A stretch of 64,000 nt of DNA from Eubacteriales bacterium. Its GTDB lineage: Bacteria > Bacillota > Clostridia > Oscillospirales > CAG-272. The notes below the pieces were generated by a model, which did not search any database, was not told where the DNA came from, and saw only the letters and a list, made by a program, of their open reading frames with translations. Positions 1 to 64,000 of this stretch are shown here, piece by piece. The first letter of the stretch is position 1; every line of letters starts with the position of its first letter. The stretch spans positions 1,483 to 65,482 of the forward strand of contig JAZRHO010000026.1 of the NCBI GenBank assembly GCA_045644805.1, read 5' to 3'. The position numbers were made by a program, and so were the translations under genes.

Positions 1-341
1 AAAATAACAGGCTTTGACAGATTCTCAAGCATAAAGGAAAGAGATGCAGCCGTATATGCCATCGTATCCGTTCCGTGAAGAACAACAAATCCGTCAAATT
101 CATCGTAAAGGTCGGCAATTTTTTTGCCTATTCTGTTCCACTCAGCGACCGCCATATTGGATGAATCAAGCAAGGGGGAGAGCTCATGAAGCTCGTAGCT
201 TGGCATGCCCTCAGCGTGAAGATCGCGAATATCCGCAAGCTTTTTTTCAAGATACCCTTCCTTTGGAATATAACCATGCTCGCTTCGTGTCATTCCGATA
301 GTGCCGCCTGTATGAAGGAGGCATATTCTTTTATTTGCCAT
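1..341 (-). CDS. ansA: L-asparaginase (type I), N-terminal 113 codons; the 3' part lies outside the window
   Basis: Absent from the ORF track because the window edge truncates it. Reverse translation from the ATG at 341-339 gives MANKRICLLHTGGTIGMTRSEHGYIPKEGYLEKKLADIRDLH...VVLHGTDTMAYTAASLSFML. HTGGTIGM and HGTDTM match the two asparaginase active-site signatures. Confidence 0.8.
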   Translation of the reverse strand, partial: MANKRICLLHTGGTIGMTRSEHGYIPKEGYLEKKLADIRDLHAEGMPSYELHELSPLLDSSNMAVAEWNRIGKKIADLYDEFDGFVVLHGTDTMAYTAASLSFMLENLSKPVI

Positions 342-498
342 AATTTCAGCCTTTCAAAGTTCTTACGGTATTATTATATACCTTTTGCCCGCTAAAATCA
401 AGTGGCGGCACAAAGAGGTAAAAATATTTTTTCTCGAAGTGAATATTTTCGCCTATCCGAGTCTAAAATCTACTTAAATAAACGAAAGGACAAATACA

Positions 499-1083
499 AT
501 GAAAAGAACTATTTTACCCGCAATATGTATACTATTGTGTACATTATTTATCGCAATTATCCCCACCGAAGCCGAAGCAGCAATATATAAAGACACTGTC
601 AGACTACATATTTTAGCACCGTCAGACAGTGCCGAAGACCAGGAACTTAAGATTTATATACGAGACAAGGTTTTGGAAAAATATTCCGGCCTTCTTTCCG
701 AAGCGAGCAGCACCGAGGATGCAAAGGCACGCTTATATGCCTCATTAGAGTCAATAAAAAGCGACTGCAAGGCGTGGATTCTTGACACGGGGTGCGACTA
801 CTCGGTTGAAGTAAGCCTTACCGAGGAATGGTACAACACCCGTGAATATGACGATTTTACTCTTCCGGCAGGAAACTATTACTCATTAAAAATAGTCCTA
901 GGAGAGGGGGAAGGTCAAAACTGGTGGTGCGTAATGTACCCGCCTCTATGCCTTGATTGCGCCTTGTCTGACAGTAGCACCGATTTTTCAGAAGAAGAAT
1001 ATAAACTGATAAGCGAAAGCGGTTATAACGTTAAATTCAAATTACTTGAGGTAACAAGCGCCATTCTGAAAAAAGGAAAATAA
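499..1083 (+). CDS. spoIIR: Stage II sporulation protein R (SpoIIR)
   Basis: Signal-peptide-like N-terminus. RLHILAPSDSAEDQELK and NWWCVMYPPLC are the conserved SpoIIR blocks. AAAGGA RBS at 485-490. Confidence 0.85.
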   Translation: MKRTILPAICILLCTLFIAIIPTEAEAAIYKDTVRLHILAPSDSAEDQELKIYIRDKVLEKYSGLLSEASSTEDAKARLYASLESIKSDCKAWILDTGCDYSVEVSLTEEWYNTREYDDFTLPAGNYYSLKIVLGEGEGQNWWCVMYPPLCLDCALSDSSTDFSEEEYKLISESGYNVKFKLLEVTSAILKKGK

Positions 1084-1158
1084 AAAGTTCGCAAAAATCG
1101 GTTGATTTCATAAGAATAATATGGTAAAATGCTTATATAAAATGCTTTGGAGATTAAT

Positions 1159-1638
1159 ATGAGCGATAAAAAATCCGAAAAAATTATTGCCGATAACAGA
1201 AAGGCGCGTCATGATTATTTCGTGATAGAAACCTTTGAGGCAGGAATTGAGCTTTTCGGCACGGAGGTTAAATCACTGCGTGCCGGCGGTGTCAACCTCA
1301 AGGATTCTTACTGCGATATTGACGGCGGAGAGCTTTTCGCCCTCAGCGTACATATAAGCCCCTACGAGCAGGGCAATATTTTTAACAAGGACCCGCTTCG
1401 TCCTAAAAAGCTGCTTATGCACAAACGAGAGATTATGCGTCTTTCGGGTCTTGTATCAAGAGAAGGCTATACACTTGTTCCCCTATCCTTGTATTTCAAG
1501 GGCTCTTACGTGAAAATGGCGCTCGGACTTTGCAAGGGAAAGAAGCTTTACGACAAGCGCGACGATATAGCAAAACGCGACGCGGACAGAATAATAGAGC
1601 GTCGAATGAAGGACAGAGGCGGCAGCTACGACGATTGA
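1159..1638 (+). CDS. smpB: SsrA-binding protein SmpB
   Basis: [32 protein letters not shown] and the basic C-terminal tail are typical SmpB. The ATG at 1159 with GGAG 6 nt upstream is preferred over the track's TTG at 1147. Confidence 0.95.
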
Positions 1639-1647
1639 TATAAAATT

Positions 1648-1692
1648 AAGACCGTTTTGGGAAATTACACCCTAACGGTCTTTATTTTATTT
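1648..1692. terminator. Hairpin between convergent smpB and the P-loop gene (bidirectional terminator candidate)
   Basis: aagaccgtt (1648-1656) pairs perfectly with aacggtctt (1674-1682). The loop is 17 nt, and tattttatttg follows. Confidence 0.55.
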
Positions 1693-2220
1693 GATTTCAA
1701 AATCATCGCCTTCAAGGATAGAGCGGAACAGCTTCGTTATATTCTCCTCAGCTTCATCAAGAGATTTATCATTATCAAAATAATAGTCGTAATAATAATT
1801 CTCCACTCCATCGTCAGCGGCATTTCCGTATGCGTTTTTTCTTTGGCGCTCACCTGCTCTGACGAGAAGCGTTTTCGCATTTCCGTCGGTCGCACGGACA
1901 AATTTAGCTATTTCCTCAGGCTCGCGGATATGAACGAAAAGTATCTGTTCATCAGTAGTAAGAAAATCCTTATACTGAGCGTGCGCCCAATTGGTCGGAA
2001 AATCGTTATAATTTACGCAAAGCGCTTTCAGATCAGCCAAAAATTTGCGCGAACGGTCGTCCTTACTTCCGTCCCAATCAGCCATTCTCGCAAGCTCTTT
2101 TATGGGTGTTATAGTAGATATATTCCTTACGCGGAAATGCTTCGCGGCAAGATCGCACAAGGTATCCTTCCCTACGCCTCCGGCTCCGTTTATTACGACA
2201 GTAAGTTTTTTAGAGTTCAT
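1687..2220 (-). CDS. P-loop NTPase, small nucleotide/dNMP-kinase-like protein
   Basis: Walker A motif INGAGGVGKDT near the N-terminus; 177 aa. The ATG at 2220 with GGAG upstream is preferred over the track start at 2280. The exact family is not recognised. Confidence 0.6.
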   Translation of the reverse strand: MNSKKLTVVINGAGGVGKDTLCDLAAKHFRVRNISTITPIKELARMADWDGSKDDRSRKFLADLKALCVNYNDFPTNWAHAQYKDFLTTDEQILFVHIREPEEIAKFVRATDGNAKTLLVRAGERQRKNAYGNAADDGVENYYYDYYFDNDKSLDEAEENITKLFRSILEGDDFEIK

Positions 2221-2360
2221 TTTTATCTCCAAGCGGTGTGTTTTCTCAAGTATTTTAACACAGTTTGATTTTTTTGTCAATAAGTTCGCGTTTTTCTCTT
2301 TACATTTTGCTTTTTTTATATTATAATATTAATGTATTTTGCTATGAAGAGGTAAAACTT

Positions 2361-3362
2361 ATGGAAAAAAAGCTTTACGGAACTCTTCCCACAGGAGAAG
2401 ATGTCTACCTTTATACTTTGAAAAACGACAAGGCACTCGTCAATATTATGACTCGCGGTGCTACCATTGTAAATTTTGAAACCTTTGGTATTGATATTGT
2501 AGGAGGCTTTGATAATCTCGATACATATCTCGAGGATACTTCCCACCAGGGCGCTATCATAGGAAGAGTTGCAAACAGAGTTGCAGATGCCAAATTTGAA
2601 ATGGACGGAAAGATTTATAATCTTCCGAAGAACGACAACGGTAACTGTTTGCACGGCGGCGACGGTTTCGACCACAAGGTTTGGAGCGTTACCGATTATT
2701 CCGACACGTCAATAACTCTTGAATATTACTCAAAGGACGGCGAAGAGGGCTTTCCCGCAAATCTCGCGGTTAAAGTAACCTATAAGCTCGACGGAGCTTC
2801 GCTCCTCATCGATTATGAAGCTCGTCCCGACGGCAAAACGCCTGTAGCGCTTACAAACCATGCGTACTTTAACCTTGACGGATTCGGCGGAACTATCGAA
2901 GAGCACGTTGCTGTTATTTATGCGGACAAATATACGGAAGTCAATGAAAAGCTCATTCCCAACGGTGAGCGTCCGAGCGTTGAAGGAACACCTTTCGACT
3001 TCAAGACTCCCCACACCATCGGTGAGCGTTGCGGCAAGGACTTTGTAGGATATGACCACAACTTTATTCTTTCACCCGAAAAGAGTGAGGTTGTATTTGG
3101 CAAAAAGCTCGATCTTATAGCAGACGTTAAGGGTAAGAAGCTCGGAATGAAGGTTTATACCGACCAGCCCGGAGTTCAGTTCTATATCGGTAATTTCCTT
3201 GGAAACGGTCCTGCATTCAGAAACAATACAGCTCAAGTCTTCCACGGCGCTTTCTGCCTTGAGACTCAGACCGAGCCTGACTGCATCAATCACGGAATCG
3301 CATTCTACAATGCCGGTGACGTATATACCCATTCCACCGTTTATGCGGTAGAAGAGCTTTGA
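2361..3362 (+). CDS. galM: Aldose 1-epimerase (galactose mutarotase)
   Basis: GRVANRVADAKF, HGGDGFDHKVWSV, TNHAYFNLDG and FCLETQTEPD blocks. The ATG at 2361 is preceded by GAGG. Confidence 0.9.
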   Translation: MEKKLYGTLPTGEDVYLYTLKNDKALVNIMTRGATIVNFETFGIDIVGGFDNLDTYLEDTSHQGAIIGRVANRVADAKFEMDGKIYNLPKNDNGNCLHGGDGFDHKVWSVTDYSDTSITLEYYSKDGEEGFPANLAVKVTYKLDGASLLIDYEARPDGKTPVALTNHAYFNLDGFGGTIEEHVAVIYADKYTEVNEKLIPNGERPSVEGTPFDFKTPHTIGERCGKDFVGYDHNFILSPEKSEVVFGKKLDLIADVKGKKLGMKVYTDQPGVQFYIGNFLGNGPAFRNNTAQVFHGAFCLETQTEPDCINHGIAFYNAGDVYTHSTVYAVEEL

Positions 3363-4129
3363 TAGGCTTAAGATTTCTCGGCACCGGTGGTCTCGGTATA
3401 AGACCGCGAAATAAATTTTCACGTGATTACAGAAGATTTTCCACACTTCTTGTCGATGAGCATATAATTATCGACCCATCAGAGGATATTTTCGAGTTTG
3501 AGGAAAGCTTTATGCTCTCAGGAATGCTCCGCGAGGTAAAGGAAGCGTTTATAACACATTCGCATCTTGACCATTTCAGCGTGAGCGCAATCGAAAAGCT
3601 GGCAAAGTCCGGCAATCTTCGGGTTTACGCAACAGAGGCTTTAAAGGAAGAGCTCTCTTCTGTTCGCGGGATAGAGCTGGTATTGCTTATTCCCTTCTCG
3701 CTCGTTCGCATAGGAAAGTATAGTATTCTTCCGCTTCCGGCAAACCACAAAACGGATATTAAGACCGAAACCGCACTCAACTTCCTCATAGAGTGCGAGG
3801 GAAAGACAGTATTCTACGGAATCGACGGCTCGTTTATAAATCCCGAAGCATGGCATATCCTTAAGGAAATAAAGCTTGATGCAGTTATTCTCGACTGCGC
3901 TCTCGCTAATGACGGATATTCCCAAGCCTCGGTCAATCATAATAATCTTGCGGCAGCAATAGCTGTAAAGGATGTTTTCCTTTCGGCAAATGTCGCAGGA
4001 GAAAACACAAAATTTATATTATCACATATTCCAACAAGCAAAAAGCACTCGATACACGATGAGTTATCGGAGGCAGTGGCGGATATGCCATTCAAAATTG
4101 CTTATGACGGTTATTTTATAGGCATATGA
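3359..4129 (+). CDS. MBL-fold metallo-hydrolase
   Basis: LRFLGTGG N-terminus and the HSHLDHF (HxHxDH) metal motif. The TTG start overlaps the galM stop. Confidence 0.7.
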   Translation: MIGLRFLGTGGLGIRPRNKFSRDYRRFSTLLVDEHIIIDPSEDIFEFEESFMLSGMLREVKEAFITHSHLDHFSVSAIEKLAKSGNLRVYATEALKEELSSVRGIELVLLIPFSLVRIGKYSILPLPANHKTDIKTETALNFLIECEGKTVFYGIDGSFINPEAWHILKEIKLDAVILDCALANDGYSQASVNHNNLAAAIAVKDVFLSANVAGENTKFILSHIPTSKKHSIHDELSEAVADMPFKIAYDGYFIGI

Positions 4130-4151
4130 TGCCTTAAAGGAAAGGACATTT

Positions 4152-5372
4152 ATGAAAATTTACGACGAACTCGTTGCAAGAGGACTTATAGCTCAGGTAA
4201 CCAACGAGGATGAAATTAAAAACATGATAAACGAAGGAAAAGCAACCTTCTACATCGGCTTTGACTGCACTGCGGACAGCCTTACGGCAGGTCACTTTAT
4301 GGCACTTACCCTTATGAAGCGCTTGCAGATGGCAGGTAACAAGCCCATTGCTCTTATCGGCGGCGGAACTACTATGATAGGAGACCCCTCCGGACGCAGC
4401 GATATGAGAAAAATGCTCACAAAGGAAGATATAGATCATAACGCTGAGTGCTTCAAGCGCCAGATGGAAAAATTCATAGAGTTCGGCGACGGCAAGGCGC
4501 AGATGCTCAACAATGCAGACTGGTTGCTTAACCTTAATTACGTTGATTTGCTTCGCGAGGTCGGTGCATGCTTCTCGGTTAACCGTATGCTCAGCGCAGA
4601 GTGCTACAAGCAGCGAATGGAAAAGGGACTTTCATTCCTTGAATTTAATTACATGATAATGCAGTCATACGACTTCTATCATCTCTTCCGCGAGTACGGA
4701 TGCAATATGCAGTTCGGCGGTGATGATCAGTGGTCTAATATGCTTGGCGGTACCGAGCTTATCAGACGTAAGCTTGGCAAAGATGCTCATGCTATGACTA
4801 TCACTCTTCTGACAGACAGTCAGGGCAAGAAGATGGGTAAAACCGCAGGAAATGCAGTATGGCTTGATCCCAACAAGACTTCACCTTACGACTTCTATCA
4901 GTACTGGAGAAACGTCGGAGACAGCGATGTGCTTAAATGCATAAGAATGCTCACCTTCCTTCCTATTGAGGAGATAGACAAAATGGATTCTTGGGAAGGC
5001 GCTCAGCTCAATACCGCAAAGGAAATTCTCGCTTACGAGCTTACTAAGCTTGTTCACGGTGAGGATGAGGCTGAAAAGGCAAAGGCGGCATCGAAGGCTC
5101 TCTTCACCGCAGGTGACAGTGCGCTTACTCCCTCTGTTGAGGTTGAAAAGGCTGCTCTCACCGATGGTTCTATTGACGTAATTTCTCTTATTGTTCTCGG
5201 AAAGATGGTTCCTTCTCGCTCAGAAGGCAGACGCGCGATTGAACAGGGCGGTGTTACGGTAAATGGTGAAAAGGTAACAGATATAAAGGCAACCGTTACA
5301 GAGGCTCAGCTTGCAGAAGGTGTTCTCATAAAACGAGGCAAAAAGAGCTTTAACAAATTTATATTGAAATAA
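4152..5372 (+). CDS. tyrS: Tyrosine--tRNA ligase
   Basis: Class I signatures (TAGH in the HIGH position, KMGKT in the KMSKS position), GGDDQW, and a C-terminal S4 domain (SRSEGRRAIEQGGVTVNGEKV). Confidence 0.95.
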   Translation: MKIYDELVARGLIAQVTNEDEIKNMINEGKATFYIGFDCTADSLTAGHFMALTLMKRLQMAGNKPIALIGGGTTMIGDPSGRSDMRKMLTKEDIDHNAECFKRQMEKFIEFGDGKAQMLNNADWLLNLNYVDLLREVGACFSVNRMLSAECYKQRMEKGLSFLEFNYMIMQSYDFYHLFREYGCNMQFGGDDQWSNMLGGTELIRRKLGKDAHAMTITLLTDSQGKKMGKTAGNAVWLDPNKTSPYDFYQYWRNVGDSDVLKCIRMLTFLPIEEIDKMDSWEGAQLNTAKEILAYELTKLVHGEDEAEKAKAASKALFTAGDSALTPSVEVEKAALTDGSIDVISLIVLGKMVPSRSEGRRAIEQGGVTVNGEKVTDIKATVTEAQLAEGVLIKRGKKSFNKFILK

Positions 5373-5389
5373 TTTTCAAAAGCAAAAAG

Positions 5390-5441
5390 CACGCAGAATA
5401 AACCAAGATTATTTAAAATCAGGTTAATTCTACGTGTTTTT
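5390..5441 (+). terminator. Weak terminator candidate after tyrS
   Basis: cacgcagaat (5390-5399) pairs with attctacgtg (5427-5436) with 1 mismatch, then ttttt. The 27-nt loop is long, so confidence is low. Confidence 0.35.
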
Positions 5442-5460
5442 ATAACTTTTGTTTACATTA

Positions 5461-6798
5461 TTATTCTTTTGCAACGATACAGTGCTCAACTCCGTAATAT
5501 TTGCAAGCCTCTATTACGCTATCGTTAATCCGTTCTCCTGCAACTATGAGTGATACTGCCGGAGGACAGGTTATGTTAGATCCTGCAAACACTCTGCCAA
5601 GAGCTTTTGAAAGAGCTACTGTTTCTTTTTTTGCAAAAATTGCTTCTCTTGGGGTCATACAAATTTCCGGCGGAGCAATAATTGGCACTAAAATCGACAC
5701 GGGTTCGCGCTTTTCCACTTGCGAAAGCGCTTTTTTTATTGCAAGAGAGGCTTCATCCGCATTTTCTGCGGAAAACATCAATACAACGAAATCGGGATCG
5801 GCAAATTCGCATATTATCCCCTCTTTTTTAAGGTGCTGCGCAAGCTCATATCCGCTATAACCAACGGATCTCGTTTTTACGGAGAGCTTCATTTTTTCAT
5901 TTCCGAAAAGTTCAAAGCCTGCCGATATAAGATTACGCTTTAAGCCGTCAATAATCTTTGATGCGCAAGCGAGCTTTTGTTTATAGCCGTCGGACAAATA
6001 CAAATTCGCATTATCAAGAGATTCAAGTATCAAGTATGACGGGCTGGTAGAGCCAAACAATGCTAAAGCATCTTTTGCATTTTGAGCTAATAAATCGGGG
6101 GCATTTTTAGATATATGCAAATAACTGCCGCCAGTTAATACAGGCAAAGTTTTGTGCGCGGAATCACAGCACATATCAGCGCCAAGATCAATAGGATGCT
6201 CTGATTTTTCAAGGAATTTCAGATATGCGCCGTGAGCGTTATCAACAAGCAATAATATCGAATACTTACGGCAAACGGCTGCAACAGATTCAACATCAGA
6301 GATATTGCCCAGATAATCAGGCGATGTAAGATAAACCGCAAAAGGCTTTTTTTCTCTATCCGAAATTATTTTTTCAAGACGCTCTCCGTTTAGCGAGCAT
6401 GAAAGATAGGATTCTTCACTTTCCGGATATATCCACTCAATATCAAACCCTATAAGAGCAGATGCGCTGAGAAAAGACGAGTGAGCATTTCTGCCGGCAA
6501 GAATATATCCGCCATCCTCACCGGAATAGAGCTTCGCAAGATAGAGCATCGCTCTTATCGAAAGCGATGAACCTTCGCAAGAATAAAAAGTTGCCCCGGT
6601 ACCAAAGAGTTCAGATGCATTTTGCTCGCTCTCTTTTATGATACCGTTAGCATGATACAAGCTATCCGCACCATCAATCTCGGTTATATCATGCCTCTCA
6701 ATTCCTAGGAAATCTTTACCCTTATGACCGGGCATATGTAATCTGAAAGCAGAGCTTTCCGCGTATTTTTTAATAAAGTCACTTATAGGAGTTTTCAT
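5461..6798 (-). CDS. Orn/Lys/Arg decarboxylase-family PLP enzyme (YaaO-like)
   Basis: HMPGHKGK N-terminal block and SAHKTLPVLTGGS (PLP-lysine region). The start ATG shares one base with the scfB stop (TAATG). Confidence 0.85.
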   Translation of the reverse strand: MKTPISDFIKKYAESSAFRLHMPGHKGKDFLGIERHDITEIDGADSLYHANGIIKESEQNASELFGTGATFYSCEGSSLSIRAMLYLAKLYSGEDGGYILAGRNAHSSFLSASALIGFDIEWIYPESEESYLSCSLNGERLEKIISDREKKPFAVYLTSPDYLGNISDVESVAAVCRKYSILLLVDNAHGAYLKFLEKSEHPIDLGADMCCDSAHKTLPVLTGGSYLHISKNAPDLLAQNAKDALALFGSTSPSYLILESLDNANLYLSDGYKQKLACASKIIDGLKRNLISAGFELFGNEKMKLSVKTRSVGYSGYELAQHLKKEGIICEFADPDFVVLMFSAENADEASLAIKKALSQVEKREPVSILVPIIAPPEICMTPREAIFAKKETVALSKALGRVFAGSNITCPPAVSLIVAGERINDSVIEACKYYGVEHCIVAKE

Positions 6799-8168
6799 TA
6801 TTCTTCAAGAGCTTTGGCAACAGCGACCATTATAGCACATTCCATTCTCTTACGGAAAAGACGGCATCCGTATTCGTAAACCCCTTTTACTGAGCCCGTT
6901 GCGTGATATGCATTTGCAGCGCATCCACCGGAGCAATAAAGCTTAGCCCAGCAGTCCTTACAATCGGGACGGGCATATACATTACATGACGCAAACTCGC
7001 ACTGCGCCTCTTTGTTGGTCACACCGTCATATATATTGCCGAGCTTATACTTTTCCTCTCCGACAAATTGATGACAGGGATACAGGTCACCCCACGGCGT
7101 TACCGCCATATACTCGGTACCCGAACCGCATCCGGAAATTCTTTTGTAAATACACGGACCGCCGAAGAGGTCTATCATATAGTGGTAGAAAGTAAAGTCA
7201 TTTCCTTCCTTATGCTTATCAAGCATAAGCTTTGCCAGCTCTTCATACTGCTTGCAAACTATGGGAAAATCCTCTTCAGTCAACTCCTCCTTATCGCCTT
7301 TGGCGCAAACGACCGGCTCCATGCTGAGTTCATTAAAGCCAAGCTCAAGCATTGCCTTAATATCCTCAAGAAAATCGGGATTTGCGTGAGTAAAAGTACC
7401 TCTCATATAGTAATCCTTACCCTCGCGCGCTTCCACAAGCTTTTGGAACTTAGGCACTATTTTTTCAAAGCTTCCCTTACCTTGATAATCGACTCTGTAT
7501 CTGTCATGAATTTCTTTTCTACCATCCAGACTCAAAACAACATTGCTCATTTCACGGTTGGCAAAGTCTATAACGTCATCGTCTATAAGCACACCGTTCG
7601 TCGTAAGAGTGAAACGGAAATTCTTGTTGCGCTTCTTTTCTATTTCTCTGGCATAGGCAACAAGATCTTTAATCATATCGAAATTCATAAGCGGTTCGCC
7701 GCCAAAGAAATCGACTTCAAGATTCTTTCGTTTTCCTGAATTTTCAACAAGAAAATCAAGTGCTCTTTTTCCTACATCCAGCGACATGATAGCGCGTTCA
7801 CCGTGATATTTTCCTTGGCTTGCGAAGCAATAAGAGCAGTTGAGATTGCAGGTATGGGCAACGTGCAGACAAAGAGCCTTGATAACACCGGACGTTTTTT
7901 CCTTCAACTTGTCCGCCATCGGCTCAAAGGTATCGGGAGTAAATAGGCTTCCCTGCTCCTTTAGCGAAAGAACCTGATCATAGCAGGCTTCAACATCGCT
8001 TTTTTCAATGCTTTCATATTTTTCACAAATACGCGATATTACTTCATCGCGACTATTATTTTCAAAAATCTCAATTATGTCATATGCGACCTCGTCAACA
8101 GCATGAACCGAGCCAGAGCAAATATCAAGTACTATATTATATCCGTTAAGTTTATATTGATGCACCAT
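6798..8168 (-). CDS. scfB: SCIFF peptide maturase, radical SAM/SPASM thioether-forming enzyme
   Basis: CNLNCSYCF radical SAM cluster motif. C-terminal SPASM cysteines (CGSGTEYMAVTPWGDLYPCH, CKDCWAKLYCSGGCAANA). Lies directly downstream of a SCIFF precursor. Confidence 0.9.
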   Translation of the reverse strand: MVHQYKLNGYNIVLDICSGSVHAVDEVAYDIIEIFENNSRDEVISRICEKYESIEKSDVEACYDQVLSLKEQGSLFTPDTFEPMADKLKEKTSGVIKALCLHVAHTCNLNCSYCFASQGKYHGERAIMSLDVGKRALDFLVENSGKRKNLEVDFFGGEPLMNFDMIKDLVAYAREIEKKRNKNFRFTLTTNGVLIDDDVIDFANREMSNVVLSLDGRKEIHDRYRVDYQGKGSFEKIVPKFQKLVEAREGKDYYMRGTFTHANPDFLEDIKAMLELGFNELSMEPVVCAKGDKEELTEEDFPIVCKQYEELAKLMLDKHKEGNDFTFYHYMIDLFGGPCIYKRISGCGSGTEYMAVTPWGDLYPCHQFVGEEKYKLGNIYDGVTNKEAQCEFASCNVYARPDCKDCWAKLYCSGGCAANAYHATGSVKGVYEYGCRLFRKRMECAIMVAVAKALEE

Positions 8169-8206
8169 TTATTTATATCCTTAGTATTTTTATCATTCAC
8201 CTCAAA

Positions 8207-8241
8207 GGAGCCGTCTCAAAATTCACCTTTGAGACGGCTCC
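8207..8241 (-). terminator. Intercistronic 14-bp perfect hairpin between scfA and scfB (partial terminator/attenuator candidate)
   Basis: ggagccgtctcaaa (8207-8220) and tttgagacggctcc (8228-8241) are perfect complements with a 7-nt loop. On the minus strand the hairpin is followed by TTTGAGG, which is only weakly U-rich. Confidence 0.5.
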
Positions 8242-8262
8242 CCTGCAATTTATGCGCGTGGA

Positions 8263-8412
8263 TTACTTTCTATCCTTATTCTCGCACTTCTGGTTAGCGA
8301 TGCCGCAGCTGGTTTTGCAAGCGGACTGGCAAGAAGTCTGGCACTCACCGCAACCGCCGTTCTTTGCGCTCTCGCAAAGATTTCCGGTCTTAAGAGTTTT
8401 AATGTGTTCCAT
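8263..8412 (-). CDS. scfA: SCIFF (six-cysteines-in-forty-five) ribosomal peptide precursor
   Basis: MEHIKTLKTGNLCESAKNGGCGECQTSCQSACKTSCGIANQKCENKDRK contains the invariant GGCGECQTSCQSACKTSC core. The ATG at 8412 has GGAGG 8 nt upstream. The track's longer ORF (to 8457) adds a non-conserved N-terminus. Confidence 0.9.
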   Translation of the reverse strand: MEHIKTLKTGNLCESAKNGGCGECQTSCQSACKTSCGIANQKCENKDRK

Positions 8413-8447
8413 ATTAAAAACCTCCGATAGTCTGTTAAGATAGGAGT

Positions 8448-8476
8448 AGTATATCACAATTTCATTTTAAAGTCAA
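8448..8476 (-). promoter_or_regulatory. Sigma-A type promoter for scfA-scfB
   Basis: On the minus strand: TTGACT, 17 nt, TATACT, with a TG at the extended -10 position (tgtgaTATACT). Confidence 0.6.
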
Positions 8477-8527
8477 TATAAACAAACAAAAAAACATATA
8501 AATAATCAATAAAATTGTGTTTTACTT

Positions 8528-8752
8528 TTATAAAACAACCACCGACTTCACATTATAATAATCATATATGCTTACGCTGTTTCCTTGGGGAACTCCTGCC
8601 ATAAACATTGAAGCGAAGCAATACATAAGTCCATCGTCGTGAGAAACAGCGTTTCCCTTACCGAAAGCATCTGCTTCTTCTTTTGTATCAAAAACTCCCA
8701 TTATAGTTTCATCATCACCCTTCAAGAGCGCTACTGCATATTTGAACTCCAT
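8528..8752 (-). CDS. Small hypothetical protein (74 aa)
   Basis: AAGGAG RBS 8 nt upstream of the ATG. Acidic, soluble-looking sequence. No family recognised. Confidence 0.55.
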   Translation of the reverse strand: MEFKYAVALLKGDDETIMGVFDTKEEADAFGKGNAVSHDDGLMYCFASMFMAGVPQGNSVSIYDYYNVKSVVVL

Positions 8753-8955
8753 TTTTATTCTCCTTCTTTTACTTAGATTTTGGTGTTTTTCTTCTCTGTG
8801 ATTACATTATAGCGTATTAGGTGTACATTAAATCGGACATCTTTTTTTATTTTTTTCGATTTTTTGATATTTTTCTTTTCAACATCAGCATATTTCTAAA
8901 TTTGTTTAAAAAAATAATTCACCAAACAATTTATAAAGTTTTTTCATAAAATCTA

Positions 8956-8984
8956 TTGACAAAGCGCAACGAATGTGATATTAT
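8956..8984 (+). promoter_or_regulatory. Sigma-A promoter for tRNA-Lys
   Basis: TTGACA (8956-8961), 17 nt, TATTAT (8979-8984), with an extended -10 TG (tgtgaTATTAT). About 36 nt upstream of the tRNA 5' end. Confidence 0.65.
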
Positions 8985-9020
8985 ATTTAAGCGCGTTGAG
9001 AAACGAGCGTTTTGGCGTAT

Positions 9021-9096
9021 GCCCCTGTAGCTCAGCTGGTAGAGCACTTGACTTTTAATCAAGGTGTCCGGAGTTCGATTCTCCGCAGGAGCACCA
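9021..9096 (+). tRNA. tRNA-Lys (anticodon UUU), CCA encoded
   Basis: Manual cloverleaf: gcccctg|ta|gctc|agctggta|gagc|a|cttga|cTTTTaa|tcaag|gtgtc|cggag|ttcgatt|ctccg|caggagc|a|cca. Total 76 nt, with one C-A mismatch at position 3:70. Confidence 0.92.
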
Positions 9097-9102
9097 AAAA
9101 AA

Positions 9103-9133
9103 AGAAGCACCCTATGTGGGTGCTTCTTTTTTT
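9103..9133 (+). terminator. Rho-independent terminator of tRNA-Lys
   Basis: agaagcaccc / gggtgcttct is a 10-bp perfect stem with loop tatgt, followed by T7 and preceded by an A-run. Confidence 0.8.
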
Positions 9134-9182
9134 GCGCTTTTGCGCTGAACGGACTTCGTCGTTCAATCTTGAGCGATGGAGT
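9108..9182 (+). repeat. Direct repeat copy 1 (75 nt). Starts inside the tRNA terminator
   Basis: caccctatgtgggtgcttctttttttgcgcttttgcgctgaacggacttcgtcgttcaatcttgagcgatggagt. By eye it is about 93 percent identical to 9300-9376. Confidence 0.85.
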
Positions 9183-9299
9183 TCGCATACCGCCCCTACG
9201 GCGGTATATAGCGTTTGCGTGGGTATATGTTATCATCTAATATGCAACGGAACAACAATCGCGGATTACCCGCACGCTAGCTAATTCTACGCATTTTTT

Positions 9300-9376
9300 C
9301 ACCCCTATGTGGGTGCTTCTTTTTTTTGCACTTTTGCGCTGAACGGACTTCGTCGCTCAACCTTGAGCGATGGAGT
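9300..9376 (+). repeat. Direct repeat copy 2 (77 nt)
   Basis: cacccctatgtgggtgcttcttttttttgcacttttgcgctgaacggacttcgtcgctcaaccttgagcgatggagt. It lacks the 5' arm of the terminator stem, so only a 5-bp residual stem remains. Confidence 0.85.
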
Positions 9377-9456
9377 ATTGCCACTCGCGGTAAACTTTGT
9401 ATAAACCGTTCCTCTGAAATCTATAAGTGCCGTCTTCTGCGGGTTTGGACTGCTAC

Positions 9457-9637
9457 AATGGCAAAGAAGTCATCACAGTTCAAGAAGTTTATAACCCCTC
9501 TTTGGAAGTTCTACAACGAAACGCAGGACAGAGTTCCTATGAGCGATACCGTTTCAGGAAATCACGTAGGATTCATTCACAGAACCGTTCAGGGCGGTCT
9601 TTTCATCAAAATACTTGATGAATCAAAAATTGCATAA
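9457..9637 (+). CDS. Possible small hypothetical protein (59 aa)
   Basis: ATG at 9457 inside track ORF 9326-9637. No convincing RBS and no family recognised. The upstream part of the track ORF is repeat-derived. Confidence 0.25.
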
Positions 9638-9750
9638 TTAAACAAATTCGACAAAAGTGCCGCAGAAAAATCAACATTCTGGGGCGCTTTCACTTTGCTA
9701 TAAGCCGATTTTATAAAAATAATTCCTTTTATTATTTTCATCGGCTGTTG

Positions 9751-9779
9751 TTGATTTGTTAACATTTAAGGTGTATTAT
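9751..9779 (+). promoter_or_regulatory. Sigma-A promoter candidate for the thioesterase gene
   Basis: TTGATT (9751-9756), 17 nt, TATTAT (9774-9779). Confidence 0.5.
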
Positions 9780-9825
9780 ATTTTATGAATCAAAATTACG
9801 CTCGTAGAAAGGAATCGCCTAAATT

Positions 9826-10536
9826 ATGCAAGGATTTAAACGAGATTTGGAAGTAGACGTTCACGACGTTGACTATAACGGTGTTTGCCGTCTTTCCTCG
9901 CTTATGAGATATATTCAATCCACGGCTCAGATGCAGCTTACCGAAAACGGTATGTCCTACGATCAGCTCAAGGATCGCGGAATAGCTTTTATAATAAGCA
10001 AAATAAGACTTGAATTTTATTCTTCCGTGCACGCTTATGACAGGCTCGAAGCCGAAACCTTTCCCTGTGTGAGTCATGGATATAGCTTTATACGCTGCTA
10101 CGCTCTTTACAGAAACGGAGAAATTATCGGACGTGCAATTTCCGTATGGGCTCTTGTGGATATTAAAAAGCGCGGACTTATAAAGATAAGCGACTTCGAG
10201 CTCAATCTTCCTACCTATGAGCCTTTTGATATGACTATAAGCCACCTGAGATTGCCTTCCGTTATGGCTAAAGTCGGTAAATACACCGTAACATACGCAG
10301 ACCTTGATCAAAACAAACACGTAAATAACACAAAATATGCAGATATATTTTCTAATTTTTTGCCTCTGGACGGAAAACGAATAGACGCTATAACAATCAG
10401 CTATGCAAATGAAGCCAGACTTTCTGACGAACTTGATGTTTATATGGTTAATGACGGTGATGTTTATTATATCCGCACCATTCGTTCTGACGGAAAGGTC
10501 AACGCTGAGGCAGAGATTCATATTGTCGAAATTTGA
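9826..10536 (+). CDS. Acyl-[acyl-carrier-protein] thioesterase
   Basis: Double hot-dog layout. VHDVDYNGVCRLSSLMRYIQSTAQ at the N-terminus and DLDQNKHVNNTKY in the second half are typical of the FatA/B-like bacterial family. Confidence 0.85.
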   Translation: MQGFKRDLEVDVHDVDYNGVCRLSSLMRYIQSTAQMQLTENGMSYDQLKDRGIAFIISKIRLEFYSSVHAYDRLEAETFPCVSHGYSFIRCYALYRNGEIIGRAISVWALVDIKKRGLIKISDFELNLPTYEPFDMTISHLRLPSVMAKVGKYTVTYADLDQNKHVNNTKYADIFSNFLPLDGKRIDAITISYANEARLSDELDVYMVNDGDVYYIRTIRSDGKVNAEAEIHIVEI

Positions 10537-10606
10537 CATTGTAAATCTTGTTTTTGCACAATCAAAATTTCATAATGCAGAATAGTTTTTTCAAATAAAG
10601 AGAAAA

Positions 10607-10648
10607 GCAGGGATTCATTTAAAGTCAAATAAGAATCCTTGCTTTTTT
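10607..10648 (+). terminator. Rho-independent terminator after the thioesterase gene
   Basis: gcagggattc / gaatccttgc is a 10-bp stem (one G-U pair) with a 16-nt loop, then T6. Confidence 0.7.
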
Positions 10649-10818
10649 CTTAACATATACTTTCTTTAATTTCACGCTTCACACTTACGCAGGAGCAATT
10701 TTTGCAAATTGTCGAACATTATTGATATTTTAACGTTAAGAATTCTCCATATTTCTTAACGACAAAATCTTTCTATTCGTGTTAAAATAATATTCGAAAA
10801 TTGCAAAGGAGCTCCATT

Positions 10819-11109
10819 ATGAAAAGAAACGCCTGTGAAACGATAAAAGACATAGTCAAAACACACGAAGGAATTACATACCGTTACATTCTTCTATCAT
10901 CAAAATCTATTAAGGTAGCAAGCTTCAATATGCCGCTTTATTCAATTGAAATAATTATGAATAAAGACGGTGTAGAAACATGTCATACAACAAATGATAT
11001 ATTTTCGGATATCGGGAAAGCTCTTGTGTTTTTCGATAAGCTGGTTGATAATCTGGCAACACCAATAGACCTTCCTTATATTCTTGAGGATATGGGATGC
11101 CGTATTTAA
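10819..11109 (+). CDS. Hypothetical protein (96 aa)
   Basis: AAGGAG RBS at 10806-10811 and ATG at 10819. The C-terminal LATPIDLPYILEDMG block resembles small Clostridia-specific DUF proteins, from memory only. Confidence 0.6.
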   Translation: MKRNACETIKDIVKTHEGITYRYILLSSKSIKVASFNMPLYSIEIIMNKDGVETCHTTNDIFSDIGKALVFFDKLVDNLATPIDLPYILEDMGCRI

Positions 11110-11134
11110 AAAGGCTCTGTAACATTTGACGAGA

Positions 11135-11180
11135 CGAAAAAACCGACTCTTTTTTAATGCGAGCCGGTTTTTTTCGTTTT
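11135..11180. terminator. Bidirectional terminator between convergent genes
   Basis: cgaaaaaaccgactc / gagccggtttttttcg (1 mismatch), with A-rich and T-rich flanks on both sides. Confidence 0.7.
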
Positions 11181-11637
11181 AACTTATTTTTAACTTATGA
11201 TAAACCTTTCGGCATACGGATAAGGAAGCATGAATAACAAAGCGTATCGGATAAATCGCGTTCCATAAAACAGAATAAGTGCGATAAGAGAAGTCTTTCG
11301 TACTGTGGTGCTTTCCGTTTCTGTTGAACGAATCGAGGTAAGCTATGACAGAAGCAATAGGAACGATTTCTTTTCGGTAAGTATTATCACCTCTTATAAT
11401 ATAATACCCTTTTTGCGGTAAAACCTTGATTATACGGTGCAATATATACCTAGAGTTGACTTTATAAAGAGCAACATCATATTTTTTCAAAACACCGCTT
11501 GCCTTTTTGAGAACGACCATATCTCGATGGGTTTTAAAAAGAGGTCTCATGCTCGCACCACATGTTACAGATGCAATTACGCCGTCTTTCTCTAAAATAT
11601 CATCTATATGAGCGCCTTCAGACGTAAAAATGTTCAT
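11179..11637 (-). CDS. S24/S26-family (signal peptidase I / LexA-like) serine peptidase
   Basis: CGASMRPLF (GxSMxP nucleophile motif), YILHRIIKV and YYIIRGDNTYRKE blocks. The start is 3 nt after the PqqD stop. Confidence 0.75.
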   Translation of the reverse strand: MNIFTSEGAHIDDILEKDGVIASVTCGASMRPLFKTHRDMVVLKKASGVLKKYDVALYKVNSRYILHRIIKVLPQKGYYIIRGDNTYRKEIVPIASVIAYLDSFNRNGKHHSTKDFSYRTYSVLWNAIYPIRFVIHASLSVCRKVYHKLKIS

Positions 11638-11639
11638 TT

Positions 11640-11909
11640 TTATTCTTCCAAAATTCCGTTGTCACGCAATTTTTTTAAGAACAAATCAATATCCGCCCTA
11701 GCGGTTTGTTCAGAAATTTCATATTCTTTGACCAAGGCAACGCAAAGCTCCTCGGCACTTTCAGCTCCGTCATCAATCATTTTCCAAAGAAAGGCGCCGG
11801 TGGAATTCAAACGAACAAAGCCAGAAAACTCCTTAGCAAGCGCTCCCGTCGCGCAAGCGAGGTAGCTATCAGCAACCTTTTCTATAACAAAACCTTTTTT
11901 TATCCTCAT
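11640..11909 (-). CDS. PqqD-family peptide chaperone (RiPP recognition element)
   Basis: 89 aa. FVRLNSTGAFLWKMIDDGAESAEELCVALVKEYEISEQTARADIDLFLKKLRDNGILEE follows the PqqD/RRE winged-helix pattern. GGAGG RBS. Confidence 0.8.
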   Translation of the reverse strand: MRIKKGFVIEKVADSYLACATGALAKEFSGFVRLNSTGAFLWKMIDDGAESAEELCVALVKEYEISEQTARADIDLFLKKLRDNGILEE

Positions 11910-11938
11910 AAAAAACCTCCGATACAGTTTATATTACC

Positions 11939-11967
11939 ATTGTATCATAAGTATCACGGTTTTGCAA
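11939..11967 (-). promoter_or_regulatory. Sigma-A promoter for the PqqD-peptidase operon
   Basis: Minus strand: TTGCAA (11967-11962), 17 nt, TACAAT (11944-11939), with an extended -10 TG (tgaTACAAT). Confidence 0.6.
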
Positions 11968-11981
11968 GAAAAATTTTACAG

Positions 11982-12647
11982 TTATACACCGTAACTTGGA
12001 ATAAAAAGCTCGTGTTCTATTTCCAAAAGACGAGACATTTGAGCGCATGAGCCGACAGACGGCATTTTCATATTTATAAATTCCGCTCCTAAAGCGACGG
12101 CAATATCTGCAATAAATCCTTCTGAACAAGGGCATGATATTACAGTTTTAAAGCCGCATGTCTTCGCTTTTTTTGTTTTTTCACATACCTCACTTAAGGT
12201 TTGGCTTTCCATTAAATCAATGAAAGCCGTTTTTTTACTTTTGAAAAAACTGTTCATATTTACCATCGGCTTAGGAATGGTATTGGCGCACGAGCCTCCT
12301 ATATAACGATAAAGCGGTATTCCGGTATGAGCCGATGCCGCACGGCAAATCGCCAAGGAAAGAGAAAGAATTGCATTTGCTCCGAGTTTCGACTTATTGC
12401 GAGTAGCATCAAGTGTTATCATAATAGAGTCGGCTCTTATCTGATCAAGAGCACTTACACCGATAAGGGATCGGCAAATATCCGAAATTGCCGATTCCAT
12501 TTCGTTTTTTTGAAAAGCGGAAGGAAGCGAGGCTTTCCCTACTGCGCCGGATTCAAGAACGACAACAGCTTGAGTTATACGAGTGTTTGACCTTTCGGTT
12601 ATATCTTTTACGGTAATATTTTTAATTTCAGAATTGAAATTCATCAT
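11982..12647 (-). CDS. Half-size enolase-like protein (degenerate paralog, probably non-catalytic)
   Basis: LDATRNKSKLGANAILSLSLAICRAASAHTGIPLYRYIGG and KTCGFKTVISCPCSEGFIADIAVALGAEFINMKMPSVGSCAQMSRLLEIEHEL align to the enolase N-domain and the last barrel strands. About 200 aa of the barrel is missing, and SHRSGETED is replaced by SCPCSEGF. GGAG RBS. Confidence 0.75.
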   Translation of the reverse strand: MMNFNSEIKNITVKDITERSNTRITQAVVVLESGAVGKASLPSAFQKNEMESAISDICRSLIGVSALDQIRADSIMITLDATRNKSKLGANAILSLSLAICRAASAHTGIPLYRYIGGSCANTIPKPMVNMNSFFKSKKTAFIDLMESQTLSEVCEKTKKAKTCGFKTVISCPCSEGFIADIAVALGAEFINMKMPSVGSCAQMSRLLEIEHELFIPSYGV

Positions 12648-12769
12648 TTTTATCTCCGGGTTGAAAATGATACTGCCTTATTTTAACCGCAGCGGTGGCA
12701 AAACATTCGTAAAAACATAGAATATAAATAACTTACAGGCGGCTGCTTTTACAGCCAAAAGGAGACGGT

Positions 12770-13942
12770 ATGATAATACATAAAGTAAACAGCGGTGAAA
12801 ATCTTTACAATATTGCGCGCAGATACTCTGTGCCCGCAACAAAAATTTTGGGAGATAACGACTTATACGGCGATCGCCTTGTCTGCGGAGACGAATTACT
12901 TGTTCTTATACCGACAAGAACAGAAACAGTAAAAGGTAAAGATACACTTGACATTCTTTCAAAAAAATTCGGAGTCAGAAAAGAATCGCTTCTATGCGCA
13001 AATCCTAGTCTTTGGGGAAAGGATAAGCTTCGCCCGGGGCAAGTTATCACAATAAAGCATGATACCCCTTCTTTGGGAACAGGCTCTGCATTATGCGTAG
13101 TAAACAAGGGGTGCAAGCGTGAAAACTTAACACGATCCCTGCCATATGCAACATATATCACTATTAATGCAGGTGTTATTGAGGGTGATAAAATCAAAAC
13201 TAGTTTTGACGGAAAGTGGGCATCTGATATTTGCAAATCTGAACGAAAAATACACCTTTTAGGAATAAAGGACCGAACGAAAGGCGCTTTTCTCGAAGAA
13301 AAAACACAATATGAAAGCCTTATCGACAATATGATCAGTACCGCAAAGGAAGGTGGATATAACGGAATATTCATAAGCGCACGCGAGGGCGCATCAAAAC
13401 ATCCCGATATATTTTGCAATTTTCTCCTAGAGGCAAGGAAACGTTTCATAGGTTGTGATTTGCTCTTATTTACCGAAATATTTTCCGATACACCAAACGA
13501 TGCCTCCGAGCTTTCTGACGGATCAGTATTCAACGTAAAAGAAGATTCAATAACGGAATTAAAAGAAAAGCTTTCCGAATTTTCTGCCAAAGCTGAAAGC
13601 TCAAAGGTGTTTGTTGATATGTCTTCTGCCGTGAACATGAACGGAACAGATATAAGCATTAAAGAAGCCAAAGAGCTTTGCTACCGAAGCGGTCTTTCTT
13701 TATCCACCGACGAAAAAACTCTTATGTGCTCCTTTACTTACACAAGATATAAAATAGGAGAAGGTGAAAAAATAAACATTACATTCCCTTCCCTAAAACA
13801 CACAAAAGCCAAGCTCGAACAGCTTGCCGAGCTTGGCTTCATGGGAATATCATTTGATGCCGATATAACGCCAATCGCGTATCTTTCTATGTTTGGTGCT
13901 TCATTTGCAAGAGCAGATTATTCTCTGCCTTACGAGATATAA
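12770..13942 (+). CDS. Protein with two LysM domains and a YaaH/SleL-like (GH18-type) C-terminal domain
   Basis: Two LysM repeats (HKVNSGENLYNIARRYSVPATKIL; VKGKDTLDILSKKFGVRKESLLCANP). The remaining ~290 aa have a TIM-barrel-like pattern, but the DxxDxDxE motif is degenerate (GIFISAREG). Confidence 0.65.
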   Translation: MIIHKVNSGENLYNIARRYSVPATKILGDNDLYGDRLVCGDELLVLIPTRTETVKGKDTLDILSKKFGVRKESLLCANPSLWGKDKLRPGQVITIKHDTPSLGTGSALCVVNKGCKRENLTRSLPYATYITINAGVIEGDKIKTSFDGKWASDICKSERKIHLLGIKDRTKGAFLEEKTQYESLIDNMISTAKEGGYNGIFISAREGASKHPDIFCNFLLEARKRFIGCDLLLFTEIFSDTPNDASELSDGSVFNVKEDSITELKEKLSEFSAKAESSKVFVDMSSAVNMNGTDISIKEAKELCYRSGLSLSTDEKTLMCSFTYTRYKIGEGEKINITFPSLKHTKAKLEQLAELGFMGISFDADITPIAYLSMFGASFARADYSLPYEI

Positions 13943-14580
13943 TCTCTTACTCTTAGCGATACTCCGCATTCTTTTGCTATATTATAGCACTCTTCGAGCT
14001 CTTCTTTTGAAACAAAGTCACGAACGACAGAAAAAGTCACGTTTTGCACATAATTATTTACATTTCTTGCAAATTTCAAAATAGCCGGCAGCGCTTCAAT
14101 GCCAAAAGATGAATGACATATCTCATTATAACGTTCGGGTGACGGTGCATTTAAGCTAATCGAAACAGTATCAAAAGCGCCTTCATATAAGGGTGCACTG
14201 TCAAACCCAAGGATAAGGTCGGATTGACCGTTAGTATTAATTCGTATTTTAATATCGGAGTGCTTTTGTTTTATTTTTAAGGCTACCTCCCGCGCTTCGG
14301 AAAGACGGCATGACGGCTCTCCGTATCCGCAAAAAACTATTTCCGAAAAAGAGTTAAGGTCATGCGCGAACACCGCTTCGAGAATTTCTTCGCACGAAGG
14401 CTCGCGCTGAAGCCAGAGGCTTTCTGAGCCGTAAGCTCCGTCTCCGTTATTTCTGATGCAAAAATCGCATCTGTTCGTACATCTGTTAGTAATATTGATA
14501 TAAAGTCCGCTTTCCACAGTATATGCCACTGTCATTGAGCGGACTTTTTCTTTTTTTGCCATATTGAAAATTTCCGTCAT
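13930..14580 (-). CDS. TatD-associated radical SAM protein
   Basis: CTNRCDFCIRN cluster motif. The ATG at 14580 overlaps the tatD stop as ATGA. The track's longer N-terminus lies inside tatD. Confidence 0.85.
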   Translation of the reverse strand: MTEIFNMAKKEKVRSMTVAYTVESGLYINITNRCTNRCDFCIRNNGDGAYGSESLWLQREPSCEEILEAVFAHDLNSFSEIVFCGYGEPSCRLSEAREVALKIKQKHSDIKIRINTNGQSDLILGFDSAPLYEGAFDTVSISLNAPSPERYNEICHSSFGIEALPAILKFARNVNNYVQNVTFSVVRDFVSKEELEECYNIAKECGVSLRVRDYIS

Positions 14581-15362
14581 ATTGAAAAAATTCTCCTTGC
14601 ATTTTCCTCTGTAATGCGAGCGCATTCTTCCTCTGTAATGCCTTTTATTTCCGCTACGGCACGGCAAGTATATTCAAGGTTGCCAGAATGGTTGAGAGTT
14701 CCACGTAATGGATGCGGAGCAAGGTAGGGGCAGTCGGTCTCTATAAGTATTCTGTCAAGAGGAACTGCCGCAGCAACCTCTTTGGGACGCCTTGCATTTT
14801 TAAAGGTAACAGTTCCCGAAAAAGATATATAGTACCCTCTCGAAACAAGTTCCCTCGCCATCTCAGAAGACCCCGAAAAGCTATGAAGAATACCTTTAAC
14901 GCTCGGATAGGCTCGTATGACGTTCATCACATCTTCATGGGAATCTCTATCGTGAATAACAACAGGTAACAAAAGACGCTCCGCCATCTTCATCTGACGG
15001 TGGAAAAGTGATATTTGCATTTCTTTATCCGTGTCAGGATAATGATAATCAAGTCCTATTTCACCAAGCGCAACGCATTTATTGCTTTTATCCAAAATAA
15101 GAGCCTCTATTTCGCGAAGCGCGCTGTCAATATCTGAAATCAATCTTGCGTCTGATGGGTGAATTCCAAGCGCGGTATACATCTTTTCATACCGCTTTGC
15201 CTGCTCTATCGCCATACGGCACGTGCAAGGAGCAGTGCCTACATTTACGATATAGGAAACATCAGTGGCGAGGTGCGAGGAAAGAAGCGCGTCTGCTCCT
15301 CCCTCACATTCCTCGTCAAATCGCTCATCATAATAATGAGCATGCGAATCAAAATATCTCAT
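14577..15362 (-). CDS. tatD: TatD-family metal-dependent hydrolase/DNase
   Basis: FDSHAHY, GEIGLDY, IHDRDSHED and ETDCPYL motifs. ATG at 15362, 3 nt after the metG stop. Confidence 0.9.
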   Translation of the reverse strand: MRYFDSHAHYYDERFDEECEGGADALLSSHLATDVSYIVNVGTAPCTCRMAIEQAKRYEKMYTALGIHPSDARLISDIDSALREIEALILDKSNKCVALGEIGLDYHYPDTDKEMQISLFHRQMKMAERLLLPVVIHDRDSHEDVMNVIRAYPSVKGILHSFSGSSEMARELVSRGYYISFSGTVTFKNARRPKEVAAAVPLDRILIETDCPYLAPHPLRGTLNHSGNLEYTCRAVAEIKGITEEECARITEENARRIFSI

Positions 15363-15364
15363 AA

Positions 15365-17302
15365 TCAATGTATTCTGTCGCCATTCTTTGCATCGGGATC
15401 AAGGAACACAACCTTAACGTCTTCTTCACCCGAAGCAAGAAGCATTCCGTTGGATTCTACGCCGCAAAGCTTTGCCGGCTTAAGATTGGAAACAAGAACT
15501 ATCTTCTTGCCTACAAGCTCTTCGGGCTTATAGAATTTAGCGATACCCGAAACGACCTGACGGCGCTCAAAGCCAATATCAACCTGAAGCTTAAGAAGCT
15601 TCTTTGCCTTTGGAACAGGCTCGCACTCAATGATTTCTCCGACACGAAGCTCAACCTTTCCAAAATCCTCAATGCCTATCTCGGGCTCACGATCAGGTAC
15701 TTCCAAAGGTGCATTTGCCGCTTCCTCAGCCGCGCGCTTTGCTTCTATTTCGGCAAAGAGCTTAGCTTCATCGATTCTCGCAAAGAGAACAGATGCTTCT
15801 CCGAGAGGCTTTCCGCTTTCAAGCGCACCGAATGCCGATACAGTATCATAACTCTTTTGATCCGTGCCGAGCTGTGAGAATATTCTCTCAACTGTCGAAG
15901 GAATATACGGAGTAAGCACTACCGCCGCGATTCTTACGACCTCAAGCAGGTTATAAATAACGGTTGCAAGACGAGGTTTATCAGCTTCATTCTTGGCAAG
16001 CACCCAGGGCGTTGTCTCATCAATATATTTGTTTGCGCGGCGAAGCGCTGAGAAGAGCGCTTCAAGCGAATCTGCAATGTGATACGAAGCCATAAGCTCG
16101 CGAGCTGAATTCACACCGTCAATCATCGTCTTTTTAAGGTCTGCATCAAGCTCTGTTTCCTCCCCCGGAGCGGGAACTATACCGTCAAAGTATTTTTTAG
16201 TCATAGCGTGAGTACGGCTTACGAGATTACCGAGGTTATTGGCAAGATCGTTATTATATCTTGTCACAACATTTTCATAGGTAATGGTTCCGTCCGAATT
16301 ATAGGGCATTTCCGCAAGCGCATAATAGCGAACTCCGTCAACCGAGAAATACTCAGCAAGCTCGTCGGCGTAAATCACGTTACCCTTCGATTTTGACATC
16401 TTATCGTTTCCAGAATTAAACCACGGGTGGCCAAACACCTTCTTTGGTAAAGGAAGTTCGAGCGCCATAAGGAATATAGGCCAGTAAATCGTATGGAATC
16501 TCAAAATGTCCTTACCGATAATATGAACATCAGCAGGCCAATATTTTTTAAACTGCTCACTCTGCTCCTCGTAAGATTTATCGGGATCATATCCTATGGC
16601 GGTTATATAATTCGTAAGTGCGTCAAGCCATACGTAAATTACGTGCTTATTGTCAAAATCAACCGGAATTCCCCAGGTAAATGACGTTCTTGATACACAT
16701 AAATCCTGAAGTCCTGCCTTAAGGAAATTATTAACCATTTCCTTCTTACGGCTTTCGGGCTCTATAAATTCGGGATTTTCTTCAATATGCTTCATAAGCC
16801 TGTCCGCATATTTTGACATTTTGAAGAAATATGCTTCTTCCTTCGCCTTTGTCACTTCTCTTCCGCAATCGGGGCATTTGCCTCCTTCGGCCTGCGTATT
16901 TGTAAAGAAGGACTCGCAGGGAGTGCAATACCAGCCCTCGTAATGACCTTTATATATATCACCCTGTTCGTAGAACTTCTTGAAAATTTTCGCTACCGTT
17001 TTCTCATGCTTTTCATCGGTCGTTCTTATGAAATAATCGTAGCTTGTATCCATAAGGTCCCAAATTCCCTTGATTTCGGATGCGACCTTATCAACGTACA
17101 CCTTGGGCGTAACACCTGCTGATTTTGCGTACTCTTCGATTTTCTGACCGTGCTCGTCGGTACCCGTACACAAAAATACATCCTTTCCCATTTGACGCTG
17201 AAAGCGAGCAAATGCATCGGACATAATTATTTCGTAAGTATTTCCGAAGTGTGGCTTACGGGATGCGTAAGCTATGGCAGTGGTTAAATAAAATTTCTCC
17301 AT
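15365..17302 (-). CDS. metG: Methionine--tRNA ligase with a C-terminal tRNA-binding (Trbp111/EMAP-like) domain
   Basis: HFGN (HIGH position), KMSKSKGNV, zinc knuckles CTPCESFF..CPDCGRE, and the C-terminal VELRVGEI...KLCGVESNGMLLA OB-fold. Confidence 0.97.
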   Translation of the reverse strand: MEKFYLTTAIAYASRKPHFGNTYEIIMSDAFARFQRQMGKDVFLCTGTDEHGQKIEEYAKSAGVTPKVYVDKVASEIKGIWDLMDTSYDYFIRTTDEKHEKTVAKIFKKFYEQGDIYKGHYEGWYCTPCESFFTNTQAEGGKCPDCGREVTKAKEEAYFFKMSKYADRLMKHIEENPEFIEPESRKKEMVNNFLKAGLQDLCVSRTSFTWGIPVDFDNKHVIYVWLDALTNYITAIGYDPDKSYEEQSEQFKKYWPADVHIIGKDILRFHTIYWPIFLMALELPLPKKVFGHPWFNSGNDKMSKSKGNVIYADELAEYFSVDGVRYYALAEMPYNSDGTITYENVVTRYNNDLANNLGNLVSRTHAMTKKYFDGIVPAPGEETELDADLKKTMIDGVNSARELMASYHIADSLEALFSALRRANKYIDETTPWVLAKNEADKPRLATVIYNLLEVVRIAAVVLTPYIPSTVERIFSQLGTDQKSYDTVSAFGALESGKPLGEASVLFARIDEAKLFAEIEAKRAAEEAANAPLEVPDREPEIGIEDFGKVELRVGEIIECEPVPKAKKLLKLQVDIGFERRQVVSGIAKFYKPEELVGKKIVLVSNLKPAKLCGVESNGMLLASGEEDVKVVFLDPDAKNGDRIH

Positions 17303-17319
17303 TGTTTATCCTCCTTGGT

Positions 17320-17339
17320 CTTCGGCGAATGAGCCGAAG
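17320..17339 (-). other. Small 5'-UTR hairpin next to the metG Shine-Dalgarno sequence
   Basis: cttcggc / gccgaag is a 7-bp stem with a 6-nt loop. On the minus strand it ends 4 nt before AAGGAGG. Confidence 0.35.
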
Positions 17340-17481
17340 CACATATTTATTCATTTTAATATTTTAACATATATTTTAAGATAATTCAATATTTTCCGCA
17401 ATTTTTTTGTCTCAAAACATTAATTTTTTGCAATACTATTAATGTGGGGCAAAAATCTAAAAAAAGGCAGGACACAAAAGC

Positions 17482-18141
17482 TTGAATACGAAAAACAAAA
17501 TTCTCGCCGCAACAAAAAATTTACTTCTTATCTCGGTGGGAACGGTAATCATCGCCTTCGGAACTGCTGTATTTACAGTACAGTTTGACCTTGTTACCGG
17601 TGGAATAGCAGGTCTTGCGATAATTCTGGATAAGCTTATACCTATATCTTGGCTCGGTATTGATTTGATAGTAGCTGTTTTAACATGGACTCTTTTTGTG
17701 TTTGGACTTTTTACGCTTGGTCATGTATTTATACTGAAAACATTTGTATCAGCGCTGCTCTATCCCCCGTTTTTCTCCTTATTCCTGCGTTTCGTTTCGC
17801 CTGACATATTCGGCGGATACTTCTATCTTAAGGAAAGCGAGTACAGTCAGATAGCAATTCTCATCGCGGCAATAATCGGCGGAGCTATGGTAGGAACAGG
17901 ATGCGCACTTTCCTTTCTCGGAGGAGGGTCGACCGGCGGAACGGATATTATCGCTCTTTCCGTATGTAAATTCGTACCGCGCATCAAAACATCAAAAGTG
18001 ATTTTTGCAATTGATGCATCTATCGTTATTATCGGTATGTTTGTAATACGCGATATGACGGTATCAGTTCTCGGTATAATTTCGGCTTTCGTATGCGCTT
18101 TTTTTGTTGAAAAAATACAGACAAAGCAAAAAAACATATAA
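17482..18141 (+). CDS. YitT-family membrane protein
   Basis: Multi-pass hydrophobic profile and the GGGSTGGTDIIAL motif. TTG start as in the track. Confidence 0.75.
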   Translation: MNTKNKILAATKNLLLISVGTVIIAFGTAVFTVQFDLVTGGIAGLAIILDKLIPISWLGIDLIVAVLTWTLFVFGLFTLGHVFILKTFVSALLYPPFFSLFLRFVSPDIFGGYFYLKESEYSQIAILIAAIIGGAMVGTGCALSFLGGGSTGGTDIIALSVCKFVPRIKTSKVIFAIDASIVIIGMFVIRDMTVSVLGIISAFVCAFFVEKIQTKQKNI

Positions 18142-18149
18142 AAGAACAG

Positions 18150-18186
18150 GAGACACTGTAAAAATTCGGTGTCTCTTATTGTTTTT
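18150..18186 (+). terminator. Terminator candidate after the YitT-family gene
   Basis: gagacac / gtgtctc is a 7-bp stem with a 12-nt loop, followed by ttattgttttt. Confidence 0.55.
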
Positions 18187-18259
18187 ACCGATTGACATTT
18201 CCAAAAAATACTGTTATACTATATTATATTGATTTTTAATATTTTAGAAGGGCAGGCTT

Positions 18260-19294
18260 ATGGCAAAAAGATTTCCAAAACTTTTAGGAAACGAAGATAC
18301 AAAGCTTCGTCTTTCCAATGCTATTATAAATTCTGCTTTTCCGCATGCGTTAATGATTGTAGGACCTGAAGGCTCGGGAAAGCATACCCTGGCAACCGAG
18401 ATAGCCGCAGCTATGAACTGCGAAAATGCAGCCGCCCAAAATTTTGATTTACCTTGCGGAATTTGCAATAGATGTAAAAGAATATATTCGGAAAATTTCC
18501 CCGATATAAGCACGCTTTCGCGCGTATCCGGGAAAGCTACGATAGGCGTTGAGGAAATACGTGACTTCCGAGAGGATATGTTTCTTTCCCCTACCGAGTC
18601 TATGTACAAATTTTACATTATTGAAGACTCCGATTTTATGACTCCCGCAGCTCAAAACGCGCTCCTTAAAGTGCTTGAAGAGCCGCCTCAAAACGTGCAC
18701 ATTATTCTGCTTTGCACAGAGTCGGACAAAATACTTACGACTATAAAAAGCAGAACTCAGTTGGTACAAACCGAGATATTTGAATACGATGAGCTTCTCT
18801 CCCACATTCTGAAGCTTTCGGATACCGCAAAGAGCCTATCGTACAATACGCAGAACAAGCTTAAAGGCATACTGCTCTCTTCCGGCGGAGTTATTGGAAA
18901 AGCTCTTTCAATGCTTGACGAAAAGCATATTTCGGAAATTGAAGCGTCGAGGTCTGCTATTCGCTCGTTTATAGAAGCAATTCCCAAAAAGGCTCCGTTT
19001 TCAAAGCTCTATTCCGCTACCGCAGCCTTACCTCAAAAGCGAGACGAGTTGAGAAAAATGCTCGAGGATATAAGAAACGCTATTCGGGATATGATAGCAA
19101 TAAAGGTTGCCGATGAAATTACGCCTATTTTCTTTTTATCAAGAGAGGAAGCGGAAGAAATTTCCGGTGGAATAGGAAAAAGAAGACTTATAGCAATTTA
19201 CGACATAATAACAGAAGCACTGAACGATATAGATAAAAATGTTATTATACCGCCATTGCTTACCGATATAGCCGTGAAAATAAAAGAAGCTTAA
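18260..19294 (+). CDS. holB: DNA polymerase III subunit delta'
   Basis: GPEGSGKHTLA Walker A, zinc module CGICNRCKRI, and AQNALLKVLEEPP. Confidence 0.9.
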   Translation: MAKRFPKLLGNEDTKLRLSNAIINSAFPHALMIVGPEGSGKHTLATEIAAAMNCENAAAQNFDLPCGICNRCKRIYSENFPDISTLSRVSGKATIGVEEIRDFREDMFLSPTESMYKFYIIEDSDFMTPAAQNALLKVLEEPPQNVHIILLCTESDKILTTIKSRTQLVQTEIFEYDELLSHILKLSDTAKSLSYNTQNKLKGILLSSGGVIGKALSMLDEKHISEIEASRSAIRSFIEAIPKKAPFSKLYSATAALPQKRDELRKMLEDIRNAIRDMIAIKVADEITPIFFLSREEAEEISGGIGKRRLIAIYDIITEALNDIDKNVIIPPLLTDIAVKIKEA

Positions 19295-19330
19295 TACGGA
19301 TAATCGTTTTTACGAAAGGAAAATTATCAA

Positions 19331-20263
19331 GTGGAAAACAAGGATAAGATAAATCAGGAACAAAAAAATTCGCCTCCGGAAAACGAAGCTTTGGATACCG
19401 AAATAGTAGGAATTAGATTCAAAGAGGCAGGTAAGATTTACTATTTTGCTCCGGGAAAGCTCACCCTTTCCGAAGGTCAGAAGGTCATTGTTGATACCGC
19501 CAGAGGCACAGAAATGGGAACGGTCAAAATTGCCAATAAAAAAATCCCTTCCTCCGAAGTGGTGTCTCCTTTGAAAACCGTTACAAGAATAGCGACTAAG
19601 GAAGATATACTTCACGATGAAAAAAATCACGATGCTGAATTTGAGGCTGCAATAATCTGCAAAAAGAAAATAGCGGCTCACGGACTCGGTATGCGTCTGG
19701 TTTCGGTTGAATATACCTTTGATAATTCAAAGCTTATATTCTATTTCACTTGCGAATCGCGCGTTGACTTCCGTGAGCTTGTTAAAGACCTTGCGGCAAC
19801 GTTCCGCACAAGAATAGAGCTTCGCCAGATAGGAATAAGAGACGCCGCAAAGCTTATGGGCGGCCTTGGTGTATGCGGAAGAAAATATTGCTGCGCGGGC
19901 TTCTTATCGGATTTTGTTCAAGTAAGCATAAAAATGGCAAAGGAACAGAACTTCTCTTTAAATTCCGCCAAGGTATCCGGTGCTTGCGGAAGACTTATGT
20001 GTTGCCTGCGTTATGAGCACGAGGTTTATGATGAAGCATTGAAGGTTACTCCGCCTGTTGGCACGGTGGTTCTTACAAACGACGGAGAAGGTACGGTAAT
20101 TGAAATAAAGCCTCTTGCATCGGAGGTCAAGGTAAAAATAACCTCAAACGATAAAGAGATTATTAAGTCTTACAGCGTAAAAGATTTAAAGATACTCAAA
20201 ACTCCAAAAAAAGCAAAAAACAAAGCGTCTGAAGACGATGAAGATGACATTGTTGAAGATTAA
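19331..20263 (+). CDS. ricT: PSP1-domain protein YaaT/RicT (stage 0 sporulation / RNase Y regulator)
   Basis: KFKEAGKIYYFAPG N-terminus, the cysteine cluster CGRKYCCAGFL...CGRLMCCLRYE, and the holB-yaaT synteny seen in Bacillus. Confidence 0.9.
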   Translation: MENKDKINQEQKNSPPENEALDTEIVGIRFKEAGKIYYFAPGKLTLSEGQKVIVDTARGTEMGTVKIANKKIPSSEVVSPLKTVTRIATKEDILHDEKNHDAEFEAAIICKKKIAAHGLGMRLVSVEYTFDNSKLIFYFTCESRVDFRELVKDLAATFRTRIELRQIGIRDAAKLMGGLGVCGRKYCCAGFLSDFVQVSIKMAKEQNFSLNSAKVSGACGRLMCCLRYEHEVYDEALKVTPPVGTVVLTNDGEGTVIEIKPLASEVKVKITSNDKEIIKSYSVKDLKILKTPKKAKNKASEDDEDDIVED

Positions 20264-20310
20264 TATCTTAAATAAAATCCTCGCCTTTCGATACTTTTTT
20301 TGAAAACCCC

Positions 20311-20338
20311 TTGATTTTTTTCACAAATATGTTACAAT
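20311..20338 (+). promoter_or_regulatory. Sigma-A promoter for the ferredoxin gene
   Basis: TTGATT (20311-20316), 16 nt, TACAAT (20333-20338), with TGt at the extended -10 position. Confidence 0.55.
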
Positions 20339-20374
20339 AGAGTAGACCAATAAATTTATGGAGGTATTTTTACA

Positions 20375-20545
20375 ATGGCATACAAGATTTCTGATGAATG
20401 CATTGCTTGCGGCGCTTGCGCTGAGGCATGCCCTGTTGGATGCATCTCCGAAGGTGACGGCAAGTACGTTATCAACGCTGACGAGTGCGTAAGCTGCGGC
20501 TCTTGCGCTGAGGCTTGCCCTGTAGGTGCTCCTGCTGAGGAGTAA
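20375..20545 (+). CDS. fdx: Clostridial-type 2x[4Fe-4S] ferredoxin (56 aa)
   Basis: Below the ORF-track size cutoff. Hand translation gives MAYKISDECIACGACAEACPVGCISEGDGKYVINADECVSCGSCAEACPVGAPAEE, with two CxxCxxCxxxCP motifs. GGAGG RBS at 20360-20364. Confidence 0.9.
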   Translation: MAYKISDECIACGACAEACPVGCISEGDGKYVINADECVSCGSCAEACPVGAPAEE

Positions 20546-20569
20546 TTACCGACGCCGGCATATTACTAT

Positions 20570-20600
20570 GGGTTGAGTTCGCGCTCAACCCTTATTTTAT
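20570..20600 (+). terminator. Rho-independent terminator of the ferredoxin gene
   Basis: gggttgag / ctcaaccc is an 8-bp perfect stem with loop ttcgcg, followed by ttattttatt. Confidence 0.75.
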
Positions 20601-20614
20601 TACTGGAGAGCTTT

Positions 20615-21370
20615 ATGACAAATATTTATAAGGATGAGCGCATTGACGAGGTCAACGACGCGTTAAAGCTTATACAAAAAACCGACGGACTTACATTTGG
20701 AACAGATGCGCTTTTGCTTGCAGGATACATAACGGCAAAGGGCGCGAAAGGTCTTGAGCTCGGAGCAGGAAGCGGAATAATATCAATGCTTCTGCTATCG
20801 AGAAATAAGCTTTCCCATGCAACGGCGCTTGAGGTACAAGAGGAATACGCAATTCTTACAAAGAGAAACGCTGAGCTTAATGAACTTTCGCAAAGGCTTT
20901 CCTCTGTTCACACAGATATCCGTGATTTCAAGACAAGCGAAAGCTTCGATATTGTCTACACAAATCCACCGTATATGACGGTAGGAAGCGGAAGAGCGAA
21001 TGCACTTACGAAGAAAAACCTTGCCCGCCACGAGGTAATGGGAGATATCGGCGATTTTTGTGCCTGCGCAAAAAAATATCTTAAGTACGGCGGTATTTTT
21101 TCAGCGGTCTTCCGTCCCGACCGATTGGTGGATTTAATAGATGCTATGAGACGGTGTTCTCTTGAGCCGAAAAGAATGACCTTTGTTCATGCTGATACGG
21201 AATCCGAAGCATCTATGGTGCTGGTAGAAGCAAAAGCGGGAGGAAAATGCGGCATGAAGCTTACACCGCCCTTGATAATATACAGCGACCACGAACATAA
21301 GAAATATACAGATGATATGGATCATATAATGGAAAACGGCAGTTTCCCCGATAAATACAAAAGGATGTAA
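20615..21370 (+). CDS. tRNA (adenine37-N6)-methyltransferase-like SAM-dependent methyltransferase (YabB/TrmN6 family)
   Basis: LELGAGSGIIS SAM motif and the TNPPYM catalytic motif. The ATG at 20615 has a GGAGAG RBS. The track's TTG start at 20573 lies inside the upstream terminator. Confidence 0.8.
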   Translation: MTNIYKDERIDEVNDALKLIQKTDGLTFGTDALLLAGYITAKGAKGLELGAGSGIISMLLLSRNKLSHATALEVQEEYAILTKRNAELNELSQRLSSVHTDIRDFKTSESFDIVYTNPPYMTVGSGRANALTKKNLARHEVMGDIGDFCACAKKYLKYGGIFSAVFRPDRLVDLIDAMRRCSLEPKRMTFVHADTESEASMVLVEAKAGGKCGMKLTPPLIIYSDHEHKKYTDDMDHIMENGSFPDKYKRM

Positions 21371-21375
21371 TCCCG

Positions 21376-22248
21376 ATGAGCATACAGGAAAAAAACAAGA
21401 CCGAAAAATCTACCCTTTATCTGGTAGCGACTCCGATAGGCAATCTTTCCGATATTTCCGAGCGCGCCATAAAGGTGCTTTCCGAGGTTGACTTTATTGC
21501 CGCAGAGGATACAAGAAACAGCTTAAAGCTTCTGACCTGCCTTGGAATAAAAAAAGAGCTCATAAGCTACCACGAACACAACAAAAAGGCAAGCGGAGAG
21601 CGTATTACGTCAAGAATTCTCGCAGGAGAGAGCTGTGCTTTAATTACAGATGCAGGCATGCCTGCTATAAGCGACCCCGGTGAGGATATAGTCAGACTTT
21701 GCGCTGATATGGGTATAAGAGTATCGGTTATTCCAGGGGCTTGCGCGGCGGTTTCTGCGCTCTCGCTCTCCGCTCTTGCAACAAGACGCTTCTGCTTTGA
21801 GGGATTCTTATCACCTATAAAAAATGAAAGAGAAAAGCGACTTGCAAATCTTAAAAGCGAGGAGCGCACTATGATAATTTACGAGGCTCCTCACAAGCTA
21901 AAATCCACTCTTTCAGACCTTTGCCGCACGTTCGGCGGTGAAAGAAAAATATCCCTTTGCAGAGAGCTCACAAAATTAAACGAAGAAATAATCAGAACTA
22001 CACTTTCGGAAGCTGTGAAATACTACGAGGAAAACGCGCCTCGCGGAGAATACGTGCTTATACTGGAAGGTGCTGAGGAAGCAAAATCGATAATCGCAGA
22101 AGAAAATCCCCTCATCTCCCTCTCCCCCGAGGAACACGTCTTGCACTATGAAAGAGCAGGACTTGCAAGAATGGACGCAATTAAGGCTGCGGCTAAGGAC
22201 CGGGGTATGTCAAAATCCGAGCTCTATAAGATTTTAAACAACACTTAA
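21376..22248 (+). CDS. rsmI: 16S rRNA (cytidine1402-2'-O)-methyltransferase
   Basis: LYLVATPIGNLSDISERA N-terminus, FIAAEDTR and YEAPHKL blocks. Confidence 0.93.
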   Translation: MSIQEKNKTEKSTLYLVATPIGNLSDISERAIKVLSEVDFIAAEDTRNSLKLLTCLGIKKELISYHEHNKKASGERITSRILAGESCALITDAGMPAISDPGEDIVRLCADMGIRVSVIPGACAAVSALSLSALATRRFCFEGFLSPIKNEREKRLANLKSEERTMIIYEAPHKLKSTLSDLCRTFGGERKISLCRELTKLNEEIIRTTLSEAVKYYEENAPRGEYVLILEGAEEAKSIIAEENPLISLSPEEHVLHYERAGLARMDAIKAAAKDRGMSKSELYKILNNT

Positions 22249-22258
22249 GTAATAAAAA

Positions 22259-22310
22259 GGTTGACAACGGTATTTCTGCGATATAGCAGATAGCGTTGCC
22301 AACCCTTTTT
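22259..22310. terminator. Bidirectional terminator between rsmI and the M28 peptidase gene
   Basis: ggttgacaacg / cgttgccaacc (1 mismatch) encloses an inner tctgc/gcaga hairpin. Flanked by A5 and T5 runs. Confidence 0.65.
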
Positions 22311-22311
22311 A

Positions 22312-23259
22312 TTAAAGCTGCTTTGCAAAGGATACCGCTCCGCTGACAAGATAACTGATATTTTCCTCATTGTAAACAGTATCGTTTTTTGTATGGATTT
22401 TATTCATATAAAGAATTCCGAATCTATGGCTTCTCTTAAGCGCGGCAACACCGACACCTATTGGAAATTTTGCCTGGTCAGATGGATAAAACACTCCTTT
22501 TGACGCAAATTCGGTTGTATACTTATCATTGCCCGGGAAAGCCGACCGAAGAGAGTCCTCGTAACATTTTGATTTTTTCTTCAAAACAAACAGTATGTGC
22601 TCTCCGTCGCTTACACAATCAAAATTCACTATGAGCTTACCCTTCATCGCTTCTTTATGAGCCGCGTAAAAAGAGGAAGAGCCTACAAGTCCAACTTCTT
22701 CAAGGTCAAAGAAGATGAATGCGACTTTGTTCCGAAGCTCTTCGGGAAGCGCCTGCATTGTATCGGTAAGCACAGTGACTCCCGAGGTATTATCGTTTGC
22801 GGTATGAGGATTCGCAGGACCCATCATCATAAGGTACAAAAGAGCAAGCAAGCATACGTATGCTAAAAACGCTGATGCCGATGAGGCTATTTGCTCATCA
22901 ACCCTAGCAAGTGAAAGCGACGTACCGATAATTATACCGAATATACAAGGTATTCCAATAAGAACTGCGGATATTATAACCTGATACAGTATGTATATAA
23001 AGATATTTTTCGGGGTTATAAAATTTGGGAAAGGCAGTCGGGGACACGTATCATAATGCGCGGTATACACAACCTTTGCAGAATCGGGGTCGCCTATAAC
23101 AATATTCCGTGCTTTCAAACCAGACCTCGATGCTTCAACACGGCATGAATATCCGTTTTTTTCTGCAAAGCCCTTAATATACTCTATAAATTCGCCCTTT
23201 TGCTTTTTAGTCTTTCTCACTTCATATTTTTCAAAAATTTCTTTTGTTGTCTCTGTCAT
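22312..23259 (-). CDS. Membrane-associated M28-family metallopeptidase
   Basis: TAHYDT, ANDNTSGV and FFDLEEVGLVGS metal-ligand blocks, with two internal TM helices. The ATG at 23259 has a GGGAG RBS. The track's longer start overlaps the upstream gene. Confidence 0.8.
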   Translation of the reverse strand: MTETTKEIFEKYEVRKTKKQKGEFIEYIKGFAEKNGYSCRVEASRSGLKARNIVIGDPDSAKVVYTAHYDTCPRLPFPNFITPKNIFIYILYQVIISAVLIGIPCIFGIIIGTSLSLARVDEQIASSASAFLAYVCLLALLYLMMMGPANPHTANDNTSGVTVLTDTMQALPEELRNKVAFIFFDLEEVGLVGSSSFYAAHKEAMKGKLIVNFDCVSDGEHILFVLKKKSKCYEDSLRSAFPGNDKYTTEFASKGVFYPSDQAKFPIGVGVAALKRSHRFGILYMNKIHTKNDTVYNEENISYLVSGAVSFAKQL

Positions 23260-23278
23260 CTTAATTCTCCCTGTGTTT

Positions 23279-24163
23279 TTACAGTCCTGTAAGGTCAAAC
23301 GGCGGTATAAAGCTCTCCGATGCAGATTCACGCTCTTGAATAAACGCATTTCTTACTCCAAGCTTTAACGCGTAATCTACAAGCTCATCATACTCAGCTC
23401 GCGTCACTCTTCTGTTTAGGGGATGAGGAATGCCGACGGGCGGAGTATATTGACTCATAAGACTTATATATATTTTATCCTTGTAGGTTTCGTAAAGATA
23501 TTTAACGTTAAGCTTTGCTTCTGCAAGATGAGACGGCAGGAGCAATACTCTCACTATAACTCCCCTCTTCATAATTCCCGATTCATCAAAAACCGCATCA
23601 CCCGCAAGCTTTACCATTTTATCAATCGCAAGACGACAAATACCTGGCAAATTTTCAGCATTTGAATATCTAAGTGCCGTTTCGCTTCGATAATATTTCA
23701 TATCGGGAAGCCATATGTCAACTGTGTTCCCAAGTAACTCAACCGTTTTCTCTGTATCGTAGGCGCTTGTATTATATACAATCGGCAGCTTAAGACCTTT
23801 TGCTCTTGCAGCTCGTACAGCATTTACTACCGACGGTGCAAAGTGAGTAGGCGTCACAAAATTTATATTGTGCGCCCCCTTTTCCTCAAGCTCAAGACAT
23901 ATCTGCGAAAGTCTTTCTTCGCTGATTTTTATTCCGCACTCACCCCTTGATATTTCCCTATTCTGACAGTATGTACAGCCGAGTGAGCATCCGCAAAAGA
24001 ATACAGTACCCGAGCCACGGGTACCTGAAATCGGAGGCTCTTCCCACATATGTAAGGACGCTCTTGCAACGGTAGGCTCTGAACTCATTTTGCAATATCC
24101 AAAAGCACCGGCAGTTCGGTCTATGCCGCACATTCGCGCGCAAAGCATGCAGTTTTTATACAT
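23279..24163 (-). CDS. Radical SAM protein (PflX / pyruvate formate-lyase activase-related)
   Basis: CGCSLGCTYCQN cluster motif. The ATG at 24163 has an AAGGAGG RBS 7 nt upstream. Confidence 0.8.
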   Translation of the reverse strand: MYKNCMLCARMCGIDRTAGAFGYCKMSSEPTVARASLHMWEEPPISGTRGSGTVFFCGCSLGCTYCQNREISRGECGIKISEERLSQICLELEEKGAHNINFVTPTHFAPSVVNAVRAARAKGLKLPIVYNTSAYDTEKTVELLGNTVDIWLPDMKYYRSETALRYSNAENLPGICRLAIDKMVKLAGDAVFDESGIMKRGVIVRVLLLPSHLAEAKLNVKYLYETYKDKIYISLMSQYTPPVGIPHPLNRRVTRAEYDELVDYALKLGVRNAFIQERESASESFIPPFDLTGL

Positions 24164-24186
24164 ATAGCGCCTCCTTTCAAAAATTC

Positions 24187-24215
24187 TTGACAAGTGCTCC
24201 AAAGTGTGATATTAT
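24187..24215 (+). promoter_or_regulatory. Sigma-A promoter for the dCMP deaminase gene
   Basis: TTGACA (24187-24192), 17 nt, TATTAT (24210-24215), with an extended -10 TG at 24207-24208. Confidence 0.7.
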
Positions 24216-24245
24216 ATATCCACATAAAAACATGGGGGTCTTACA

Positions 24246-24743
24246 ATGTCAGATAAACGAGAAAATTACATAAGCTGGGATGAATATTTTATGGGGGTCG
24301 CGCTCCTTGCCGGTGAACGCTCGAAGGACCCGAGCACTCAAGTAGGCGCTTGCATAGTTGATGAAAATAACAGAATACTTTCAACGGGCTACAATGGCTT
24401 TCCAAGAGGGTGCTCCGACGACGTATTCCCTTGGAACAGAAATCCGGAAAACGGTGAGACAAAGTATCCGTTTGTTGTCCATGCTGAGCTCAACGCTATT
24501 TTGAACAATCGAGGTAAATCTCTCTCAGATTCAAAAATATACGTTGGCCTTTTCCCCTGCCATGAATGCGCAAAGGCTATAATTCAAGCAGGAATCAAAG
24601 AAGTAATCTTCCTTTCGGATAAATATAAAAATACTGTATCTGACGAAAACTCAAGAAGAATGCTCACTTCAGCTGGAGTTAAGCTTACAAAGCTTAAAAC
24701 CAAGAGAAAAAGTATCGTTTTAAATTTGAATATAGATGAGTAA
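24246..24743 (+). CDS. comEB: Deoxycytidylate (dCMP) deaminase
   Basis: HAELNAI and PCHECAKAIIQAGI zinc-binding motifs. Confidence 0.92.
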   Translation: MSDKRENYISWDEYFMGVALLAGERSKDPSTQVGACIVDENNRILSTGYNGFPRGCSDDVFPWNRNPENGETKYPFVVHAELNAILNNRGKSLSDSKIYVGLFPCHECAKAIIQAGIKEVIFLSDKYKNTVSDENSRRMLTSAGVKLTKLKTKRKSIVLNLNIDE

Positions 24744-24780
24744 ATCAATTTAATGGATTCGTTATTTACTCTAACAACAG

Positions 24781-24822
24781 AGAGGTTTGCGCAAAATTTG
24801 CGAAAGCCTCTTTTATTTTTTA
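24781..24822 (+). terminator. Rho-independent terminator after comEB
   Basis: agaggtttgcgca / tgcgaaagcctct is a 13-position stem (1 mismatch, 1 G-U pair) with loop aaatt, then tttatttttt. Confidence 0.7.
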
Positions 24823-25961
24823 TCAAAATACGCTTTTATTTGAGAAAGAGGTGCGGTGTATGTTCCGCAAGCCATAGGAGCTCTGCCGCCGCCCTTGCCT
24901 CCTAGTGCAGCATTCGCATCACTAACTATTTCTCTGAAAGCTTCAGAAGAGTTCATAAGAATATACCTATAATCTCCCTCATTACCTGTAAGAGCAACCA
25001 GCGTTCCTTCGACCTTTTCGTGCGCGATATTGGCAAAGACTCGCAATGCGTCCATATTAAGCATTGGATAACAAAGCACGGCATTGCCGTGATGAATTGC
25101 AAGATTTTCCGCAAGAATCACAGCAGTTTCTCTGCCCATTTGTGAAAGCTTATATTCAATATTCGCCTTCGCCGAAAGAAGTCTTTCGGTTTCCGACTTT
25201 ATATCGGTGATGGGCGACGAAAGAAGGACCGAAACTCCGCTCGCCTCATCGGATATTTTCTTTATATAATCGTAGGCTCTTTTACCTGCCAGCATACGAA
25301 TACGGCTTCCCGCTTTATGCTTTACCGAATCAAGGAATTTTATAATACCTATCTCACCCGTAAAGGATACGTGAGGCGCACAGCATGCGCAGGAATCATA
25401 GCCGTCTATATCTACTATGCGTACGTCTTCGGTAAGCTCAAGCTTTGAACGGTAATTCAAGTCTGCAAGCTCATCGGGCAACGGATATTTAACCGTGATG
25501 GGAACGTTTCTATAAACGGCATCATTTGCCAACATCTCAATTCTATCAAGCATTTCACGAGTGACAACAACAGAGGTATCAAGGGTAACGTCAACACCGC
25601 CGAGATGGAATCCGACATTTTCGATACCGTATATATTATGAAGTAATCCCGATACTATGTGCTCTGCTGTATGACATTGCATTTTTTCAAATCTTTTCTC
25701 AAAATCAATCGCGCAATGAACGCTTTCATTTACATTTAAAGCATTTTTAGTGTAATGATAAACGTTTTTTTCAAGTTCCTTAACGTCAAAAACTGCAATT
25801 CCGTTTATATATCCTACATCAGAGCTTTGCCCTCCTCCTTCAGGAAAAAATGCAGTTTTGTCAAGGAGCACTTCATATCCGTTTTTTACCTTTTCACAGC
25901 TTATAACAACAGCATCGAACTCTTTTATATATGCACTTTTATTATATAGCTTTTCAGTCAT
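24813..25961 (-). CDS. AlaX-L type alanyl-tRNA editing protein (AlaRS-related, with a DHHA1 domain)
   Basis: HTAEHIVSG (HxxxH), CCAPHV (CxxxH) and the C-terminal GGKGGGRAPMACG. The ATG at 25961 overlaps the upstream gene's stop by 8 nt. Confidence 0.85.
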   Translation of the reverse strand: MTEKLYNKSAYIKEFDAVVISCEKVKNGYEVLLDKTAFFPEGGGQSSDVGYINGIAVFDVKELEKNVYHYTKNALNVNESVHCAIDFEKRFEKMQCHTAEHIVSGLLHNIYGIENVGFHLGGVDVTLDTSVVVTREMLDRIEMLANDAVYRNVPITVKYPLPDELADLNYRSKLELTEDVRIVDIDGYDSCACCAPHVSFTGEIGIIKFLDSVKHKAGSRIRMLAGKRAYDYIKKISDEASGVSVLLSSPITDIKSETERLLSAKANIEYKLSQMGRETAVILAENLAIHHGNAVLCYPMLNMDALRVFANIAHEKVEGTLVALTGNEGDYRYILMNSSEAFREIVSDANAALGGKGGGRAPMACGTYTAPLSQIKAYFDKK

Positions 25962-26652
25962 TTTTCTTTTCCCCTGTGTAAGATTTATATATTTCCTCTG
26001 AAAATTTATTCCACGGATATTCACTAACGGTAGGTATAACGGAGGCATTGATTTTCTCACCGAAAAGAGTGAATGAAAGCGAGCAGGCAAAAAGCGCGGG
26101 ATGCTTTGCGCTGAAATCTTTGCTTCCGTATTTTTTATCGCCTATAAGCGAATTTCCTCTCGATGAAAATTGCGCTCTTATCTGGTGGAATCTTCCCGTT
26201 CCAAGCTTTATAGCGCAAAGGGTGGCGTCCTGCTCCGATACTAAAATCTCGTTCCAAAGAACGGCTTCCTTTGCTCCCCGTCTCGCTGTCTTTGCTATAT
26301 ACGACTTTCCTGTCGCGCTGTCTTTGAAAAGGTAATCCCTATACTCTCCCTCGGCGCACCGACCGTGGCAAATTGCGAAATAGCGCTTATCCATTTCTCC
26401 GTCTGCGATTATACGTGAAAGCTCTGACGCGCTTTTTTTGTTTCTTGCAAAGGCTATAAGACCACCCACCGTTCTGTCAAGCCTATGAACAAGCCAAAGC
26501 GACGACTGCTCGCCAATACCGGAAAGGGCATTTGCCGCTGCGCTCATTGCATCAGCGTCGCCGGAAGGATCAGACTGCGATGGCATACCAACCAGCTTTT
26601 CAATTATAACTACATTTTTGTTTTTATAAATTATTTTGACGGAATCGGTCAT
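25954..26652 (-). CDS. RluA-family pseudouridine synthase
   Basis: HRLDRTVGGLIAFARNKK catalytic Asp block and GRFHQIRAQ. The ATG at 26652 has GGAG 7 nt upstream. Confidence 0.9.
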   Translation of the reverse strand: MTDSVKIIYKNKNVVIIEKLVGMPSQSDPSGDADAMSAAANALSGIGEQSSLWLVHRLDRTVGGLIAFARNKKSASELSRIIADGEMDKRYFAICHGRCAEGEYRDYLFKDSATGKSYIAKTARRGAKEAVLWNEILVSEQDATLCAIKLGTGRFHQIRAQFSSRGNSLIGDKKYGSKDFSAKHPALFACSLSFTLFGEKINASVIPTVSEYPWNKFSEEIYKSYTGEKKND

Positions 26653-26824
26653 TTTAATCTCCATTACTGCATGCAAAAAAATTTTTTAACCAATAAACCT
26701 GCATATTACCAATATCCGTATTTTATCACAGTTTACCCTATTTTTCAAGTATTATATAAAAAAGAGCCTGCTCAAAATTGCAAAATCGAGCAAGCTCTTT
26801 AAATAAAGAATCAAATATAAAATT

Positions 26825-29800
26825 TTAGTGCTTTGACGAGGTATGCGCGCGCTTTGCGCTTCCGCCCGTAAGTGCTATCATTTTTACAGCTGCCAAGCTA
26901 TACGAATTAGCGATAATGTTAATCGGTTTATCTATAACCCCGCGCGCAAGCACCTTGACGTATTTTGCATCTTTGGGAACTATGCCTTTCTCCTTCATAG
27001 TGTTTATATCTACCGTATCACCGGCGAGGAAGCTATTTGAAATTGTATCAACATTCACTATACAACGTTTTCGTCCGCTGGTTTTTATAACCGTAGGCGA
27101 ATCGGTAAGGAGATTTTTCGCAAGAAAATCAGGTATCAGACTGTTTGCATGCGCCTCGTCGACGGCAAGCAGAGTTTCGAGCGGCGGCTCATCCTTAATC
27201 TCGTTTTCATTCACAGTCTCGAAGCACGGCACTTTTTTTACAAATATCTTTTCTTTTACTGCCGTCGCTGCAGCAAAAACTTTTTTACGGTTTTTTACGG
27301 CAATAAAAATGCCCATAGCAAAGATGATAAAGAGCAGAAGTAATATAAGAATAAGCTGGATATTACCGCTTTGAGCTTTTGCTTTTGCGGGCAAAACTGT
27401 CACAAGATAATCAGAGTTCGCGCATTTAAGATACACGTAACCGTTATCGGTATAAAATTCTTCTCTCAGGCTGTCTCCTTCAACGATACTGCCTTCGGTA
27501 ACGGTAAAGCTATTGCCACCATCATCTATCTTGACGGTTATTTCCCTTCTTGCTATAATAAAGCTTTTTTCATTCACACCGTCTTTAAATACGTAGTTTT
27601 CCGTATCCTTAAGAATGAAGGAAACGGTATATTCACCTGCCGATAAGGCATGCGGAACGGATACGGTGTACAAAGAGCTTGGCGCAACATACGGAATATA
27701 AATGCTTCCGTTATACACGCCGGATTCAATCTGCGGTAAATCAACAACGCATTTTTCTATAATAAGCCTGCCCGATGGAATAACAGGCTCGAAATAATTT
27801 TCCGTATCATAGGAAAGAATCGCAGAAAGCTCGTATTCACCTGCATCCTTTGCGCTGTTCAGAATATAAGAGGAAACGCTTACGCCATCAGGCAATCCGC
27901 CGAGATAGGAGAATTTATATTCACCATCATAAATGAAAGATGCTTCGGACCAACAAACTGCGCTCATATCATATTGCGCGAGAGCGACGTCAATTTCGGC
28001 GCTTGTTTCAAATCCACCCGCGCTCAGATGTATTATCCTATCATTTGCCTTTAGGCATTCACCGTTTTCATATCTTATTGATATGTTTTCAAAATCTATA
28101 TAGCTTATGCTTTCGTCGTTATTTACGTAGTAAGCGCAGATATCATCGGATGTGATTTCGTTCATTGCCGTCAAGTTTTCGGACAGTATATTTACGACAA
28201 GTCTTATGGGACTTATCTTTACAACGTTAAACGTAAGAACCTTGCAAGAAATACCGAGATAATTCTGACCCTCGGGCACGTATGCCATCATATAATAGGT
28301 GCCCGCTTCTGTTGCGGATATGGGGTTTTTAAGCTCGGAATCGGAAAAATAGAAATAAACTGCTTCTCCGTATAAGGACTCTCCCAAAGGAGCCGGCAAA
28401 CCGCCCTCGTAATAATCTGAAATCTGAGGCTCGCTTATCCAATGGTTAGGCGCTTTTTCAATTACAAACGCCATTTGCGGATTAATTATTCTGTAATTCA
28501 GATCAGATGATGATGCGAGCGCAACATATTCTCCCGCATTTTTCGCACTTCCCGTAACGGTAACCGGGCACTCCTCGCAGAGCGCATTGGGTATATGATC
28601 CTGACCGTTATAGGTAAAGACAAGATTTTCCCATACAGCAATAACTCCTTTAGGCAAAATCTTAACGTAAACGCTCATATCAGCGGGAACAACATAATTT
28701 TTACTGTCCGTACCAAAGCTTATAACAACTTCTACACTTCCCTCAGCAACATAAGTCACTCCTTGTGAAAAGCTGTAAAAAGGAACGCTTCCGTCAAGAC
28801 CTATAGGCAAGACTCCGTACGATGACGGAAAATGTGCTTGTCCGTCAAAGGTATATTCGCTGTCCGAAAAACCAAATGATGACCAGTCATATTCTATTGG
28901 AGTAATTTTCCAAGTGTGAGTTATAGGATTTGGCGCGTTGTAATTCTTAGTATCATAAATGATAGTTACCGATGTAGTATATTCACCTACGTCGGTAAAT
29001 GATGAATCCGCGTATCCTACAAGTGTTACGTTTTTCGGTAGTCCGTAAATTTGCACGGACTGGACCTCTCCGTTATAAGGCAGACTGTCGGCGCTCCAAT
29101 ATACGTCTTTTAAATCAAGCTCCGCTTTCAAAATTTCAAAATCAACGGTTGGATTTATAAGCGTATAGTTCTTATCTGTGAAAATTGCGGACGCTGTATA
29201 TTTGCCAGCGTCAGTAGCACCTCCGCTTACCGCAACAGATATTAAAAGTCCCTCTGCGCTCACAAGTTCAGCCGTGGGAATTTTAGGCGCTCCGTCATAC
29301 GTAAAGCTTAGGTTTTTATAATTTACGTAAACGGGCAAGGGTTTAATGGTAAGCGTCGCGCTAACGGAATCGGGTAAATTATAATTTACACTCTCCGTAA
29401 AAAATGAAATCGTGACCGTGTAAGTTCCTACATCTATGCCACCTCCGGAAACAGTATATTCGAGCTTTATTCCGTCAAGCCCGACAATATCTGCGCTTGC
29501 GTCTATTGTATGTCTTTTACCGTTATACGTTGATACCTTATCCTCAAATACCAGAGATGATATATCATAATCCGCTGCTCGCACAGTCACGGCAATCGGC
29601 ACCGAAGCATCACCTACACGAATAATAGCACAGCTATCGCAAACACGGAATGAATCTGCCGTTTTATATTCTATCTCAACAATGTCAGTATCGATTTTTT
29701 CACACCTTCCGCTATTGTAAGTGACCGAAAATTCAGCGCCCTCAAGCGAAAGAGTTTCAAAGGCTTGATATTCGGTCTTGTCGGGATATTTATCAACCAT

Positions 29801-31672
29801 AATACCCACGCATATTTCGGAAAAAATTTCAAAAGCTATCGGCTCGGAAGAAAGCGATGTATAGTTTTCAGTGCCGTCCACGCTTATCAAAATATAATAT
29901 TTACCTGCTTCTGAGGGGATATCGCTTTGCCAATTTACACCGTCGGAGGAATACATGTAGTAACACTTACCGAATTTTGCTTCCGCTGTGACAGACAAAT
30001 CAAAGCCTACATAGGTATCTTCAACGTTTGGAGGCGATAAAAAACAATTTTGGGCTTGAGTAATATAAAACGTAAGATTAACGCTCTCAGCACAAGAGTC
30101 TTCCCACTTGTAGTTTAACGGGTCAGTAAGAGTGAGAGTTACCGCATATGCTCCTACGCCTATTCCACCGGATGAAAACGAGGTATAAAGACTCGACTTG
30201 GGAACATCGGGATAAACGGTGCCCCCGGTATAAGCAAGCGAAGGAATCGAAGGATATTTTAGCGTTTGTTTTTCTATATTAACTGCTACTTCAGGAGTAT
30301 CTACTACAACATAATCACCGTTATATGCAAATGTTAGTTTACAAAAATAGATTCCCGAGTCTGATACAGACGTGATTGATATACTATCTGAGCTGTAAAT
30401 TGTAGGGGCGGAATCTTTATACCAAACAAAGCTAAAGCTCCCCTCCTCTGCCAATGGGTGAGTAAGCTTATCAAATCCGAGAATATGTTCTTTTCCATCG
30501 TAAACGAAACTTTTTGAACTTATTGAAAATTCGGGTGGAGTAAGTGAAAATGATGCGTACAAATTGAAATCAGAGTATTCAAGTGTCCCAAACGCATATG
30601 ACTCATTTAAGGCGCTGTCCTTATACCAACCGCAAAAATTATATCCCTGCTTCAAAGGCAAATCAGGAGCCGAAATGCTTTCACCCTTTAAAAATTCAAC
30701 AGTAAAATACAAGGTGTTATCACAATAAAATCTAGCACACAGTGGCATATAAACAGCAATAAATGATTTTTCTTCGCTGTATTCGGATGAGGAAAAATAC
30801 GAAAGTGAAATGGCCTCGCCCACTTCATCAAAAAAATTTATATTTTCCAAATCACTCTCTTTTGCATTATGAAACACCTCAACGAAGGTACCGTTATCAA
30901 AGCTTTGATTATACATAACAGAAAAGGTAGCGGAATTTGGAATTTGGCACGCAGTAAGGCTTATGGGTTTGTTTGTTATAACGTCGTAGCTGTAACTGTT
31001 AAATTCAGGCGCACCGCCTATGCTTAAGCTGGCTTTATTTTCAATTGCGGGACCGTAGCTGTTTTTGATTTTTCCGGAAATGATTTCTACGCTTCCCATA
31101 CTGCAGTTAACTGCTCCATCAGTGGTTTCAGAGGTTATTTCCATACCATCAATTATGAGTTTTGAAGAGGCGGAATAATCAAGCAAAAAAGCGGAGCTTG
31201 AATAAGAATAAATTTCTCCACCTAGCGCCTTTGTTATGCCACCCTTTATCTTTAAAGATCCTCTTGTAATATTGAGGCTGAAATCATCAAGAATTATATT
31301 TTCCCCGCAAAGATTTAGATTACCGTCATACATTTTAAGAGCCCCGCAAAGAGTCACACTTTTACTTACAGTAATACTGCCGTGGTAGTCGAGCGACGAA
31401 AAATAAAGCACAACTCCATCACTTTCAATTAACGTGATAAGAGAAGAAAGATCGCTATCGGTTACGCTTACTTCTCCGAGATTTGCGGTATATGCGCCAT
31501 TTGCGAACTCAATTATGTATGAGACCGCGCTGCTATAATCTGCCGTAAGATTAATGGAACCAATATCTTTTTCACTGACCTTATAATCTTCTTCGCAAGA
31601 ATCAACTCCTGAGAACAAAAAAAGGACTGAAAAAGCAATAACAGCTCCAAGAATTTTGAACTTCAATTTCAT
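26825..31672 (-). CDS. Giant (1615 aa) single-pass surface protein. Domain order: signal peptide, beta-helix-like region, Listeria-Bacteroides-type repeat, >=12 MBG-type repeats, TM helix, cytoplasmic uL15-like tail
   Basis: The ATG at 31672 has an AAGGAG RBS and the signal peptide MKLKFKILGAVIAFSVLFLFSG. FCGWYKDSALNESYAFG repeat. Reiterated Y(D/N)G...(D/N)(A/V)G(K/E/T)Y...NY modules. TM segment IQLILILLLLFIIFAMGIFIAV, followed by a 156-aa tail. Confidence 0.85.
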   Translation of the reverse strand: MKLKFKILGAVIAFSVLFLFSGVDSCEEDYKVSEKDIGSINLTADYSSAVSYIIEFANGAYTANLGEVSVTDSDLSSLITLIESDGVVLYFSSLDYHGSITVSKSVTLCGALKMYDGNLNLCGENIILDDFSLNITRGSLKIKGGITKALGGEIYSYSSSAFLLDYSASSKLIIDGMEITSETTDGAVNCSMGSVEIISGKIKNSYGPAIENKASLSIGGAPEFNSYSYDVITNKPISLTACQIPNSATFSVMYNQSFDNGTFVEVFHNAKESDLENINFFDEVGEAISLSYFSSSEYSEEKSFIAVYMPLCARFYCDNTLYFTVEFLKGESISAPDLPLKQGYNFCGWYKDSALNESYAFGTLEYSDFNLYASFSLTPPEFSISSKSFVYDGKEHILGFDKLTHPLAEEGSFSFVWYKDSAPTIYSSDSISITSVSDSGIYFCKLTFAYNGDYVVVDTPEVAVNIEKQTLKYPSIPSLAYTGGTVYPDVPKSSLYTSFSSGGIGVGAYAVTLTLTDPLNYKWEDSCAESVNLTFYITQAQNCFLSPPNVEDTYVGFDLSVTAEAKFGKCYYMYSSDGVNWQSDIPSEAGKYYILISVDGTENYTSLSSEPIAFEIFSEICVGIMVDKYPDKTEYQAFETLSLEGAEFSVTYNSGRCEKIDTDIVEIEYKTADSFRVCDSCAIIRVGDASVPIAVTVRAADYDISSLVFEDKVSTYNGKRHTIDASADIVGLDGIKLEYTVSGGGIDVGTYTVTISFFTESVNYNLPDSVSATLTIKPLPVYVNYKNLSFTYDGAPKIPTAELVSAEGLLISVAVSGGATDAGKYTASAIFTDKNYTLINPTVDFEILKAELDLKDVYWSADSLPYNGEVQSVQIYGLPKNVTLVGYADSSFTDVGEYTTSVTIIYDTKNYNAPNPITHTWKITPIEYDWSSFGFSDSEYTFDGQAHFPSSYGVLPIGLDGSVPFYSFSQGVTYVAEGSVEVVISFGTDSKNYVVPADMSVYVKILPKGVIAVWENLVFTYNGQDHIPNALCEECPVTVTGSAKNAGEYVALASSSDLNYRIINPQMAFVIEKAPNHWISEPQISDYYEGGLPAPLGESLYGEAVYFYFSDSELKNPISATEAGTYYMMAYVPEGQNYLGISCKVLTFNVVKISPIRLVVNILSENLTAMNEITSDDICAYYVNNDESISYIDFENISIRYENGECLKANDRIIHLSAGGFETSAEIDVALAQYDMSAVCWSEASFIYDGEYKFSYLGGLPDGVSVSSYILNSAKDAGEYELSAILSYDTENYFEPVIPSGRLIIEKCVVDLPQIESGVYNGSIYIPYVAPSSLYTVSVPHALSAGEYTVSFILKDTENYVFKDGVNEKSFIIARREITVKIDDGGNSFTVTEGSIVEGDSLREEFYTDNGYVYLKCANSDYLVTVLPAKAKAQSGNIQLILILLLLFIIFAMGIFIAVKNRKKVFAAATAVKEKIFVKKVPCFETVNENEIKDEPPLETLLAVDEAHANSLIPDFLAKNLLTDSPTVIKTSGRKRCIVNVDTISNSFLAGDTVDINTMKEKGIVPKDAKYVKVLARGVIDKPINIIANSYSLAAVKMIALTGGSAKRAHTSSKH

Positions 31673-31718
31673 TTTTTTACTCCTTGCTTTTGGAAATAAA
31701 TTCCACTTTTTATATAAA

Positions 31719-31747
31719 ATTATATCCGCAAAATTCTCAAAACTCAA
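31719..31747 (-). promoter_or_regulatory. Sigma-A promoter candidate for the giant surface protein gene
   Basis: Minus strand: TTGAGT (31747-31742), 17 nt, TATAAT (31724-31719). Confidence 0.5.
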
Positions 31748-31819
31748 GATTACAGAACGTTAAATTATCCGTCTTTTGCGACGCGTTAGGGCATCTTTCA
31801 TTCTTTTATGAATTTTTTT

Positions 31820-31848
31820 TTGTCAAATGCTCGGAGAAAGTATATATA
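31820..31848 (+). promoter_or_regulatory. Sigma-A promoter candidate driving the small leader transcript
   Basis: TTGTCA (31820-31825), 17 nt, TATATA (31843-31848). Confidence 0.5.
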
Positions 31849-31894
31849 AGCATTCTTTTTTGCGATATTCTTTTTGTTTTCAGGAAGTTTAACC

Positions 31895-31987
31895 ATGAAG
31901 AATCATTTTTTAAAAATATTTGTTTTTTCACATTTTTTTGACATGTTTCAGCTGTACCATTGTTTGAAAAGTTATATATTTGTCTAA
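31895..31987 (+). CDS. 30-codon Phe/Tyr/His-rich small ORF (candidate leader peptide)
   Basis: AGGAAG at 31882-31887, 7 nt before the ATG. Translation is MKNHFLKIFVFSHFFDMFQLYHCLKSYIFV. The stop codon TAA (31985-31987) abuts the 5' arm of the terminator. Caveat: the T-rich DNA inflates TTT codons. Confidence 0.35.
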   Translation: MKNHFLKIFVFSHFFDMFQLYHCLKSYIFV

Positions 31988-32026
31988 GAATATCGATTTT
32001 TACATACAATCGATATTCTTTTTTTC
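31986..32026 (+). terminator. Strong Rho-independent terminator 30 nt upstream of the aro-operon promoter
   Basis: aagaatatcgatt (31986-31998) / aatcgatattctt (32008-32020) is a 13-bp perfect stem with a 9-nt loop, followed by the rest of a T7 run (32019-32025) that begins with the stem's last two Ts. Confidence 0.8.
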
Positions 32027-32057
32027 ACTGCTATACATAAAAAAGGTGAAATTATTA

Positions 32058-32086
32058 TTGACTTTCCTTTAATGAAATAGTATAAT
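32058..32086 (+). promoter_or_regulatory. Sigma-A promoter of the aromatic amino-acid operon
   Basis: TTGACT (32058-32063), 17 nt, TATAAT (32081-32086). About 40 nt upstream of the first ATG. Confidence 0.7.
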
Positions 32087-32125
32087 ATTTTATATATTTT
32101 ATGCGATGTTTGGGAGGACTTTAGG

Positions 32126-33316
32126 ATGATAAACGAAAAAATGAAAAATTTAGGTCTTAACCGTTCAACAATTCGCGAGCTTTTTGAATTTGGAAAGGCA
32201 TTAAAAGCAGAGAAAGGCGAAGAGAACGTTTTCGATTTTTCGCTTGGAAATCCTAGTGTTGAGCCCCCTATGTCCGTAAACGAAGGAATCGCAAGCCTGA
32301 TTAAGAATATCCCACAGACCGAGCTTCACGGTTATACATCGGCAGAAGGAGATTTTTCAGTAAGAAATTCAATTTCCGAGTATATAAAGAAAACGCATGG
32401 ATTTGATTCTGCCGACCCTTCATACGTTTATATGACGGCAGGAGCAGCGGGTGCTTTGACATCTGTCCTCACCGCAGTTACATCAGAAAAAGAGAGCGTT
32501 ATCGTTCTCGCTCCTTTCTTCCCTGAATACAAGGTCTTTGTCGAAAGAAACGGCACGAAACTAAAAACCGTATCCTGCCGGAGCGGAGACTTTGGCCCCG
32601 ACTTTGATAAAATATCTTCAGCGATAGACGAAACGGTTGCCGCAGTCATAATAAATTCGCCAAACAATCCTACCGGTGCCGTTTATTCAGAGAAAGACAT
32701 AAAAAGACTTGCAAAGATACTTGATGAAAAATCGAAGAAGTACAAAAAGCCGATTTACATTATCGCCGACGAGCCTTACAGAGAACTTGTTTATGACGGA
32801 ATATGCGTTCCTTTCATTCCAAACTATTACAAAAACACAATAGTTTGTTATTCATACAGTAAATCACTTTCCATTCCGGGAGAACGGATAGGATACGTCT
32901 TTGTTTCCCCGCTTGCCGACGATGCATATAATCTTTTCCGAGCAGTTTGCGGAGCAGGACGCGCTCTTGGCTTTGTTTGCGCGCCAAGTCTTCTTCAAAA
33001 GCTAATACCTCTTACAATAGGTCAAACATCGGATATAAGTATTTATCAGAATAACAGAAAAATCCTGTTCGACGCACTCACCGATTACGGCTATGAAGTA
33101 GTTCCGCCCTGCGGTGCATTCTATCTGTTTGTAAAGGCTATGTGCCCCGATGCAAAGGAATTTTCTCAGAGGGCAAAAAAATACGGACTTCTTCTCGTTC
33201 CAAGCGACGATTTCGGATGCGAAGGATACGTCAGAATTGCTTACTGCCAGAGTCCGGATATGATAAAGCGCTCCTTGCCCATGTTCAAAAAACTGGCAGA
33301 CGAATTTAAACACTAA
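32126..33316 (+). CDS. Class I PLP-dependent aminotransferase (aspartate/aromatic type)
   Basis: INSPNNPTG and YSYSKSLSIPGERIGY (PLP lysine) blocks. First gene of the aromatic operon. Confidence 0.9.
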   Translation: MINEKMKNLGLNRSTIRELFEFGKALKAEKGEENVFDFSLGNPSVEPPMSVNEGIASLIKNIPQTELHGYTSAEGDFSVRNSISEYIKKTHGFDSADPSYVYMTAGAAGALTSVLTAVTSEKESVIVLAPFFPEYKVFVERNGTKLKTVSCRSGDFGPDFDKISSAIDETVAAVIINSPNNPTGAVYSEKDIKRLAKILDEKSKKYKKPIYIIADEPYRELVYDGICVPFIPNYYKNTIVCYSYSKSLSIPGERIGYVFVSPLADDAYNLFRAVCGAGRALGFVCAPSLLQKLIPLTIGQTSDISIYQNNRKILFDALTDYGYEVVPPCGAFYLFVKAMCPDAKEFSQRAKKYGLLLVPSDDFGCEGYVRIAYCQSPDMIKRSLPMFKKLADEFKH

Positions 33317-33386
33317 ATCTATTAAATATTATAGCGTGAAACGGATATCGGTATTTTCTATTTTCACGCCATGGGAATAAATAAAA

Positions 33387-34481
33387 ATGAGAGACTTAAA
33401 GGATATAAGAATCACTATAAATGAAATCGACGCGCAGATGCGCGAGCTTTTTGCAAAACGAATGGCGGCGGCTAAAGAGGTTGCCGAATATAAATGCGCT
33501 CACGGAATTCCGATACTTGATTCGGCAAGAGAAGCAGCTGTTATTGAGAAGAACGCATCAGCACTTAATAACGAAGAGCTCAGACCGTATTACGTAAACT
33601 TTCTTGAAGATACTATGGCGGTTTCGAGAAGCTATCAGGACATGCTTATATCCGGCATGAAGGTTGCATATTCGGGTGAGCGCGGAGCTTTCGGATACAT
33701 AGCCGCATCTAAGCTTTTCCCTAACGCAAGGAAGGTTGCTTACAGCAATTTTGACAAAGCTTACGAGGCTTGCCGCAGCGGTGAGTGCGACGCGGCGGTA
33801 TTACCTATTGAGAATAGCTATAACGGTGAGGTTGGAGCCGTAACCGATTTGATGTTTTCAGGTCCGCTTATCGTTAATTCTGTTATAGATGTCGACGTGA
33901 CGCACTGCTTGCTTGGTGTAAAGGGTGCTTCGATTTCGGACATAAAGACGGTTATAAGCCATCCGCAGGCACTTGCGCAGTGCCACGGCTTCATAAGAGA
34001 ACACGGATTCTCCGAGCAGGACTATGAGAATACTGCGCTTGCAGCTGAATATGTCGCTTCGGTAGGTGATAAAACTCTGGCTGCAATCGGAAGCGAAAGT
34101 GCGGCGGCTATATTTGGCCTTGAGGTTATTGAGAAAAATATAAATCAATCCAAAAGCAATGCCACAAGGTTTGCATCCTTCTCGCGCTCCGAGCACAAGC
34201 ATCAGACTAACGAAGCAGGAATACACAGTATTCTTCTGTTCACTGTAAGAAACGAAGCAGGCGCGCTCGCGAAAGCTCTCGACATCATAGGTAAACACGG
34301 ATTCAATATGAGAAATCTCCGTTCAAGACCTATGAAGGAGCTTATGTGGCAATATTACTTCTACGTTGAAGCCGAGGGCAATATAAATTCCAAGGAAGGA
34401 AAGCGTTTGCTCGAAGACTTAAATGAATATTGCGATAAGGTTAAATTTATCGGTACATACGTCGATAAAAAATTTATCTAA
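33387..34481 (+). CDS. pheA: Bifunctional chorismate mutase / prephenate dehydratase
   Basis: N-terminal AroQ-type CM helix (IDAQMRELFAKRMAAAKEVAEYK), the PDT domain (VAYSGERGAFGY, NATRFASF), and a C-terminal ACT domain (LRSRPMKE). Confidence 0.92.
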   Translation: MRDLKDIRITINEIDAQMRELFAKRMAAAKEVAEYKCAHGIPILDSAREAAVIEKNASALNNEELRPYYVNFLEDTMAVSRSYQDMLISGMKVAYSGERGAFGYIAASKLFPNARKVAYSNFDKAYEACRSGECDAAVLPIENSYNGEVGAVTDLMFSGPLIVNSVIDVDVTHCLLGVKGASISDIKTVISHPQALAQCHGFIREHGFSEQDYENTALAAEYVASVGDKTLAAIGSESAAAIFGLEVIEKNINQSKSNATRFASFSRSEHKHQTNEAGIHSILLFTVRNEAGALAKALDIIGKHGFNMRNLRSRPMKELMWQYYFYVEAEGNINSKEGKRLLEDLNEYCDKVKFIGTYVDKKFI

Positions 34482-34502
34482 ACATAAGAACTGAGGTTTT
34501 TT

Positions 34503-35519
34503 ATGAAAGCTGAAAACAAGAAAATAAGAATGGAGCTCGGTGAGCGAAGCTATGATATTACCATAGGCGAAGGTCTGCTTTGCCGCGCTGACGAGTACAT
34601 GAATCTCAACCGACGTGTGCTTATCGTAACCGATTCCGGTGTTCCTGAAGAATATTCCAAAACGCTTGCATCGCTTTGCAGAGAAGCAAGGATTTTTACA
34701 TTTCCACAAGGCGAAGAAAGCAAAAACCTCGGTACTTACGCCGAGATATGCAAACAAATGTTGTCATTTGGTTTACAAAGAAAGGATGCGGTAGTTGCCG
34801 TAGGCGGTGGAGTTTGCGGTGATATGGCAGGCTTTGCGGCAGCAACCTACATGAGAGGAATTGATTTTTACAACGTTCCTACGACTCTTCTTTCTCAAGT
34901 AGATTCCTCGATAGGAGGAAAAACCGCTGTAGATTTCAGCGGTGTAAAAAATATCATAGGGGCATTTTATCAGCCTCGCGCTGTTCTTATAGATACTGAC
35001 GTTTTGAAAACCCTTGATAAGCGTCAGTTTTCCGCAGGTCTTGCAGAAGCCTTAAAAATGGCACTCACTTCAGATGGGGAGCTTTTTGAAATGATGGAAG
35101 CGGGTCTTTACAAGACGCGCCTTGCGGATATGATTTTCCGTGCGCTCTCTATAAAAAAGGCAGTTGTTGAAGCTGACGAATGCGAAGGTTCTTTGAGAAA
35201 AATTCTCAATTTCGGACATACATTTGGGCACGGCATAGAGGCTCTTGGCGGACTTTTGCACGGGGAGTGCGTTGCGCTTGGAATGATTCCTATGTGCTCT
35301 CCGAGCGTCAAAAAAAGACTTATTCCTATTTTACGTGACATGGGTCTGCCTACCGCTTTTGACGGTGACATGGATAAGGCTATCGATTTTATGAAGCATG
35401 ACAAAAAAGGCGATGGCGATGCTGCTCACGCTGTTTTTGTTGACGATATAGGAACGTTCAGACTCGAAAGGGTGACATTCGCAAATCTTGCAAAGCATAT
35501 CAAAAGTAATATGAATTGA
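34503..35519 (+). CDS. aroB: 3-dehydroquinate synthase
   Basis: GGGVCGDMAGFAAATYMRGIDFYNVPTTLLSQVDSSIGGKTAVD and the FGHTFGHGIE metal site. Confidence 0.93.
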   Translation: MKAENKKIRMELGERSYDITIGEGLLCRADEYMNLNRRVLIVTDSGVPEEYSKTLASLCREARIFTFPQGEESKNLGTYAEICKQMLSFGLQRKDAVVAVGGGVCGDMAGFAAATYMRGIDFYNVPTTLLSQVDSSIGGKTAVDFSGVKNIIGAFYQPRAVLIDTDVLKTLDKRQFSAGLAEALKMALTSDGELFEMMEAGLYKTRLADMIFRALSIKKAVVEADECEGSLRKILNFGHTFGHGIEALGGLLHGECVALGMIPMCSPSVKKRLIPILRDMGLPTAFDGDMDKAIDFMKHDKKGDGDAAHAVFVDDIGTFRLERVTFANLAKHIKSNMN

Positions 35520-35527
35520 GGAACCCA

Positions 35528-36622
35528 ATGAAAAACACTTTTGGAAACAATCTTACAGTGACACTTTTCGGAGAAAGCCACGGCCCGGCGATAGGATGTG
35601 TTATCGACGGTCTGGCACCGGGAATTAAAATTGATTTTGAATATATAAGGCTCTGCTTGGCACAGCGTCAAGCAAGAGGTGATATTTCAACGCCAAGGCA
35701 TGAAGCGGATGAGCCGGAATTCATTTCCGGTGTAAAAAACGGTGTTACTGAAGGTACACCTGTTTGCTTGCTTATACGCAATGCGAATACAAAGAGCGAG
35801 TCATATTCGCCATACGAAAATACCCCTCGCCCCTCGCATGCAGATTATACCGCAGAGTGCAAGTATCACGGCTTCCAGGACAAGTCCGGTGGCGGTCATT
35901 TTTCCGGCAGAATAACCGCGCCGATAGTTGCGGCAGGTGCGCTTGTCAGACGCGCTCTTTCGGACAGAGGTATTGAAATAGCAACTCATATTAAATCTCT
36001 TCATGGCATAAATGACCGTGATTTCGAGAATTACAAAGAGGATGCAGAAAAGCTTATGCAAGAATATTTCCCTGCTTTGGATGACACCGCCGCAGAGAAA
36101 ATGAAAAAAGAAATCCTTCTTGCAAGAGAGGATAAAGACAGTGTAGGAGGCGTTCTTGAGACGGTTATCACTAACTTCCCCAAAGGAGTGGGTGAACCTT
36201 GGTTTGACACGGTTGAGGGGGTAATTTCCCATGCGATGTTCTCTATCCCAGGTGTTAAGGGTATAGAATTCGGAGCCGGATTTGAAATAGCAAAAATGCG
36301 CGGTAGCGAAGCCAATGACCCTTATCGTATTGAAAACGGAGAGATTGTTACCGAAAGAAACTCAAACGGCGGTATAAATGGCGGAATTACTAACGGTATG
36401 CCTATAATTTTCAGACTTGCCGTAAAGCCTACGCCTTCTATTGCGAGGCAACAGAATACAGTTGATATGAAAACGCTTGAAAATGCAACGATAAGCATAA
36501 CAGGCCGCCACGACCCTGCGATAATTCACAGAGCAAGAGCCGTGGTAGACGCTATGTGCGCTTTATCTGTCGCAGACCTTCTCGTTACGCGTTACGGAAC
36601 AGATTATCTCGGAGGGGAGTGA
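35528..36622 (+). CDS. aroC: Chorismate synthase
   Basis: TLFGESHGPAIGCVIDGLAPG, RPSHADY and GGHFSGR signatures. The ATG at 35528 has a GAGG RBS. Confidence 0.95.
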   Translation: MKNTFGNNLTVTLFGESHGPAIGCVIDGLAPGIKIDFEYIRLCLAQRQARGDISTPRHEADEPEFISGVKNGVTEGTPVCLLIRNANTKSESYSPYENTPRPSHADYTAECKYHGFQDKSGGGHFSGRITAPIVAAGALVRRALSDRGIEIATHIKSLHGINDRDFENYKEDAEKLMQEYFPALDDTAAEKMKKEILLAREDKDSVGGVLETVITNFPKGVGEPWFDTVEGVISHAMFSIPGVKGIEFGAGFEIAKMRGSEANDPYRIENGEIVTERNSNGGINGGITNGMPIIFRLAVKPTPSIARQQNTVDMKTLENATISITGRHDPAIIHRARAVVDAMCALSVADLLVTRYGTDYLGGE

Positions 36623-36629
36623 CTTGCCG

Positions 36630-37880
36630 ATGAAATACGGTTGCATCGGAGAGCATCTTAAGCACAGCTTTTCAAAAGAAATTCACGCTCTTATTGCAGA
36701 CTACGATTACGTAATAAACGAAATACCTAAGGATGATGTTGACGCTTTCATGAAAAATGCCGATTTCGCGGCTATCAACGTCACTATTCCTTACAAAGAA
36801 ACGGTAATTCCTTATCTCTATCATATTGACGAAGGAGCAAGGCTTATCGGAGCTGTAAACACTATCGTCAACCGCGGCGGAAAGCTTTTTGGATATAATA
36901 CCGATTTTTACGGTATGAGCATGCTTGCCTCTCGCATAGGTATATCCTTCGAGGGAAAGAAGGTTCTTATCCTAGGCACAGGCGGAACGTCAAAAACAGC
37001 ACATGCTGTGGCTAAGGCTAACGGAGCAAAAGAAATTATTAAAGTCTCAAGAAAAGAGGGCAACGAGTCGATTTTGTACACCGATGTTTACAAATATCAT
37101 ACTGATGCTCATATCATAATTAATACCACGCCCGTCGGAATGTTTCCCAATATTTGCAATAAACCTATCGAACTTAGAAGATTTCCAAATCTCATAGGAG
37201 TTATTGACGCGGTTTACAATCCACTGAGAACGCCTCTTATTCTGGAAGCAAAAGAACTTGGAATACCCGCTGATGGCGGACTCTATATGCTCGTTGCGCA
37301 AGGCGTAAGGGCATCGGAGATATTCCTTGACACCAAGTATGATGATACGCTTCTTGACGAGGTATATTCAAAAATCGAAAAGCAGAAGGAAAATATCGTT
37401 CTTATCGGTATGCCTGCTTCGGGTAAAAGCACTATAGGCAAGATAATAGCAGACAAGCTTTCCCGCAAGCTTTTGGACACAGACAGTGAAATTGAGAAAA
37501 ACACGCAAAAAACTATTCCTGATATTTTCCGCGAAAGCGGTGAGAATGCTTTCCGCGATTTGGAAAGCGATACTGTAAATGAGGTCTCAAAGTTAAGCGC
37601 GGTGGTAATTTCAACGGGCGGAGGCGCAGTTCTACGAAAGGAAAATACGCACTCGCTTCGCAAAAACGGAAGAATATATTTTCTCGACAGGTCGCCTGAG
37701 CTCCTGATTCCCACTTCTGACAGGCCTACCGCGGGAACTCGTGACGCTATAATGAAGCGCTACACCGAAAGAATAGATATTTACCGCTCTTCTGCAGATG
37801 TAATTATAGACGGCAATCTTACGCCGGAGGCAGTAGCACAAAAAATACTTGAAGATTTCCTTTCTAAGGAGCACTTATGA
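36630..37880 (+). CDS. aroE-aroK: Fused shikimate dehydrogenase / shikimate kinase
   Basis: N-terminal SFSKEIH and NVTIPYKE (AroE). The C-terminal ~165 aa carry the Walker A motif GMPASGKSTIGK and STGGGAVL (AroK). Confidence 0.9.
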   Translation: MKYGCIGEHLKHSFSKEIHALIADYDYVINEIPKDDVDAFMKNADFAAINVTIPYKETVIPYLYHIDEGARLIGAVNTIVNRGGKLFGYNTDFYGMSMLASRIGISFEGKKVLILGTGGTSKTAHAVAKANGAKEIIKVSRKEGNESILYTDVYKYHTDAHIIINTTPVGMFPNICNKPIELRRFPNLIGVIDAVYNPLRTPLILEAKELGIPADGGLYMLVAQGVRASEIFLDTKYDDTLLDEVYSKIEKQKENIVLIGMPASGKSTIGKIIADKLSRKLLDTDSEIEKNTQKTIPDIFRESGENAFRDLESDTVNEVSKLSAVVISTGGGAVLRKENTHSLRKNGRIYFLDRSPELLIPTSDRPTAGTRDAIMKRYTERIDIYRSSADVIIDGNLTPEAVAQKILEDFLSKEHL

Positions 37881-38323
37881 AGCTATATATAATAAACGGT
37901 CCTAACTTGAACATGCTCGGAATACGCGAGCCAAACAAGTACGGAACACAAAATTATGATTCCCTTTGCAAAATGATTAAGGAACACTGCGAAAGCCGCG
38001 GTGTCGATACGGTTTTTTATCAATCAAATCACGAGGGGGACCTCGTCGATAAAATACAGGAAGCATACTACCAAAATGCTGACGGAATAGTTATAAATCC
38101 CGGTGCATATACGCATACGAGTATAGCACTGCTTGATGCCGTTCTCTCGACATGTCTTCCCTGCGTTGAGGTTCATATATCAAAGGTTGAAGAGCGAGAG
38201 GATTTCAGGCAGGTAAGCTACATAAGACAAGCTTGCGTAAAGACAATTACCGGCAAAGGCTTTGCGGGATATATCGAAGCCTGCGATATACTCATAGGAG
38301 GCAAAATTGAAGGTCGAAATTAA
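37877..38323 (+). CDS. aroQ: Type II 3-dehydroquinate dehydratase
   Basis: NGPNLNMLGIREPNKYG and INPGAYTHTSIAL. ATGA overlap with the preceding stop. Confidence 0.93.
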   Translation: MKLYIINGPNLNMLGIREPNKYGTQNYDSLCKMIKEHCESRGVDTVFYQSNHEGDLVDKIQEAYYQNADGIVINPGAYTHTSIALLDAVLSTCLPCVEVHISKVEEREDFRQVSYIRQACVKTITGKGFAGYIEACDILIGGKIEGRN

Positions 38324-39518
38324 AAAAAGCCGTGCCAACGGAAAGGTTTACGCTCCCACCTCTAAAAGCATGGCACACAGACTTCTTATTTGCGCCGCAT
38401 TGAGTGATAGCAAAAGCGTAATCAGAGGAATTACTCCTTGCGAGGACGTTCTGGCAACGGTAGATGTCCTTTCAGCGCTTGGCGCTAAAATTTCACATAA
38501 AGATGATATTTACACCGTCGAAGGCTGTAATATGAGGACCACCTCCGCGCGCGACACTCTGTTTTGCCGTGAAAGCGGAAGCACTCTTCGATTTATTATA
38601 CCTCTCGCTTCTCTTTCAGGAAATGAGATTACCGTATCGGGAGCTCCATCTCTTATGAGCAGACCTATGGGAGTTTACGAATCCATATTCAATGAACGAG
38701 GTCTTTTATTCGATAAAAGAGACGGTAAAATAACTCTGCACGGATCGCTTACCGCAGGAGAATATACCGTAAGAGGTGATATAAGCAGCCAATTTATATC
38801 GGGTCTCCTTTTTGCGTTACCACTTCTTGATGGCAACAGTGTTATACACATTATACCTCCGTTTGAAAGCAGATCGTATATAGATTTAACTCTCTTGGCG
38901 CTTAAGCATTTCGGAGTATATGCAGAGATGCCGGATGATAGGACTATCAAGATAAACGGAAACCAAAAATACAAATCGGGTGACTTCACAGTGGAGGGTG
39001 ACTATTCCGGTGCTGCGTTCTTAGATGCTTTAAACGCAATCGGGTCTTCGGTTGAGGTACTCGGACTTTCGGAAAATTCCGCGCAGGGAGATAAGGTTTA
39101 TAGAAATTTCTATCCTCTTCTTAAAGAAAGCACACCCAAAATAGACATAGAAAACTGCCCGGATCTCGGTCCTATTCTCTTTACACTAGCTGCGGCTTTT
39201 AACGGTGCGGAATTTACAGGAACAAAGAGACTTAAGATCAAAGAAAGCGACAGAGCTGCTACAATGGCAAAAGAATTAAAAAAATTCGGTGCTGATATAG
39301 AGATTTTTGAAAATTCTGTACTCGTAAGAAAAGCAAATTTGCACGCTCCAAAGGAAACCCTTTGCGGGCATAACGACCATAGAGTGGTAATGTCTCTTTC
39401 CGTACTTCTCACGCTCTTCGGCGGTACGATAGACGGCGCGGAGGCAGTATGCAAAAGTTACCCTGATTTCTTCCGCGATATGAAGAAGCTCGGTGTGGAG
39501 GCAACAATTTATGACTGA
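38307..39518 (+). CDS. aroA: 3-phosphoshikimate 1-carboxyvinyltransferase (EPSP synthase)
   Basis: KSMAHRLLICAAL, LFCRESGSTLRF and HNDHRVVMSL blocks. TTG start with a GGAGG RBS. Confidence 0.93.
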   Translation: MKVEIKKSRANGKVYAPTSKSMAHRLLICAALSDSKSVIRGITPCEDVLATVDVLSALGAKISHKDDIYTVEGCNMRTTSARDTLFCRESGSTLRFIIPLASLSGNEITVSGAPSLMSRPMGVYESIFNERGLLFDKRDGKITLHGSLTAGEYTVRGDISSQFISGLLFALPLLDGNSVIHIIPPFESRSYIDLTLLALKHFGVYAEMPDDRTIKINGNQKYKSGDFTVEGDYSGAAFLDALNAIGSSVEVLGLSENSAQGDKVYRNFYPLLKESTPKIDIENCPDLGPILFTLAAAFNGAEFTGTKRLKIKESDRAATMAKELKKFGADIEIFENSVLVRKANLHAPKETLCGHNDHRVVMSLSVLLTLFGGTIDGAEAVCKSYPDFFRDMKKLGVEATIYD

Positions 39519-40380
39519 GCTTACCAAAGATACTAAAATACTCATTGTCGGTCTTGGAGTTATCGGCGGAGGATATGCAAAAGCCTTGACCTATGCCGGC
39601 TATAAGCACATACGCTGTATTACAAAAAATCCTGCAGACGTCGATTATGCGATAGCGCACGGAATAATAGAATACGGTACTACAAATATTGAGAAGGACC
39701 TTATCCAAGACTCCGAGCTTATCATTTTTGCTCTTTATCCGCATATATTCAAGGACTGGATTAAGAGTCATCAAAGCCTATTCTCAAATGGCACTCTGAT
39801 AACCGACGTTACCGGTGTAAAAAGCGGAATAGTTAACGAAGTTCAAGCTATACTGAGAGAAGACGTTGAATTCATATCCTCACACCCTATGGCAGGACGT
39901 GAAAAAAGCGGCGTTGAATACAGTAATGCCGAAGTTTTCAGAGGAGCGAATTATATTGTAGTTCCAACAGAGAAAAACACCGAAAATGCTATACACATAT
40001 GTAAAAAGCTCGGAGAAGAGTTGGGATTTGGAAAAATCAGCATACTGTCGGTCGACGAGCACGATAAAATGATAGCATTTCTATCTCAGCTTACTCACTG
40101 TATAGCAGTTGTGCTTATGAATACAAATACTAAACCTGGACTCGAAAAATATACGGGCGACTCCTTCAGAGACCTTACACGTATAGCAAAAATCAACGAC
40201 TTGATGTGGAGCGAGCTTTTCTTGCTAAACAAAGATGCTCTTCTTCATGAAATAGATGCTTTTATTGACAAATTCAGCGAATTTCGCGAAATGATAGCAA
40301 ACTCTGACACCGATAATATGCGTCACGAGATGCGTCAGGCAAGCGAACGAAGAGAATTGTTTGACAAACCTAAAAACTAA
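39511..40380 (+). CDS. tyrA: Prephenate dehydrogenase
   Basis: IVGLGVIGGGYAKAL Rossmann motif and SHPMAGRE. The ATG at 39511 has a GGAGG RBS and overlaps the aroA stop. Confidence 0.9.
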   Translation: MTELTKDTKILIVGLGVIGGGYAKALTYAGYKHIRCITKNPADVDYAIAHGIIEYGTTNIEKDLIQDSELIIFALYPHIFKDWIKSHQSLFSNGTLITDVTGVKSGIVNEVQAILREDVEFISSHPMAGREKSGVEYSNAEVFRGANYIVVPTEKNTENAIHICKKLGEELGFGKISILSVDEHDKMIAFLSQLTHCIAVVLMNTNTKPGLEKYTGDSFRDLTRIAKINDLMWSELFLLNKDALLHEIDAFIDKFSEFREMIANSDTDNMRHEMRQASERRELFDKPKN

Positions 40381-40397
40381 AAAAGAGGCAATATATT

Positions 40398-41429
40398 ATG
40401 AACATGCAATTTTACCGCAAGCTACCTATTCCAATGGAAATTAAGGAGCAGTTCCCCGCTTCCGCTGAGATAAAGGCAACAAGAGATAAATGCGTTGCTG
40501 AAATGAAAGACATCTTTGCGGGCAAAAGCGACAAATTTATTTTGGTTATAGGTCCATGCTCTGCAGATAACGAAGACTCAGTCCTTGATTATATCTACCG
40601 TCTCAGAGGCGTTCAGGACAAGGTATCCGATAAGATCTTTATTGTTCCAAGAATTTATACAAACAAACCGAGAACAACGGGAGAAGGATACAAAGGTATG
40701 CTTCATCAGCCCGACCCTAACGCAGATCCAGATCTTCTTAAAGGTATAGTAGCTATAAGAAAGCTTCATATGCGTGCAATTTCAGAGACAGGCTTCGGAT
40801 GCGCCGACGAAATGCTTTACCCCGAAAATCACAGATATCTTTCCGATCTTCTTGCTTACGTTGCGATTGGAGCACGTTCGGTTGAAGATCAGCAACACAG
40901 ACTTACAGCCAGCGGACTTGATATCCCTGTAGGCATGAAAAATCCTACCGGTGGAGATATATCCGTAATGATGAACTCCATAAAAGCAGCTCAATGCTCT
41001 CACGTATTCTGCTATCGCGGATGGGAAGTCAAGAGCGCGGGAAATCCTTATGCTCACGCAATACTTCGCGGATACGTTGACAAGCACGGCAAATCACATC
41101 CCAATTATCACTATGAAGACGTTGCGGGACTTTGCGAAATTTACGCTGCTTCTTCTCTTGAAAATCCTGCTTGTATAATAGATACAAACCACTCAAATTC
41201 CGGAAAGAAATATCTTGAGCAAGTCAGAATAGCAAAAGAAATTCTTCAAAGCCGTAACTATAACCCAGACGTCAAGAAGATGGTAAAAGGTCTTATGATT
41301 GAAAGCTATATCGAAGACGGCTGTCAAAAAATATCCACAGAAGAGGTTTACGGTAAATCTATAACAGACCCCTGCCTTGGTTGGGAGAAAACCGAGAGAA
41401 TGATTTACGATATTGCAGAAATGCTTTAA
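40398..41429 (+). CDS. aroG: 3-deoxy-7-phosphoheptulonate (DAHP) synthase, type I
   Basis: GPCSADNED, KPRTTGEGYKGMLHQPDP and IDTNHSNSGK blocks. Confidence 0.92.
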   Translation: MNMQFYRKLPIPMEIKEQFPASAEIKATRDKCVAEMKDIFAGKSDKFILVIGPCSADNEDSVLDYIYRLRGVQDKVSDKIFIVPRIYTNKPRTTGEGYKGMLHQPDPNADPDLLKGIVAIRKLHMRAISETGFGCADEMLYPENHRYLSDLLAYVAIGARSVEDQQHRLTASGLDIPVGMKNPTGGDISVMMNSIKAAQCSHVFCYRGWEVKSAGNPYAHAILRGYVDKHGKSHPNYHYEDVAGLCEIYAASSLENPACIIDTNHSNSGKKYLEQVRIAKEILQSRNYNPDVKKMVKGLMIESYIEDGCQKISTEEVYGKSITDPCLGWEKTERMIYDIAEML

Positions 41430-41446
41430 TATTTTTGACAAATATA

Positions 41447-41490
41447 AAAACCGAGTTCAAAATTCGAACTCGGTTTTCTTTTTATTTTTA
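41447..41490. terminator. Bidirectional terminator between the aro operon and the ABC operon
   Basis: aaaaccgagttc (41447-41458) / gaactcggtttt (41466-41477) is a 12-bp perfect stem with a 7-nt loop, followed by ctttttattttt. Confidence 0.8.
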
Positions 41491-41492
41491 TC

Positions 41493-42542
41493 TTAGCCTA
41501 CAAGACCTGAACGTTCAATACCTTGAACAAGATATTTCTGACAGAACAGATATAAAACAATCAACGGAGCGATAATAAGCATACCCGCGGTATTTTGAAT
41601 AACGTTCCTGTAAAGAGACCAACCGGCAAATTTGTCATACTGACTCAGTGTACGAGGCGGTGACAGATAAACGTCCGGCATAAGATAGAACTCTGAGCCT
41701 TTCGTCCAGAACATTCCCGTATAGAACTCATCAGTCCACTGCCATGAGAACGAGAAGAGGAATACTGTTATCATCATGGGAATTGAGAGAGGAAGGATTA
41801 TCTGGAAGAAGGTACGGAATACACCTGAACCGTCAACATAGGCTGACTCTTCAAGCTCATCGGGAACGCCCTTAAAGAACTGCCTCATAAGATAGATATA
41901 AAGACCGTTCTTAAAAGCAAGACCGCATATCGACAATATGATAAGAGGCCACATTGTATCCACAAGCTCTAAGGAATCACCAAAGATCAATGCAATCGGT
42001 CCCTTATATCCCCATGCTTGAACCGTCAGAATATCGAAGTTAACGAAGTGATCCTGGAAGGCAAGCTTCAAGGTTCTGTGAGGAATAATCATAGAAATGA
42101 CAACTACTATCATTATAAGCGAATTACCCTTGAACTTAAACTTTGCAAGTCCGTAGCCTATAAGGCAGGCAACGAGAGTTTGAATGAGCGCGCAAAGCAA
42201 CGAAAGAAGCGCGGTGTTCCAAAGAGCCTCAAAGTAATGGTTTTCGATTATAATATACTTGTAAGTGTCAAGTGTAAAATGCTTAGGAATAAGCGATACA
42301 GTTGCATCGATAACATCTTCCTTTGTCATGAATGAACCTGCAATTCTTGCAAAGAAAGGATAAAGAATTACGTAAGAAACACCAAGCATCATAATAAATC
42401 TGAAGATGTTTATGATAACTGTGATCCATGTATGCGAGGACTTAAGCTTACTTAGCATTCTTTCTTTCAAGGAGAGCTTACCTTCGTAGTCAACATGTAT
42501 TGAATTTTTGGTTTCTTTTACTGTATAAGCATTGTTTTCCAT
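41493..42542 (-). CDS. Carbohydrate ABC transporter permease (MalG/LplC-like), pair 2
   Basis: Six-TM profile and the EAA-loop variant EESAYVDGSGVFRTFFQIILPL. GGAGG RBS. Confidence 0.88.
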   Translation of the reverse strand: MENNAYTVKETKNSIHVDYEGKLSLKERMLSKLKSSHTWITVIINIFRFIMMLGVSYVILYPFFARIAGSFMTKEDVIDATVSLIPKHFTLDTYKYIIIENHYFEALWNTALLSLLCALIQTLVACLIGYGLAKFKFKGNSLIMIVVVISMIIPHRTLKLAFQDHFVNFDILTVQAWGYKGPIALIFGDSLELVDTMWPLIILSICGLAFKNGLYIYLMRQFFKGVPDELEESAYVDGSGVFRTFFQIILPLSIPMMITVFLFSFSWQWTDEFYTGMFWTKGSEFYLMPDVYLSPPRTLSQYDKFAGWSLYRNVIQNTAGMLIIAPLIVLYLFCQKYLVQGIERSGLVG

Positions 42543-42556
42543 GTTAATCTACCTCC

Positions 42557-43558
42557 TTAATCTCTTCTTTGATAGAATATAAACGTAGAAGCAATTGCCG
42601 CAACCGCTGCTATGATAAGCATAATGATCACGAAATATATCCATGACATTGCCGTAGCGCTATACGGATCTGCTCCATATGCGGTATTGATATACTTTAT
42701 CATAATATTCTGCGAACGTGTAAACGCGTCGATTATCGTATAAACAGTGTTTACAAGTATCATGGGCGAGATCATCGGGAAGGTTACCTTCCAGAAGGTT
42801 TCCCATCCTGTTGCACCGTCTATACGGCATGCTTCGTAAATCGACGGAGATATCGACTGAAGTCCTGCAAGGAATATCAACATCTGAACACCGGAGTAGT
42901 TTATGATGTTATAAACGTTGTTAACAAGATCAACAACGTATGCAACAAGCTCTCCGCCAACCTGCATATTCGCAAACAGCTTTTCTACGTCAAGAGTTGA
43001 TATGATCTGACTTGTGGTGTTTGAGCCTGAACCGTCATCAATACCATCCTGCGAAACGCCTGACATAATATCACCTGCGTTAATTGTTTCCATAATACCT
43101 GTTGAAACAATAACGGGAAGGAAGAATATTGCACGGAATGCCGCGCGACCAAGCATTTTCTGGTTAAGAACTACCGCTATAAACAGCGAGAATATTATAA
43201 CCGCAGGAACTTCAAATATAAGCTGCTGAATACCTGCAACAAGATTTGTTACAAATGTAGAGTTATTTGTAAATGCTTCAATATAATACTTAAATCCTAT
43301 AAATTCATACGTTGTCGGATTGGTCTTATATATCGGCTTACTCATACTGAACCATATTGAGTCAAGCAGAATAGGAAGATAGATAAAGAGCACTCCAATG
43401 ATAAAAGGAAGAACAAAGGCATATCCTGCACGAGCTTTTCTTGCATCAAGCGAAACCTTTTTGCGAGGCTTGAGAAGACCGTCATTGCCAAGCTCGCCTG
43501 AATCTATAACGGGAGCTGAAACACCGAGTCCTTCAGATGCATTAATATTTTCACTCAT
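42557..43558 (-). CDS. Sugar ABC transporter permease (MalF/LplB-like), pair 2
   Basis: EAA loop YEACRIDGATGWETFWKVTFPMISP. The start ATG overlaps the upstream stop as TAATG. Confidence 0.88.
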   Translation of the reverse strand: MSENINASEGLGVSAPVIDSGELGNDGLLKPRKKVSLDARKARAGYAFVLPFIIGVLFIYLPILLDSIWFSMSKPIYKTNPTTYEFIGFKYYIEAFTNNSTFVTNLVAGIQQLIFEVPAVIIFSLFIAVVLNQKMLGRAAFRAIFFLPVIVSTGIMETINAGDIMSGVSQDGIDDGSGSNTTSQIISTLDVEKLFANMQVGGELVAYVVDLVNNVYNIINYSGVQMLIFLAGLQSISPSIYEACRIDGATGWETFWKVTFPMISPMILVNTVYTIIDAFTRSQNIMIKYINTAYGADPYSATAMSWIYFVIIMLIIAAVAAIASTFIFYQRRD

Positions 43559-46500
43559 TACTCATTACCTCCTTCTGCTTTTATAGTTTGATACTCATAT
43601 TTGCCAAGAGTATAAATTTTTCCTCCAAGGTTAACGTCTACCGAGTAAATATTGTAGTTAAGTATGAACATTGTTCCGTCGGAATAGGTTACAAGCACTA
43701 TATTACCGATATCGCTTGTATAGTTAGTGTACTTGTAATCACTGCTGTCATCTGTTGCAAAAGAGTCGGTAACAAATGAATATTCGGATTCATAGCTGAT
43801 AGCATCAATAGTGACTGCCTTCTCATTAACTCCACCGTTTCCGTTATATTCATTTTCATATTTAGCTGCGACTTCGTCAAGGGATACACGTAGTAGCTCC
43901 CAGATTTCATCGGGGAGATTTATTCTCTGAGCCGTTTCATCATAAACGCAGTTAATTTCCTGAGCAAACCATTTAAGAAGCTTTTCGGTGTCAACGTTCA
44001 CCTTAAGCGCGCATCCCCATTGCTCTGAGGACTGCTTAAGTGCTTCATACTCATCGTGAACACGAGCGGAAATCAAAGCATCAAGCTCTTCAACGAATTC
44101 AGCTATAAGAAGTTTATAGTTCTCTTCCCATTCGGCAACTTCTATAACACGCTCGCCCTTAATAATTCTATGATCTGTTATCTTGCATTTCTGAAGACCG
44201 CCGATAGCACTGTTCAGCTCGCTATACGTAATAAGGATATTATCATGCCATGTGCTGTAATCTACTCCGTAGTATTCACTAAGGAGCTCGTCTTCCTTCA
44301 TGTGTCCTATATTGTCACTCTGGAAAGCAAGTATATAGTAGAGCGATGCGCCAGATTCGATAGCACGAAGTATATCGTAAGCTGTTGTACCTGAATAGTT
44401 TATCGGAGTTCCTGTATAATTTACAGAGCCGTGAAGTACCATGCCTACAAACGGAACAGTATAAGATGAGTATGCAAGATGGCTCGAATCAATATTTGCA
44501 TTGAGAATATGATCTGCATATTTAAGTGAGTAAGCATTTCCCTTATCAAGCATAATATCAAGGTTATCTGTGCCTGACATTTTTTCAAGAACAGCAGTTA
44601 CATAACCTTCAGCCTCATCGCGGTTGACAGGCTGCTTTTTATCAAAGTTAGAGTTCAAATCAGAACCGAGAGTAGATACCGAAATAGCACTGATTTCATA
44701 TTTCGAGTACTTCTTGATGAATTTAGAGTAAAGCTCCTCAAATGATTCCGGATTTACAACAAGTGAATAAAAGCTTTCATATTCCTGAAGAACGGAATTG
44801 TAAGATTGCTTCGATGCATAACGGTTATCAACCATTCGCGAAACATTGCCTTTAATTCTGATACCGTCGGATGCCGAGGTATTGTTTATGTATGAAAAAT
44901 CGAAATCGGGATATATGCCGAAGTTTGAGCCTTCTTTAGCGGATACAGATTCCGCCGTTTCAAGAAGGTTTCTAAGGCCCTTCTTTCCGCCACAGGCTCT
45001 GCTCCACTTGATCTTTGTGGGATAGGTGGAATAAAGACCGCCGTTAGCAAAACCGGTAAGACGGAAATTAATGTTGGTTATATTCTGTATCTGCGAAACA
45101 AGATCTCTGCAATCTTGAGCGGCAGCAGCATACTGAAGCTTTTCGTATTCTTCAGTTGACTCCGCGGCAAGCTTATCATACTCAGCAGCCTTCGCGGTAT
45201 ATATCTCTACTGCGCCCGAAAGCTCTTCATAGATAGTAGCTATATCCTCAAACTTTGTAAGAGGAATAGAAGTTTCTACAGGGAATGTAAGAATTTTCTT
45301 AACGATATCCATTGCTCCGAGAACTTCTATATAGAGAGGCATATCATCTGTTACCGTTTCAAGAGCGGAAAGCGTACCGTTTGCGTAAAGATAATCGCGG
45401 TAGTAGTTTACCATACCCATATAAGAAGAAACGTATCCCGATTTAACAGTATTATCAACCTTCTCATCTGTAAGCATAGCGTATCTTGTTACGTAAGATC
45501 CGTTATATTTCGATTCGGAAACTATTTTGTAAGAAACAGCACCTCCGACAGAAACTGTCTCGGAGAGGTCGTACTCATCAGCAGGGTAAGGAGTGTATGA
45601 GCAATATACATGACCAAATCTGTAAGTCAAACCGCCCATCACGAATTCGAGATTTGCAAGAGATGCTCCCTCTTCGATTATAGCGAAGTAACCGTTGGTT
45701 ACTCTTTCAACGCCGTATGCAAGTGATGTGCTGGCGTTCGCATCATCCTCGGTAACAAGACCGAAGACAGGCATTGTTATCTGCTCTCTATGCTCGCCCG
45801 TTATATTGGAATAACAGTAATCTGTTCCGTATACGGTTGCAGTAACGTGAGGCCTGCTTGATGCAAAATCCTCAAACTCCGAAACAGCTCCGCTTCCGTC
45901 AGGATAGAAGATGTATCCCTCCTCATTAAGATCGCCAGCACCAAAGTAAGGAAGCACAGAAACCGAATCAAGCGTATATACGGTTTCATCAAATGAAATC
46001 GAGCTTGCGGGAAGACGAACGCAGAGGCTTCCATCGCTATTGAAGCTATATTCAAGTGAACATGTGAAAACAGGCTTTTGCTGAGTTTTATCAACATATC
46101 CAAGCTCTTCCTCATCCTCAAGCATTTCTGACAAGGTATATGAGCCGCAATATTTACGGAAAAGATTCGATGCCTGACTCTTAACCGCATTGTCTTCTAT
46201 CTTTCTAAGCTCATAAACAGGTATGCCATAAACATCACTGGAAGTTTTAAGCGTGTAGTACGCCATTATTGTATTAATGTCCGTATGCAAAGCGCTGATG
46301 GCTTTATATCCTGCCGAGTTTTCAGGCAATTTCGAATATACGGTTTTCATTGCTGAGAGATATTTTCTCATGCCTGAGATGTAAAGATATCCATCCTTGT
46401 AGAGCTGAGAACTATATTCTTCATACTCAAACGGATTATATTCGCCGTTATAATCCGCACCGGCACAATGCTCTTCCATAAGAGAGCAGAGCTCCTGAAG

Positions 46501-47091
46501 CATCGGAACAAGTATCATTTCTTCGTACTTCTCTGCTTTAAGCACTCCGGGGAGAAGATATCTAACCGTAGTATCGCCGAGAGTGTAGTTTACTCTTATA
46601 CCGCTGCTTATGTATTCGGTAGTGATTTGACCGCGCTCAGCAGCCCACTCTGATGAACTGTAAACATTGGGCGTACTCGTTGCAATAACAGAGAAATTAA
46701 TATTAAGCTGGCTTAACAGTTCTCTGTTTGTCTTCTCTGAGTTAGCGGTATAATACCATGGATTACTTGTAAGTATCTGACCTGTAACTCTGTTTTGATA
46801 ATAAAGAACTCCTGTATATGCATTTACATATATAGCATATTTTCCATCAGCGGATACGAGAGGTCTCAAATATCCAAGAGAATTTTCGTATATCAGCATT
46901 TCTTCCGCTGTTTTGAAGTTATACGTGGTATATACCTCAGTTACATACGCGGAAACATCATCAGGTGAATTCAAAGAATTCTCTGTGTTTGCGATATATG
47001 CCGCATCAGCTTTAGTTGGAAACAGCACGAAAATGGAGCTGAACACCATAACGAGAGCTAAAGCAGACGATAATATTTTATTAAGTTTCAT
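43558..47091 (-). CDS. 1177-aa secreted protein of unknown function (possibly a DUF5696-type exoprotein)
   Basis: SPase-I type signal peptide (MKLNKILSSALALVMVFSSIFVLFPTKADA/AY) and a GGAGG RBS. I see no catalytic or binding motif by eye. The family name is a recollection, not a search result. Confidence 0.8.
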   Translation of the reverse strand: MKLNKILSSALALVMVFSSIFVLFPTKADAAYIANTENSLNSPDDVSAYVTEVYTTYNFKTAEEMLIYENSLGYLRPLVSADGKYAIYVNAYTGVLYYQNRVTGQILTSNPWYYTANSEKTNRELLSQLNINFSVIATSTPNVYSSSEWAAERGQITTEYISSGIRVNYTLGDTTVRYLLPGVLKAEKYEEMILVPMLQELCSLMEEHCAGADYNGEYNPFEYEEYSSQLYKDGYLYISGMRKYLSAMKTVYSKLPENSAGYKAISALHTDINTIMAYYTLKTSSDVYGIPVYELRKIEDNAVKSQASNLFRKYCGSYTLSEMLEDEEELGYVDKTQQKPVFTCSLEYSFNSDGSLCVRLPASSISFDETVYTLDSVSVLPYFGAGDLNEEGYIFYPDGSGAVSEFEDFASSRPHVTATVYGTDYCYSNITGEHREQITMPVFGLVTEDDANASTSLAYGVERVTNGYFAIIEEGASLANLEFVMGGLTYRFGHVYCSYTPYPADEYDLSETVSVGGAVSYKIVSESKYNGSYVTRYAMLTDEKVDNTVKSGYVSSYMGMVNYYRDYLYANGTLSALETVTDDMPLYIEVLGAMDIVKKILTFPVETSIPLTKFEDIATIYEELSGAVEIYTAKAAEYDKLAAESTEEYEKLQYAAAAQDCRDLVSQIQNITNINFRLTGFANGGLYSTYPTKIKWSRACGGKKGLRNLLETAESVSAKEGSNFGIYPDFDFSYINNTSASDGIRIKGNVSRMVDNRYASKQSYNSVLQEYESFYSLVVNPESFEELYSKFIKKYSKYEISAISVSTLGSDLNSNFDKKQPVNRDEAEGYVTAVLEKMSGTDNLDIMLDKGNAYSLKYADHILNANIDSSHLAYSSYTVPFVGMVLHGSVNYTGTPINYSGTTAYDILRAIESGASLYYILAFQSDNIGHMKEDELLSEYYGVDYSTWHDNILITYSELNSAIGGLQKCKITDHRIIKGERVIEVAEWEENYKLLIAEFVEELDALISARVHDEYEALKQSSEQWGCALKVNVDTEKLLKWFAQEINCVYDETAQRINLPDEIWELLRVSLDEVAAKYENEYNGNGGVNEKAVTIDAISYESEYSFVTDSFATDDSSDYKYTNYTSDIGNIVLVTYSDGTMFILNYNIYSVDVNLGGKIYTLGKYEYQTIKAEGGNE

Positions 47092-47108
47092 TCTATTTAC
47101 CTCCTGCT

Positions 47109-49271
47109 CTAAGCTCGGTTTGCGATTTCTGTTATTATGGACATTACGAACATTACCATCTTAGCAAGAAGGCTTGAGAACAGTATTGCAACGAACATAA
47201 TTACTACCATCGCAACTATTGTACAAATAACGATAAGAAGGTTCTTTGAAAGTGCGTAATCGTGAATTACGAGAGTTCCGAAGAACAGAAGGAATGCAAC
47301 CCAGATATAACCAAACGTTACAAGAAGGTTAACCATAGAGCCTTCGGAAGCTGTAAGAACATTCGTAAGAACCGTAGAAATAATTACAAGAAGAGGAAGG
47401 GGCGTGAGAGAATACGTAGTAGCAATGAAGATATCCTTAAAGCTTCCTTCACCTTCAAAGAGCGTTGTCAAACACCAGTTGCCTACACACCAAAGGAGTA
47501 CGGGAACACAAATAGCAGCTACCTGAACAAAAATGGTAATGTAGTTATCTCTGGGATTGAAGATATATCCGCGACCTACGGACTGATAGAAGAACGCGAT
47601 TATTGTTACTGCCATAATTGTCAGACCGCCTCTTACAGAGCCACGCTTTTCATGCTTAAGATCCCAGAATCCGTCAAACGGATGCATCCATACATGGAAT
47701 GCGTAAAGAAGCTCTTCAAGATAAGTCTTCTTTCCGACCTTAAGAGATACTGCTTTGTTCTTCTTCTTTGCCCAACCAAGGAATTTAACAAATCCTACGA
47801 CAAGAGCAATCACAAGAATGATAATGGGAATGAGCCATCCTTTGCCAAGGAAATCTTTACGGGTTTCCGCAAATGCCTCGGAATACTGCTCGGTTTCATA
47901 TGCCATAGACAGCATTTCCATAGCGCCTTCATAATCACCTTGGCTGTAAAGAGCTTTACCGATACCGATATAAGCTAAGTCAAAGTTGTTGTTCTTTGTA
48001 AGAACTGCCTGCCAATAGGTTATAGACTCACTGTATTTATGCTCGTTCTGGTTGCGAAGAGCTGCCATGATAGTATCACAATACTCTGTTGGTGAATATA
48101 CCGTAATACGATATCCTAGAGTTGAATTATCAAGAGCAAGAAGGTAATTCGTACCGTCAACATAATGATATGTGATGGCAACCATATTAAAGCCCTGACC
48201 AAGCTGGCTACCTACGTTACTGAACTTACCGCCGTCGCCAAATGCAAACAGAAGGTTACCGTTCTGGTCATAGGTGAATATACGGGAACGGTGATTATCA
48301 AGAATAGACCATGAGCCCTCTTGACCGACAGCAACGACGACAATGCTTGAAACACCTGCATTGCTTCCGTTGACCGCAACCTCTCCGCCCGGATCAAAGA
48401 ATCCGTTACGCTTCATTATCTCATCGCCTGCAGAGTTAAGCTTTTTAACAGGCGAATACGTAGCAGACTTTGATTTAATAGCAGCAGCTTGCTTCAATTG
48501 GTCAAGCTTATTGTTCGTTATATAAACGAAACCGTCTTCATCAATGGTGATATTGTTATAAGAAACAGAAACGTTAGATGCCTGGCTGGCTCTTTGCTCC
48601 GGACTTTGGAATCTTCTCCAAATCATCTGAATAATAGAGTACGTAGCGCGCTGAGCACCGATAAATCCTGTAAAGTCACCGTCGCTTGACATTACGATAA
48701 CGCCTTCATAACAAGACTTAGATACTACGAAAATTCTTCCGTATTGGTCTACAGCTATCGAAGTAGGTGAAAACGCCTCCGACGAAAGAAGAGCAGACTC
48801 AGGTTTGTTAAGCGTCTTTACATAAGAGTATCCGTTCACTCTGTCAAATACTACGATTCTTGAGTTACCCGTATCGCATACGTAAACGAGGCCGTCTCTT
48901 GCAAATACGCCTTGAGGAGCAGACAATTTCTGTTCTCTGCCATATTCATCGACGTATTTGTCAATAGTAGCGATATAGGAGTAATACTTGTTAAGCACAA
49001 CTATTCTGTTATTTGCTGTATCCGCTATGTAAACATTGGAAACTTCATCAGTCTCTAAGTCGGATACTTCATTACCAAGGGATACTTTAAGACCCATATC
49101 GTTAGAATCTACAACGATATTGGGATCATAGGCGGTAGGCGACATAAGAGGCTCACCGTCTATTGAATAGGTATACGTATCATAAGCACTGTATGCCGAG
49201 GAATAAACGGTTCCGAAGAGCATCACGAGTACCAATGAAAGAATCAAAATCTTTGCAATTTTACTTTTCAT
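47109..49271 (-). CDS. Signal peptide - NHL-repeat beta-propeller - TPR - Yip1-type polytopic membrane domain fusion protein
   Basis: NHL-like blades (ADTANNRIVVLNK, CDTGNSRIVVFDR, IAVDQYGRIFVV, DEDGFVYITNN, HRSRIFTYDQNGNLLFAFG). TPR-like YIGIGKALYSQGDYEGAMEMLSMAY. Then about 6 TM helices with a Yip1-like pattern. Confidence 0.8.
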   Translation of the reverse strand: MKSKIAKILILSLVLVMLFGTVYSSAYSAYDTYTYSIDGEPLMSPTAYDPNIVVDSNDMGLKVSLGNEVSDLETDEVSNVYIADTANNRIVVLNKYYSYIATIDKYVDEYGREQKLSAPQGVFARDGLVYVCDTGNSRIVVFDRVNGYSYVKTLNKPESALLSSEAFSPTSIAVDQYGRIFVVSKSCYEGVIVMSSDGDFTGFIGAQRATYSIIQMIWRRFQSPEQRASQASNVSVSYNNITIDEDGFVYITNNKLDQLKQAAAIKSKSATYSPVKKLNSAGDEIMKRNGFFDPGGEVAVNGSNAGVSSIVVVAVGQEGSWSILDNHRSRIFTYDQNGNLLFAFGDGGKFSNVGSQLGQGFNMVAITYHYVDGTNYLLALDNSTLGYRITVYSPTEYCDTIMAALRNQNEHKYSESITYWQAVLTKNNNFDLAYIGIGKALYSQGDYEGAMEMLSMAYETEQYSEAFAETRKDFLGKGWLIPIIILVIALVVGFVKFLGWAKKKNKAVSLKVGKKTYLEELLYAFHVWMHPFDGFWDLKHEKRGSVRGGLTIMAVTIIAFFYQSVGRGYIFNPRDNYITIFVQVAAICVPVLLWCVGNWCLTTLFEGEGSFKDIFIATTYSLTPLPLLVIISTVLTNVLTASEGSMVNLLVTFGYIWVAFLLFFGTLVIHDYALSKNLLIVICTIVAMVVIMFVAILFSSLLAKMVMFVMSIITEIANRA

Positions 49272-49281
49272 TTTGCCCTCC

Positions 49282-50157
49282 TTAATCCTTCATACCCGAA
49301 GATCCCATCGTTTCGATAATCTGGCTCTGGTTAAGCACGAATACCAAAATAGGAACGAGCATCATAACAACCGTAGATGCAGCGCCTGCACCTGAACGTG
49401 CAATACCACCCGAAAGAATCTGAGAAATCGCGTAGTTGAAGGTTTTTAATTCCTCTGAATGAATGTAAATGGATGAGCCTGTGTTCCAAAGGTTCTTGAA
49501 GCACTCAATAATAAGAGTCAACCATGCGGGTTTAACCATGGGCATTGCGATAATCAAATAAGTTCTGAACTCGCTTGCTCCGTCAAGACGCGCAGACTCA
49601 AGAACAGTATCAGGAACCGATGTCTCCATAAACTGCTTCATAAGGTAAAGACCTATCGTCGTTGCCATAGACGGAACTATAATAGCAAGATAGGAATCTA
49701 TCCAACCGAATGCGGAAAGAATGATGAAGTGCGTTACCTGGTTAACTGTGGAGTGGAACATAAGAGATGCAACTATGATTTTGAATATGGCATTTCTTCC
49801 GGGGAAACGAAGCTTAGCCAATGAATAAGCAGCCATAGATGCAAATATAAGGTTACCTACAGTACCGCAAAGAGTGATGAACACAGTGTTGAAAATATAT
49901 CTTGAGAACGGTACCCAAGAGTCACCCATGAGTGTAAACAAATCTGAGAAGTTCTCAAGAGTCGGCTTCATAACGTAAAACTTAGGTGGGAACATGAAGA
50001 GCTCATCGAGAGGCTTCAAGGATTGAACTATAACGTAGTACATGGGCAGGAACATGAACAGACCGAAAATCGTAAGCAATATGGTTATACCCACATCGCC
50101 TCCGGCTGAACGGTTTAAAACGACTCGGTGGCCTCTGGTTCTTAATTTTTTCGCCAT
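49282..50157 (-). CDS. Carbohydrate ABC transporter permease (MalG-like), pair 1
   Basis: EAA loop LESARLDGASEFRTYLIIAMPMVKP. The ATG at 50157 (TGAtATG with the upstream stop) is preferred; the GTG at 50166 is an alternative. Confidence 0.88.
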   Translation of the reverse strand: MAKKLRTRGHRVVLNRSAGGDVGITILLTIFGLFMFLPMYYVIVQSLKPLDELFMFPPKFYVMKPTLENFSDLFTLMGDSWVPFSRYIFNTVFITLCGTVGNLIFASMAAYSLAKLRFPGRNAIFKIIVASLMFHSTVNQVTHFIILSAFGWIDSYLAIIVPSMATTIGLYLMKQFMETSVPDTVLESARLDGASEFRTYLIIAMPMVKPAWLTLIIECFKNLWNTGSSIYIHSEELKTFNYAISQILSGGIARSGAGAASTVVMMLVPILVFVLNQSQIIETMGSSGMKD

Positions 50158-50158
50158 A

Positions 50159-51109
50159 TCACTCACCTACCTTCGAAAGGGCCTTCTTAATAATGTTATT
50201 TGAAGCGTACATTATTACAAATAAGACCACGGCTATTGCGGAAGCATAACCTATTTCATAACGCGCACCGCCATAGTCATCAAGATGGTGCATTATTGTA
50301 TGCGCTGCATAGTCGACCGACGGGAATCCGCAAAGTGCGGTAACTACCGATCCGAAGACGAAAGAGTTGGTAATAGCAAGAACCGCACCGAACATCATCT
50401 GAGGACGCATGGTAGGAAGGGTTATGTACCAAAGCTCCTGCCAACGGTTTTTGATACCGTCAACCGCAGCCGCTTCGTAAAGAGAACGGTCAATAGTCTG
50501 GAATCCTGCTATGAAGGACAGGAACGCAGTACCAAGAGACGTCCAAAGAGCAACTACTATACAAAGAGGCATTACGTAATCCGCATCCTCAAACCACAAC
50601 ACAGCCTCGGATATAATTCCAAGGTCAATAAGAGTTGCGTTTACCCAACCGTACGAGTCGGACGAGAAGAGCGTCTTCCATATAAGGTATACGTTACCTG
50701 ATATCGAAGGAGCATAGAATATAAGAGTTACTACAGCACGAAGCTTGGGGGGAAGCTCGTTTATGAACCACGCGATAAGCAGCGAAAGAAGGTATGATAC
50801 AGGACCTGTTATTGCCGCGAATATCAACGTGTTCTGACAAGCGAGAAGGAATATATCGTCATCAAAGAATAGACGGGTAAAGTTGTCGATTCCCACAAGA
50901 TGGGGCATCTGCAACATGTTAAAGTCCGTAAAACTCAAAATCATCGAAAGGAAAACCGGAAGAATGGTAAAGATGATGAACAAAAGGAAGAACGGTGCAA
51001 GCATGAAATATGCCGTCTTATTGTTTTTCATCTCTTCCCAGGTCCAACGGAGCTTCGACACTTCAGAGCGTTTTACAGGACGAGTTGTCTCTGCATTAGT
51101 CTGTGACAT
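50159..51109 (-). CDS. Sugar ABC transporter permease (MalF-like), pair 1
   Basis: EAA loop YEAAAVDGIKNRWQELWYITLPTMRP. AAGGAG RBS. Confidence 0.88.
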   Translation of the reverse strand: MSQTNAETTRPVKRSEVSKLRWTWEEMKNNKTAYFMLAPFFLLFIIFTILPVFLSMILSFTDFNMLQMPHLVGIDNFTRLFFDDDIFLLACQNTLIFAAITGPVSYLLSLLIAWFINELPPKLRAVVTLIFYAPSISGNVYLIWKTLFSSDSYGWVNATLIDLGIISEAVLWFEDADYVMPLCIVVALWTSLGTAFLSFIAGFQTIDRSLYEAAAVDGIKNRWQELWYITLPTMRPQMMFGAVLAITNSFVFGSVVTALCGFPSVDYAAHTIMHHLDDYGGARYEIGYASAIAVVLFVIMYASNNIIKKALSKVGE

Positions 51110-51144
51110 TTATGTATCTCCTTATAAAATCTCGAATTATTACA

Positions 51145-54100
51145 CTATTCAATCGGTAAAGGATCGCCGATCTCAAGATTAAACTCAAGTCTCTTGCGCT
51201 CAATCTCGGCATTAATATCGTCGATGTATCCCGTCATAGCGTCAATCGGATCCGCACCGTCGTTTACAACGTCAAGGAATGCAAACTTGGTATATCTGCC
51301 TATAATATAAGATCCGGGGTAGTTAACTATGGAAGAAAGAGAACTCATCTGCTCCATGATAGCCGCCTTTTCGCTCGCGGTCCATGAAAGGTCGTTAAGA
51401 GCCTTAAGGTTAGCAGATTCATACTTAGCCGAAGGTCCGATTAGCGCAACCATTCTGTTACCGTACTCGGACTGAACCTTTGCACTGGTTTCCCACTGCA
51501 TAAACTGCCATGCGGCAAGTACGTCATCACAACCGTGAAGCATTACCGTTGCTCCGATACCTGCAAGAGAGTCATAGTTGAATATCTTGTTGCCTTCAGC
51601 ATCAAGCTTGTAATTACCGTCGGAGTCAAGCACGTAGCTTCCGGGAAGCGAGGTAAACTCCCAAAGACCGGATATTTCGGTAGCATATACAACAAGCTGG
51701 TTGTATATTCCTGCATAATCACCGATAATTATGGGCATTTCACCCGTTCTGAAACGGTTAGCCGCATCATAGCTTACAGGGAATGAATAGTCACTGTACA
51801 AACGGCAGACATAGTCAAATGCCTCAAGAGCAATCGTTGAATCAAGGTCTACCTTTGATCCGGCATAGTCTTCATTATCGGTATATTTCCACATGTTACC
51901 GCCCTTCTGATAAATCATAAAGTCGATAGCGGAGATATAGTTTACACCAATAGACATATTGTTTGACTGAAGCACAGGCAGAAGAGAAAGGAGCTCATCC
52001 CATGATTCGGGAACCTCTTCTCCAAGCTCCGCAAGAACGTCCATACGATAGAACATCATAGCAAAGCTCATAGTCTGCGGAATACCGTACGTAGTTCCGA
52101 GAAGTCTTATGGTATCCATAGCTGCCGGTGCGAAATTATCCGCGATTACATCTTCAAAGGAGTTGGATACGAACGAGAGTCCGTCTTCACCCTTATATTC
52201 TGTTGTAGGCTCAAGATAATTTCCGTCAGCGTCTTTATATGTATAATAAGTGGAAGAAAAAATTTCGTTGTATTTACTGTATTTGCTGTCCTCGGAGTAA
52301 GTACCGCTTACACCCATAACAGCGTCTCTTATAGCATAATTGATTACGTCCGAAGCACCAAGTCCCATATAAACGTCAGGACCCTTGCCCGAAAGAATTG
52401 AGGGAAGAAGCGTTCCGCCCGTTACCAGCTTTAATGTTACCGCAACACCTGTGGAGCTGGTAAAGCTTCCGTCAGCGTCGATAAGAGAACGCCAGATCTG
52501 AGACTGATCGCGTCCTGTAGCGAGCCATACGTCTACACTCTTTGTGGTTTCGTCAGGCTTTTCCTCAAGACCCATCAAGTCGTAGTCAACTATGAAGGAA
52601 TAGAAGAAGGAGCTTATTTCAAATCCTACTGACTTAAAGAAGCCTGCTTTTGCTCTTGGAATATCCTTTTCATTCGAGTCCGATGCGCAAATGTAAATAG
52701 AGTCCACGAGCATTGAGCTTGTCTTGGAATTATTTATCCACGTACCGAGAGTACCGAGATAAGACTTAAGTGTTGACATATTTGCCGCGATATAAATACC
52801 TTCGTCTGATCCCATCTTATCAAGAAGAATCGCTATTGTTTCAAGCGTTGCGGTATGAGAGCCCGCGCCTTCGCTGCAAAGGCTGTCAAGCTCATCCTTA
52901 ACCTTCATAAGCTCTTTAGCCTGCAAAAGAAGCTCGTAAAGAACCTCAGGCATTATTCCGCGGAAATCATAATCACGGTATTCATCGGGATCGTTACCCG
53001 TAAGCTGGAGTATCTTAAGGTAACAATCGTTTATCTTGTTCATTGAGTTCTCGACTCTCTGAATAAGCTCTTTAAGGCTTCCGAGAGAGCACTCGAGATA
53101 AATCGTATACTCTTCTCCTTCCTCGAAGTAGAACTCAAATGCATCGTGATTTGCATCGGTAATATAAGTAGACTGCCAATTCTTGTCGTATTTGAATTCG
53201 GCACTGTACGCATCCTTGAACGGAACCACCGGAGAATCTCCGTAATCTCCGCCCGAAAGCTTAATCGTACGGCAAACGTACATACCCTGAAGAGCCGTCT
53301 GCTTGTATCTCATGCCTATCTTGTAGAAGCCGGACTGATTTACCGTGAAATTGTACGCAGCCCACTGTCCTACGGTATTATAGCTGTTCTCGCCTATTAC
53401 GTTGTAAAGCTGAGATTTTGAAATGGAGGGATAAGTTTCTGCCGATGAGTTATCATTCGTAGCATAAACAGAGGAGTCTGATACGTAATCAGGGAATTCA
53501 GCCTCAATTCTGATAGGAGCTACATCTTCCTTCGATACGGAAGTATCACCGTATTTTGCTTTTGCATCGGCAATGTACTGCTCATAGGATTTGAGCGCCG
53601 TCAAATCGGAATTGCTTACCGGAACAAGCTCCACAGACGCAATTATCATAGGCTCTCTTATTGCTTCAAGGGTAATTGTACGAGTACCGTTGAGCATATA
53701 GAAACAGAAGTAGCTGTGATAATCTTCGCCGATCTGATAGCCGGTATAATAACCTGTGTTATCCTGGCAATAATATGTGTTCCACTCCGGAACCTGAACT
53801 GCTTCCGGTGCCATCGAGTTACCGTTGATATCCTGCTTTATTCTGTGCTTTGTAACCGTTTTCTTTCCGTCCTTAACGACGGTAACAATTTTATATGAGC
53901 CGGCTTCCTCGCCATCCTTTTCTTTACCTGTGGCAATATGCTCATACTTCACGTCGTAAGAATCAGGCTCTCCGGGAACGTCAGTAGTATCAACGCTTAC
54001 TACATCATTGTATTCCCATGCCTTTGTAAACTCAAGGCTTCCTGCCTCGGAGAAAGGAAGCGTGCCGTCGATGAGAAGCTTTCTCTCGATTGAGCTTATA

Positions 54101-54564
54101 CTGCTCTCGGCGGTATCGCAGCTATAATAAACAATTTTGATGTAGTAAAGACCCACATCTTCCTCATCCAGAGTTACGGTCCATGTAGCCTTTCCGGATG
54201 CAGATATGTAAAGAGCGTTAGCTTTAACACTATCGTCAGCCTCGTTATAGGCCTTCCATGCCTCTCCGTTAAGTTCACACAGAGAGCTGTCCTTAACGTA
54301 TTCAACACCTGTTGTGTAATCCTTGTTCCACACGATGTCTAACGTATGGACCTTGGATCCCTTCCCTGCATCAGCATAGTCAGCGATATAATCCGCATAA
54401 GTAGTCGCTCCTACAAGAGACTCCATCTCTTCAAGAGTAGCAGCTGTACTATCAGGCTTTAGCTTTTCGCCATTCGCCGCAAATACGGAGACCGCAACTG
54501 CGCTGAACAAGGTTGCAACAGAAAGAACGAAGCATATCGCTTTCTGAAACAGTGACTTCTTCAT
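51145..54564 (-). CDS. Giant (1139 aa) extracellular solute-binding protein with two N-terminal CBM-like beta-sandwich modules
   Basis: SPase-I signal peptide without a lipobox. CBM6/35-like segments (ATWTVTLDEEDVGLYYIKIVYY; IRIEAEF...VGQWAAYNFTVNQSGFYKIGMRYK). The C-terminal ~500 aa have the SBP family-1 pattern (VDVWLATGRDQ..., PDVYMGLG, YGIPQT). Confidence 0.85.
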   Translation of the reverse strand: MKKSLFQKAICFVLSVATLFSAVAVSVFAANGEKLKPDSTAATLEEMESLVGATTYADYIADYADAGKGSKVHTLDIVWNKDYTTGVEYVKDSSLCELNGEAWKAYNEADDSVKANALYISASGKATWTVTLDEEDVGLYYIKIVYYSCDTAESSISSIERKLLIDGTLPFSEAGSLEFTKAWEYNDVVSVDTTDVPGEPDSYDVKYEHIATGKEKDGEEAGSYKIVTVVKDGKKTVTKHRIKQDINGNSMAPEAVQVPEWNTYYCQDNTGYYTGYQIGEDYHSYFCFYMLNGTRTITLEAIREPMIIASVELVPVSNSDLTALKSYEQYIADAKAKYGDTSVSKEDVAPIRIEAEFPDYVSDSSVYATNDNSSAETYPSISKSQLYNVIGENSYNTVGQWAAYNFTVNQSGFYKIGMRYKQTALQGMYVCRTIKLSGGDYGDSPVVPFKDAYSAEFKYDKNWQSTYITDANHDAFEFYFEEGEEYTIYLECSLGSLKELIQRVENSMNKINDCYLKILQLTGNDPDEYRDYDFRGIMPEVLYELLLQAKELMKVKDELDSLCSEGAGSHTATLETIAILLDKMGSDEGIYIAANMSTLKSYLGTLGTWINNSKTSSMLVDSIYICASDSNEKDIPRAKAGFFKSVGFEISSFFYSFIVDYDLMGLEEKPDETTKSVDVWLATGRDQSQIWRSLIDADGSFTSSTGVAVTLKLVTGGTLLPSILSGKGPDVYMGLGASDVINYAIRDAVMGVSGTYSEDSKYSKYNEIFSSTYYTYKDADGNYLEPTTEYKGEDGLSFVSNSFEDVIADNFAPAAMDTIRLLGTTYGIPQTMSFAMMFYRMDVLAELGEEVPESWDELLSLLPVLQSNNMSIGVNYISAIDFMIYQKGGNMWKYTDNEDYAGSKVDLDSTIALEAFDYVCRLYSDYSFPVSYDAANRFRTGEMPIIIGDYAGIYNQLVVYATEISGLWEFTSLPGSYVLDSDGNYKLDAEGNKIFNYDSLAGIGATVMLHGCDDVLAAWQFMQWETSAKVQSEYGNRMVALIGPSAKYESANLKALNDLSWTASEKAAIMEQMSSLSSIVNYPGSYIIGRYTKFAFLDVVNDGADPIDAMTGYIDDINAEIERKRLEFNLEIGDPLPIE

Positions 54565-54595
54565 GAAATAATTTCCTCCAAGAAATTTTTATTTC

Positions 54596-54620
54596 GCCCG
54601 CAACAGAACGCAATGCGGGC
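54596..54620 (-). promoter_or_regulatory. 5'-UTR stem-loop of the ABC operon transcript
   Basis: gcccgca / tgcgggc is a 7-bp GC-rich stem with an 11-nt loop. It sits about 8-32 nt downstream of the predicted TSS and 25 nt upstream of the SD. Confidence 0.5.
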
Positions 54621-54634
54621 TTTTGATAACACAG

Positions 54635-54663
54635 ATTATAGCATATTAATTTAAAAATGTCAA
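54635..54663 (-). promoter_or_regulatory. Perfect-consensus sigma-A promoter of the seven-gene ABC operon
   Basis: Minus strand: TTGACA (54663-54658), exactly 17 nt, TATAAT (54640-54635). Confidence 0.75.
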
Positions 54664-54737
54664 GGAATCTGTTTTTTAGCATTTTTGGCATATTTTATAA
54701 AAAAAATCATCTTTTTTTGGCAGCAAAACTTTTTTTA

Positions 54738-54751
54738 TAAACTATAGTTTA
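54738..54751. promoter_or_regulatory. 14-bp perfect palindrome upstream of the ABC operon promoter (operator/activator-site candidate)
   Basis: TAAACTATAGTTTA, centred about 85 bp upstream of the -35 element. Confidence 0.3.
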
Positions 54752-55078
54752 CACGCCATTCCTCCCTCTATTTCAAAAACAACAATTAAGTAAATCAAAT
54801 TTACCAAAAACAGCGGTATTTTACCGAGTTTTTGCCCATTTTTTGCGTGTTTAGTAAATTTAGCTTACTTCGTTGATTGTGTTTTTAAGTTTTTTTATAA
54901 AAAAGGCGTTTTATGGCATCTGTTGTGAATATTGCACAACAAACTCCATGTTTTTTCTACGTTTACGACATTTTAAACTTAAAAGACACATTATGTGCCA
55001 AATTACTTAAATATTTTTTAAAACTCATCAAAAAACAGCCTATAAATGACCTTTTTTACGTCAAAATTCAGCTTTTAA

Positions 55079-55122
55079 TAAAAAAAATCCGCGTGGCAGA
55101 CTTCTAATCTCACCGACGCGAA
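55079..55122 (-). terminator. Weak terminator candidate after the ZIP transporter gene
   Basis: On the minus strand an imperfect stem (tcgcgt...acgcgga, one bulge) is followed by a T8-9 run. Confidence 0.4.
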
Positions 55123-55135
55123 TTTTATTCTAATA

Positions 55136-55888
55136 TTACAACAAAAAATCCATTACAAGCATTATGCAAAATCCTATTATAAGGGAGAATGTTGCTTCGC
55201 TTTCGACTCCGTGGGAATGAGTTTCGGGAATCATTTCATCGCTTATAACATAGAGCATAGTACCTCCGGCAAAGCTTAGTGCAAAAGGCAAAACAACCGA
55301 TGCGACGCTTACGGCAAAATATCCTATCAAAGTACCTATAACCTCAACAAGCCCGGTCAATGAAGCGTAAAGGAAGGTCTTTCTTGGAGATATACCGCTA
55401 GCCAGCATCGGACTTATGATTATCATGCCCTCAGGAATATTTTGAAGAGCGATTCCTGCTGCTATTACCAAAGCCTCAGCGTCGTTCCCTGCTCCAAATC
55501 CTACTCCTGCCGCGATACCTTCCGGAAAATTATGAATGGCTATTGCAAGCACAAAAAGCATTACTTTATTGATTCGTTCCTTATTTTCGTGGGACTCTAT
55601 ATCATTTTCACTCATTTTATGCAAGTGCGGAACTAATTTATCTATAAGCTTCATACATATTGCCCCTACGGCAATTCCGGCAACGGTGATTATTATTCCG
55701 TATTTTCCTCCGTATTCAAGCGACGGAAGAATAAGCCCGAGCACGGCGGCAGCAAGCATTATGCCTGCTGCAAAGGCAAGAACGATATCACTGAACTTGT
55801 GAGAGATATTCCTAAATATGAAGCCGAAAAGCGCTCCTATTACAGTAGCGCCTCCCACGCCAATAGCAGTCAACAATACTATCTCCAT
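55136..55888 (-). CDS. zupT: ZIP-family divalent metal transporter (ZupT-like)
   Basis: HNFPEGIAAGVGF and LQNIPEGM motifs, 8-TM profile. The ATG at 55888 has GGAG 6 nt upstream. Confidence 0.9.
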   Translation of the reverse strand: MEIVLLTAIGVGGATVIGALFGFIFRNISHKFSDIVLAFAAGIMLAAAVLGLILPSLEYGGKYGIIITVAGIAVGAICMKLIDKLVPHLHKMSENDIESHENKERINKVMLFVLAIAIHNFPEGIAAGVGFGAGNDAEALVIAAGIALQNIPEGMIIISPMLASGISPRKTFLYASLTGLVEVIGTLIGYFAVSVASVVLPFALSFAGGTMLYVISDEMIPETHSHGVESEATFSLIIGFCIMLVMDFLL

Positions 55889-56011
55889 AATTGTCTCCAA
55901 TATATGACTTAACTTAATAGCAAGTTAAAATTCTTAAATGATTACTCTTATTACTTTATGAAAAAATTTTAATTTATGCCACTTTACGAATGTTAGGCGT
56001 AGCTATAATTT

Positions 56012-57073
56012 TTAGTTTTGCTTTATATATTCGGAAAGTCCTGATGAATAGAGCTTCTGAGAATCATTTGTATACCACATAGCCTCTACTCCTTCAATAC
56101 CTTCGATGAGGGCAAGTCCCGATTCATAATTCATTGAAAAAAGAGCAGTAGACAGCGCATCGGCAAGTCCTGAGTCATCGCATAAAACAGAAACCGAAGT
56201 AAAATACACCGACGGATAGAGTGTATCCTTATCTATAATATGATGGTAGCTTACACCGTCTACATAATAATAACGTTGATAAGATCCGCTGGTAACAAAC
56301 GCCTCACCGGAAAGGTTGATATACTCTATATATTCGTCGTATGCCTCATCATCAGGATTTTCAACACCTACAAGCCAAGGGGTGCCGTCAGGCTTTGAGC
56401 CTATTGTACGTATGTTACCGCCTACATTCAAGGTATATCCTTCAATGCCCAATGCTTCAAGCTCTTTTGCTATCATCTCCGCCGCATAGCCTTTTGCTAT
56501 GGCACCGACGTCAAGCATCATGTCGGGATCTGAAATATAAACGGTTAGGTTTTCCTCATCAAGAATAAGATTGTTTATATCGGTATGCCCAGACGCCTTT
56601 AGCAATTTATCATAACTCGGTAAAGATGCCAACGAAACATTTGATTGTCCTCGTTCTCTATAATCATGCCAAATGGAAAGCACACTGCCCATAGCTATAT
56701 TGGTCTCACCGTTTGTTATGGTATATACATCCTTTGCAAAAACCAGAAGATCCATTATACGCTTGTCCACTTTAAAGGTTTTATGCTCTCCGCCATAGGT
56801 AGCATTAATAGCGGCAAGATTTACCGTATCATCGTAAGTATTATAGATGTCATAAAGCTTGTGGTATTCAGAAAGTCTGCCAAAAACCAGATTCGCAATA
56901 GTTAAAAACTCATCTTCATTATCAGCATATCCTATAACAGTAGTGGCGGTGTCAAAGTAGTCAAGATATGTTTTTGTATACTTTTGTTTGCTTTTACCAT
57001 TGTTGCATGCTGATAAAGAGAACAAAAGCACTAAAATCATCGAAAAAGAAATCATTCTTTTAAAAAGATTCAT
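56012..57073 (-). CDS. apbE: FAD:protein FMN transferase (ApbE/Ftp) lipoprotein
   Basis: Lipobox LFSLSAC, LDVGAIAKGYAAE and TSGSYQRY blocks. Confidence 0.9.
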   Translation of the reverse strand: MNLFKRMISFSMILVLLFSLSACNNGKSKQKYTKTYLDYFDTATTVIGYADNEDEFLTIANLVFGRLSEYHKLYDIYNTYDDTVNLAAINATYGGEHKTFKVDKRIMDLLVFAKDVYTITNGETNIAMGSVLSIWHDYRERGQSNVSLASLPSYDKLLKASGHTDINNLILDEENLTVYISDPDMMLDVGAIAKGYAAEMIAKELEALGIEGYTLNVGGNIRTIGSKPDGTPWLVGVENPDDEAYDEYIEYINLSGEAFVTSGSYQRYYYVDGVSYHHIIDKDTLYPSVYFTSVSVLCDDSGLADALSTALFSMNYESGLALIEGIEGVEAMWYTNDSQKLYSSGLSEYIKQN

Positions 57074-57104
57074 TTCTGTTTTTTCTCCTTGGAAAAACTA
57101 AAGA

Positions 57105-57171
57105 AGATGCCCAATAACCGAGTACATTCAAGAGAATTGCTGTTTATTTCTCTTACGGTGAATGGGCATCT
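57105..57171 (-). other. Long composite stem-loop between the lipoprotein gene and apbE
   Basis: Outer stem agatgccca (57105-57113) / tgggcatct (57163-57171). Inner stem aagagaa / ttctctt, plus accg/cggt. On the minus strand it is followed by cttctttagttttt. Confidence 0.5.
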
Positions 57172-57186
57172 TTATGAGACTGAATT

Positions 57187-58167
57187 TTATTCGGAAACCG
57201 TCGCAGCCTTTGAAGCCGCCTTTGACAAATTGCCTGCGTAAATAGTACATCCGGCAGTCTGAACATCTTCAACGGCATATCCGTAGTTAGCGCCTGACGA
57301 TACTGTAAGCGCTGCGATTTCATCTGCGGTCTTGCCTTCGCATGCATTGTCGAACGCATCAACCTGAGCATACCACTCGGTCTTGCCTATCGAGCTCATG
57401 CCATAAGAATTCCCCTGTTCTCTCTTTGTCTTATACTCGGAATCGTTTCCTTCAACAGCACCGTCAGAGGTAACTTCAAGCTCAACCACGGCTTCATCTG
57501 TAAGACAAGCAGAAACCTTATCTCCGTTCATAACAGCCGCCGTAACAGTTGCCGTGAAGCTTGCCGAACCGTTTGTATCACCGTCGGCATCGGTTTCAGA
57601 GGAAGAAACCGCAACACCGAGATTAACGTCGGTATCCGAAAGCTTTACGGATTTGGTATTGGAAAACGCTTTTTCAATCGCATGTACGAAATCGGAAACG
57701 TAGATTGTACATCCTGCATTAATTACTTCTTCCGTTCCTCTATAGTCGGAAGCTACAAGTGCCTTTATTTCATTAAGATTCTTACCTACAGTAACAGAAG
57801 CAAACGAATCAGCCTGCTCATTCCACTCGTTTTTACCTGCGGCAGACATTCCGTAATCGCTACCGAGTGCTTGCTTTGTGGTCATTGCTTTAGAGATCGT
57901 ACAAACACCTGCTGAAGTAACCTGAACGTCACCGTAGTATGATGAATCAAGCTCACAGTCAACTATCTTTCCGTCCGAATCAATAACAACAGCGGCAAAA
58001 GTATAAGTCACCGATGCTACACCGTCGGTATTACCATCCGCGTTTTCAACGTTCGCGCCGGTATAAATTCCAACACCTATTTCATAATCCTTTTCTCCGC
58101 AGGACACAAGTCCGAGAGAACAAACAAACAGTGCAGCTATGCACAAAAGGGTGATAATTTTTTTCAT
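57187..58167 (-). CDS. Lipoprotein with two tandem divergent FMN-bind-like modules (PplA-like architecture)
   Basis: Lipobox GLVSC. Two ~150-aa repeats each contain DGK(I)V.C.LD, YGMS..GK.EW..Q.D.F and end in (N/T)AGCTIY, where canonical FMN_bind domains carry D.(V/I)SGAT.(T/S). Adjacent to apbE. Confidence 0.7.
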   Translation of the reverse strand: MKKIITLLCIAALFVCSLGLVSCGEKDYEIGVGIYTGANVENADGNTDGVASVTYTFAAVVIDSDGKIVDCELDSSYYGDVQVTSAGVCTISKAMTTKQALGSDYGMSAAGKNEWNEQADSFASVTVGKNLNEIKALVASDYRGTEEVINAGCTIYVSDFVHAIEKAFSNTKSVKLSDTDVNLGVAVSSSETDADGDTNGSASFTATVTAAVMNGDKVSACLTDEAVVELEVTSDGAVEGNDSEYKTKREQGNSYGMSSIGKTEWYAQVDAFDNACEGKTADEIAALTVSSGANYGYAVEDVQTAGCTIYAGNLSKAASKAATVSE

Positions 58168-58185
58168 TTTTATTTCTCCTTATTT

Positions 58186-58683
58186 TTAATCGACTTTTAC
58201 ATATTTGAGCATCAAAGCTCCGCAAATTCCTACGAATATACCGCTTACAGTTCCGGTAACCGTAAGAATTATCATATAATAACCTATTTCTTTCGTTCCC
58301 AGAATCAGAATAGCCATAAGTATCTGCCCGAGGTTATGAAAAACTCCACCTCCTATGCTTACACCAACAGTAGAAAACAATTGAATTTTTTTCAAAATCA
58401 GCATAATAAGAAGGCTTAGAGCAGCACCTGCGGCACTGTATGCCAATGTCATAACATTTCCAAAAAGCAATGCCGATAAACAAAGGCGCAAAAAGGATAC
58501 AATTACAGCATTCTTGATCCCAAAACTAAACAGAGTATAAATTATTATTATGTTTGCAAGTCCAAGCTTTATACCCGGAACGGCACTCCATATCGGAGGC
58601 AAAAGAAATTCAATATAGGAAAGTATCATCGCAACTGTGACTGATAATCCTAAAACTGTCAAACGTTTTGTGTTATTTCTCAT
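58186..58683 (-). CDS. Gx transporter family membrane protein (Hpre_diP_synt_I-like)
   Basis: 165 aa, 5 TM. LSVTVAMILSYIEFLLPP...PGIKLGLANIIIIY is typical of this family. Confidence 0.8.
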   Translation of the reverse strand: MRNNTKRLTVLGLSVTVAMILSYIEFLLPPIWSAVPGIKLGLANIIIIYTLFSFGIKNAVIVSFLRLCLSALLFGNVMTLAYSAAGAALSLLIMLILKKIQLFSTVGVSIGGGVFHNLGQILMAILILGTKEIGYYMIILTVTGTVSGIFVGICGALMLKYVKVD

Positions 58684-58700
58684 AATTATACAAAGCCGTC

Positions 58701-59087
58701 CTATGATACTAGGTCAACATCGGATTCACTTACCTCTCCGATGATAGTCACAACTATTTTGTTTGGCAGACATACAATTGTCTCTCCGACATTTTTTGTT
58801 GCTCGGTGCTCCGAGCATATTCCGTCAGGGCATGAAGCCTCAGATATATAAGCCCTGCCGTCTTTTATAACGAGAATATTGAAATCCTCATCATTTTCTC
58901 CGCTTGTTATCCTAACGGTCATATCAGTATTCAGCGGATACATCCCTATCTGTTCACCGTCATAAGTTACACAAGCGTAAGCTCCCGTCTTAAGCGAAAG
59001 CTTAAATATCAGAAACGCAAATAAGGCTATAGCTAAAATGACGGCAGTAAGAATGATATCATTTTTTATTTTTTTCTTATTTTGCAT
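58701..59087 (-). CDS. NusG domain II-containing protein (DUF1312)
   Basis: N-terminal TM anchor, then VTYDGEQIGMYPLN...NILVIKDGRAYISEASCPDGICSEH...IVCLPNKIVVTI. The ATG at 59087 lies 2 nt after the rnfB stop region. Confidence 0.8.
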   Translation of the reverse strand: MQNKKKIKNDIILTAVILAIALFAFLIFKLSLKTGAYACVTYDGEQIGMYPLNTDMTVRITSGENDEDFNILVIKDGRAYISEASCPDGICSEHRATKNVGETIVCLPNKIVVTIIGEVSESDVDLVS

Positions 59088-59091
59088 CGAA

Positions 59092-59883
59092 TCACTCAAA
59101 AAGCTCAATGCACTTGACAGGACAAACCTCTGCGCAAGCACCGCATTTTATGCACTTATTGTAATCTATTACGGAAAGATTATCCACTATTGTGATAGCA
59201 CCTGAGGGACATTCTTTTTCGCATTTTCTGCAAGCAATACAACCGTTTTTACAGTTTTTACGAGTAAGCGCTCCGTTATCATGGCTTGAGCATGCTATTG
59301 CCACCTTGGCATCCTTAGGTATGATAGAAATAATTCCCTTAGGACATGTTTTAACACATTTTCCGCATCCTATGCAAGTATCGGGATTTACCCTCGCAAG
59401 ATCATCTTTAATATAAATTGCATCAACGGGGCAGACCGATGCGCAGTCAAGGCAGCCGAGACAACCGTATTTGCAGGTATTCGGACCGCCGCACGCAAGA
59501 CACATAGCCGCGCACGTGCGAAGCCCATCATATTCAGCCGCTTTTTCCGTAGCATCGGGAGTTCCGTTACAATGAACGTATGCTACAACGGGAACAGTCT
59601 CCTCCGCTTCCTTACCTAGAAGGACAGCGAGATCCTTTGCCACCTCAGAACCGCCGGGAATACAAAGATTACACTCGCATTCGCCTCTCGAAAGCGCTTC
59701 AGCATATCCGTCGCATCCCGTATATCCGCACGCTCCGCAATTTACACCGGGAAGATGCTCCCGAATTTCAATCTGAGTGTTATCAACCGCAACACTCATG
59801 TAATGAGATGCGAGTATGAGTATAACCGATGCAAGCACTCCTGTACCCAAGAGTACGGCAACCGCTAAAAGTATATCAATCAT
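59092..59883 (-). CDS. rnfB: Rnf complex subunit B (polyferredoxin)
   Basis: N-terminal TM anchor, CGACGYTGC, and several CxxCxxCxxxCP ferredoxin motifs. Confidence 0.9.
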   Translation of the reverse strand: MIDILLAVAVLLGTGVLASVILILASHYMSVAVDNTQIEIREHLPGVNCGACGYTGCDGYAEALSRGECECNLCIPGGSEVAKDLAVLLGKEAEETVPVVAYVHCNGTPDATEKAAEYDGLRTCAAMCLACGGPNTCKYGCLGCLDCASVCPVDAIYIKDDLARVNPDTCIGCGKCVKTCPKGIISIIPKDAKVAIACSSHDNGALTRKNCKNGCIACRKCEKECPSGAITIVDNLSVIDYNKCIKCGACAEVCPVKCIELFE

Positions 59884-59897
59884 GAATTACACCTCCT

Positions 59898-60500
59898 TTA
59901 GGCAAAGAGGTTATCTACAATTCCGCCGAAGCCGAAAAAGGCAAGCGAAACAATAGATGCCGCAATAAGGGTTACCGGAAGACCTTTTAGAGCGTCGGGA
60001 ATATCAGCACCCTCCATTCTCTTACGTACTCCCGAGAAGAGTACCATTGCAAGAAGGAATCCAAGGCCGCATCCAAGTGAATTTACCATTGATTCAAGGA
60101 AGTTATATCTATCGGTAATATTATTGATAGTTACACCAAGAACCGCGCAGTTCGTTGTGATAAGCGGAAGATATACACCAAGACTCTTATGAAGAGACGG
60201 AATGAATTTCTTTAAGACTATCTCAATAAACTGAACTAACGTCGCAATTACAAGAATAAAAACAATGGTTTGAAGATATCCGAGACCCGCAGGCTCAAGA
60301 ATATAAGTCTGAATAGGCCATGTAGCCGCGGTTGCGACCAACATAACGAAGATAACCGAAATACCCATACCCGTCGCCTGGTCTATCTTTTTTGATACAC
60401 CGAGGAATGGACATATGCCGAGGAAACGGCTGAGGACGTAGTTATCGACGAGCACAGAGCTCATAAGAATTATGACAAGACTTCTGAAAACATCCATCAC
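59898..60500 (-). CDS. rnfA: Rnf complex subunit A
   Basis: VDNYVLSRFLGICPFLGVS and TTNCAVLG motifs. ATGA overlap with the rnfE stop. Confidence 0.95.
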   Translation of the reverse strand: MMDVFRSLVIILMSSVLVDNYVLSRFLGICPFLGVSKKIDQATGMGISVIFVMLVATAATWPIQTYILEPAGLGYLQTIVFILVIATLVQFIEIVLKKFIPSLHKSLGVYLPLITTNCAVLGVTINNITDRYNFLESMVNSLGCGLGFLLAMVLFSGVRKRMEGADIPDALKGLPVTLIAASIVSLAFFGFGGIVDNLFA

Positions 60501-61228
60501 TCAACTACCTCCTTACCTTCATTTTCTGCTGCGTTTTCTTTAAGGCATTCTTCCTTGCCGTTACAAGCAGATGCACAAGGACATCCCTCGCATGAGAACT
60601 CCTTCTTTCTGGGGGCCTTTCCTTTTGTAATAATGTTAACAATTGCTATCATAATACCAAATACGAAGAATCCGCCGGGAGCCTGAGTTAAGAATGATAT
60701 TTTAAAAGGCTCGAGGAATGGAATAGCAATTCCGAAGAAGCTTGCGCTTCCTATAACCTCTCTTATCAGAGCCATCGAAAGAAGCGCTACTGTAAAGCCA
60801 AGCCCCATTCCTGCACCGTCAAGAACCGAATCCTTAACAGTATTTTTGTTGGCAAACATTTCAGCTCTTCCGAGAATAATACAGTTAACCGTTATAAGTG
60901 CAAGATATACACCGAGAAGCTCATAAAGGTCAGGAAGGAATGCATGCATCAGCATCTGAACTACCGTTACGAAGCCCGCAATTATTATGATATAACAAGG
61001 AATTCTCACGGTATCCGGAATAATTTTACGCAAAGATGAAATTGCCGCATTAGAACAAATAAGAACAAGCATAGCGGCAATACCCATTGCCAAAGCACCG
61101 GTAAGAGTCGTAGTCGTCGCAAGTGTAGGACAGGTTCCGAGAACAAGAACAAATACGGGATTTTCCTTAAGAATTCCCTTCAATAGAATGGAAAGCGAAT
61201 TGTTGCTTTTATTTTCACTGTTATTCAT
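60497..61228 (-). CDS. rnfE: Rnf complex subunit E with a Cys-rich C-terminal extension
   Basis: NPVFVLVLGTCPTLATT and TVNCIILGRAE motifs. An extra ~42-aa tail contains CEGCPCASACNGKEEC. Confidence 0.93.
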   Translation of the reverse strand: MNNSENKSNNSLSILLKGILKENPVFVLVLGTCPTLATTTTLTGALAMGIAAMLVLICSNAAISSLRKIIPDTVRIPCYIIIIAGFVTVVQMLMHAFLPDLYELLGVYLALITVNCIILGRAEMFANKNTVKDSVLDGAGMGLGFTVALLSMALIREVIGSASFFGIAIPFLEPFKISFLTQAPGGFFVFGIMIAIVNIITKGKAPRKKEFSCEGCPCASACNGKEECLKENAAENEGKEVVE

Positions 61229-61241
61229 TCACACAACCTCC

Positions 61242-62450
61242 TTACTTTCCGTTTTCTGCAGATTCGATAATGCTTATTGCCGCAAATACCTTACCAATGG
61301 CATCTTTGTATGCCGTGGTGGTTTTAGTTGCTCCGGCAACAATATCGACGTTTTTATAGCTTTCAGAATCCTTGCCGTTATACTGCGTATAATAATCGGG
61401 ATCTGCACATATATCGCCTACGCCGGAAGTCTCATTTTGTTCAAGCGTCAACACAGAAATTATCTTGCCGTCAGCCGTAACGCTTACTTTTATTTTTATG
61501 GGCATTTTAGTAGGTGAATATTCGCTTTGAGCATCGTATCCCCTTGCCGTCACAACGACGATATAATTTCCGCTTACTGTCTTTTCGACCGATTGAATAT
61601 ATGAAGAAATTCCCGAATATGCGGTAATATCAACCGCCTCACTGGCTGTTCCGAGAACAGACGCAAGGGCATCAGCTATTCCGCTTGTATATTTGGATTC
61701 GGGATCGGTAATCGCATTGCCTTCTTCATCAAGTCCTGTTACAACGTTTACAACAGCACCGCTGTTATCAACGCCAACGTGTGCATCTCCGAAAACAAAT
61801 ACATAACCCGTTCCGTTTGTTGCCTTGTAAAGCTGATTCAAGTCTTCTATATACTCGGCAACGAAGACGTTTTCAAATGCCCCCTCTGCCGAAGGAAGAG
61901 CTTCATCAAGCTTGATTTCATCCTCTGTTCTGTTATCGTAGCTTCCGCCTCCGAAGATGATAGATGCGCCGATAGCATCCTTTGCAGCATTTTTATACGC
62001 GTCACTGGTTTTTGTTGCACCGGCAACTGCATCTACGGAATCCACTGTATCAAGGTTTTTACCTATAAGCCGTTCTCCGTAAGTCTTTTCAGCAGAAAGC
62101 GTTTCGTTACTGGAAAGGCATTCCGCTCCGACAACCTCTCCGGACGGAGAAATACCGAATATAACAATCATATCGCTTTTATAACCGGTAGTGTTGAGCT
62201 TCACGACGTATCCGCCGTCATTCGCGCGGTAAGCTTCGGTTACCGTTACAGGGATATTTTCATACGATTTTAAATCAACAGGCTCGAAGCTATCCGCATC
62301 GGGATAAACCTCGAAAAGAGCCGCCTGAGTAGCTTTTTTATCATTTTCTTCAATAATCGGAGCTGTTACAGCGTTAACTCCCGCTAGAACAAGCGCAAGA
62401 ATTATGCAAATAACAGAAAGTACAAGTCCGCTTTTTAAATACTTATTCAT
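61242..62450 (-). CDS. rnfG: Rnf complex subunit G, double length with two FMN-binding domains
   Basis: N-terminal TM anchor. Two flavinylation motifs, VDAVAGATKTS and VDIVAGATKTT. The ATG at 62450 overlaps the rnfD stop by 8 nt. Confidence 0.88.
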   Translation of the reverse strand: MNKYLKSGLVLSVICIILALVLAGVNAVTAPIIEENDKKATQAALFEVYPDADSFEPVDLKSYENIPVTVTEAYRANDGGYVVKLNTTGYKSDMIVIFGISPSGEVVGAECLSSNETLSAEKTYGERLIGKNLDTVDSVDAVAGATKTSDAYKNAAKDAIGASIIFGGGSYDNRTEDEIKLDEALPSAEGAFENVFVAEYIEDLNQLYKATNGTGYVFVFGDAHVGVDNSGAVVNVVTGLDEEGNAITDPESKYTSGIADALASVLGTASEAVDITAYSGISSYIQSVEKTVSGNYIVVVTARGYDAQSEYSPTKMPIKIKVSVTADGKIISVLTLEQNETSGVGDICADPDYYTQYNGKDSESYKNVDIVAGATKTTTAYKDAIGKVFAAISIIESAENGK

Positions 62451-63375
62451 TGACTTTACCTCCGAACGGTTTCCTTTCGGTAAGCCTGTCAATATAAGGC
62501 GTAAGAATATTCATAAGAAGTATTGCAAATGATACGCCTTCAGGATATACTCCGAAGAAACGTATAAGCACAGTTATAAGACCTGCACCTACACCGAATA
62601 GAATTTTGCCAAACGGCGTTATGGGAGTGGTGGAATAATCGGTCGCCATAAAGAACGCACCTATAAACAGACCCCCGGAAAGACACCATGCAAGCGCTGT
62701 TACAAAATCACCGCCCTCAAGAGCAAGTGTAAAGAGAAATGCCGTAAAAATGAAGCTAAGAGGCGCATAAGGTGTTATAACGCGTCTTGCAATAAGATAA
62801 ACCGCACCAACAATTATAGCAAGGATACACACCTCACCGATAGCTCCTCCCTTAAGACCGAGGAACAAGTCAAGGAGCTTTACAGAGCCGCCATCATTAA
62901 GAGTAACAAGCGGTGTTGCTCCTGATACGGTATCAACAACGGTAGGATATGCCGCTGAAGCAACGCTGGTAAATGCGATGAGCATAAAAATGCGTCCTGT
63001 TATCGCAGGGTTTGCGAAATTCTGACCGATGCCTCCGAAGAAGCATTTTACACAAACTACAGCAAACACAGAACCTATTGCCGCCTGCCATAACGGAACA
63101 TTTGCAGGAAGGTTAAGAGCAAGAAGCATGCCAGTAACCACTGCACTGAGGTCATCTATTGTATTCTGCTTTTTGGTAGCAAGACAGAATAAGTATTCCG
63201 AAAGCACGCTTGCCGCAACACATACTGCGATTACAGCAAGTGCACGCAGACCAAAGATTATTATGCCCGCAAGCGACGTCGGAGCAAGCGCTATGATAAC
63301 GTCAAGCATTATCCCTCTTGTAGTTTTGGACGTACATATATGAGGAGCTTGGCTTATATGAAGTTTATCAGACAT
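62443..63375 (-). CDS. rnfD: Rnf complex subunit D
   Basis: Polytopic membrane protein with the VDTVSGATPL flavinylation motif. Confidence 0.95.
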   Translation of the reverse strand: MSDKLHISQAPHICTSKTTRGIMLDVIIALAPTSLAGIIIFGLRALAVIAVCVAASVLSEYLFCLATKKQNTIDDLSAVVTGMLLALNLPANVPLWQAAIGSVFAVVCVKCFFGGIGQNFANPAITGRIFMLIAFTSVASAAYPTVVDTVSGATPLVTLNDGGSVKLLDLFLGLKGGAIGEVCILAIIVGAVYLIARRVITPYAPLSFIFTAFLFTLALEGGDFVTALAWCLSGGLFIGAFFMATDYSTTPITPFGKILFGVGAGLITVLIRFFGVYPEGVSFAILLMNILTPYIDRLTERKPFGGKVNE

Positions 63376-64000
63376 TTACAGAGCTCCTCCTTTTGATTCT
63401 TCTCTTTTGCTTTTTTCAGCAAGGTATTCGCGAAGCTTGGCTTTGGCAAGCTTATTCGTTTCAACAAGCGGCTTTGCGGCAGGGCAAATATACGAGCAGC
63501 AACCGCATTCCATACATATATCAACTCGAAGGCGCTTGAGCTCTTCCATATTTGCGCCTCGGTAGGCTCTCATATACGCAGCAGGATTAAGGCTCAAGGG
63601 GCAATGATTCGCGCATGCGCCGCAATGTATACAAGCTGTTTCCTTTTTTGCATGAGTATCGCTAGCTTTAAGCGCGAGAATCGCATTTGTATTTTTCATA
63701 ACAGGAAGTTTCAGATCAACCACCGAGCTTCCCATCATAGGACCGCCCAGCAAAATGGTATATGGAGTTTCTGTAAGACCACCTGCAAATTCAAGAACCT
63801 CTTCGATTGGAGTTCCTATCGGAACACTTACGTTCATAGGCGATTTTACAGCGCCTCCGTCAACAGTAACACACTTGCGTACAAGCGGTATTCCCGTTTT
63901 TATATAGTTTCCTATTGCGGCTACGGTTGTACAGTTAGAAACAATAGCTCCAACATCAATAGGCAGCTTACCTGCGGGAATCACTTTACCCGTGGTATGG
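63376..64000 (-). CDS. rnfC: Rnf complex subunit C, C-terminal part (the 5' end lies outside the window)
   Basis: CIHCGACANHCP and CMECGCCSYICP ferredoxin motifs. The reading frame stays open to the window edge. Confidence 0.9.
   Translation of the reverse strand, partial: HTTGKVIPAGKLPIDVGAIVSNCTTVAAIGNYIKTGIPLVRKCVTVDGGAVKSPMNVSVPIGTPIEEVLEFAGGLTETPYTILLGGPMMGSSVVDLKLPVMKNTNAILALKASDTHAKKETACIHCGACANHCPLSLNPAAYMRAYRGANMEELKRLRVDICMECGCCSYICPAAKPLVETNKLAKAKLREYLAEKSKREESKGGAL

Follow-up and report, generated by a model that had tools for sequence, protein, structure and literature searches.

Why should a giant surface protein of an uncultured gut bacterium of the Clostridia carry, at the end that faces the cell interior, what looks like half of a ribosomal protein? 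This question is raised by one gene in a 64,000-nucleotide stretch of DNA (the window) from contig JAZRHO010000026.1 of an Eubacteriales assembly. The initial annotation of this locus had likened the cytoplasmic tail of the encoded protein to the C-terminal half of bacterial uL15 and had considered such a tail unexpected on an adhesin.

Results

Anatomy of the surface-protein gene

The gene lies at 26825..31672 on the minus strand and, from the ATG at 31672 that serves as start in a public protein collection (P0002), encodes a type-I membrane protein of 1,615 aa beginning MKLKFKILGAV...; the longest open reading frame runs from the first TTG (26825..31747, minus strand, 1640 aa). The frame is open and free of stops. 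All parts of the protein described here are likewise encoded on the minus strand. A predicted signal-like segment, MKLKFKILGAVIAFSVLFLFSGVDSC (31595..31672), precedes an ectodomain of ~1,410 aa (27362..31594), which, on the evidence of a Pfam scan, comprises an N-terminal region rich in beta-structure, a single Listeria-Bacteroides repeat (PF09479, residues 353-398, 39 bits) and Ig/MBG-type repeats with weak Ig_2 and MBG_3 matches. PF18887 and PF07523 are present in relatives of the protein. The ectodomain is followed by a single transmembrane helix, IQLILILLLLFIIFAMGIFIAV (27296..27361), and then KNRKK. As the initial annotation had claimed, one helix is followed by a tail of exactly 156 residues (27295-26828), and the string that it quoted from this tail is found in the translation letter for letter.

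The tail begins with a cytoplasmic linker of 38 aa (27182..27295). The remaining part, a module of about 110 aa (26828-27181), consists of a family-specific N-terminal part, LETLLAVDEAHANSLIPDFLAKNLLTDSPTVIKT, which forms two short helices and a beta-strand in an AlphaFold2 model and was delimited with the family alignment (27080..27181); a 76-aa homologue of the uL15 C-terminal domain (26852..27079), supported by Pfam, profile, hhalign and Foldseek matches; and a basic C-terminal tip, RAHTSSKH (26828..26851), before the stop codon (26825-26827). The flanking genes encode an aminotransferase and an RluA-family pseudouridine synthase, the latter downstream on the same strand (25954..26676; PF00849, 87.6 bits).

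Homology and fold of the tail

PF00828 (Ribosomal_L27A) matches residues 1563-1631 over profile positions 1-71 of 72, scoring 40.2 bits in the full-length protein and 44.2 bits (E 2.7e-11) in the tail alone, well above the gathering cut-off of 21.5 bits; in a Pfam scan at E <= 1 it is the sole match in the tail. When the tail was compared with uL15 of its relatives by hhalign, tail residues 46-121 (numbered over the last 129 residues) were paired with uL15 residues 70-144 at a probability of 98.6 % (E 7e-16, 75 columns). A profile built from 41 tails matches solved uL15 chains (E 5e-14, chain residues 72-144). The AlphaFold2 model of the tail has a pLDDT of 91.8 and a pTM of 0.81, and the top 50 Foldseek matches in the PDB are all uL15, uL15-family or eL18 chains with probabilities of 0.99-1.00; an example of the best matches, 5o60_M, superposes with an rmsd of 1.2 Å over 71 columns at 37 % identity. 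The alignment claimed by the initial annotation is therefore upheld by two of the checks that it had proposed, an HMM search and structure prediction. The similarity might have been confined to low-complexity residues. This objection fails, as the conserved columns common to the tail and uL15 are those of the fold's core (N54, F62, G65, V68, D69, K87, L89, G92, K96, A102, F105, S106, A109, I113, G117 and G118). By domain match and by fold, the tail belongs to PF00828 (L15/L18e/L27A fold), and it shares the beta-beta-alpha superhelical core and the core residues of uL15 (RplO; PF00828; TIGR01071; SCOP 'ribosomal proteins L15p and L18e'). Both the profile matches and the predicted structure show true homology between the tail and the globular C-terminal half of bacterial uL15.

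Distinction from ribosomal uL15

The rplO equivalog model, TIGR01071, scores only 33.7 bits in the whole protein and 38.9 bits in the tail, against a whole-protein cut-off of 77.95 bits, and is matched only at positions 72-143 of its 144. In uL15, a Gly/Arg-rich N-terminal extension threads the protein into the 50S subunit; this Gly/Arg/Lys-rich segment (GRGxGSGxGKTxGRGHKGQ...) is absent from the tails, which are all gaps at these columns of a joint alignment. Lysines 120, 124, 133 and 135, which are conserved in uL15 of the relatives, became P, Y/I, V and M in the tails, and identity between the tail and the real uL15 of the genus is only about 31 % by hhalign. Further differences from uL15 are the added hairpin and basic tip and the location of the domain outside the rpmD-rplO-secY operon: instead of filling a free-standing gene of ~145 aa between rpmD and secY, it forms the C-terminal end of a membrane protein of 1,615 aa. 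Relatives encode canonical uL15 as well, in open frames of about 147-209 aa that score 57-79 bits and have fragments of rpmD and secY beside them, and the giant-protein copies in these same relatives score 40-56 bits. In a tree that rests on 80 columns only, a long stem and a split supported by 95/100 separate the tails, including that of the window, from canonical uL15. We conclude that the tail is not a ribosomal protein and that, as far as sequence comparison can tell, it is a paralogue of uL15 and not a replacement for rplO.

No separate rplO was found in the source assembly, which is 84 % complete, and this might suggest that a fragment of rplO had been joined to a surface-protein gene by mis-assembly or a wrong gene call. 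However, the entire rpmD-rplO-secY stretch is missing from this incomplete assembly, and the lack of rplO is therefore an assembly gap. The frame is open, the identity of ~31 % to the real uL15 of the genus is low, and the uL15-like fusion recurs in 124 protein clusters and 118 species-level genomes and twice in the source genome itself. Because of this recurrence and the missing operon stretch, we rejected an artefact, to which we assign a negligible probability.

A family of C-terminal modules

The initial annotation had proposed a survey of other membrane proteins that carry this tail. The same end-piece is found on hundreds of clusters, including proteins without an ectodomain: 484 clusters at 50 % identity carry the module at E <= 1e-30. 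Among the matches listed, the module match reaches the C-terminus in every hit; in every full-length protein examined it is preceded by a transmembrane anchor, and the carriers are uncultured gut Clostridia. They comprise giant repeat adhesins, helical-repeat surface proteins and small N-terminally anchored proteins that lack an ectodomain; one of them, P0122, has a tandem duplication of the module, and a second carrier in the source genome has a different ectodomain. The module is thus portable, the same end-piece being present on differing membrane proteins. The tail that the initial annotation found unexpected is real, but it is no one-off oddity, since a large family of paralogues caps unrelated membrane proteins.

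All of 120 relatives examined have an A[VI]KMI motif ~20 aa before their C-terminus, and in each a strong transmembrane helix lies 143-1000 aa before the end; 112 have an N-terminal signal-like segment, which is hydrophobic. In 104/120, the residues that follow the helix contain more lysine and arginine than those that precede it, in keeping with the positive-inside rule, and the tail would accordingly lie on the cytoplasmic side. One strong transmembrane helix is seen in most relatives; in one subgroup (P0106-P0119), a second hydrophobic stretch follows the first helix. The shortest linkers have about 30 aa, and the cytoplasmic region behind the helix, often acidic, reaches up to 1,000 aa. 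The window protein agrees with this family in layout, motifs and clade.

Two other possible settings for the module were considered. A short representative that might have been a free-standing soluble module was traced to a contig-edge fragment, whose frame is open to the contig end, and hence short hits are no proof of stand-alone proteins. An origin from a defence system or a phage was rejected, as neither PADLOC nor PHROGs yielded a match to the tail.

Conserved features of the module

Median identity is 67 % in the uL15-like part, 50 % in the hairpin, 40 % in the ectodomain, 27 % in the transmembrane helix and 24 % in the poorly conserved linker. The uL15-like part is thus the best conserved and the one most tightly constrained. 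Hence this part of the giant proteins has a role that matters to selection.

The family has two signature motifs: VDxxxA(D/N)xLIxDxxAKxL marks the hairpin, and the last helix carries FSLxAVKMIxLTGG. In the window they are represented by VDEAHANSLIPDFLAKNL and YSLAAVKMIALTGG, respectively; AVKMIALTGG is the family signature within the uL15-like part. The hairpin motif, VDxxxADxLISDxxAKxL, is net acidic and stands ahead of the uL15-like part. In the AlphaFold2 model, the hairpin segment (H20-26, H29-35 and E37-45, pLDDT 94-96) folds together with the uL15-like domain. A23 of the hairpin is invariant in the family alignment and A32 is kept in 90 % or more. The invariant columns of the family are A23, F62, K74, G92, A102, A109, K111, M112, I113, L115, G117 and G118; K74, R91, D95, K111 and M112 are invariant or near-invariant in the family and absent from canonical uL15. 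Relative to uL15, the last helix carries the hydrophobic replacements K133V, K135M, E137A and A138L, and because of these the hairpin may cover a former uL15 surface. The charge of the uL15-like part is +7 in the window protein and +3.5 on average in the family, compared with about 0 in canonical C-terminal domains; the mean family charge is -2.5 for the hairpin and +2.4 for the C-terminal tip, which in relatives is mostly a run rich in Lys and Arg.

Homology of the hairpin to the N-terminal region of uL15 was considered and rejected, as the hhalign alignment stops at uL15 residue 70. A MAFFT alignment placed the hairpin 'LAKxL' beneath 'LYRKL' of uL15.

Discussion

One reading of a uL15-like domain at the membrane is that it mimics uL15 and tethers ribosomes or pre-50S particles, either by occupying the site of the uL15 globular domain on 23S rRNA or by binding particles that lack uL15. 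Large subunits would then be held at the membrane beside the anchors of giant secreted proteins. True homology and the shared fold, the basic character of the domain and the neighbouring gene for an RNA pseudouridine synthase speak for such a role, and there is a precedent in E. coli, where the cytoplasmic part of the C-tail-anchored proteins YqjD, ElaB and YgaM binds and tethers the 50S subunit (10.1101/2024.08.16.608256). These are the nearest published example, being membrane-anchored with a ribosome-binding cytoplasmic part; however, their ribosome-binding region is N-terminal and their transmembrane helix C-terminal, a layout opposite to that of the module carriers, and they are small, lack ectodomains and touch the ribosome at the tunnel exit instead of where uL15 sits. 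Nor is there a sequence relationship, as the anchor of the tail is N-terminal to the module and the tail does not match the Pfam domain of that family, which we take to be DUF883. The module itself is also poorly suited to a uL15-like seat on the ribosome, because the N-terminal extension is missing, four conserved lysines are replaced and a family-specific hairpin co-folds with the domain. The low TIGR01071 scores and the long stem between the tails and canonical uL15 point in the same direction. Tethering of the protein's own nascent chain is implausible by simple reasoning, since the tail is translated last and cannot guide the synthesis of the chain to which it belongs. We therefore regard a ribosome tether as improbable.

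An RluA-like gene stands at the same position in 72/80 related loci, and the RluA/AlaX neighbours lie within a generally collinear housekeeping region in which unrelated housekeeping genes are conserved on both sides. The second carrier of the source genome has other neighbours, and a promoter-like site is present between the surface-protein gene and the RluA-like gene (26748-26720). On these three grounds, a functional link between the tail and the RluA-like gene was rejected, and we treat the adjacency as synteny by descent. No terminator-like site was found in the 148-bp gap between the two genes, and the gene neighbourhoods of the carriers revealed no consistent partner gene.

The module may also act passively, as an anchor or stopper. 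A type-I topology would be fixed by whatever stable domain follows the transmembrane helix, provided that it is hydrophilic and basic, and a 1,400-residue ectodomain would thereby be kept from being pulled out in a lineage without sortase wall-anchoring. Like sortase (LPXTG) substrates and other Gram-positive surface proteins with C-terminal signals, the window protein has a giant repeat ectodomain, a C-terminal hydrophobic segment and basic residues; unlike sortase substrates, it has no LPXTG and ends in a folded, conserved tail of 156 aa instead of a few basic residues. LPXTG was not found in VLPAKAKAQSGN, the sequence before the helix, a stretch that is not conserved in relatives. Sortase (PF04203) was found in none of 25 genomes of the genus and in neither of the two carrier genomes from another genus, whereas 8/9 sister families have one. 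However, only 69/150 sampled Clostridia genomes (46 %) contain a sortase; as about half of Clostridia do without it anyway, the association is not significant, and we rejected sortase complementarity. The position of the module, always after the transmembrane anchor, and its basic charge, which fits the positive-inside rule, would suit a stopper. Yet a stopper needs neither 67 % identity nor invariant surface-type residues, and it leaves unexplained the cytoplasmic stretches, as long as 1,000 aa, that separate the membrane from the end of the module, the carriers without an ectodomain and the tandem duplication in P0122. We consider a purely passive role rather unlikely, less so than a ribosome tether. 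A simple mechanical 'stopper' role would also explain a folded domain behind a transmembrane anchor.

A further alternative is a signal relay, in which load or a ligand on the ectodomain would lead to cleavage in or near the membrane and the released module would act on RNA or translation. Only the architecture, with a sensor-like ectodomain, a single transmembrane helix and a conserved cytoplasmic domain, suggests this. Neither a protease partner nor a conserved motif for cleavage was seen, conservation within the protein is lowest in the helix and the linker, and carriers without an ectodomain exist; this relay is accordingly very improbable.

On balance, we favour, with somewhat more belief than doubt, the view that the tail, a non-ribosomal paralogue of the globular domain of uL15, has been repurposed as a cytoplasmic docking module. 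The compact end-module, in which an acidic helical hairpin is followed by a uL15-fold domain and a tip that are both basic, would be suspended from the C-terminal membrane anchor by a linker whose length varies. Docking is the function that we infer for it: the inner end of the membrane proteins would be held to a conserved cytoplasmic partner, and contact would be made by the family-specific surface, not by the ribosome contacts of uL15. Our guess is that the preferred class of partner would be a polyanion, either a nucleic acid (RNA or DNA) or, possibly, the membrane with its anionic face. The nucleic-acid idea comes down to three things: the net charge of the module, its ancestry, and the weak fold match of another undescribed domain, 'YNRSF', which repeatedly co-occurs with the module in the cytoplasmic region. 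The model of this domain (pLDDT 93) weakly resembles a YdhG/YjbR/MotA DNA-binding type fold (Foldseek E 0.04-0.06), and a homologue search with P0122 returned only one relative.

To our knowledge, the L15/L18e fold has so far been described only inside ribosomes. Here, a duplicate of it has lost the arm that threads into RNA and gained a new helical cap, and it now forms the cytoplasmic end-piece of hundreds of membrane-protein families in Clostridia of the gut and rumen that are abundant but uncultured. Literature searches on uL15/L15 with membrane in Clostridia or Firmicutes, and on PF00828 with transmembrane, returned nothing relevant. The identity of the partner would show how giant surface proteins couple to the cell interior. 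Were the module, improbable as we hold this to be, a true ribosome- or rRNA-docking element, then carriers from 400-aa anchors to giant adhesins would tether subunits, pre-50S particles or uL15-free ribosomes, and the module would connect the anchors of surface proteins structurally with the translation machinery.

Finding the partner would also correct a recurrent annotation error. A search of the literature for the phrase 'uL15 family ribosomal protein' found nothing, and proteins that bear this NCBI label (P0040, P0066 and P0108; 950-1,500 aa, from Clostridia MAGs) belong to the same family, the label being due to the same domain match. This automatic label implies a ribosomal role, which the anatomy of the proteins contradicts, and such mislabelling of carriers can distort counts of ribosomal-protein markers in MAG analyses.

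Results and Discussion

The tail-bearing gene lies on the reverse strand. Its longest open reading frame spans 26825..31747 (1640 aa from a TTG codon), with the uL15-like part at the 3' end; in the public protein collection the same gene starts at an ATG at 31672 (reverse strand) and encodes 1,615 aa (MKLKFKILGAV...). An N-terminal signal-like segment (31595-31672, reverse strand) precedes an ectodomain of ~1,410 residues, in which a Pfam scan detected one Listeria-Bacteroides repeat above the cut-off and weak Ig/MBG matches. There follow a single, very hydrophobic transmembrane (TM) helix, IQLILILLLLFIIFAMGIFIAV (27296-27361, reverse strand), with KNRKK next, and a tail of 156 residues (26828-27295, reverse strand). 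All strings quoted in the initial annotation, which had likened this tail to the C-terminal half of ribosomal protein uL15 (RplO), were found in the protein.

The resemblance is real, as Pfam, profile-profile, AlphaFold2 and Foldseek results agree. Pfam model PF00828 (Ribosomal_L27A; gathering score, 21.5) matched residues 1563-1631 over 71 of 72 model positions; the full-length protein scored 40 bits, and the tail on its own 44 bits (E 2.7e-11). A profile of 41 tails (alignment A1) retrieved solved uL15 chains at E 5e-14, always at their residues ~72-144. When the tails were compared, profile to profile, with uL15 from relatives of the organism (probability, 98.6 %; E 7e-16), tail residues 46-121, numbered within the last 129, aligned to uL15 70-144. 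From A1, AlphaFold2 predicted one confident domain (pLDDT 91.8, pTM 0.81), for which the top 50 Foldseek matches in the PDB were exclusively uL15, uL15-family or eL18 chains; 5o60_M, for example, superposed at 1.2 A over 71 columns, with 37 % identity to the tail model.

By sequence, the tail is not a ribosomal protein. The NCBI rplO equivalog model, TIGR01071, scores the tail-bearing protein at 34-39 bits, far below its cut-off of 78, and matches it on model positions 72-143 only, and the Gly/Arg-rich N-terminal arm of uL15 is absent from the tails in both the joint alignment and the profile-profile comparison. Column by column, the core of the uL15 fold is retained, lysines 120, 124, 133 and 135, conserved in the relatives' uL15, are replaced by P, Y/I, V and M, and the tail family has invariant or near-invariant residues of its own (K74, R91, D95, K111 and M112). 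With the arm and these lysines gone, we consider it unlikely that the module is a ribosome tether mimicking uL15. The closest published concept, the membrane-anchored 50S binders YqjD/ElaB/YgaM (10.1101/2024.08.16.608256), is unrelated to the module in sequence or layout. Full-text literature searches found no papers on a uL15-like tail module; one seeming match was a different accession.

A family-specific segment, VDxxxA(D/N)xLIxDxxAKxL, precedes the uL15-like part; in the AlphaFold model it forms two short helices and a strand that belong to the same domain (pLDDT 94-96). The last helix has shifted towards hydrophobic residues (AKEKIEAAGG in uL15 versus AVKMIALTGG in the tail), and the new hairpin may pack against it. 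The hairpin is acidic and the C-terminal tip basic; net charge of the uL15-like part averages +3.5 in the family and is +7 in the window tail, whereas canonical C-terminal domains are near 0.

The tail belongs to a paralogue family and is not a curiosity. In the survey of other carriers suggested in the initial annotation, a word-indexed search returned 124 proteins of 918-2,074 aa, three of them labelled 'uL15 family ribosomal protein' by NCBI, and an exhaustive profile search returned 484 clusters (50 % identity) at E <= 1e-30 and 1,619 at E <= 1e-10. Among the matches listed from the latter, the module was always C-terminal, and one short 'representative', traced to its contig, was a contig-edge fragment. 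All 120 listed relatives carry an A[VI]KMI motif ~20 residues short of the C-terminus; their strong TM helix lies 143-1000 residues before that terminus, and 104 are richer in K+R after the helix than before it. Judged from sequence, the tail is probably cytoplasmic in the window protein and its relatives. In relatives P0106-P0119, which have helical-repeat ectodomains, the first TM helix is soon followed by another hydrophobic stretch (35-45 aa), flanked on both sides by basic residues. This stretch may dip into the membrane as a re-entrant hairpin or cross it as a second span, and in the latter case the module would face outward.

In a species-level genome set, 118 genomes encode the module; of 80 records listed, nearly all are MAGs of uncultured gut bacteria, sampled from ruminants, chicken and Hadza people. 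In an even sampling of the Clostridia (399 genomes), only two genera had it. A normal uL15 gene (57-79 bits) was present in nearly all of 40 relatives, and giant-protein copies (40-56 bits) were seen in 14 of the 25 genomes from the window's genus; 16 other families of the order had none. No rplO was found in the window's own assembly, which we ascribe to an assembly gap because the adjoining rpmD and secY pieces are missing too and the assembly is just 84 % complete. In a tree built from 80 alignable columns, the tails share one side of a split (support, 95/100) on a long stem. A small N-terminally anchored carrier, the 446-aa open reading frame at locus L113 (G259:C13), differs: its tail lacks the AVKMI signature, the last helix still looks canonical (FSSEAKEVIEKAGGTIVKI), and the tree places it with canonical uL15 on a long branch. 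An intermediate and an independent capture are both conceivable.

The window's genome encodes a second carrier of 1,976 aa on another contig (C90:518-6448, forward strand; 3' part, L001:1-1722). It has a signal peptide, an ectodomain unlike that of the window protein, one TM helix and, on the cytoplasmic side, 674 aa comprising acidic linkers, two copies of a 'YNRSF' domain (L001:~180-660 and ~910-1390; alignment A3) and the uL15-like module at its end (…FSLQAVKMITLAGGTAKQYM). The 'YNRSF' domain (~150 aa; motif (Y/R)xRSFxxRLIQ…KYHFxDVS…LKYAxELI) corresponds to no Pfam family. One or two copies lie between membrane and module in several carriers, and it recurs on small carriers of another family that consist of an N-terminal anchor, an acidic leash, 'YNRSF' and the module, with nothing else. 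Its AF2 model is confident (pLDDT 93.4) and weakly resembles YdhG/DUF1801, YjbR and the MotA DNA-binding domain (Foldseek probability, 0.57-0.99; TM, 0.37-0.60), a faint hint of nucleic-acid binding. 'YNRSF' has a homologue in the C-terminal part of the PADLOC candidate PDC-S18 (E 7e-14); of 301 Clostridia genomes sampled, 6 have the domain. A third 'YNRSF' protein of the window's genome (L114; contig C66:7-375, reverse strand), whose contig stops within the domain, has two TM helices with ~220 aa in between. In the metagenomic protein P0122 (523 aa), a diverged 'YNRSF' domain follows the N-terminal anchor, and the uL15-like module is present twice in tandem, with two PF00828 matches (85.9 bits).

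Constraint within the protein is strongest on the module. Median identity to the window protein, over 60 full-length relatives, was 67 % for the uL15-like part, 50 % for the hairpin, 40 % for the ectodomain, 27 % for the TM helix and 24 % for the linker. We favour the reading, somewhat more likely than not, that the tail is a repurposed docking module, which would dock in the cytoplasm while held to the membrane by its leash. This reading draws on the portability of the module over unrelated carriers, some of them ectodomain-free, on its extreme conservation with family-specific invariant residues, on acidic leashes that vary in length and are often very long, and on its tandem duplication in P0122. 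A passive stopper behind the anchor seems rather doubtful, release of the module by proteolysis very improbable, and an artefact a negligible prospect; the remaining weight falls to no named reading.

In 72 of 80 related loci, the giant gene is followed on its own strand by a gene for an RluA-family pseudouridine synthase, and in 65 an AlaX-like (tRNA_SAD/DHHA1) gene comes next (window 24813-26676, reverse strand; order compared in L003-L082). The 148-bp gap between the giant and RluA-family genes contains a promoter-like site and no terminator-like site. We regard this arrangement as inherited gene order, since the surrounding thioredoxin, thioesterase and radical-SAM genes are likewise conserved and the second carrier's neighbours differ from those of the window gene. 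A multi-pass membrane protein of ~250 aa is encoded right behind the giant gene in 41 loci (median distance, 77 bp). At L110/L117 (G259:C14), the gene of a 401-aa small carrier has a same-strand neighbour lying 6 bp downstream; the C-terminus of that neighbour's product (…GISRSYISRIEKRAIEKA…) appears to resemble region 4 of a sporulation-type sigma factor.

Sortase (PF04203) was found in none of 25 genomes of the window's genus (G000-G024), in neither of two carrier genomes of the other genus and in 8 of 9 sister families of the order; as merely 69 of 150 genomes (46 %) in a class-wide sample have one, we treat its absence as context, not evidence. Elsewhere in the window, a run of large genes (43558-54564, reverse strand) encodes a 1,177-aa DUF5696 protein (425 bits), a 720-aa NHL/beta-propeller protein with a Yip1 membrane domain and a 1,139-aa protein without a Pfam match, and includes two ABC-permease-sized genes.

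Follow-up and report, generated by a model that had tools for sequence, protein, structure and literature searches.

An uncharacterised seven-gene variant of the Gram-positive polysaccharide-utilisation transporter, with a DUF5696 protein as candidate hydrolase

The CUT1 type I sugar importers of Firmicutes are served by a shared MsmX/MsmK/UgpC ATPase, as in AraNPQ-MsmX of B. subtilis and the gpPUL transporters of Roseburia and Eubacterium. They are the closest transporter kin of the operon described here, which lies in a 64,000-nucleotide stretch (the window) of contig JAZRHO010000026.1 from an Eubacteriales bacterium. As in these importers, the TMDs come in MalF/MalG-type pairs that bear EAA motifs, there is a MalE-like solute-binding protein (SBP) domain, the ATPase gene presumably lies elsewhere, and in relatives LacI or HK/RR regulators and glycoside hydrolases (GHs) accompany the cassette. 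Unlike them, it locks two TMD pairs together. Its primary SBP is ~1100 aa and non-lipidated, with about 640 aa of extra β-sandwich and helical modules ahead of the MalE-like domain. A Yip1-anchored β-propeller and a DUF5696 protein of 750–2300 aa are obligatory, and the lineage of the window has a single SBP and no regulator.

The nearest folds to DUF5696 are GH129 and GH129-like enzymes (NagBb α-N-acetylgalactosaminidase and the Zobellia 3,6-anhydro-D-galactosidase DagB; PDB 5OPQ, 8RZK, 5WZP), followed by GH101 and GH31. As in GH129, a distorted β-sandwich, a (β/α)8 barrel and a C-terminal β-sandwich are predicted, and the invariant N-domain aspartates of DUF5696 are reminiscent of Asp202 in DagB. 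Unlike GH129 enzymes, the DUF5696 protein is extracellular, is far larger and carries helical insertions; its gene lies inside a transporter operon, and it is a candidate enzyme by predicted fold, with no detectable sequence similarity to that family. YknW of B. subtilis, a Yip1-family membrane protein, serves the YknXYZ ABC transporter as an accessory subunit. The cassette likewise couples a bacterial Yip1-domain membrane protein genetically to an ABC transporter; unlike the exporter-type, MacB-like YknWXYZ, its Yip1 protein has a 450-aa NHL/TPR ectodomain and sits beside type I importers. In the Sus-like "utilisomes" of Bacteroidota (SusCD, surface glycan-binding proteins and GH), the genes for a surface binder, a surface enzyme and a transporter likewise form a set unit, which is redeployed with other partner GHs when the glycan differs. 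The cassette proteins are unrelated to these and the envelope architecture is different; the likeness is purely one of analogy.

Operon layout and permease pairs

The seven minus-strand ORFs (Table 1) are co-directional, with intergenic gaps of −1 to 35 nt between 41493 and 54564. The P1a/P1b junction reads TGA-t-ATG (50161–50155), and at the DUF5696/P2a junction a TAATG overlap at 43558 couples the two genes translationally; the gaps at the other junctions are 10–35 nt. The promoter is the only 12/12 site in the region, and both of its hexamers and the TG are invariant across nine species. The leader hairpin lies ~10 nt past the predicted transcription start. Its 8-bp helix is retained across nine species, among which some two-sided changes occur (RNAalifold), and the hairpin may stabilize the mRNA. 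The terminator is common to the convergent shikimate operon, and no convincing terminator was found within the operon. Four ORFs match BPD_transp_1 (Pfam). No ABC ATPase signature was found throughout the 64-kb window, and no regulator or recognizable GH was found flanking the operon. The layout is far beyond chance. Among related loci of sufficient length, all 83 share this gene order. An earlier note on this DNA had described a single tight operon with one promoter and one terminator, devoid of an ATPase, a classified GH or a regulator, and this description stands. So do its domain calls: DUF5696, NHL/TPR/Yip1, two MalF/MalG-type pairs, and an SBP whose N-terminal extension is large.

Table 1. 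Features of the operon, in the order of transcription (window coordinates)
Feature	Coordinates	Strand	Basis
Sigma-70 promoter	54635..54663	-	TTGACA, 17-nt spacer with extended -10 TG, TATAAT; score 12/12
GC-rich 5' leader hairpin, GCCCGCA...TGCGGGC	54596..54620	-	Read from sequence
Giant non-lipidated SBP, 1139 aa	51145..54564	-	C-terminal SBP_bac_8 match, AF2 model, Foldseek
Permease P1a, MalF/UgpA-like TMD, 316 aa	50159..51109	-	BPD_transp_1; UgpA-like
Permease P1b, MalG/UgpE-like TMD	49282..50157	-	Family matches; EAA-like motif
NHL-TPR-Yip1 anchor/scaffold protein (putative role), 720 aa	47109..49271	-	Pfam, PDB sequence matches, hydropathy
Secreted DUF5696 protein, 1177 aa, candidate glycoside hydrolase	43558..47091	-	Pfam, AF2, Foldseek
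Permease P2a, MalF-like TMD with long extracellular loop, 333 aa	42557..43558	-	Family matches
Permease P2b, MalG-like TMD, 349 aa	41493..42542	-	Family matches
Intrinsic terminator, bidirectional	41446..41478	-	15-bp stem, 3-nt loop, T-run

The permeases constitute two ancient and distinct CUT1/type I ABC translocator pairs. P1a and P2a are old paralogs with 25% identity, and P2a forms a separate orthogroup in all cassettes. P1b and P2b are paralogs with 23% identity. P1 and P2 occupy separate orthogroups at fixed positions in every cassette. The ORF of P1b (49282–50166) would encode 294 aa if read from a GTG; the ATG at 50157, the likelier start, gives 291 aa, which is the length of the P1b homologs. 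Among related loci, the median identities of P1a (85%) and P1b (87%) exceed those of DAHP synthase (78%), chorismate synthase (61%) and EPSP synthase (57%), such that the first permease pair is better conserved than the adjoining housekeeping genes. The EAA docking motif is retained in all four permeases, as the EAA motif EAAAVDGIKNRWQELWYITLP in P1a and the EAA-like motifs ESARLDGAS in P1b, EACRIDGATGWETFWKVTFP in P2a and ESAYVDGSGVFRTFFQIILP in P2b. The missing ATPase had been held against the canonical type I importer model. This objection finds no support: the docking motifs are intact, in Firmicutes such importers as a rule share an unlinked MsmX/MalK-type ATPase (PMC7658222), and a MalK/UgpC-type ATPase gene, ugpC, lies directly upstream of the cassette in Paenibacillus cellulosilyticus. 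The absence of an ATPase gene is normal among Firmicute sugar importers.

The giant exoproteins and the putative membrane scaffold

The giant SBP has an A-x-A signal peptide and no lipobox. The giant SBPs of other cassettes have none either, in contrast to the ordinary neighboring SBPs there, which have one. The full-length protein gave no Pfam match, whereas its C-terminal 467 aa alone match SBP_bac_8 (E = 1.6e-13). Its AF2 model (pLDDT 77) comprises β-sandwich modules at about residues 118–315 and 351–492, a helical bundle at 497–614, and a MalE-like oligosaccharide SBP domain at about 673–1139, and it resembles oligosaccharide SBPs with a TM of about 0.8 (Foldseek). Homology to the giant SBPs of Butyrivibrio and Paenibacillus extends from about residue 100 to the C-terminus. 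The description of this SBP as CBM-fused is tentative. AlphaFold does predict two β-sandwich modules, but Pfam finds no CBM in either, and only module 2 has a CBM6/35-like strand motif, which is weak (E = 0.005).

The 720-aa protein has a signal peptide followed by an extracellular NHL/SBBP β-propeller, TPR hairpins (about 405–470), a TM helix (480–498) and a C-terminal Yip1 domain of five TM helices (525–695). Pfam recognizes Yip1 (6.7e-14) and NHL (2.8e-8), as well as SBBP and TPR, and its PDB sequence matches are TPR and NHL proteins. In Lachnospiraceae and Paenibacillaceae, NHL and Yip1 are encoded by two overlapping genes, NHL first.

The 1177-aa protein, previously said to have no assignable motif, matches DUF5696 strongly (E = 6.5e-127, Pfam), a family that we found mentioned in no paper. 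Its AF2 model (pLDDT 83, pTM 0.77) has an N-terminal β-sandwich, a (β/α)8 barrel at about 557–1010 and a C-terminal β-sandwich. Foldseek aligned the model with 5OPQ (E = 1.3e-21, TM 0.70) and 5WZP (E = 6e-16), with further matches to GH31, GH101, GH36 and GH66. On the strength of this model we are confident that the predicted three-domain fold is shared with the retaining α-glycosidases of GH129, GH101 and GH31. The match renders unsafe the earlier statement that the operon has no hydrolase, and the DUF5696 protein is probably the "missing" enzyme, as a candidate by structure prediction. As to whether it is a GH, the predicted fold speaks in favor, and the sequence, which resembles that of no GH family or solved structure, speaks against.

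We evaluated residue conservation in over 240 DUF5696 sequences, with identities down to 23%. D398, D424 and E912 are 100% conserved among distant members, and R824, N852, H887, N898, K932 and H974 at least 94%. D398 and D424 sit in Gly-rich PDGSG and YGxD motifs of the β-sandwich N-domain. A precedent for this location is DagB (5OPQ), in which the N-domain aspartate D202 is catalytically essential alongside barrel residues (PMC5698469). Together with N852, H887, N898 and H974, the two aspartates look like an active or metal site, judging by their conservation. No universal acid pair was found in the barrel in the family-wide alignment; E912, its sole universally conserved acidic residue, is at a helix-to-strand junction and looks structural. 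Column 815, in the loop past the predicted β4, is Asp in most of the family; the close relatives of the window protein, 52 of 52, have Asn there and carry an Asp at 817 instead. An Asp at 815 or 817 is retained in at least 93% of the sequences.

Distribution and possible function of the cassette

The order giant SBP, P1a, P1b, NHL-(TPR)-Yip1, DUF5696, P2a, P2b is colinear in 83 of 83 loci from gut Clostridia MAGs, and in GTDB species genomes a pattern search gave 426 matches, of which 387 encode a relative. The gene order persists where the DUF5696 protein is 934 or 2300 aa long. The cassette was verified by Pfam in Butyrivibrio fibrisolvens and Paenibacillus cellulosilyticus and is also present in P. 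alkalitolerans, Roseburia, Cohnella and Acetatifactor, its order unchanged from Clostridia to Bacilli at 23–58% protein identity. Conservation of gene order outside this genome, proposed earlier as a check, is observed. The earlier statement that Yip1, DUF5696 and permease neighborhoods recur in Clostridia and Paenibacillus proved accurate, and we found no paper describing them.

The cassettes of cultured relatives adjoin LacI or two-component (HK/RR) regulators and GH26, GH113, GH53, GH43 or GH2 enzymes. The small GHs among these have no signal peptides and are therefore cytoplasmic. The glycans that the partners target differ chemically (mannan, galactan, arabinan or xylan). Five of six cultured-type cassettes have additional lipoprotein SBPs alongside, one or two each, which makes the single SBP for two translocators, presented earlier as a trait of the system, specific to the window lineage. 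Within 10 kb of the 83 related loci there is no regulator or partner GH, and no second SBP was found nearby in the window lineage; the flanks hold MnmA, NifU, IscS, Liv and shikimate genes. The window cassette is a stripped-down copy whose expression is apparently constitutive.

We give somewhat better than even chances to the operon being a self-contained surface machine that captures, cuts and imports glycans, and an example of a cassette, seven to eight genes in size, that is conserved across Bacillota. That two independent, ordinary sugar ABC importers merely neighbor two unrelated exoprotein genes by chance is extremely improbable. Each permease pair taken alone does resemble a standard MalFG-type pair, but the identical gene order from Clostridia to Bacilli, the fixed P1 and P2 orthogroups, the overlapping or very short junctions, and the one promoter and one terminator effectively refute this reading already. 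A more serious, if still doubtful, alternative is that DUF5696 is a non-catalytic derivative of a GH fold (a pseudo-enzyme or lectin) that serves P2 as a capture or gating partner, with depolymerization left to enzymes encoded elsewhere. The earlier note had suggested such a role at the second permease pair for DUF5696, NHL-Yip1 or both. The lack of a universal barrel acid pair and of any sequence tie to a GH family, the Asn815 of the window clade and the unrelated glycan types that the cassette accompanies would all fit an inactive protein. These partner glycans are hard to reconcile with one glycosidic specificity for DUF5696, unless the family is polyspecific. Against inactivity stand the invariant D398/D424 with their putative active- or metal-site companions and the Asp kept at 815 or 817. 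The overlap of the DUF5696 stop with the P2a start and the missing second SBP would suit a P2 partner; the cultured relatives, however, have ordinary lipoprotein SBPs, so P2 needs no surrogate binder.

It is also conceivable, though unlikely, that in the MAG lineage the cassette does housekeeping, for example by recycling the cell's own envelope glycopolymers or by importing a single ubiquitous glycan of host or microbial origin, as opposed to inducible use of dietary polysaccharide. The perfect-consensus, invariant promoter, the plain flanks of the 83 loci, the conservation of P1a/P1b above the shikimate enzymes and the frequency of relatives among species genomes all lean this way. Yet the cultured Bacillota homologs are in regulated loci with plant-glycan GHs, the SBP fold is of the oligosaccharide-importer type, and a constitutive promoter is compatible with a dietary substrate.

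In the favored surface machine, DUF5696 would trim or fragment the polymer at the cell surface, while the β-sandwich modules of the giant SBP would hold the glycan chain and the SBP would pass oligosaccharides to the P1 translocator. NHL-TPR-Yip1 would tether both non-anchored exoproteins beside the translocators, a physical association that gene order suggests, and an unlinked shared MsmX/UgpC-type ATPase would power both translocators. The pairing of related cassettes with cytoplasmic endo-glycanases makes long oligosaccharides the probable cargo. The uncultured gut Clostridia lineage of the window has lost, or never had, the linked regulator, the partner GHs and the second SBP. The invariant consensus promoter suggests that the cassette is expressed constitutively at a high level and serves core nutrient acquisition. 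The operon exemplifies an uncharacterised sugar-uptake cassette of seven genes that occurs across Firmicutes, and the locus is a real and widespread variant of the Gram-positive polysaccharide-utilisation transporter.

Organization and conservation of the cassette

The seven minus-strand open reading frames were recovered at exactly the coordinates proposed in the earlier note. They encode, in order, a giant solute-binding protein (SBP, 1139 aa), a first MalF/MalG-type permease pair (P1a and P1b), an NHL-Yip1 protein (720 aa), a DUF5696 protein (1177 aa; 43558-47091), and a second permease pair (P2a and P2b). The first two permease genes are joined by TGA-t-ATG and the DUF5696 gene is joined to P2a by a TAATG stop/start overlap, the remaining gaps being 10-35 nt. 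The signals that bound the transcription unit are listed in the table; terminator-like matches within the operon were weak and had no T-tails. The promoter, TTGACA-17-TGnTATAAT, is identical in nine species, in which the leader hairpin is also kept, with some two-sided changes. This hairpin may serve as a stabilizer of the mRNA 5'-end or in translation control. The ribosome-binding site of the operon sits inside the conserved palindrome AATTTCTTGGAGGAAATT. No riboswitch was found in the leader, the Rfam scan of the window returning one tRNA only, and the CcpA cre consensus is absent from promoter and leader, its three matches across the window being within chance.

Features of the window, with coordinates
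Feature	Coordinates	Strand	Description
Sigma-70 promoter	54663-54635	minus	TTGACA-17-TATAAT with extended -10 TG; sole 12/12 match in the region
Leader hairpin	54620-54596	minus	GC-rich
P1a/P1b genes	49282-51109	minus	First permease pair
Terminator	41478-41446	minus	15-bp stem; closes the transcription unit
326-aa ORF	57187-58167	minus	Between ApbE and Rnf genes; no Pfam match
1640-aa ORF	26825-31747	minus	Listeria-Bacteroides repeat (Flg_new) and C-terminal ribosomal L15/L27A-like domain

The operon lies between a convergent shikimate operon and the ZIP, ApbE and Rnf genes. The absence of an ABC ATPase from the operon, as the earlier note had it, was borne out and extends to the whole 64 kb, where no ABC ATPase signature was detected. 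The same holds in the window for a regulator or a classified glycoside hydrolase (GH) near the operon, which offers a transporter and a GH-fold candidate only. Elsewhere in the window, the 1640-aa ORF has a counterpart in a syntenic locus (L001, from 23180 onward), where a gene encoding 802 aa or more shows the same Pfam match.

For the DUF5696 protein, 528 word-indexed homologs were counted, and an exhaustive search gave about 3,750 clusters at 50% identity. A relative is encoded at 387 of the 426 pattern matches from a GTDB scan with one genome per species, and the 80 best matches were all uncultured gut or rumen Clostridia metagenome-assembled genomes (MAGs). We compared the seven window proteins by tblastn with 83 related loci. 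The order SBP-P1a-P1b-NHL-Yip1-DUF5696-P2a-P2b was found in every locus long enough to hold it, and is conserved beyond this genome. The flanks of these loci are variable and made up of housekeeping genes. Within 10 kb there was no recurrent GH, regulator, SBP_bac_1 gene or MalK-type ATPase, and the only ATPases were of the Liv type. In the window, as in the MAG lineage, a single SBP accompanies two permease pairs. One locus (L041, CAVEOF010000005.1) is labelled Coriobacteriaceae, and its cassette identities to the window are about those of the Clostridia MAG loci L040 and L081; judged by these identities, the contig is probably mis-binned or mislabelled.

Predicted folds of the three large proteins

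The 1177-aa protein belongs to DUF5696 (PF18952), scoring 425 bits (E=6.5e-127) where the gathering threshold is 25.6. An AF2 model built on 52 homologs (pLDDT 83, pTM 0.77) predicts an N-terminal beta-sandwich, a (beta/alpha)8 barrel and a C-terminal beta-sandwich, the plan of GH129, GH101 and GH31 enzymes. The top match of the model in a Foldseek search of the PDB was the GH129-like DagB (5OPQ/8RZK; E=1.3e-21, TM 0.70), followed by the GH129 enzyme NagBb (6e-16), GH31 (5e-9) and GH101 (1e-8), with GH36 and GH66 also among the matches. In NagBb, the catalytic nucleophile and acid-base are D435 and E478 on the barrel. DagB is composed of a beta-sandwich, a TIM barrel and an Ig-like domain, and requires D486 and E517 of the barrel together with D202 of the N-domain (PMC5698469).

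The three-domain likeness to these families is seen in the model, whereas a family-level sequence match is absent. No GH Pfam family matched the protein even at E<=10 on barrel-only fragments, which found DUF5696 alone; the DUF5696 sequence and profile gave only noise against all PDB chains, and hhalign of the family profile with the E. coli GH31 enzyme YicI returned a probability of 0.1%. Catalytic residues therefore cannot be transferred by sequence. The statement that the operon has no hydrolase accordingly stands for classified families and for sequence matches, but not for the predicted fold. A catalytically active DUF5696 would constitute a new family of GHs.

Conservation was assessed in 174 members of the family and then in 72 progressively more distant ones. 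D398 and D424 (in the PDGSG...YGxD motifs of the beta-sandwich) and E912 are 100% conserved, and R824, N852, H887, N898, K932 and H974 at least 94% conserved. In the loop that follows the fourth predicted barrel strand, most members read S-D-[F/Y], and 52 of 52 sequences closely related to the window protein read S-N-F-D (in the window protein, within residues 813-817). At position 815 most members have Asp, and the window clade has Asn together with Asp817. The (815, 817) pairs among the 174 sequences are ND (74), DD (70) and DN (13), and an Asp at one or the other position is kept in at least 93% of sequences. From the alignment, the S-N-F-D of the window clade may represent a functional Asp that was shifted or lost. 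The length of DUF5696 within the same cassette ranges from 757 to 2300 aa (L084 8271-11075; L085 10001-16903; P0288-P0384). In the long forms the barrel is separated from the conserved C-terminal beta-sandwich by an insert of more than 1000 aa without a Pfam match, and when 21 long variants (1.6-2.3 kaa) were scanned with Pfam, no further domains hinting at substrate came up. Where the 2300-aa variant occurs, the cassette is directly followed, on the opposite strand, by genes for an aldose 1-epimerase and a sugar-nucleotidyltransferase (L085 19129-21175), a weak hint of hexose release.

The giant SBP had no Pfam match at full length; its C-terminal 467 aa matched SBP_bac_8 (E=1.6e-13). In the AF2 model (pLDDT 77) this domain resembles oligosaccharide-binding MalE-like proteins (Foldseek TM about 0.8), and the N-terminal 640 aa are predicted as two beta-sandwiches and a helical bundle. 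The protein had been described as CBM-fused. The two predicted beta-sandwiches agree with this, as does a weak match (E=0.005) of the module 2 profile to the CBM6/35-type signature strand of the tandem modules in 8ZVK, but the Pfam scan of N-terminal fragments gave no CBM and the module 1 profile had no match in the PDB. The description is plausible but unproven. The protein has an A-x-A signal peptide without a lipobox; an SBP without a lipid anchor is unusual in Gram-positive bacteria.

The 720-aa protein consists of a signal peptide, an NHL/SBBP beta-propeller, TPR hairpins, a transmembrane helix and a C-terminal Yip1 domain of five transmembrane segments (PF04893, residues 525-695, E=6.7e-14). 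Lachnospiraceae and Paenibacillaceae encode NHL and Yip1 in two genes that overlap, the Yip1 product being 206 aa long. In about ten species an LRR-like insertion of ~270 aa follows the signal peptide (L038, with 988 aa, L044, L059, L060, L064, L066, L074, L078, L080 and L082). A surplus of ~1 kb between P1b and NHL-Yip1 was considered as an extra gene; it proved to be this LRR-like ectodomain insertion.

The two permease pairs and the cassette in other Bacillota

Each of the four permeases has matches to BPD_transp_1 and to a UgpA/E or MalF/G model (Pfam, NCBIfam), and keeps the EAA or EAA-like coupling-helix motif that docks the ABC ATPase. P1 and P2 are paralogs of long standing (23-25% identity). 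This low identity, and their separate orthogroups, which occupy fixed positions in all of the cultured-type cassettes described below, led us to reject a recent duplication of one transporter. Median identities across the related loci were 85% and 87% for P1a and P1b, 66% and 68% for P2a and P2b, 60% for NHL-Yip1, 57% for the SBP and 44% for DUF5696; the biosynthetic neighbours in the same loci gave 78% (DAHP synthase), 61% (chorismate synthase) and 57% (EPSP synthase). The P1 pair is therefore under more constraint than the neighbouring biosynthetic enzymes. Across species (loci L001-L091) P1a/P1b are 80-95% identical where shikimate enzymes are 55-80% identical. This constraint, unusually strong among sugar permeases, suggests many interaction surfaces.

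Butyrivibrio fibrisolvens D1 and Paenibacillus cellulosilyticus were found to carry the cassette in a tblastn search of annotated plasmids and chromids, with domain content confirmed by Pfam. More cassettes, reached through homologs of the Butyrivibrio protein, lie in P. alkalitolerans, a Roseburia MAG, Cohnella nanjingensis and Acetatifactor. In these six cultured-type cassettes DUF5696 is 23-28% identical to the window protein and P1a/P1b 43-58% (about 55% for Paenibacillaceae). Between the window and the Butyrivibrio and Paenibacillus cassettes, homology of the giant SBP extends through nearly the entire protein. LacI or HK/RR regulators accompany the cultured-type cassettes, and one or two ordinary lipobox SBPs adjoin five of the six. 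The partner GHs are GH113 and GH2 (P. alkalitolerans), GH26 (Cohnella), two GH53 (Roseburia) and GH43 (Butyrivibrio and Acetatifactor). The small ones among these GHs lack a signal peptide and are therefore cytoplasmic endo-/exo-enzymes acting on imported oligosaccharides. The transporter, CAZyme(s) and regulator by which a Gram-positive polysaccharide utilisation locus (gpPUL) is defined occur together in the Butyrivibrio, Roseburia, Acetatifactor, Paenibacillus and Cohnella cassettes, but not in the window. Directly upstream of the P. cellulosilyticus cassette lies ugpC, of MalK type (ABC_tran, OB_MalK and TOBE_2).

A proposed role in glycan capture and import

The window shares with type I (CUT1) ABC importers the BPD_transp_1 permeases with EAA motifs and the MalE-like SBP_bac_8 domain, and differs from them in having neither a linked MalK/MsmX-type ATPase nor one SBP per translocator. 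The earlier note took both differences as anomalies. Unlinked, shared MsmX-type ATPases are ordinary for Firmicute CUT1 importers (PMC7658222), and with the coupling motifs kept and ugpC beside one cassette, the missing ATPase loses its anomalous character. Nor is one SBP for two translocators a property of the system; it is lineage-specific, given the additional lipoprotein SBPs of the cultured-type cassettes. The missing regulator is likewise specific to the window lineage. The anomalies of ATPase, hydrolase and stoichiometry are thus largely explained. The conserved oddities are others: two locked translocator pairs, an obligatory giant unanchored SBP, an equally obligatory Yip1-anchored propeller and protein of predicted GH fold, and reuse of the cassette beside enzymes for different glycans. 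The components are of known kinds (type I ABC importers, a GH-like fold), and their conserved combination is uncharacterised; our literature search found no paper on DUF5696/PF18952 or this gene cluster.

We hold with moderate confidence that the cassette is a surface machine for the capture, cleavage and import of long oligosaccharides, served by an ATPase in trans. The giant SBP, DUF5696 as candidate enzyme and the translocators would capture, cut and import glycan at the cell surface, with the translocators energised by an ATPase encoded elsewhere. The main rival is the earlier proposal that DUF5696 is non-catalytic and acts as a binder or gate for P2. The lack of any sequence match to a GH is compatible with it, and the GH129/GH101/GH31-like predicted fold speaks for an enzyme; we regard this rival as unlikely. 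The invariant consensus promoter, the housekeeping flanking genes and the hyper-conserved P1 pair suggest a housekeeping or constitutive role in the window lineage. The glycan-directed neighbours of the cultured-type cassettes fit an import role, and we give the housekeeping explanation little credence. Returning to the capture-and-import reading, a more elaborate form of it is possible and is offered tentatively: an unrecognised Gram-positive 'utilisome', in which the Yip1-anchored propeller would scaffold the giant SBP and the DUF5696 enzyme over twin translocators for 'selfish' uptake of long oligosaccharides, DUF5696 would be a new GH family distantly related to GH129/GH101, and the cassette would be reused across Bacillota for different plant or host glycans and form a constitutive core system in a large clade of uncultured gut Clostridia.

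Firmicutes are the dominant fibre degraders of guts and rumens, and their glycan-uptake machinery is much less understood than the Sus systems of Bacteroidetes. The cassette is widespread and strictly organised, with 387 relatives in one uncultured gut lineage and others in Lachnospiraceae and Paenibacillaceae. Some of its hosts are in culture and open to genetics (Paenibacillus cellulosilyticus, P. alkalitolerans, Cohnella nanjingensis and Butyrivibrio fibrisolvens D1), and in these the neighbouring GHs already suggest substrates, so that its role is directly testable. Should DUF5696 prove to be an enzyme, it would be a candidate for a new GH family. Should the parts assemble into a complex, the combination of two translocators, a giant binding protein without an anchor and a Yip1 scaffold would constitute a new ABC importer architecture, one that might explain how Gram-positive bacteria import long oligosaccharides.

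Follow-up and report, generated by a model that had tools for sequence, protein, structure and literature searches.

What does a large exported protein do when its gene lies among the permease genes of a sugar importer? The question arises for an 1177-residue protein encoded on the minus strand of a 64,000-nucleotide stretch of DNA (the window) from an Eubacteriales bacterium (GCA_045644805.1 JAZRHO010000026.1:1483-65482). The original prediction described an exoprotein that takes the place of an SBP without resembling one, and that could be either a novel substrate-delivery protein or a novel polysaccharide-active enzyme. The ORF is present as predicted, and it belongs to a seven-gene, twin-importer operon that is widely conserved and unstudied (Table 1).

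Table 1. Features of the operon and of the DUF5696 gene, in transcription order. Coordinates are counted from the first nucleotide of the window.
Feature	Coordinates	Strand	Basis or remark
Sigma-70-type operon promoter, TTGACA, 17 nt, TG-TATAAT	54635..54663	minus	Predicted; 12/12 consensus matches
Giant binding protein, 1139 aa	51145..54564	minus	PDB sequence matches, SBP_bac_8, AF2/Foldseek
Permease A1, MalF-like, EAA-type coupling loop	50159..51109	minus	Pfam (BPD_transp_1)
Permease A2, MalG-like	49282..50166	minus	Pfam (BPD_transp_1)
NHL/TPR/Yip1 membrane protein, 720 aa	47109..49271	minus	Pfam, hydropathy
DUF5696 gene, 1177 aa, GH129-like fold	43558..47091	minus	PF18952 match, AF2 model, Foldseek
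Signal peptide, or possibly signal anchor, residues 1-30	47002..47091	minus	AXA site A28-D29-A30/A31
N-terminal beta-sandwich domain with helical insertion, residues ~57-550	45442..46923	minus	DSSP of model
(beta/alpha)8-type barrel homologous to GH129/GH101 catalytic domain, residues 557-977	44161..45423	minus	Model, Foldseek, alignments
Thr807 codon, GH129 nucleophile position (NagBb Asp435)	44671..44673	minus	Two independent family alignments, DSSP
Asp849-Lys850 codons, GH129 acid/base position (NagBb Glu478)	44542..44547	minus	Two family alignments
Helical region and C-terminal beta-sandwich, residues 978-1177	43561..44160	minus	Model
Permease B1, MalF-like, EAA loop	42557..43558	minus	Pfam (BPD_transp_1); start overlaps DUF5696 stop by 1 nt
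Permease B2, MalG-like, EAA loop; last gene of the operon	41493..42542	minus	Pfam (BPD_transp_1)
Bidirectional intrinsic terminator, 15-bp stem	41446..41478	minus	Between permease B2 and convergent DAHP synthase gene

The operon, whose putative promoter lies ~70 nt upstream of its first gene, has the features of a CUT1-type ABC importer: two permeases per transporter, EAA-type loops in all four of them, an SBP domain, and an ATPase encoded elsewhere, MalK-type genes lying outside the operon in the same genome (G000:C16 and C53). Pfam searches of the operon genes revealed no other enzyme among the encoded proteins. The SBP domain belongs to the giant binding protein, in which an N-terminal hydrophobic segment is followed by two beta-sandwich domains, a helical bundle and a C-terminal sugar-SBP domain (~residues 770-1040). 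Tested against SBP_bac_1 and SBP_bac_8, its C-terminal half matched SBP_bac_8 (E 3.9e-13); a PDB search returned sugar SBPs by sequence, such as Lin1841 (5ysb), and the best Foldseek matches of its AF2 model were 5ysf/5ysb (TMt 0.72-0.76). Residues 1-488 matched no Pfam family, and neither the beta-sandwiches nor the helical bundle had a Pfam match. The NHL/TPR/Yip1 protein consists, in order, of a signal/anchor segment, an NHL beta-propeller, TPR and a C-terminal multi-pass Yip1 domain (Pfam Yip1 E 6.7e-14, plus NHL, SBBP and TPR; hydropathy peaks at residues 480-696).

The DUF5696 gene had been described as wedged between the two permease pairs. Permease B1 does follow it directly, but the NHL/TPR/Yip1 gene separates it from the upstream pair. 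Its TAA stop codon and the ATG of permease B1 indeed share one base (gagTAATGagt on the minus strand), and the tightness of this junction is conserved: the distance from stop to start is -8 to +20 nt in ~70 of 77 related loci, often TAAGGAGG. The overlap had been taken as a mark of partnership; it does not stand out here, as all six operon junctions measure -8 to +35 nt. Since the entire operon is tightly packed, translational coupling alone says little.

The order giant binding protein, pair A, NHL/TPR/Yip1, DUF5696, pair B was kept on one strand in 80 of 80 close loci, as far as the contigs reach, and the core from NHL/Yip1 through DUF5696 to permeases B1 and B2 was contiguous in 19 of the 20 loci drawn from the wider phylum, where DUF5696 identity is only 20-29%. 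In both sets, the NHL/TPR/Yip1 gene is always directly upstream of DUF5696. Because the pairing of DUF5696 with pair B is so strongly conserved, extending to every close locus that the contigs cover, the objection that the two might not co-occur in other genomes fails. DUF5696 is the fastest-evolving member of the cassette, with a median identity of 45%, against 84% for permease A1 and 88% for permease A2 across 64 related loci. We found no ordinary SBP belonging to pair B in the genome. Distant cassettes carry one, whereas the clade of the target does not; this accords with the original proposal that the DUF5696 gene takes the place expected for the SBP of the second pair.

The product itself has a single hydrophobic segment (residues 6-24) and, in agreement with the original prediction, no LPXTG, lipobox, SLH or dockerin (sequence motifs, with Pfam for SLH and dockerin). 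The cleavable SPase-I signal peptide is upheld in part: the predicted site A28-D29-A30/A31-Y32 is present, and P25, A30 and A31 are near-invariant among 42 homologs, but a signal anchor would also be possible. If the signal peptide is cleaved, the protein has no recognisable sequence element for holding it at the cell.

Contrary to the view of a protein without a known family, it matched Pfam DUF5696 (PF18952) in two stretches with 425 bits (E 6.5e-127; gathering cut-off 25.6); we found no mention of this family in the literature. The AF2 model (pLDDT 75.6; secondary structure by DSSP) has the GH129-type architecture of an N-terminal beta-sandwich and a barrel. With this model, Foldseek returned ZgGH129 as the best match (5opq, E 7.8e-17, TMt 0.60) together with NagBb (5wzn, E 4.7e-12), followed by GH101 (5a59, E 2.5e-6), GH31 and GH97. 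The claim that the protein is not an SBP was borne out, since no SBP Pfam matched at E<=0.01 and the top 50 fold matches contained glycosidases and no SBP. Family-wide motifs in the N-terminal domain are PDGSG (D398) and YGxD (D424). Large helical or coiled insertions specific to the clade occur at residues 211-245, at 627-668, as a helical hairpin in the barrel, and at 978-1127, a region that typical DUF5696 members do not have. The pLDDT is <50 at residues 733-777, 808-815, 857-880 and 890-900, which are the barrel loops holding the most strongly conserved motifs.

Neither phmmer nor a 42-sequence profile detected direct sequence similarity to characterised GH129 enzymes, with no PDB GH at E<=10. 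The link is provided by a cytoplasmic paralog, encoded at G000:C38:1432-3225 of the same genome, which also matches PF18952 and aligns with NagBb at E 2.9e-18, the NagBb residues Asp435 and Glu478 falling on its own Asp and Glu. The profile of the paralog family reached NagBb (2.1e-29), ZgGH129 (5e-6) and GH101 (5e-5 to 2e-4). The direct profile-profile comparison of the target clade with the paralog clade was weak (hhalign probability 18%, E 1.3e-3). The target is remotely homologous to characterised enzymes of GH129 and GH101, to which the paralog links it transitively.

We then come to the catalytic positions, for which residue conservation was counted in 147 representatives of 50%-identity clusters. 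The column of the GH129 nucleophile (NagBb Asp435; ZgGH129 Asp486) is occupied by Thr807, at the C-terminal end of strand 4 in the motif S-V-S-T-L-G of the model, and in the representatives the position is T115, S20, Y4, G2, A2, N2 and never Asp. The nucleophile Asp that goes with the GH101 fold is likewise absent, its homologous column being Thr807. As the acid/base of NagBb we take Glu478, as reported by Sato et al. 2017, with which the Glu at that column of the paralog alignment agrees. In the target, this column falls on Lys850 or Asp849, both variable (position 849: D73, S26, E19, N16; position 850: G87, K20). The two positions are 43 residues apart in NagBb (Asp435-Glu478) as in the target (T807-K850), where the model places both at the ends of strands. 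Acidic residues near the lost sites are not conserved (D811, 90/147; D849, 73/147). As judged from the alignments, the canonical catalytic nucleophile and acid/base are lost in the target. Among distant cassette-type proteins, the nucleophile Asp is kept in only 9-10 of 19; other cassette lineages have Y, G, H, K or S in this column, and a tree requires a minimum of 4 switches between Asp and other residues.

A search for acidic pairs conserved across homologs had been suggested as a check. The NagBb catalytic pair is not retained; other carboxylates are near-universal, namely D398 (145/147), D424 (144/147), E589, D755 and E912. Pocket residues in common with GH129 are also kept, comprising an aromatic residue at 681 (F681), H887, N898 and D/N815. 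E912 and R824 are universally conserved and, in the model, sit at helix or strand starts, off the catalytic face.

Because the catalytic Asp and Glu are missing and the place in the operon is fixed, that of a non-cleaving transporter partner is a more likely role than that of a conventional enzyme or binding protein. With about even confidence, we propose that the DUF5696 protein acts outside the cytoplasm as a partner of the second permease pair, without catalytic activity and probably holding a sugar. It would serve, as a dedicated component, the twin CUT1-type ABC importer encoded by the conserved seven-gene operon, an importer that would draw its energy in trans from an MsmX/MalK-type ATPase. 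After export, the protein may be kept at the membrane via the NHL/Yip1 protein, the external loops of pair B, or both. Its disarmed glycosidase pocket could hold a glycan or oligosaccharide without cleaving it, and the protein could present the held sugar to the importer, or else organise the importer. In this it would resemble rBAT/4F2hc, the 'fake glucosidase' heavy chains of eukaryotic amino-acid transporters. The data show the family membership, the fold, the loss of both catalytic positions, the conserved gene order and the separately encoded ATPase; the physical association, the sugar binding and the hand-over are inferred.

Alternatively, the protein might be an active extracellular carbohydrate-active enzyme (glycosidase, transglycosylase or lyase) with relocated catalytic residues, which trims captured glycans for both permease pairs. 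The GH129/GH101 fold, the strongly conserved polar and acidic residues of loops that surround the barrel (D398, D424, E589, D755/R757, N852, H887, N898) and the operon's want of any other enzyme are consistent with such an activity; relocated catalysis could use the N-domain carboxylates D398 and D424, or E589/D755. Catalytic residues do vary among GH129-like enzymes: in the three-domain ZgGH129, the N-domain contributes to the active site and its Asp202 is required for activity, and of the NagBb pair only the Asp is kept, the NagBb-type Glu not being conserved (PMC5698469). Among the distant cassette-type proteins, roughly one in two still has the nucleophile Asp, which also fits. However, retaining GH families normally do not tolerate a nucleophile column that is never Asp (0/147), the acid/base column is unconserved, and DUF5696 evolves faster than any other cassette member. 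The gene order is fixed irrespective of the surroundings, which suggests a generic rather than a substrate-specific role. With Thr807 and Lys850/Asp849 at the two catalytic positions, the polysaccharide-active enzyme of the original prediction is weakened to a serious but minority possibility.

A structural or assembly factor that binds no sugar seems quite unlikely. Such a protein would be a scaffold or spacer that positions the NHL/Yip1 and giant binding proteins above the permeases or across the cell wall, or a chaperone-like subunit on which the stability of pair B depends. The loss of the catalytic residues, the clade-specific insertions, the off-face position of the universal E912 and R824 in the model, and the precedent of the 4F2hc heavy chain (PMC8537225) all accord with it, but the retained GH129 pocket-type residues disfavour a mere scaffold because it would have no need of them. 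It is highly improbable that the gene is an unrelated passenger of the operon, functionally unconnected with the transporter: its adjacency is conserved in loci spread over the phylum, even at 20-29% identity, and the junction is tight, so that synteny comes close to refuting this view.

How, then, does the proposed sugar-holding partner compare with known systems? NagBb, the GH129 alpha-N-acetylgalactosaminidase of Bifidobacterium bifidum (PDB 5WZN/5WZP), has the same N-terminal beta-sandwich and GH13/GH101-like barrel, and shares the beta2 motif G-W/F...G...P...GG, the H887-type His and the N898-type Asn. In contrast to NagBb, which is cytoplasmic and has Asp435/Glu478 in place of Thr807 and Lys850/Asp849, the target is exported, ~550 residues longer through N-terminal and helical insertions, and fixed inside a transporter operon. 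The best structural match, ZgGH129 (DagB), an alpha-1,3-(3,6-anhydro)-D-galactosidase of Zobellia galactanivorans (PDB 5OPQ, 8RZK), resembles the target in its three-domain layout, but is 8% identical in sequence and keeps the nucleophile Asp486, unlike the target clade. The GH101 endo-alpha-N-acetylgalactosaminidases (SpGH101, 5A59; EngBF, 2ZXQ) have the same barrel fold but are weaker fold matches than GH129, with different accessory domains and a catalytic Asp that the target does not have. Within DUF5696, typical members have 740-980 residues, whereas the 1177-residue target belongs to an enlarged subclade in which position 807 is mostly Thr or Ser; the Pfam family also includes cytoplasmic, catalytically intact GH129-like proteins, unlike the target.

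Among transporters, the CUT1 importers of Firmicutes that share an MsmX/MalK-type ATPase (MalEFGK2 type) have the same permease type and, as here, an ATPase encoded elsewhere, and the SBP closest to the operon's SBP domain is that of the Listeria Lin1841 sophoro-oligosaccharide system. Classical CUT1 systems, however, have no NHL/TPR/Yip1 or DUF5696 exoproteins, whereas here two permease pairs accompany one giant binding protein. A Yip1-domain membrane protein beside an ABC transporter is also found in Bacillus YknWXYZ, of which YknW is a Yip1-family component (PMC4887032), but that system belongs to another ABC class, exports its substrate and has no glycosidase-like partner, whereas the present operon is an importer with DUF5696. 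Finally, rBAT/4F2hc (SLC3) are ancillary subunits of membrane transporters whose GH13-fold ectodomains have no glucosidase activity (PMC8537225). They are eukaryotic and disulfide-linked to SLC7 amino-acid carriers rather than ABC importers, and the likeness would be one of working, with no homology beyond TIM-barrel glycosidase ancestry and with a permease association that is only presumed for the target. On a bolder reading, which we regard as rather doubtful, the cassette DUF5696 proteins would be the bacterial equivalent of the SLC3 heavy chains: obligatory glycosidase-fold subunits, no longer enzymes, that dock on a CUT1 pair and, in this clade, enable it to function without a classical SBP of its own. 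If so, they would form, together with the NHL/TPR/Yip1 and giant binding proteins, a new class of ABC glycan importers, made up of many components and widespread among Gram-positive bacteria.

The open reading frame under study (the target) and its TAA stop codon, which overlaps by one base the ATG of the following BPD_transp_1 permease gene (gagTAATGagt), were both borne out by the sequence, as the original prediction had them. The same prediction placed the target between two permease pairs; this holds downstream but not upstream, since the gene for a 720-aa NHL/TPR/Yip1 protein intervenes there. The operon consists of seven same-strand genes, in the order giant binding protein, permease pair A, NHL/TPR/Yip1 protein, target and permease pair B, and all of its junctions are tight (-8 to +35 nt). 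The overlap between the target and permB1, the first permease of pair B, had been regarded as special, and is therefore unexceptional within this operon. EAA-type coupling loops were found in the sequences of all four permeases, and the predicted external loops of pair B are the longer ones, with ~55-100 aa following TM3 of B1 and 57 aa preceding the last TM of B2. The operon itself encodes neither an ATPase nor a regulator, nor any enzyme that could be recognised, and MalK/MsmX-type ATPase genes are present on other contigs of the assembly. An ATPase encoded apart from the operon is usual for the CUT1 importers of Firmicutes.

Features of the window, with the median identity of related proteins to the window protein
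Feature	Position	Strand	Description	Median identity
Predicted sigma-70-type promoter	54663-54635	-	perfect, 12/12 consensus matches, extended -10	
Giant binding protein	51145-54564	-	1139 aa; C-terminal half is a sugar SBP	57%
Permease pair A (A1, A2)	49282-51109	-	CUT1-type	84% and 88%
NHL/TPR/Yip1 protein		-		60%
Target (DUF5696 protein)	43558-47091	-	1177 aa	45%
Permease pair B (permB1, permB2)	41493-43558	-	CUT1-type	66% and 68%
Predicted strong bidirectional terminator	41478-41446	-	3' boundary of the operon	
Flank	55136-64000	-	housekeeping genes	
Flank	32126-41429	+	housekeeping genes	
1640-aa ORF	26825-31747	-	Listeria-Bacteroides repeat (Flg_new); one TM helix near the C-terminus	

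There is no CAZyme among the genes of the two flanks. One flank carries a ZIP metal transporter and ApbE (both by Pfam), a 326-aa protein without a Pfam match, and further genes, one with an FMN_bind domain, whose sequences suggest a putative Rnf complex. The other flank has what we take to be a DAHP synthase-like gene, convergent with the operon. In several related MAGs, too, ZIP and DAHP synthase-like genes are found close to the cassette. Elsewhere in the window, the cytoplasmic tail of the 1640-aa ORF matches the uL15/L27A C-terminal domain (PF00828, E 4.7e-10), an odd fusion.

We then considered how the target might be held at the cell surface. A hydropathy scan detected a single hydrophobic segment, at residues 6-24, followed by an AXA site (A28-D29-A30|A31) that is conserved among the homologs; from these features, the N-terminus may be either a cleaved signal peptide or an uncleaved anchor, both being possible. 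The sequence contains neither LPXTG nor a lipobox, and the Pfam search found no SLH or dockerin domain, so wall anchoring by any of these four means was rejected. The giant binding protein likewise has an N-terminal hydrophobic segment and no lipobox, and its retention by the cell is no plainer than that of the target.

To define the conservation of the neighborhood, we performed a pattern scan with one genome per species, which returned 164 relatives; 80 loci were retained, all from gut or rumen Clostridia MAGs. The genes on the contig followed the window gene order in 80/80 loci, and the gap between the target stop and the permB1 start was -8 to +20 nt in about 70 of 77. The target evolves faster than any other cassette member, and identities across species are far higher for pair A (84-88%) than for pair B (66-68%) or for any of the three exoproteins (45-60%). 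The arrangement extends well beyond this clade: in 20-kb stretches around 20 distant DUF5696 matches, with 20-29% identity to the target, the NHL/Yip1 protein (fused or split), DUF5696, permB1 and permB2 were contiguous on one strand in 19 loci. In the exception (locus L137), the permeases are ~3 kb away. The module of giant binding protein and pair A lies upstream or, in three distant loci, downstream of pair B. Of 401 genomes drawn evenly from the phylum, 35 gave a PF18952 score above the cut-off, and the 20 distant loci were taken from among these; a profile search (E<=1e-3) returned 4643 clusters at 50% identity. The carriers are gut, rumen and soil bacteria living on complex carbohydrates.

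Many of the distant cassettes also encode an ordinary 430-490-aa SBP (SBP_bac_1), beside pair B or ahead of the giant protein; among the distant loci (L121-L140) this extra protein is often a lipoprotein, with the motif 'GEWTWDKF' in common. Such a protein is absent from the cassette of the window clade, and an orphan gene elsewhere in the assembly was rejected, because two distant cassette SBPs, used as tblastn queries, brought up no such gene in this 84%-complete assembly. In this clade, pair B thus lacks a classical binding protein dedicated to it. The proposal that the target occupies the place of that protein fits the missing SBP without being proved by it, and the target itself is not an SBP, having neither a match to one nor the fold. 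The SBP of the operon is instead the C-terminal half of the giant protein (SBP_bac_8, E 3.9e-13), with PDB sequence matches that include Lin1841 and a modeled fold close to 5ysb/5ysf in the fold search (TMt 0.72-0.76). Its N-terminal ~490 residues (1-488) matched no Pfam family; in the model, two beta-sandwiches (~73-315 and 351-491) and then a helical bundle (497-614), also without a Pfam match, precede the SBP domain. The matches in a full-model fold search fell mostly on the SBP part, leaving the N-terminal sandwiches without assignment.

The target belongs to Pfam DUF5696 (PF18952, E 6.5e-127). An NCBIfam search assigned it to no family, and neither its sequence nor a 42-homolog profile retrieved anything above noise from the PDB chains. 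Some target-like DUF5696 proteins among the representative relatives (P0329-P0385) reach 1800-2545 aa through C-terminal extensions without a Pfam match, and a Pfam search of four relatives of 2000-2500 aa for fused domains found DUF5696 alone. The AlphaFold2 model, computed from the 42-homolog alignment (pLDDT 75.6, pTM 0.62), has an N-terminal beta-sandwich into which helices are inserted, then a barrel of the (beta/alpha)8 type that carries a long helical hairpin, and finally a helical region and a C-terminal beta-sandwich. The top Foldseek match in the PDB was the GH129-like enzyme ZgGH129/DagB (5opq, E 7.8e-17, TMt 0.60). As read from this predicted fold, the ancestry of the target is that of a glycosidase.

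A second DUF5696 gene in the same assembly, outside the window (G000:C38:1432-3225, +), provided a bridge to GH129. It encodes a 597-aa protein without a signal peptide, adjoins an AraC-type regulator (C38:509-1351) and matches PF18952 at E 2.2e-26; a homolog of this paralog also occurs together with a target homolog in another MAG (names IJY23_05765 and IJY23_07925). By plain phmmer the paralog matches the GH129 enzyme NagBb (5wzn) at E 2.9e-18, with its 'HYVDC' aligned with NagBb Asp435 and its 'FSSEG' with the NagBb acid/base. We take the latter to be Glu478, in agreement with the Glu printed at that alignment position. A profile built from 38 sequences of the paralog family matched NagBb (2.1e-29), ZgGH129 (~5e-6) and GH101 enzymes (5e-5 to 2e-4), indicating that Pfam DUF5696 includes genuine GH129-type proteins, of which the target is a remote homolog. 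Direct comparison by hhalign of the target-clade profile with the single paralog gave a probability of 1.5%, over beta2-beta3 only, and with the paralog-family profile 18% (E 1.3e-3), a weak match that serves as a consistency check only. Asp435 of NagBb has been named as catalytic (PMC5698469), and the paralog, judged by its sequence, is probably an active intracellular alpha-glycosidase.

We mapped the catalytic residues onto the target from sequence alignments, together with the positions of strands and the spacing of residues. A MAFFT alignment combined the target clade with 19 distant cassette-type proteins from the sample of genomes across the phylum, 14 cytoplasmic proteins of the paralog type and the aligned NagBb segment, and a second alignment added 40 further representatives. 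The Asp435 column corresponds to Thr807 of the target in both alignments, within the invariant motif S804-V-S806-T807-L-G809, and the Glu478 column to Lys850 in one and Asp849 in the other. The spacing of T807 and K850, 43 residues, equals that of D435 and E478, and in the model T807 and K850 each sit where a predicted strand (802-806 and 845-849) reaches its C-terminal end. The paralog-type proteins all have Asp and Glu at these columns. Among 147 representatives of 50%-identity clusters aligned to the target-clade HMM (all E<1e-222), position 807 is never Asp (T115, S20, Y4, G2, A2, N2). D811 and D849 were rejected as a displaced nucleophile or acid, being present in 90/147 and 73/147, with S, E, N and T as alternatives at 849. 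Of the 19 distant cassette-type proteins, 9-10 have Asp at the nucleophile column and the rest Y, G, S, H, T or K; their acid/base column is unconserved. In a FastTree phylogeny built after removal of these trait columns, the cytoplasmic and cassette clades separate with support 100, as does a target-like clade of 52 rows, and the tree requires four or more switches between Asp and non-Asp, an approximate count given the long branches. Elsewhere in the cassette type, D398 (PDGSG) and D424 (YGxD) of the N-domain are near-universal, as are E589, D755/R757, R824, N852, H887, N898, E912 and K932. An aromatic residue at 681, H887 and N898 are common to the target type and the true enzymes.

The repeated loss of the nucleophile, the unconserved acid/base, a gene order fixed in widely differing genomes and the fast evolution argue against an ordinary substrate-specific hydrolase and favor a generic extracytoplasmic component of the importer. 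From these sequence comparisons we suggest, with middling confidence, that the target is such a component and would keep a sugar-type pocket. That it is an enzyme seems doubtful, although the family retains several universal carboxylates and the model is least confident in the very loops that are most conserved; moreover, ZgGH129 itself departs from the NagBb catalytic pair and requires an Asp of the N-domain (PMC5698469). A purely structural role is improbable, and a passenger gene hardly credible.

Textbook sugar uptake in Gram-positive bacteria involves a binding protein, two permeases and an ATPase. If the target serves an ABC importer as a subunit that does not cleave, this scheme omits a common multi-protein variant, the automatic labels 'hypothetical' or 'glycosidases' would be misleading, and bacteria would offer a clear example of an enzyme fold taken up as an accessory of a transporter. 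If it is an enzyme, it would define a GH129-related family whose catalytic arrangement is new. Literature searches within the searchable library, which also covered Yip1 in connection with ABC transporters and polysaccharides, turned up no paper on DUF5696 or PF18952 and no account of the cassette. As for the Yip1 domain, a member of that family is already known as part of an ABC transporter, YknWXYZ (PMC4887032). For the target, the closest functional analogy is with the rBAT/4F2hc heavy chains, 'fake or orphan glucosidases' of the GH13 fold that serve membrane transporters (PMC8537225).
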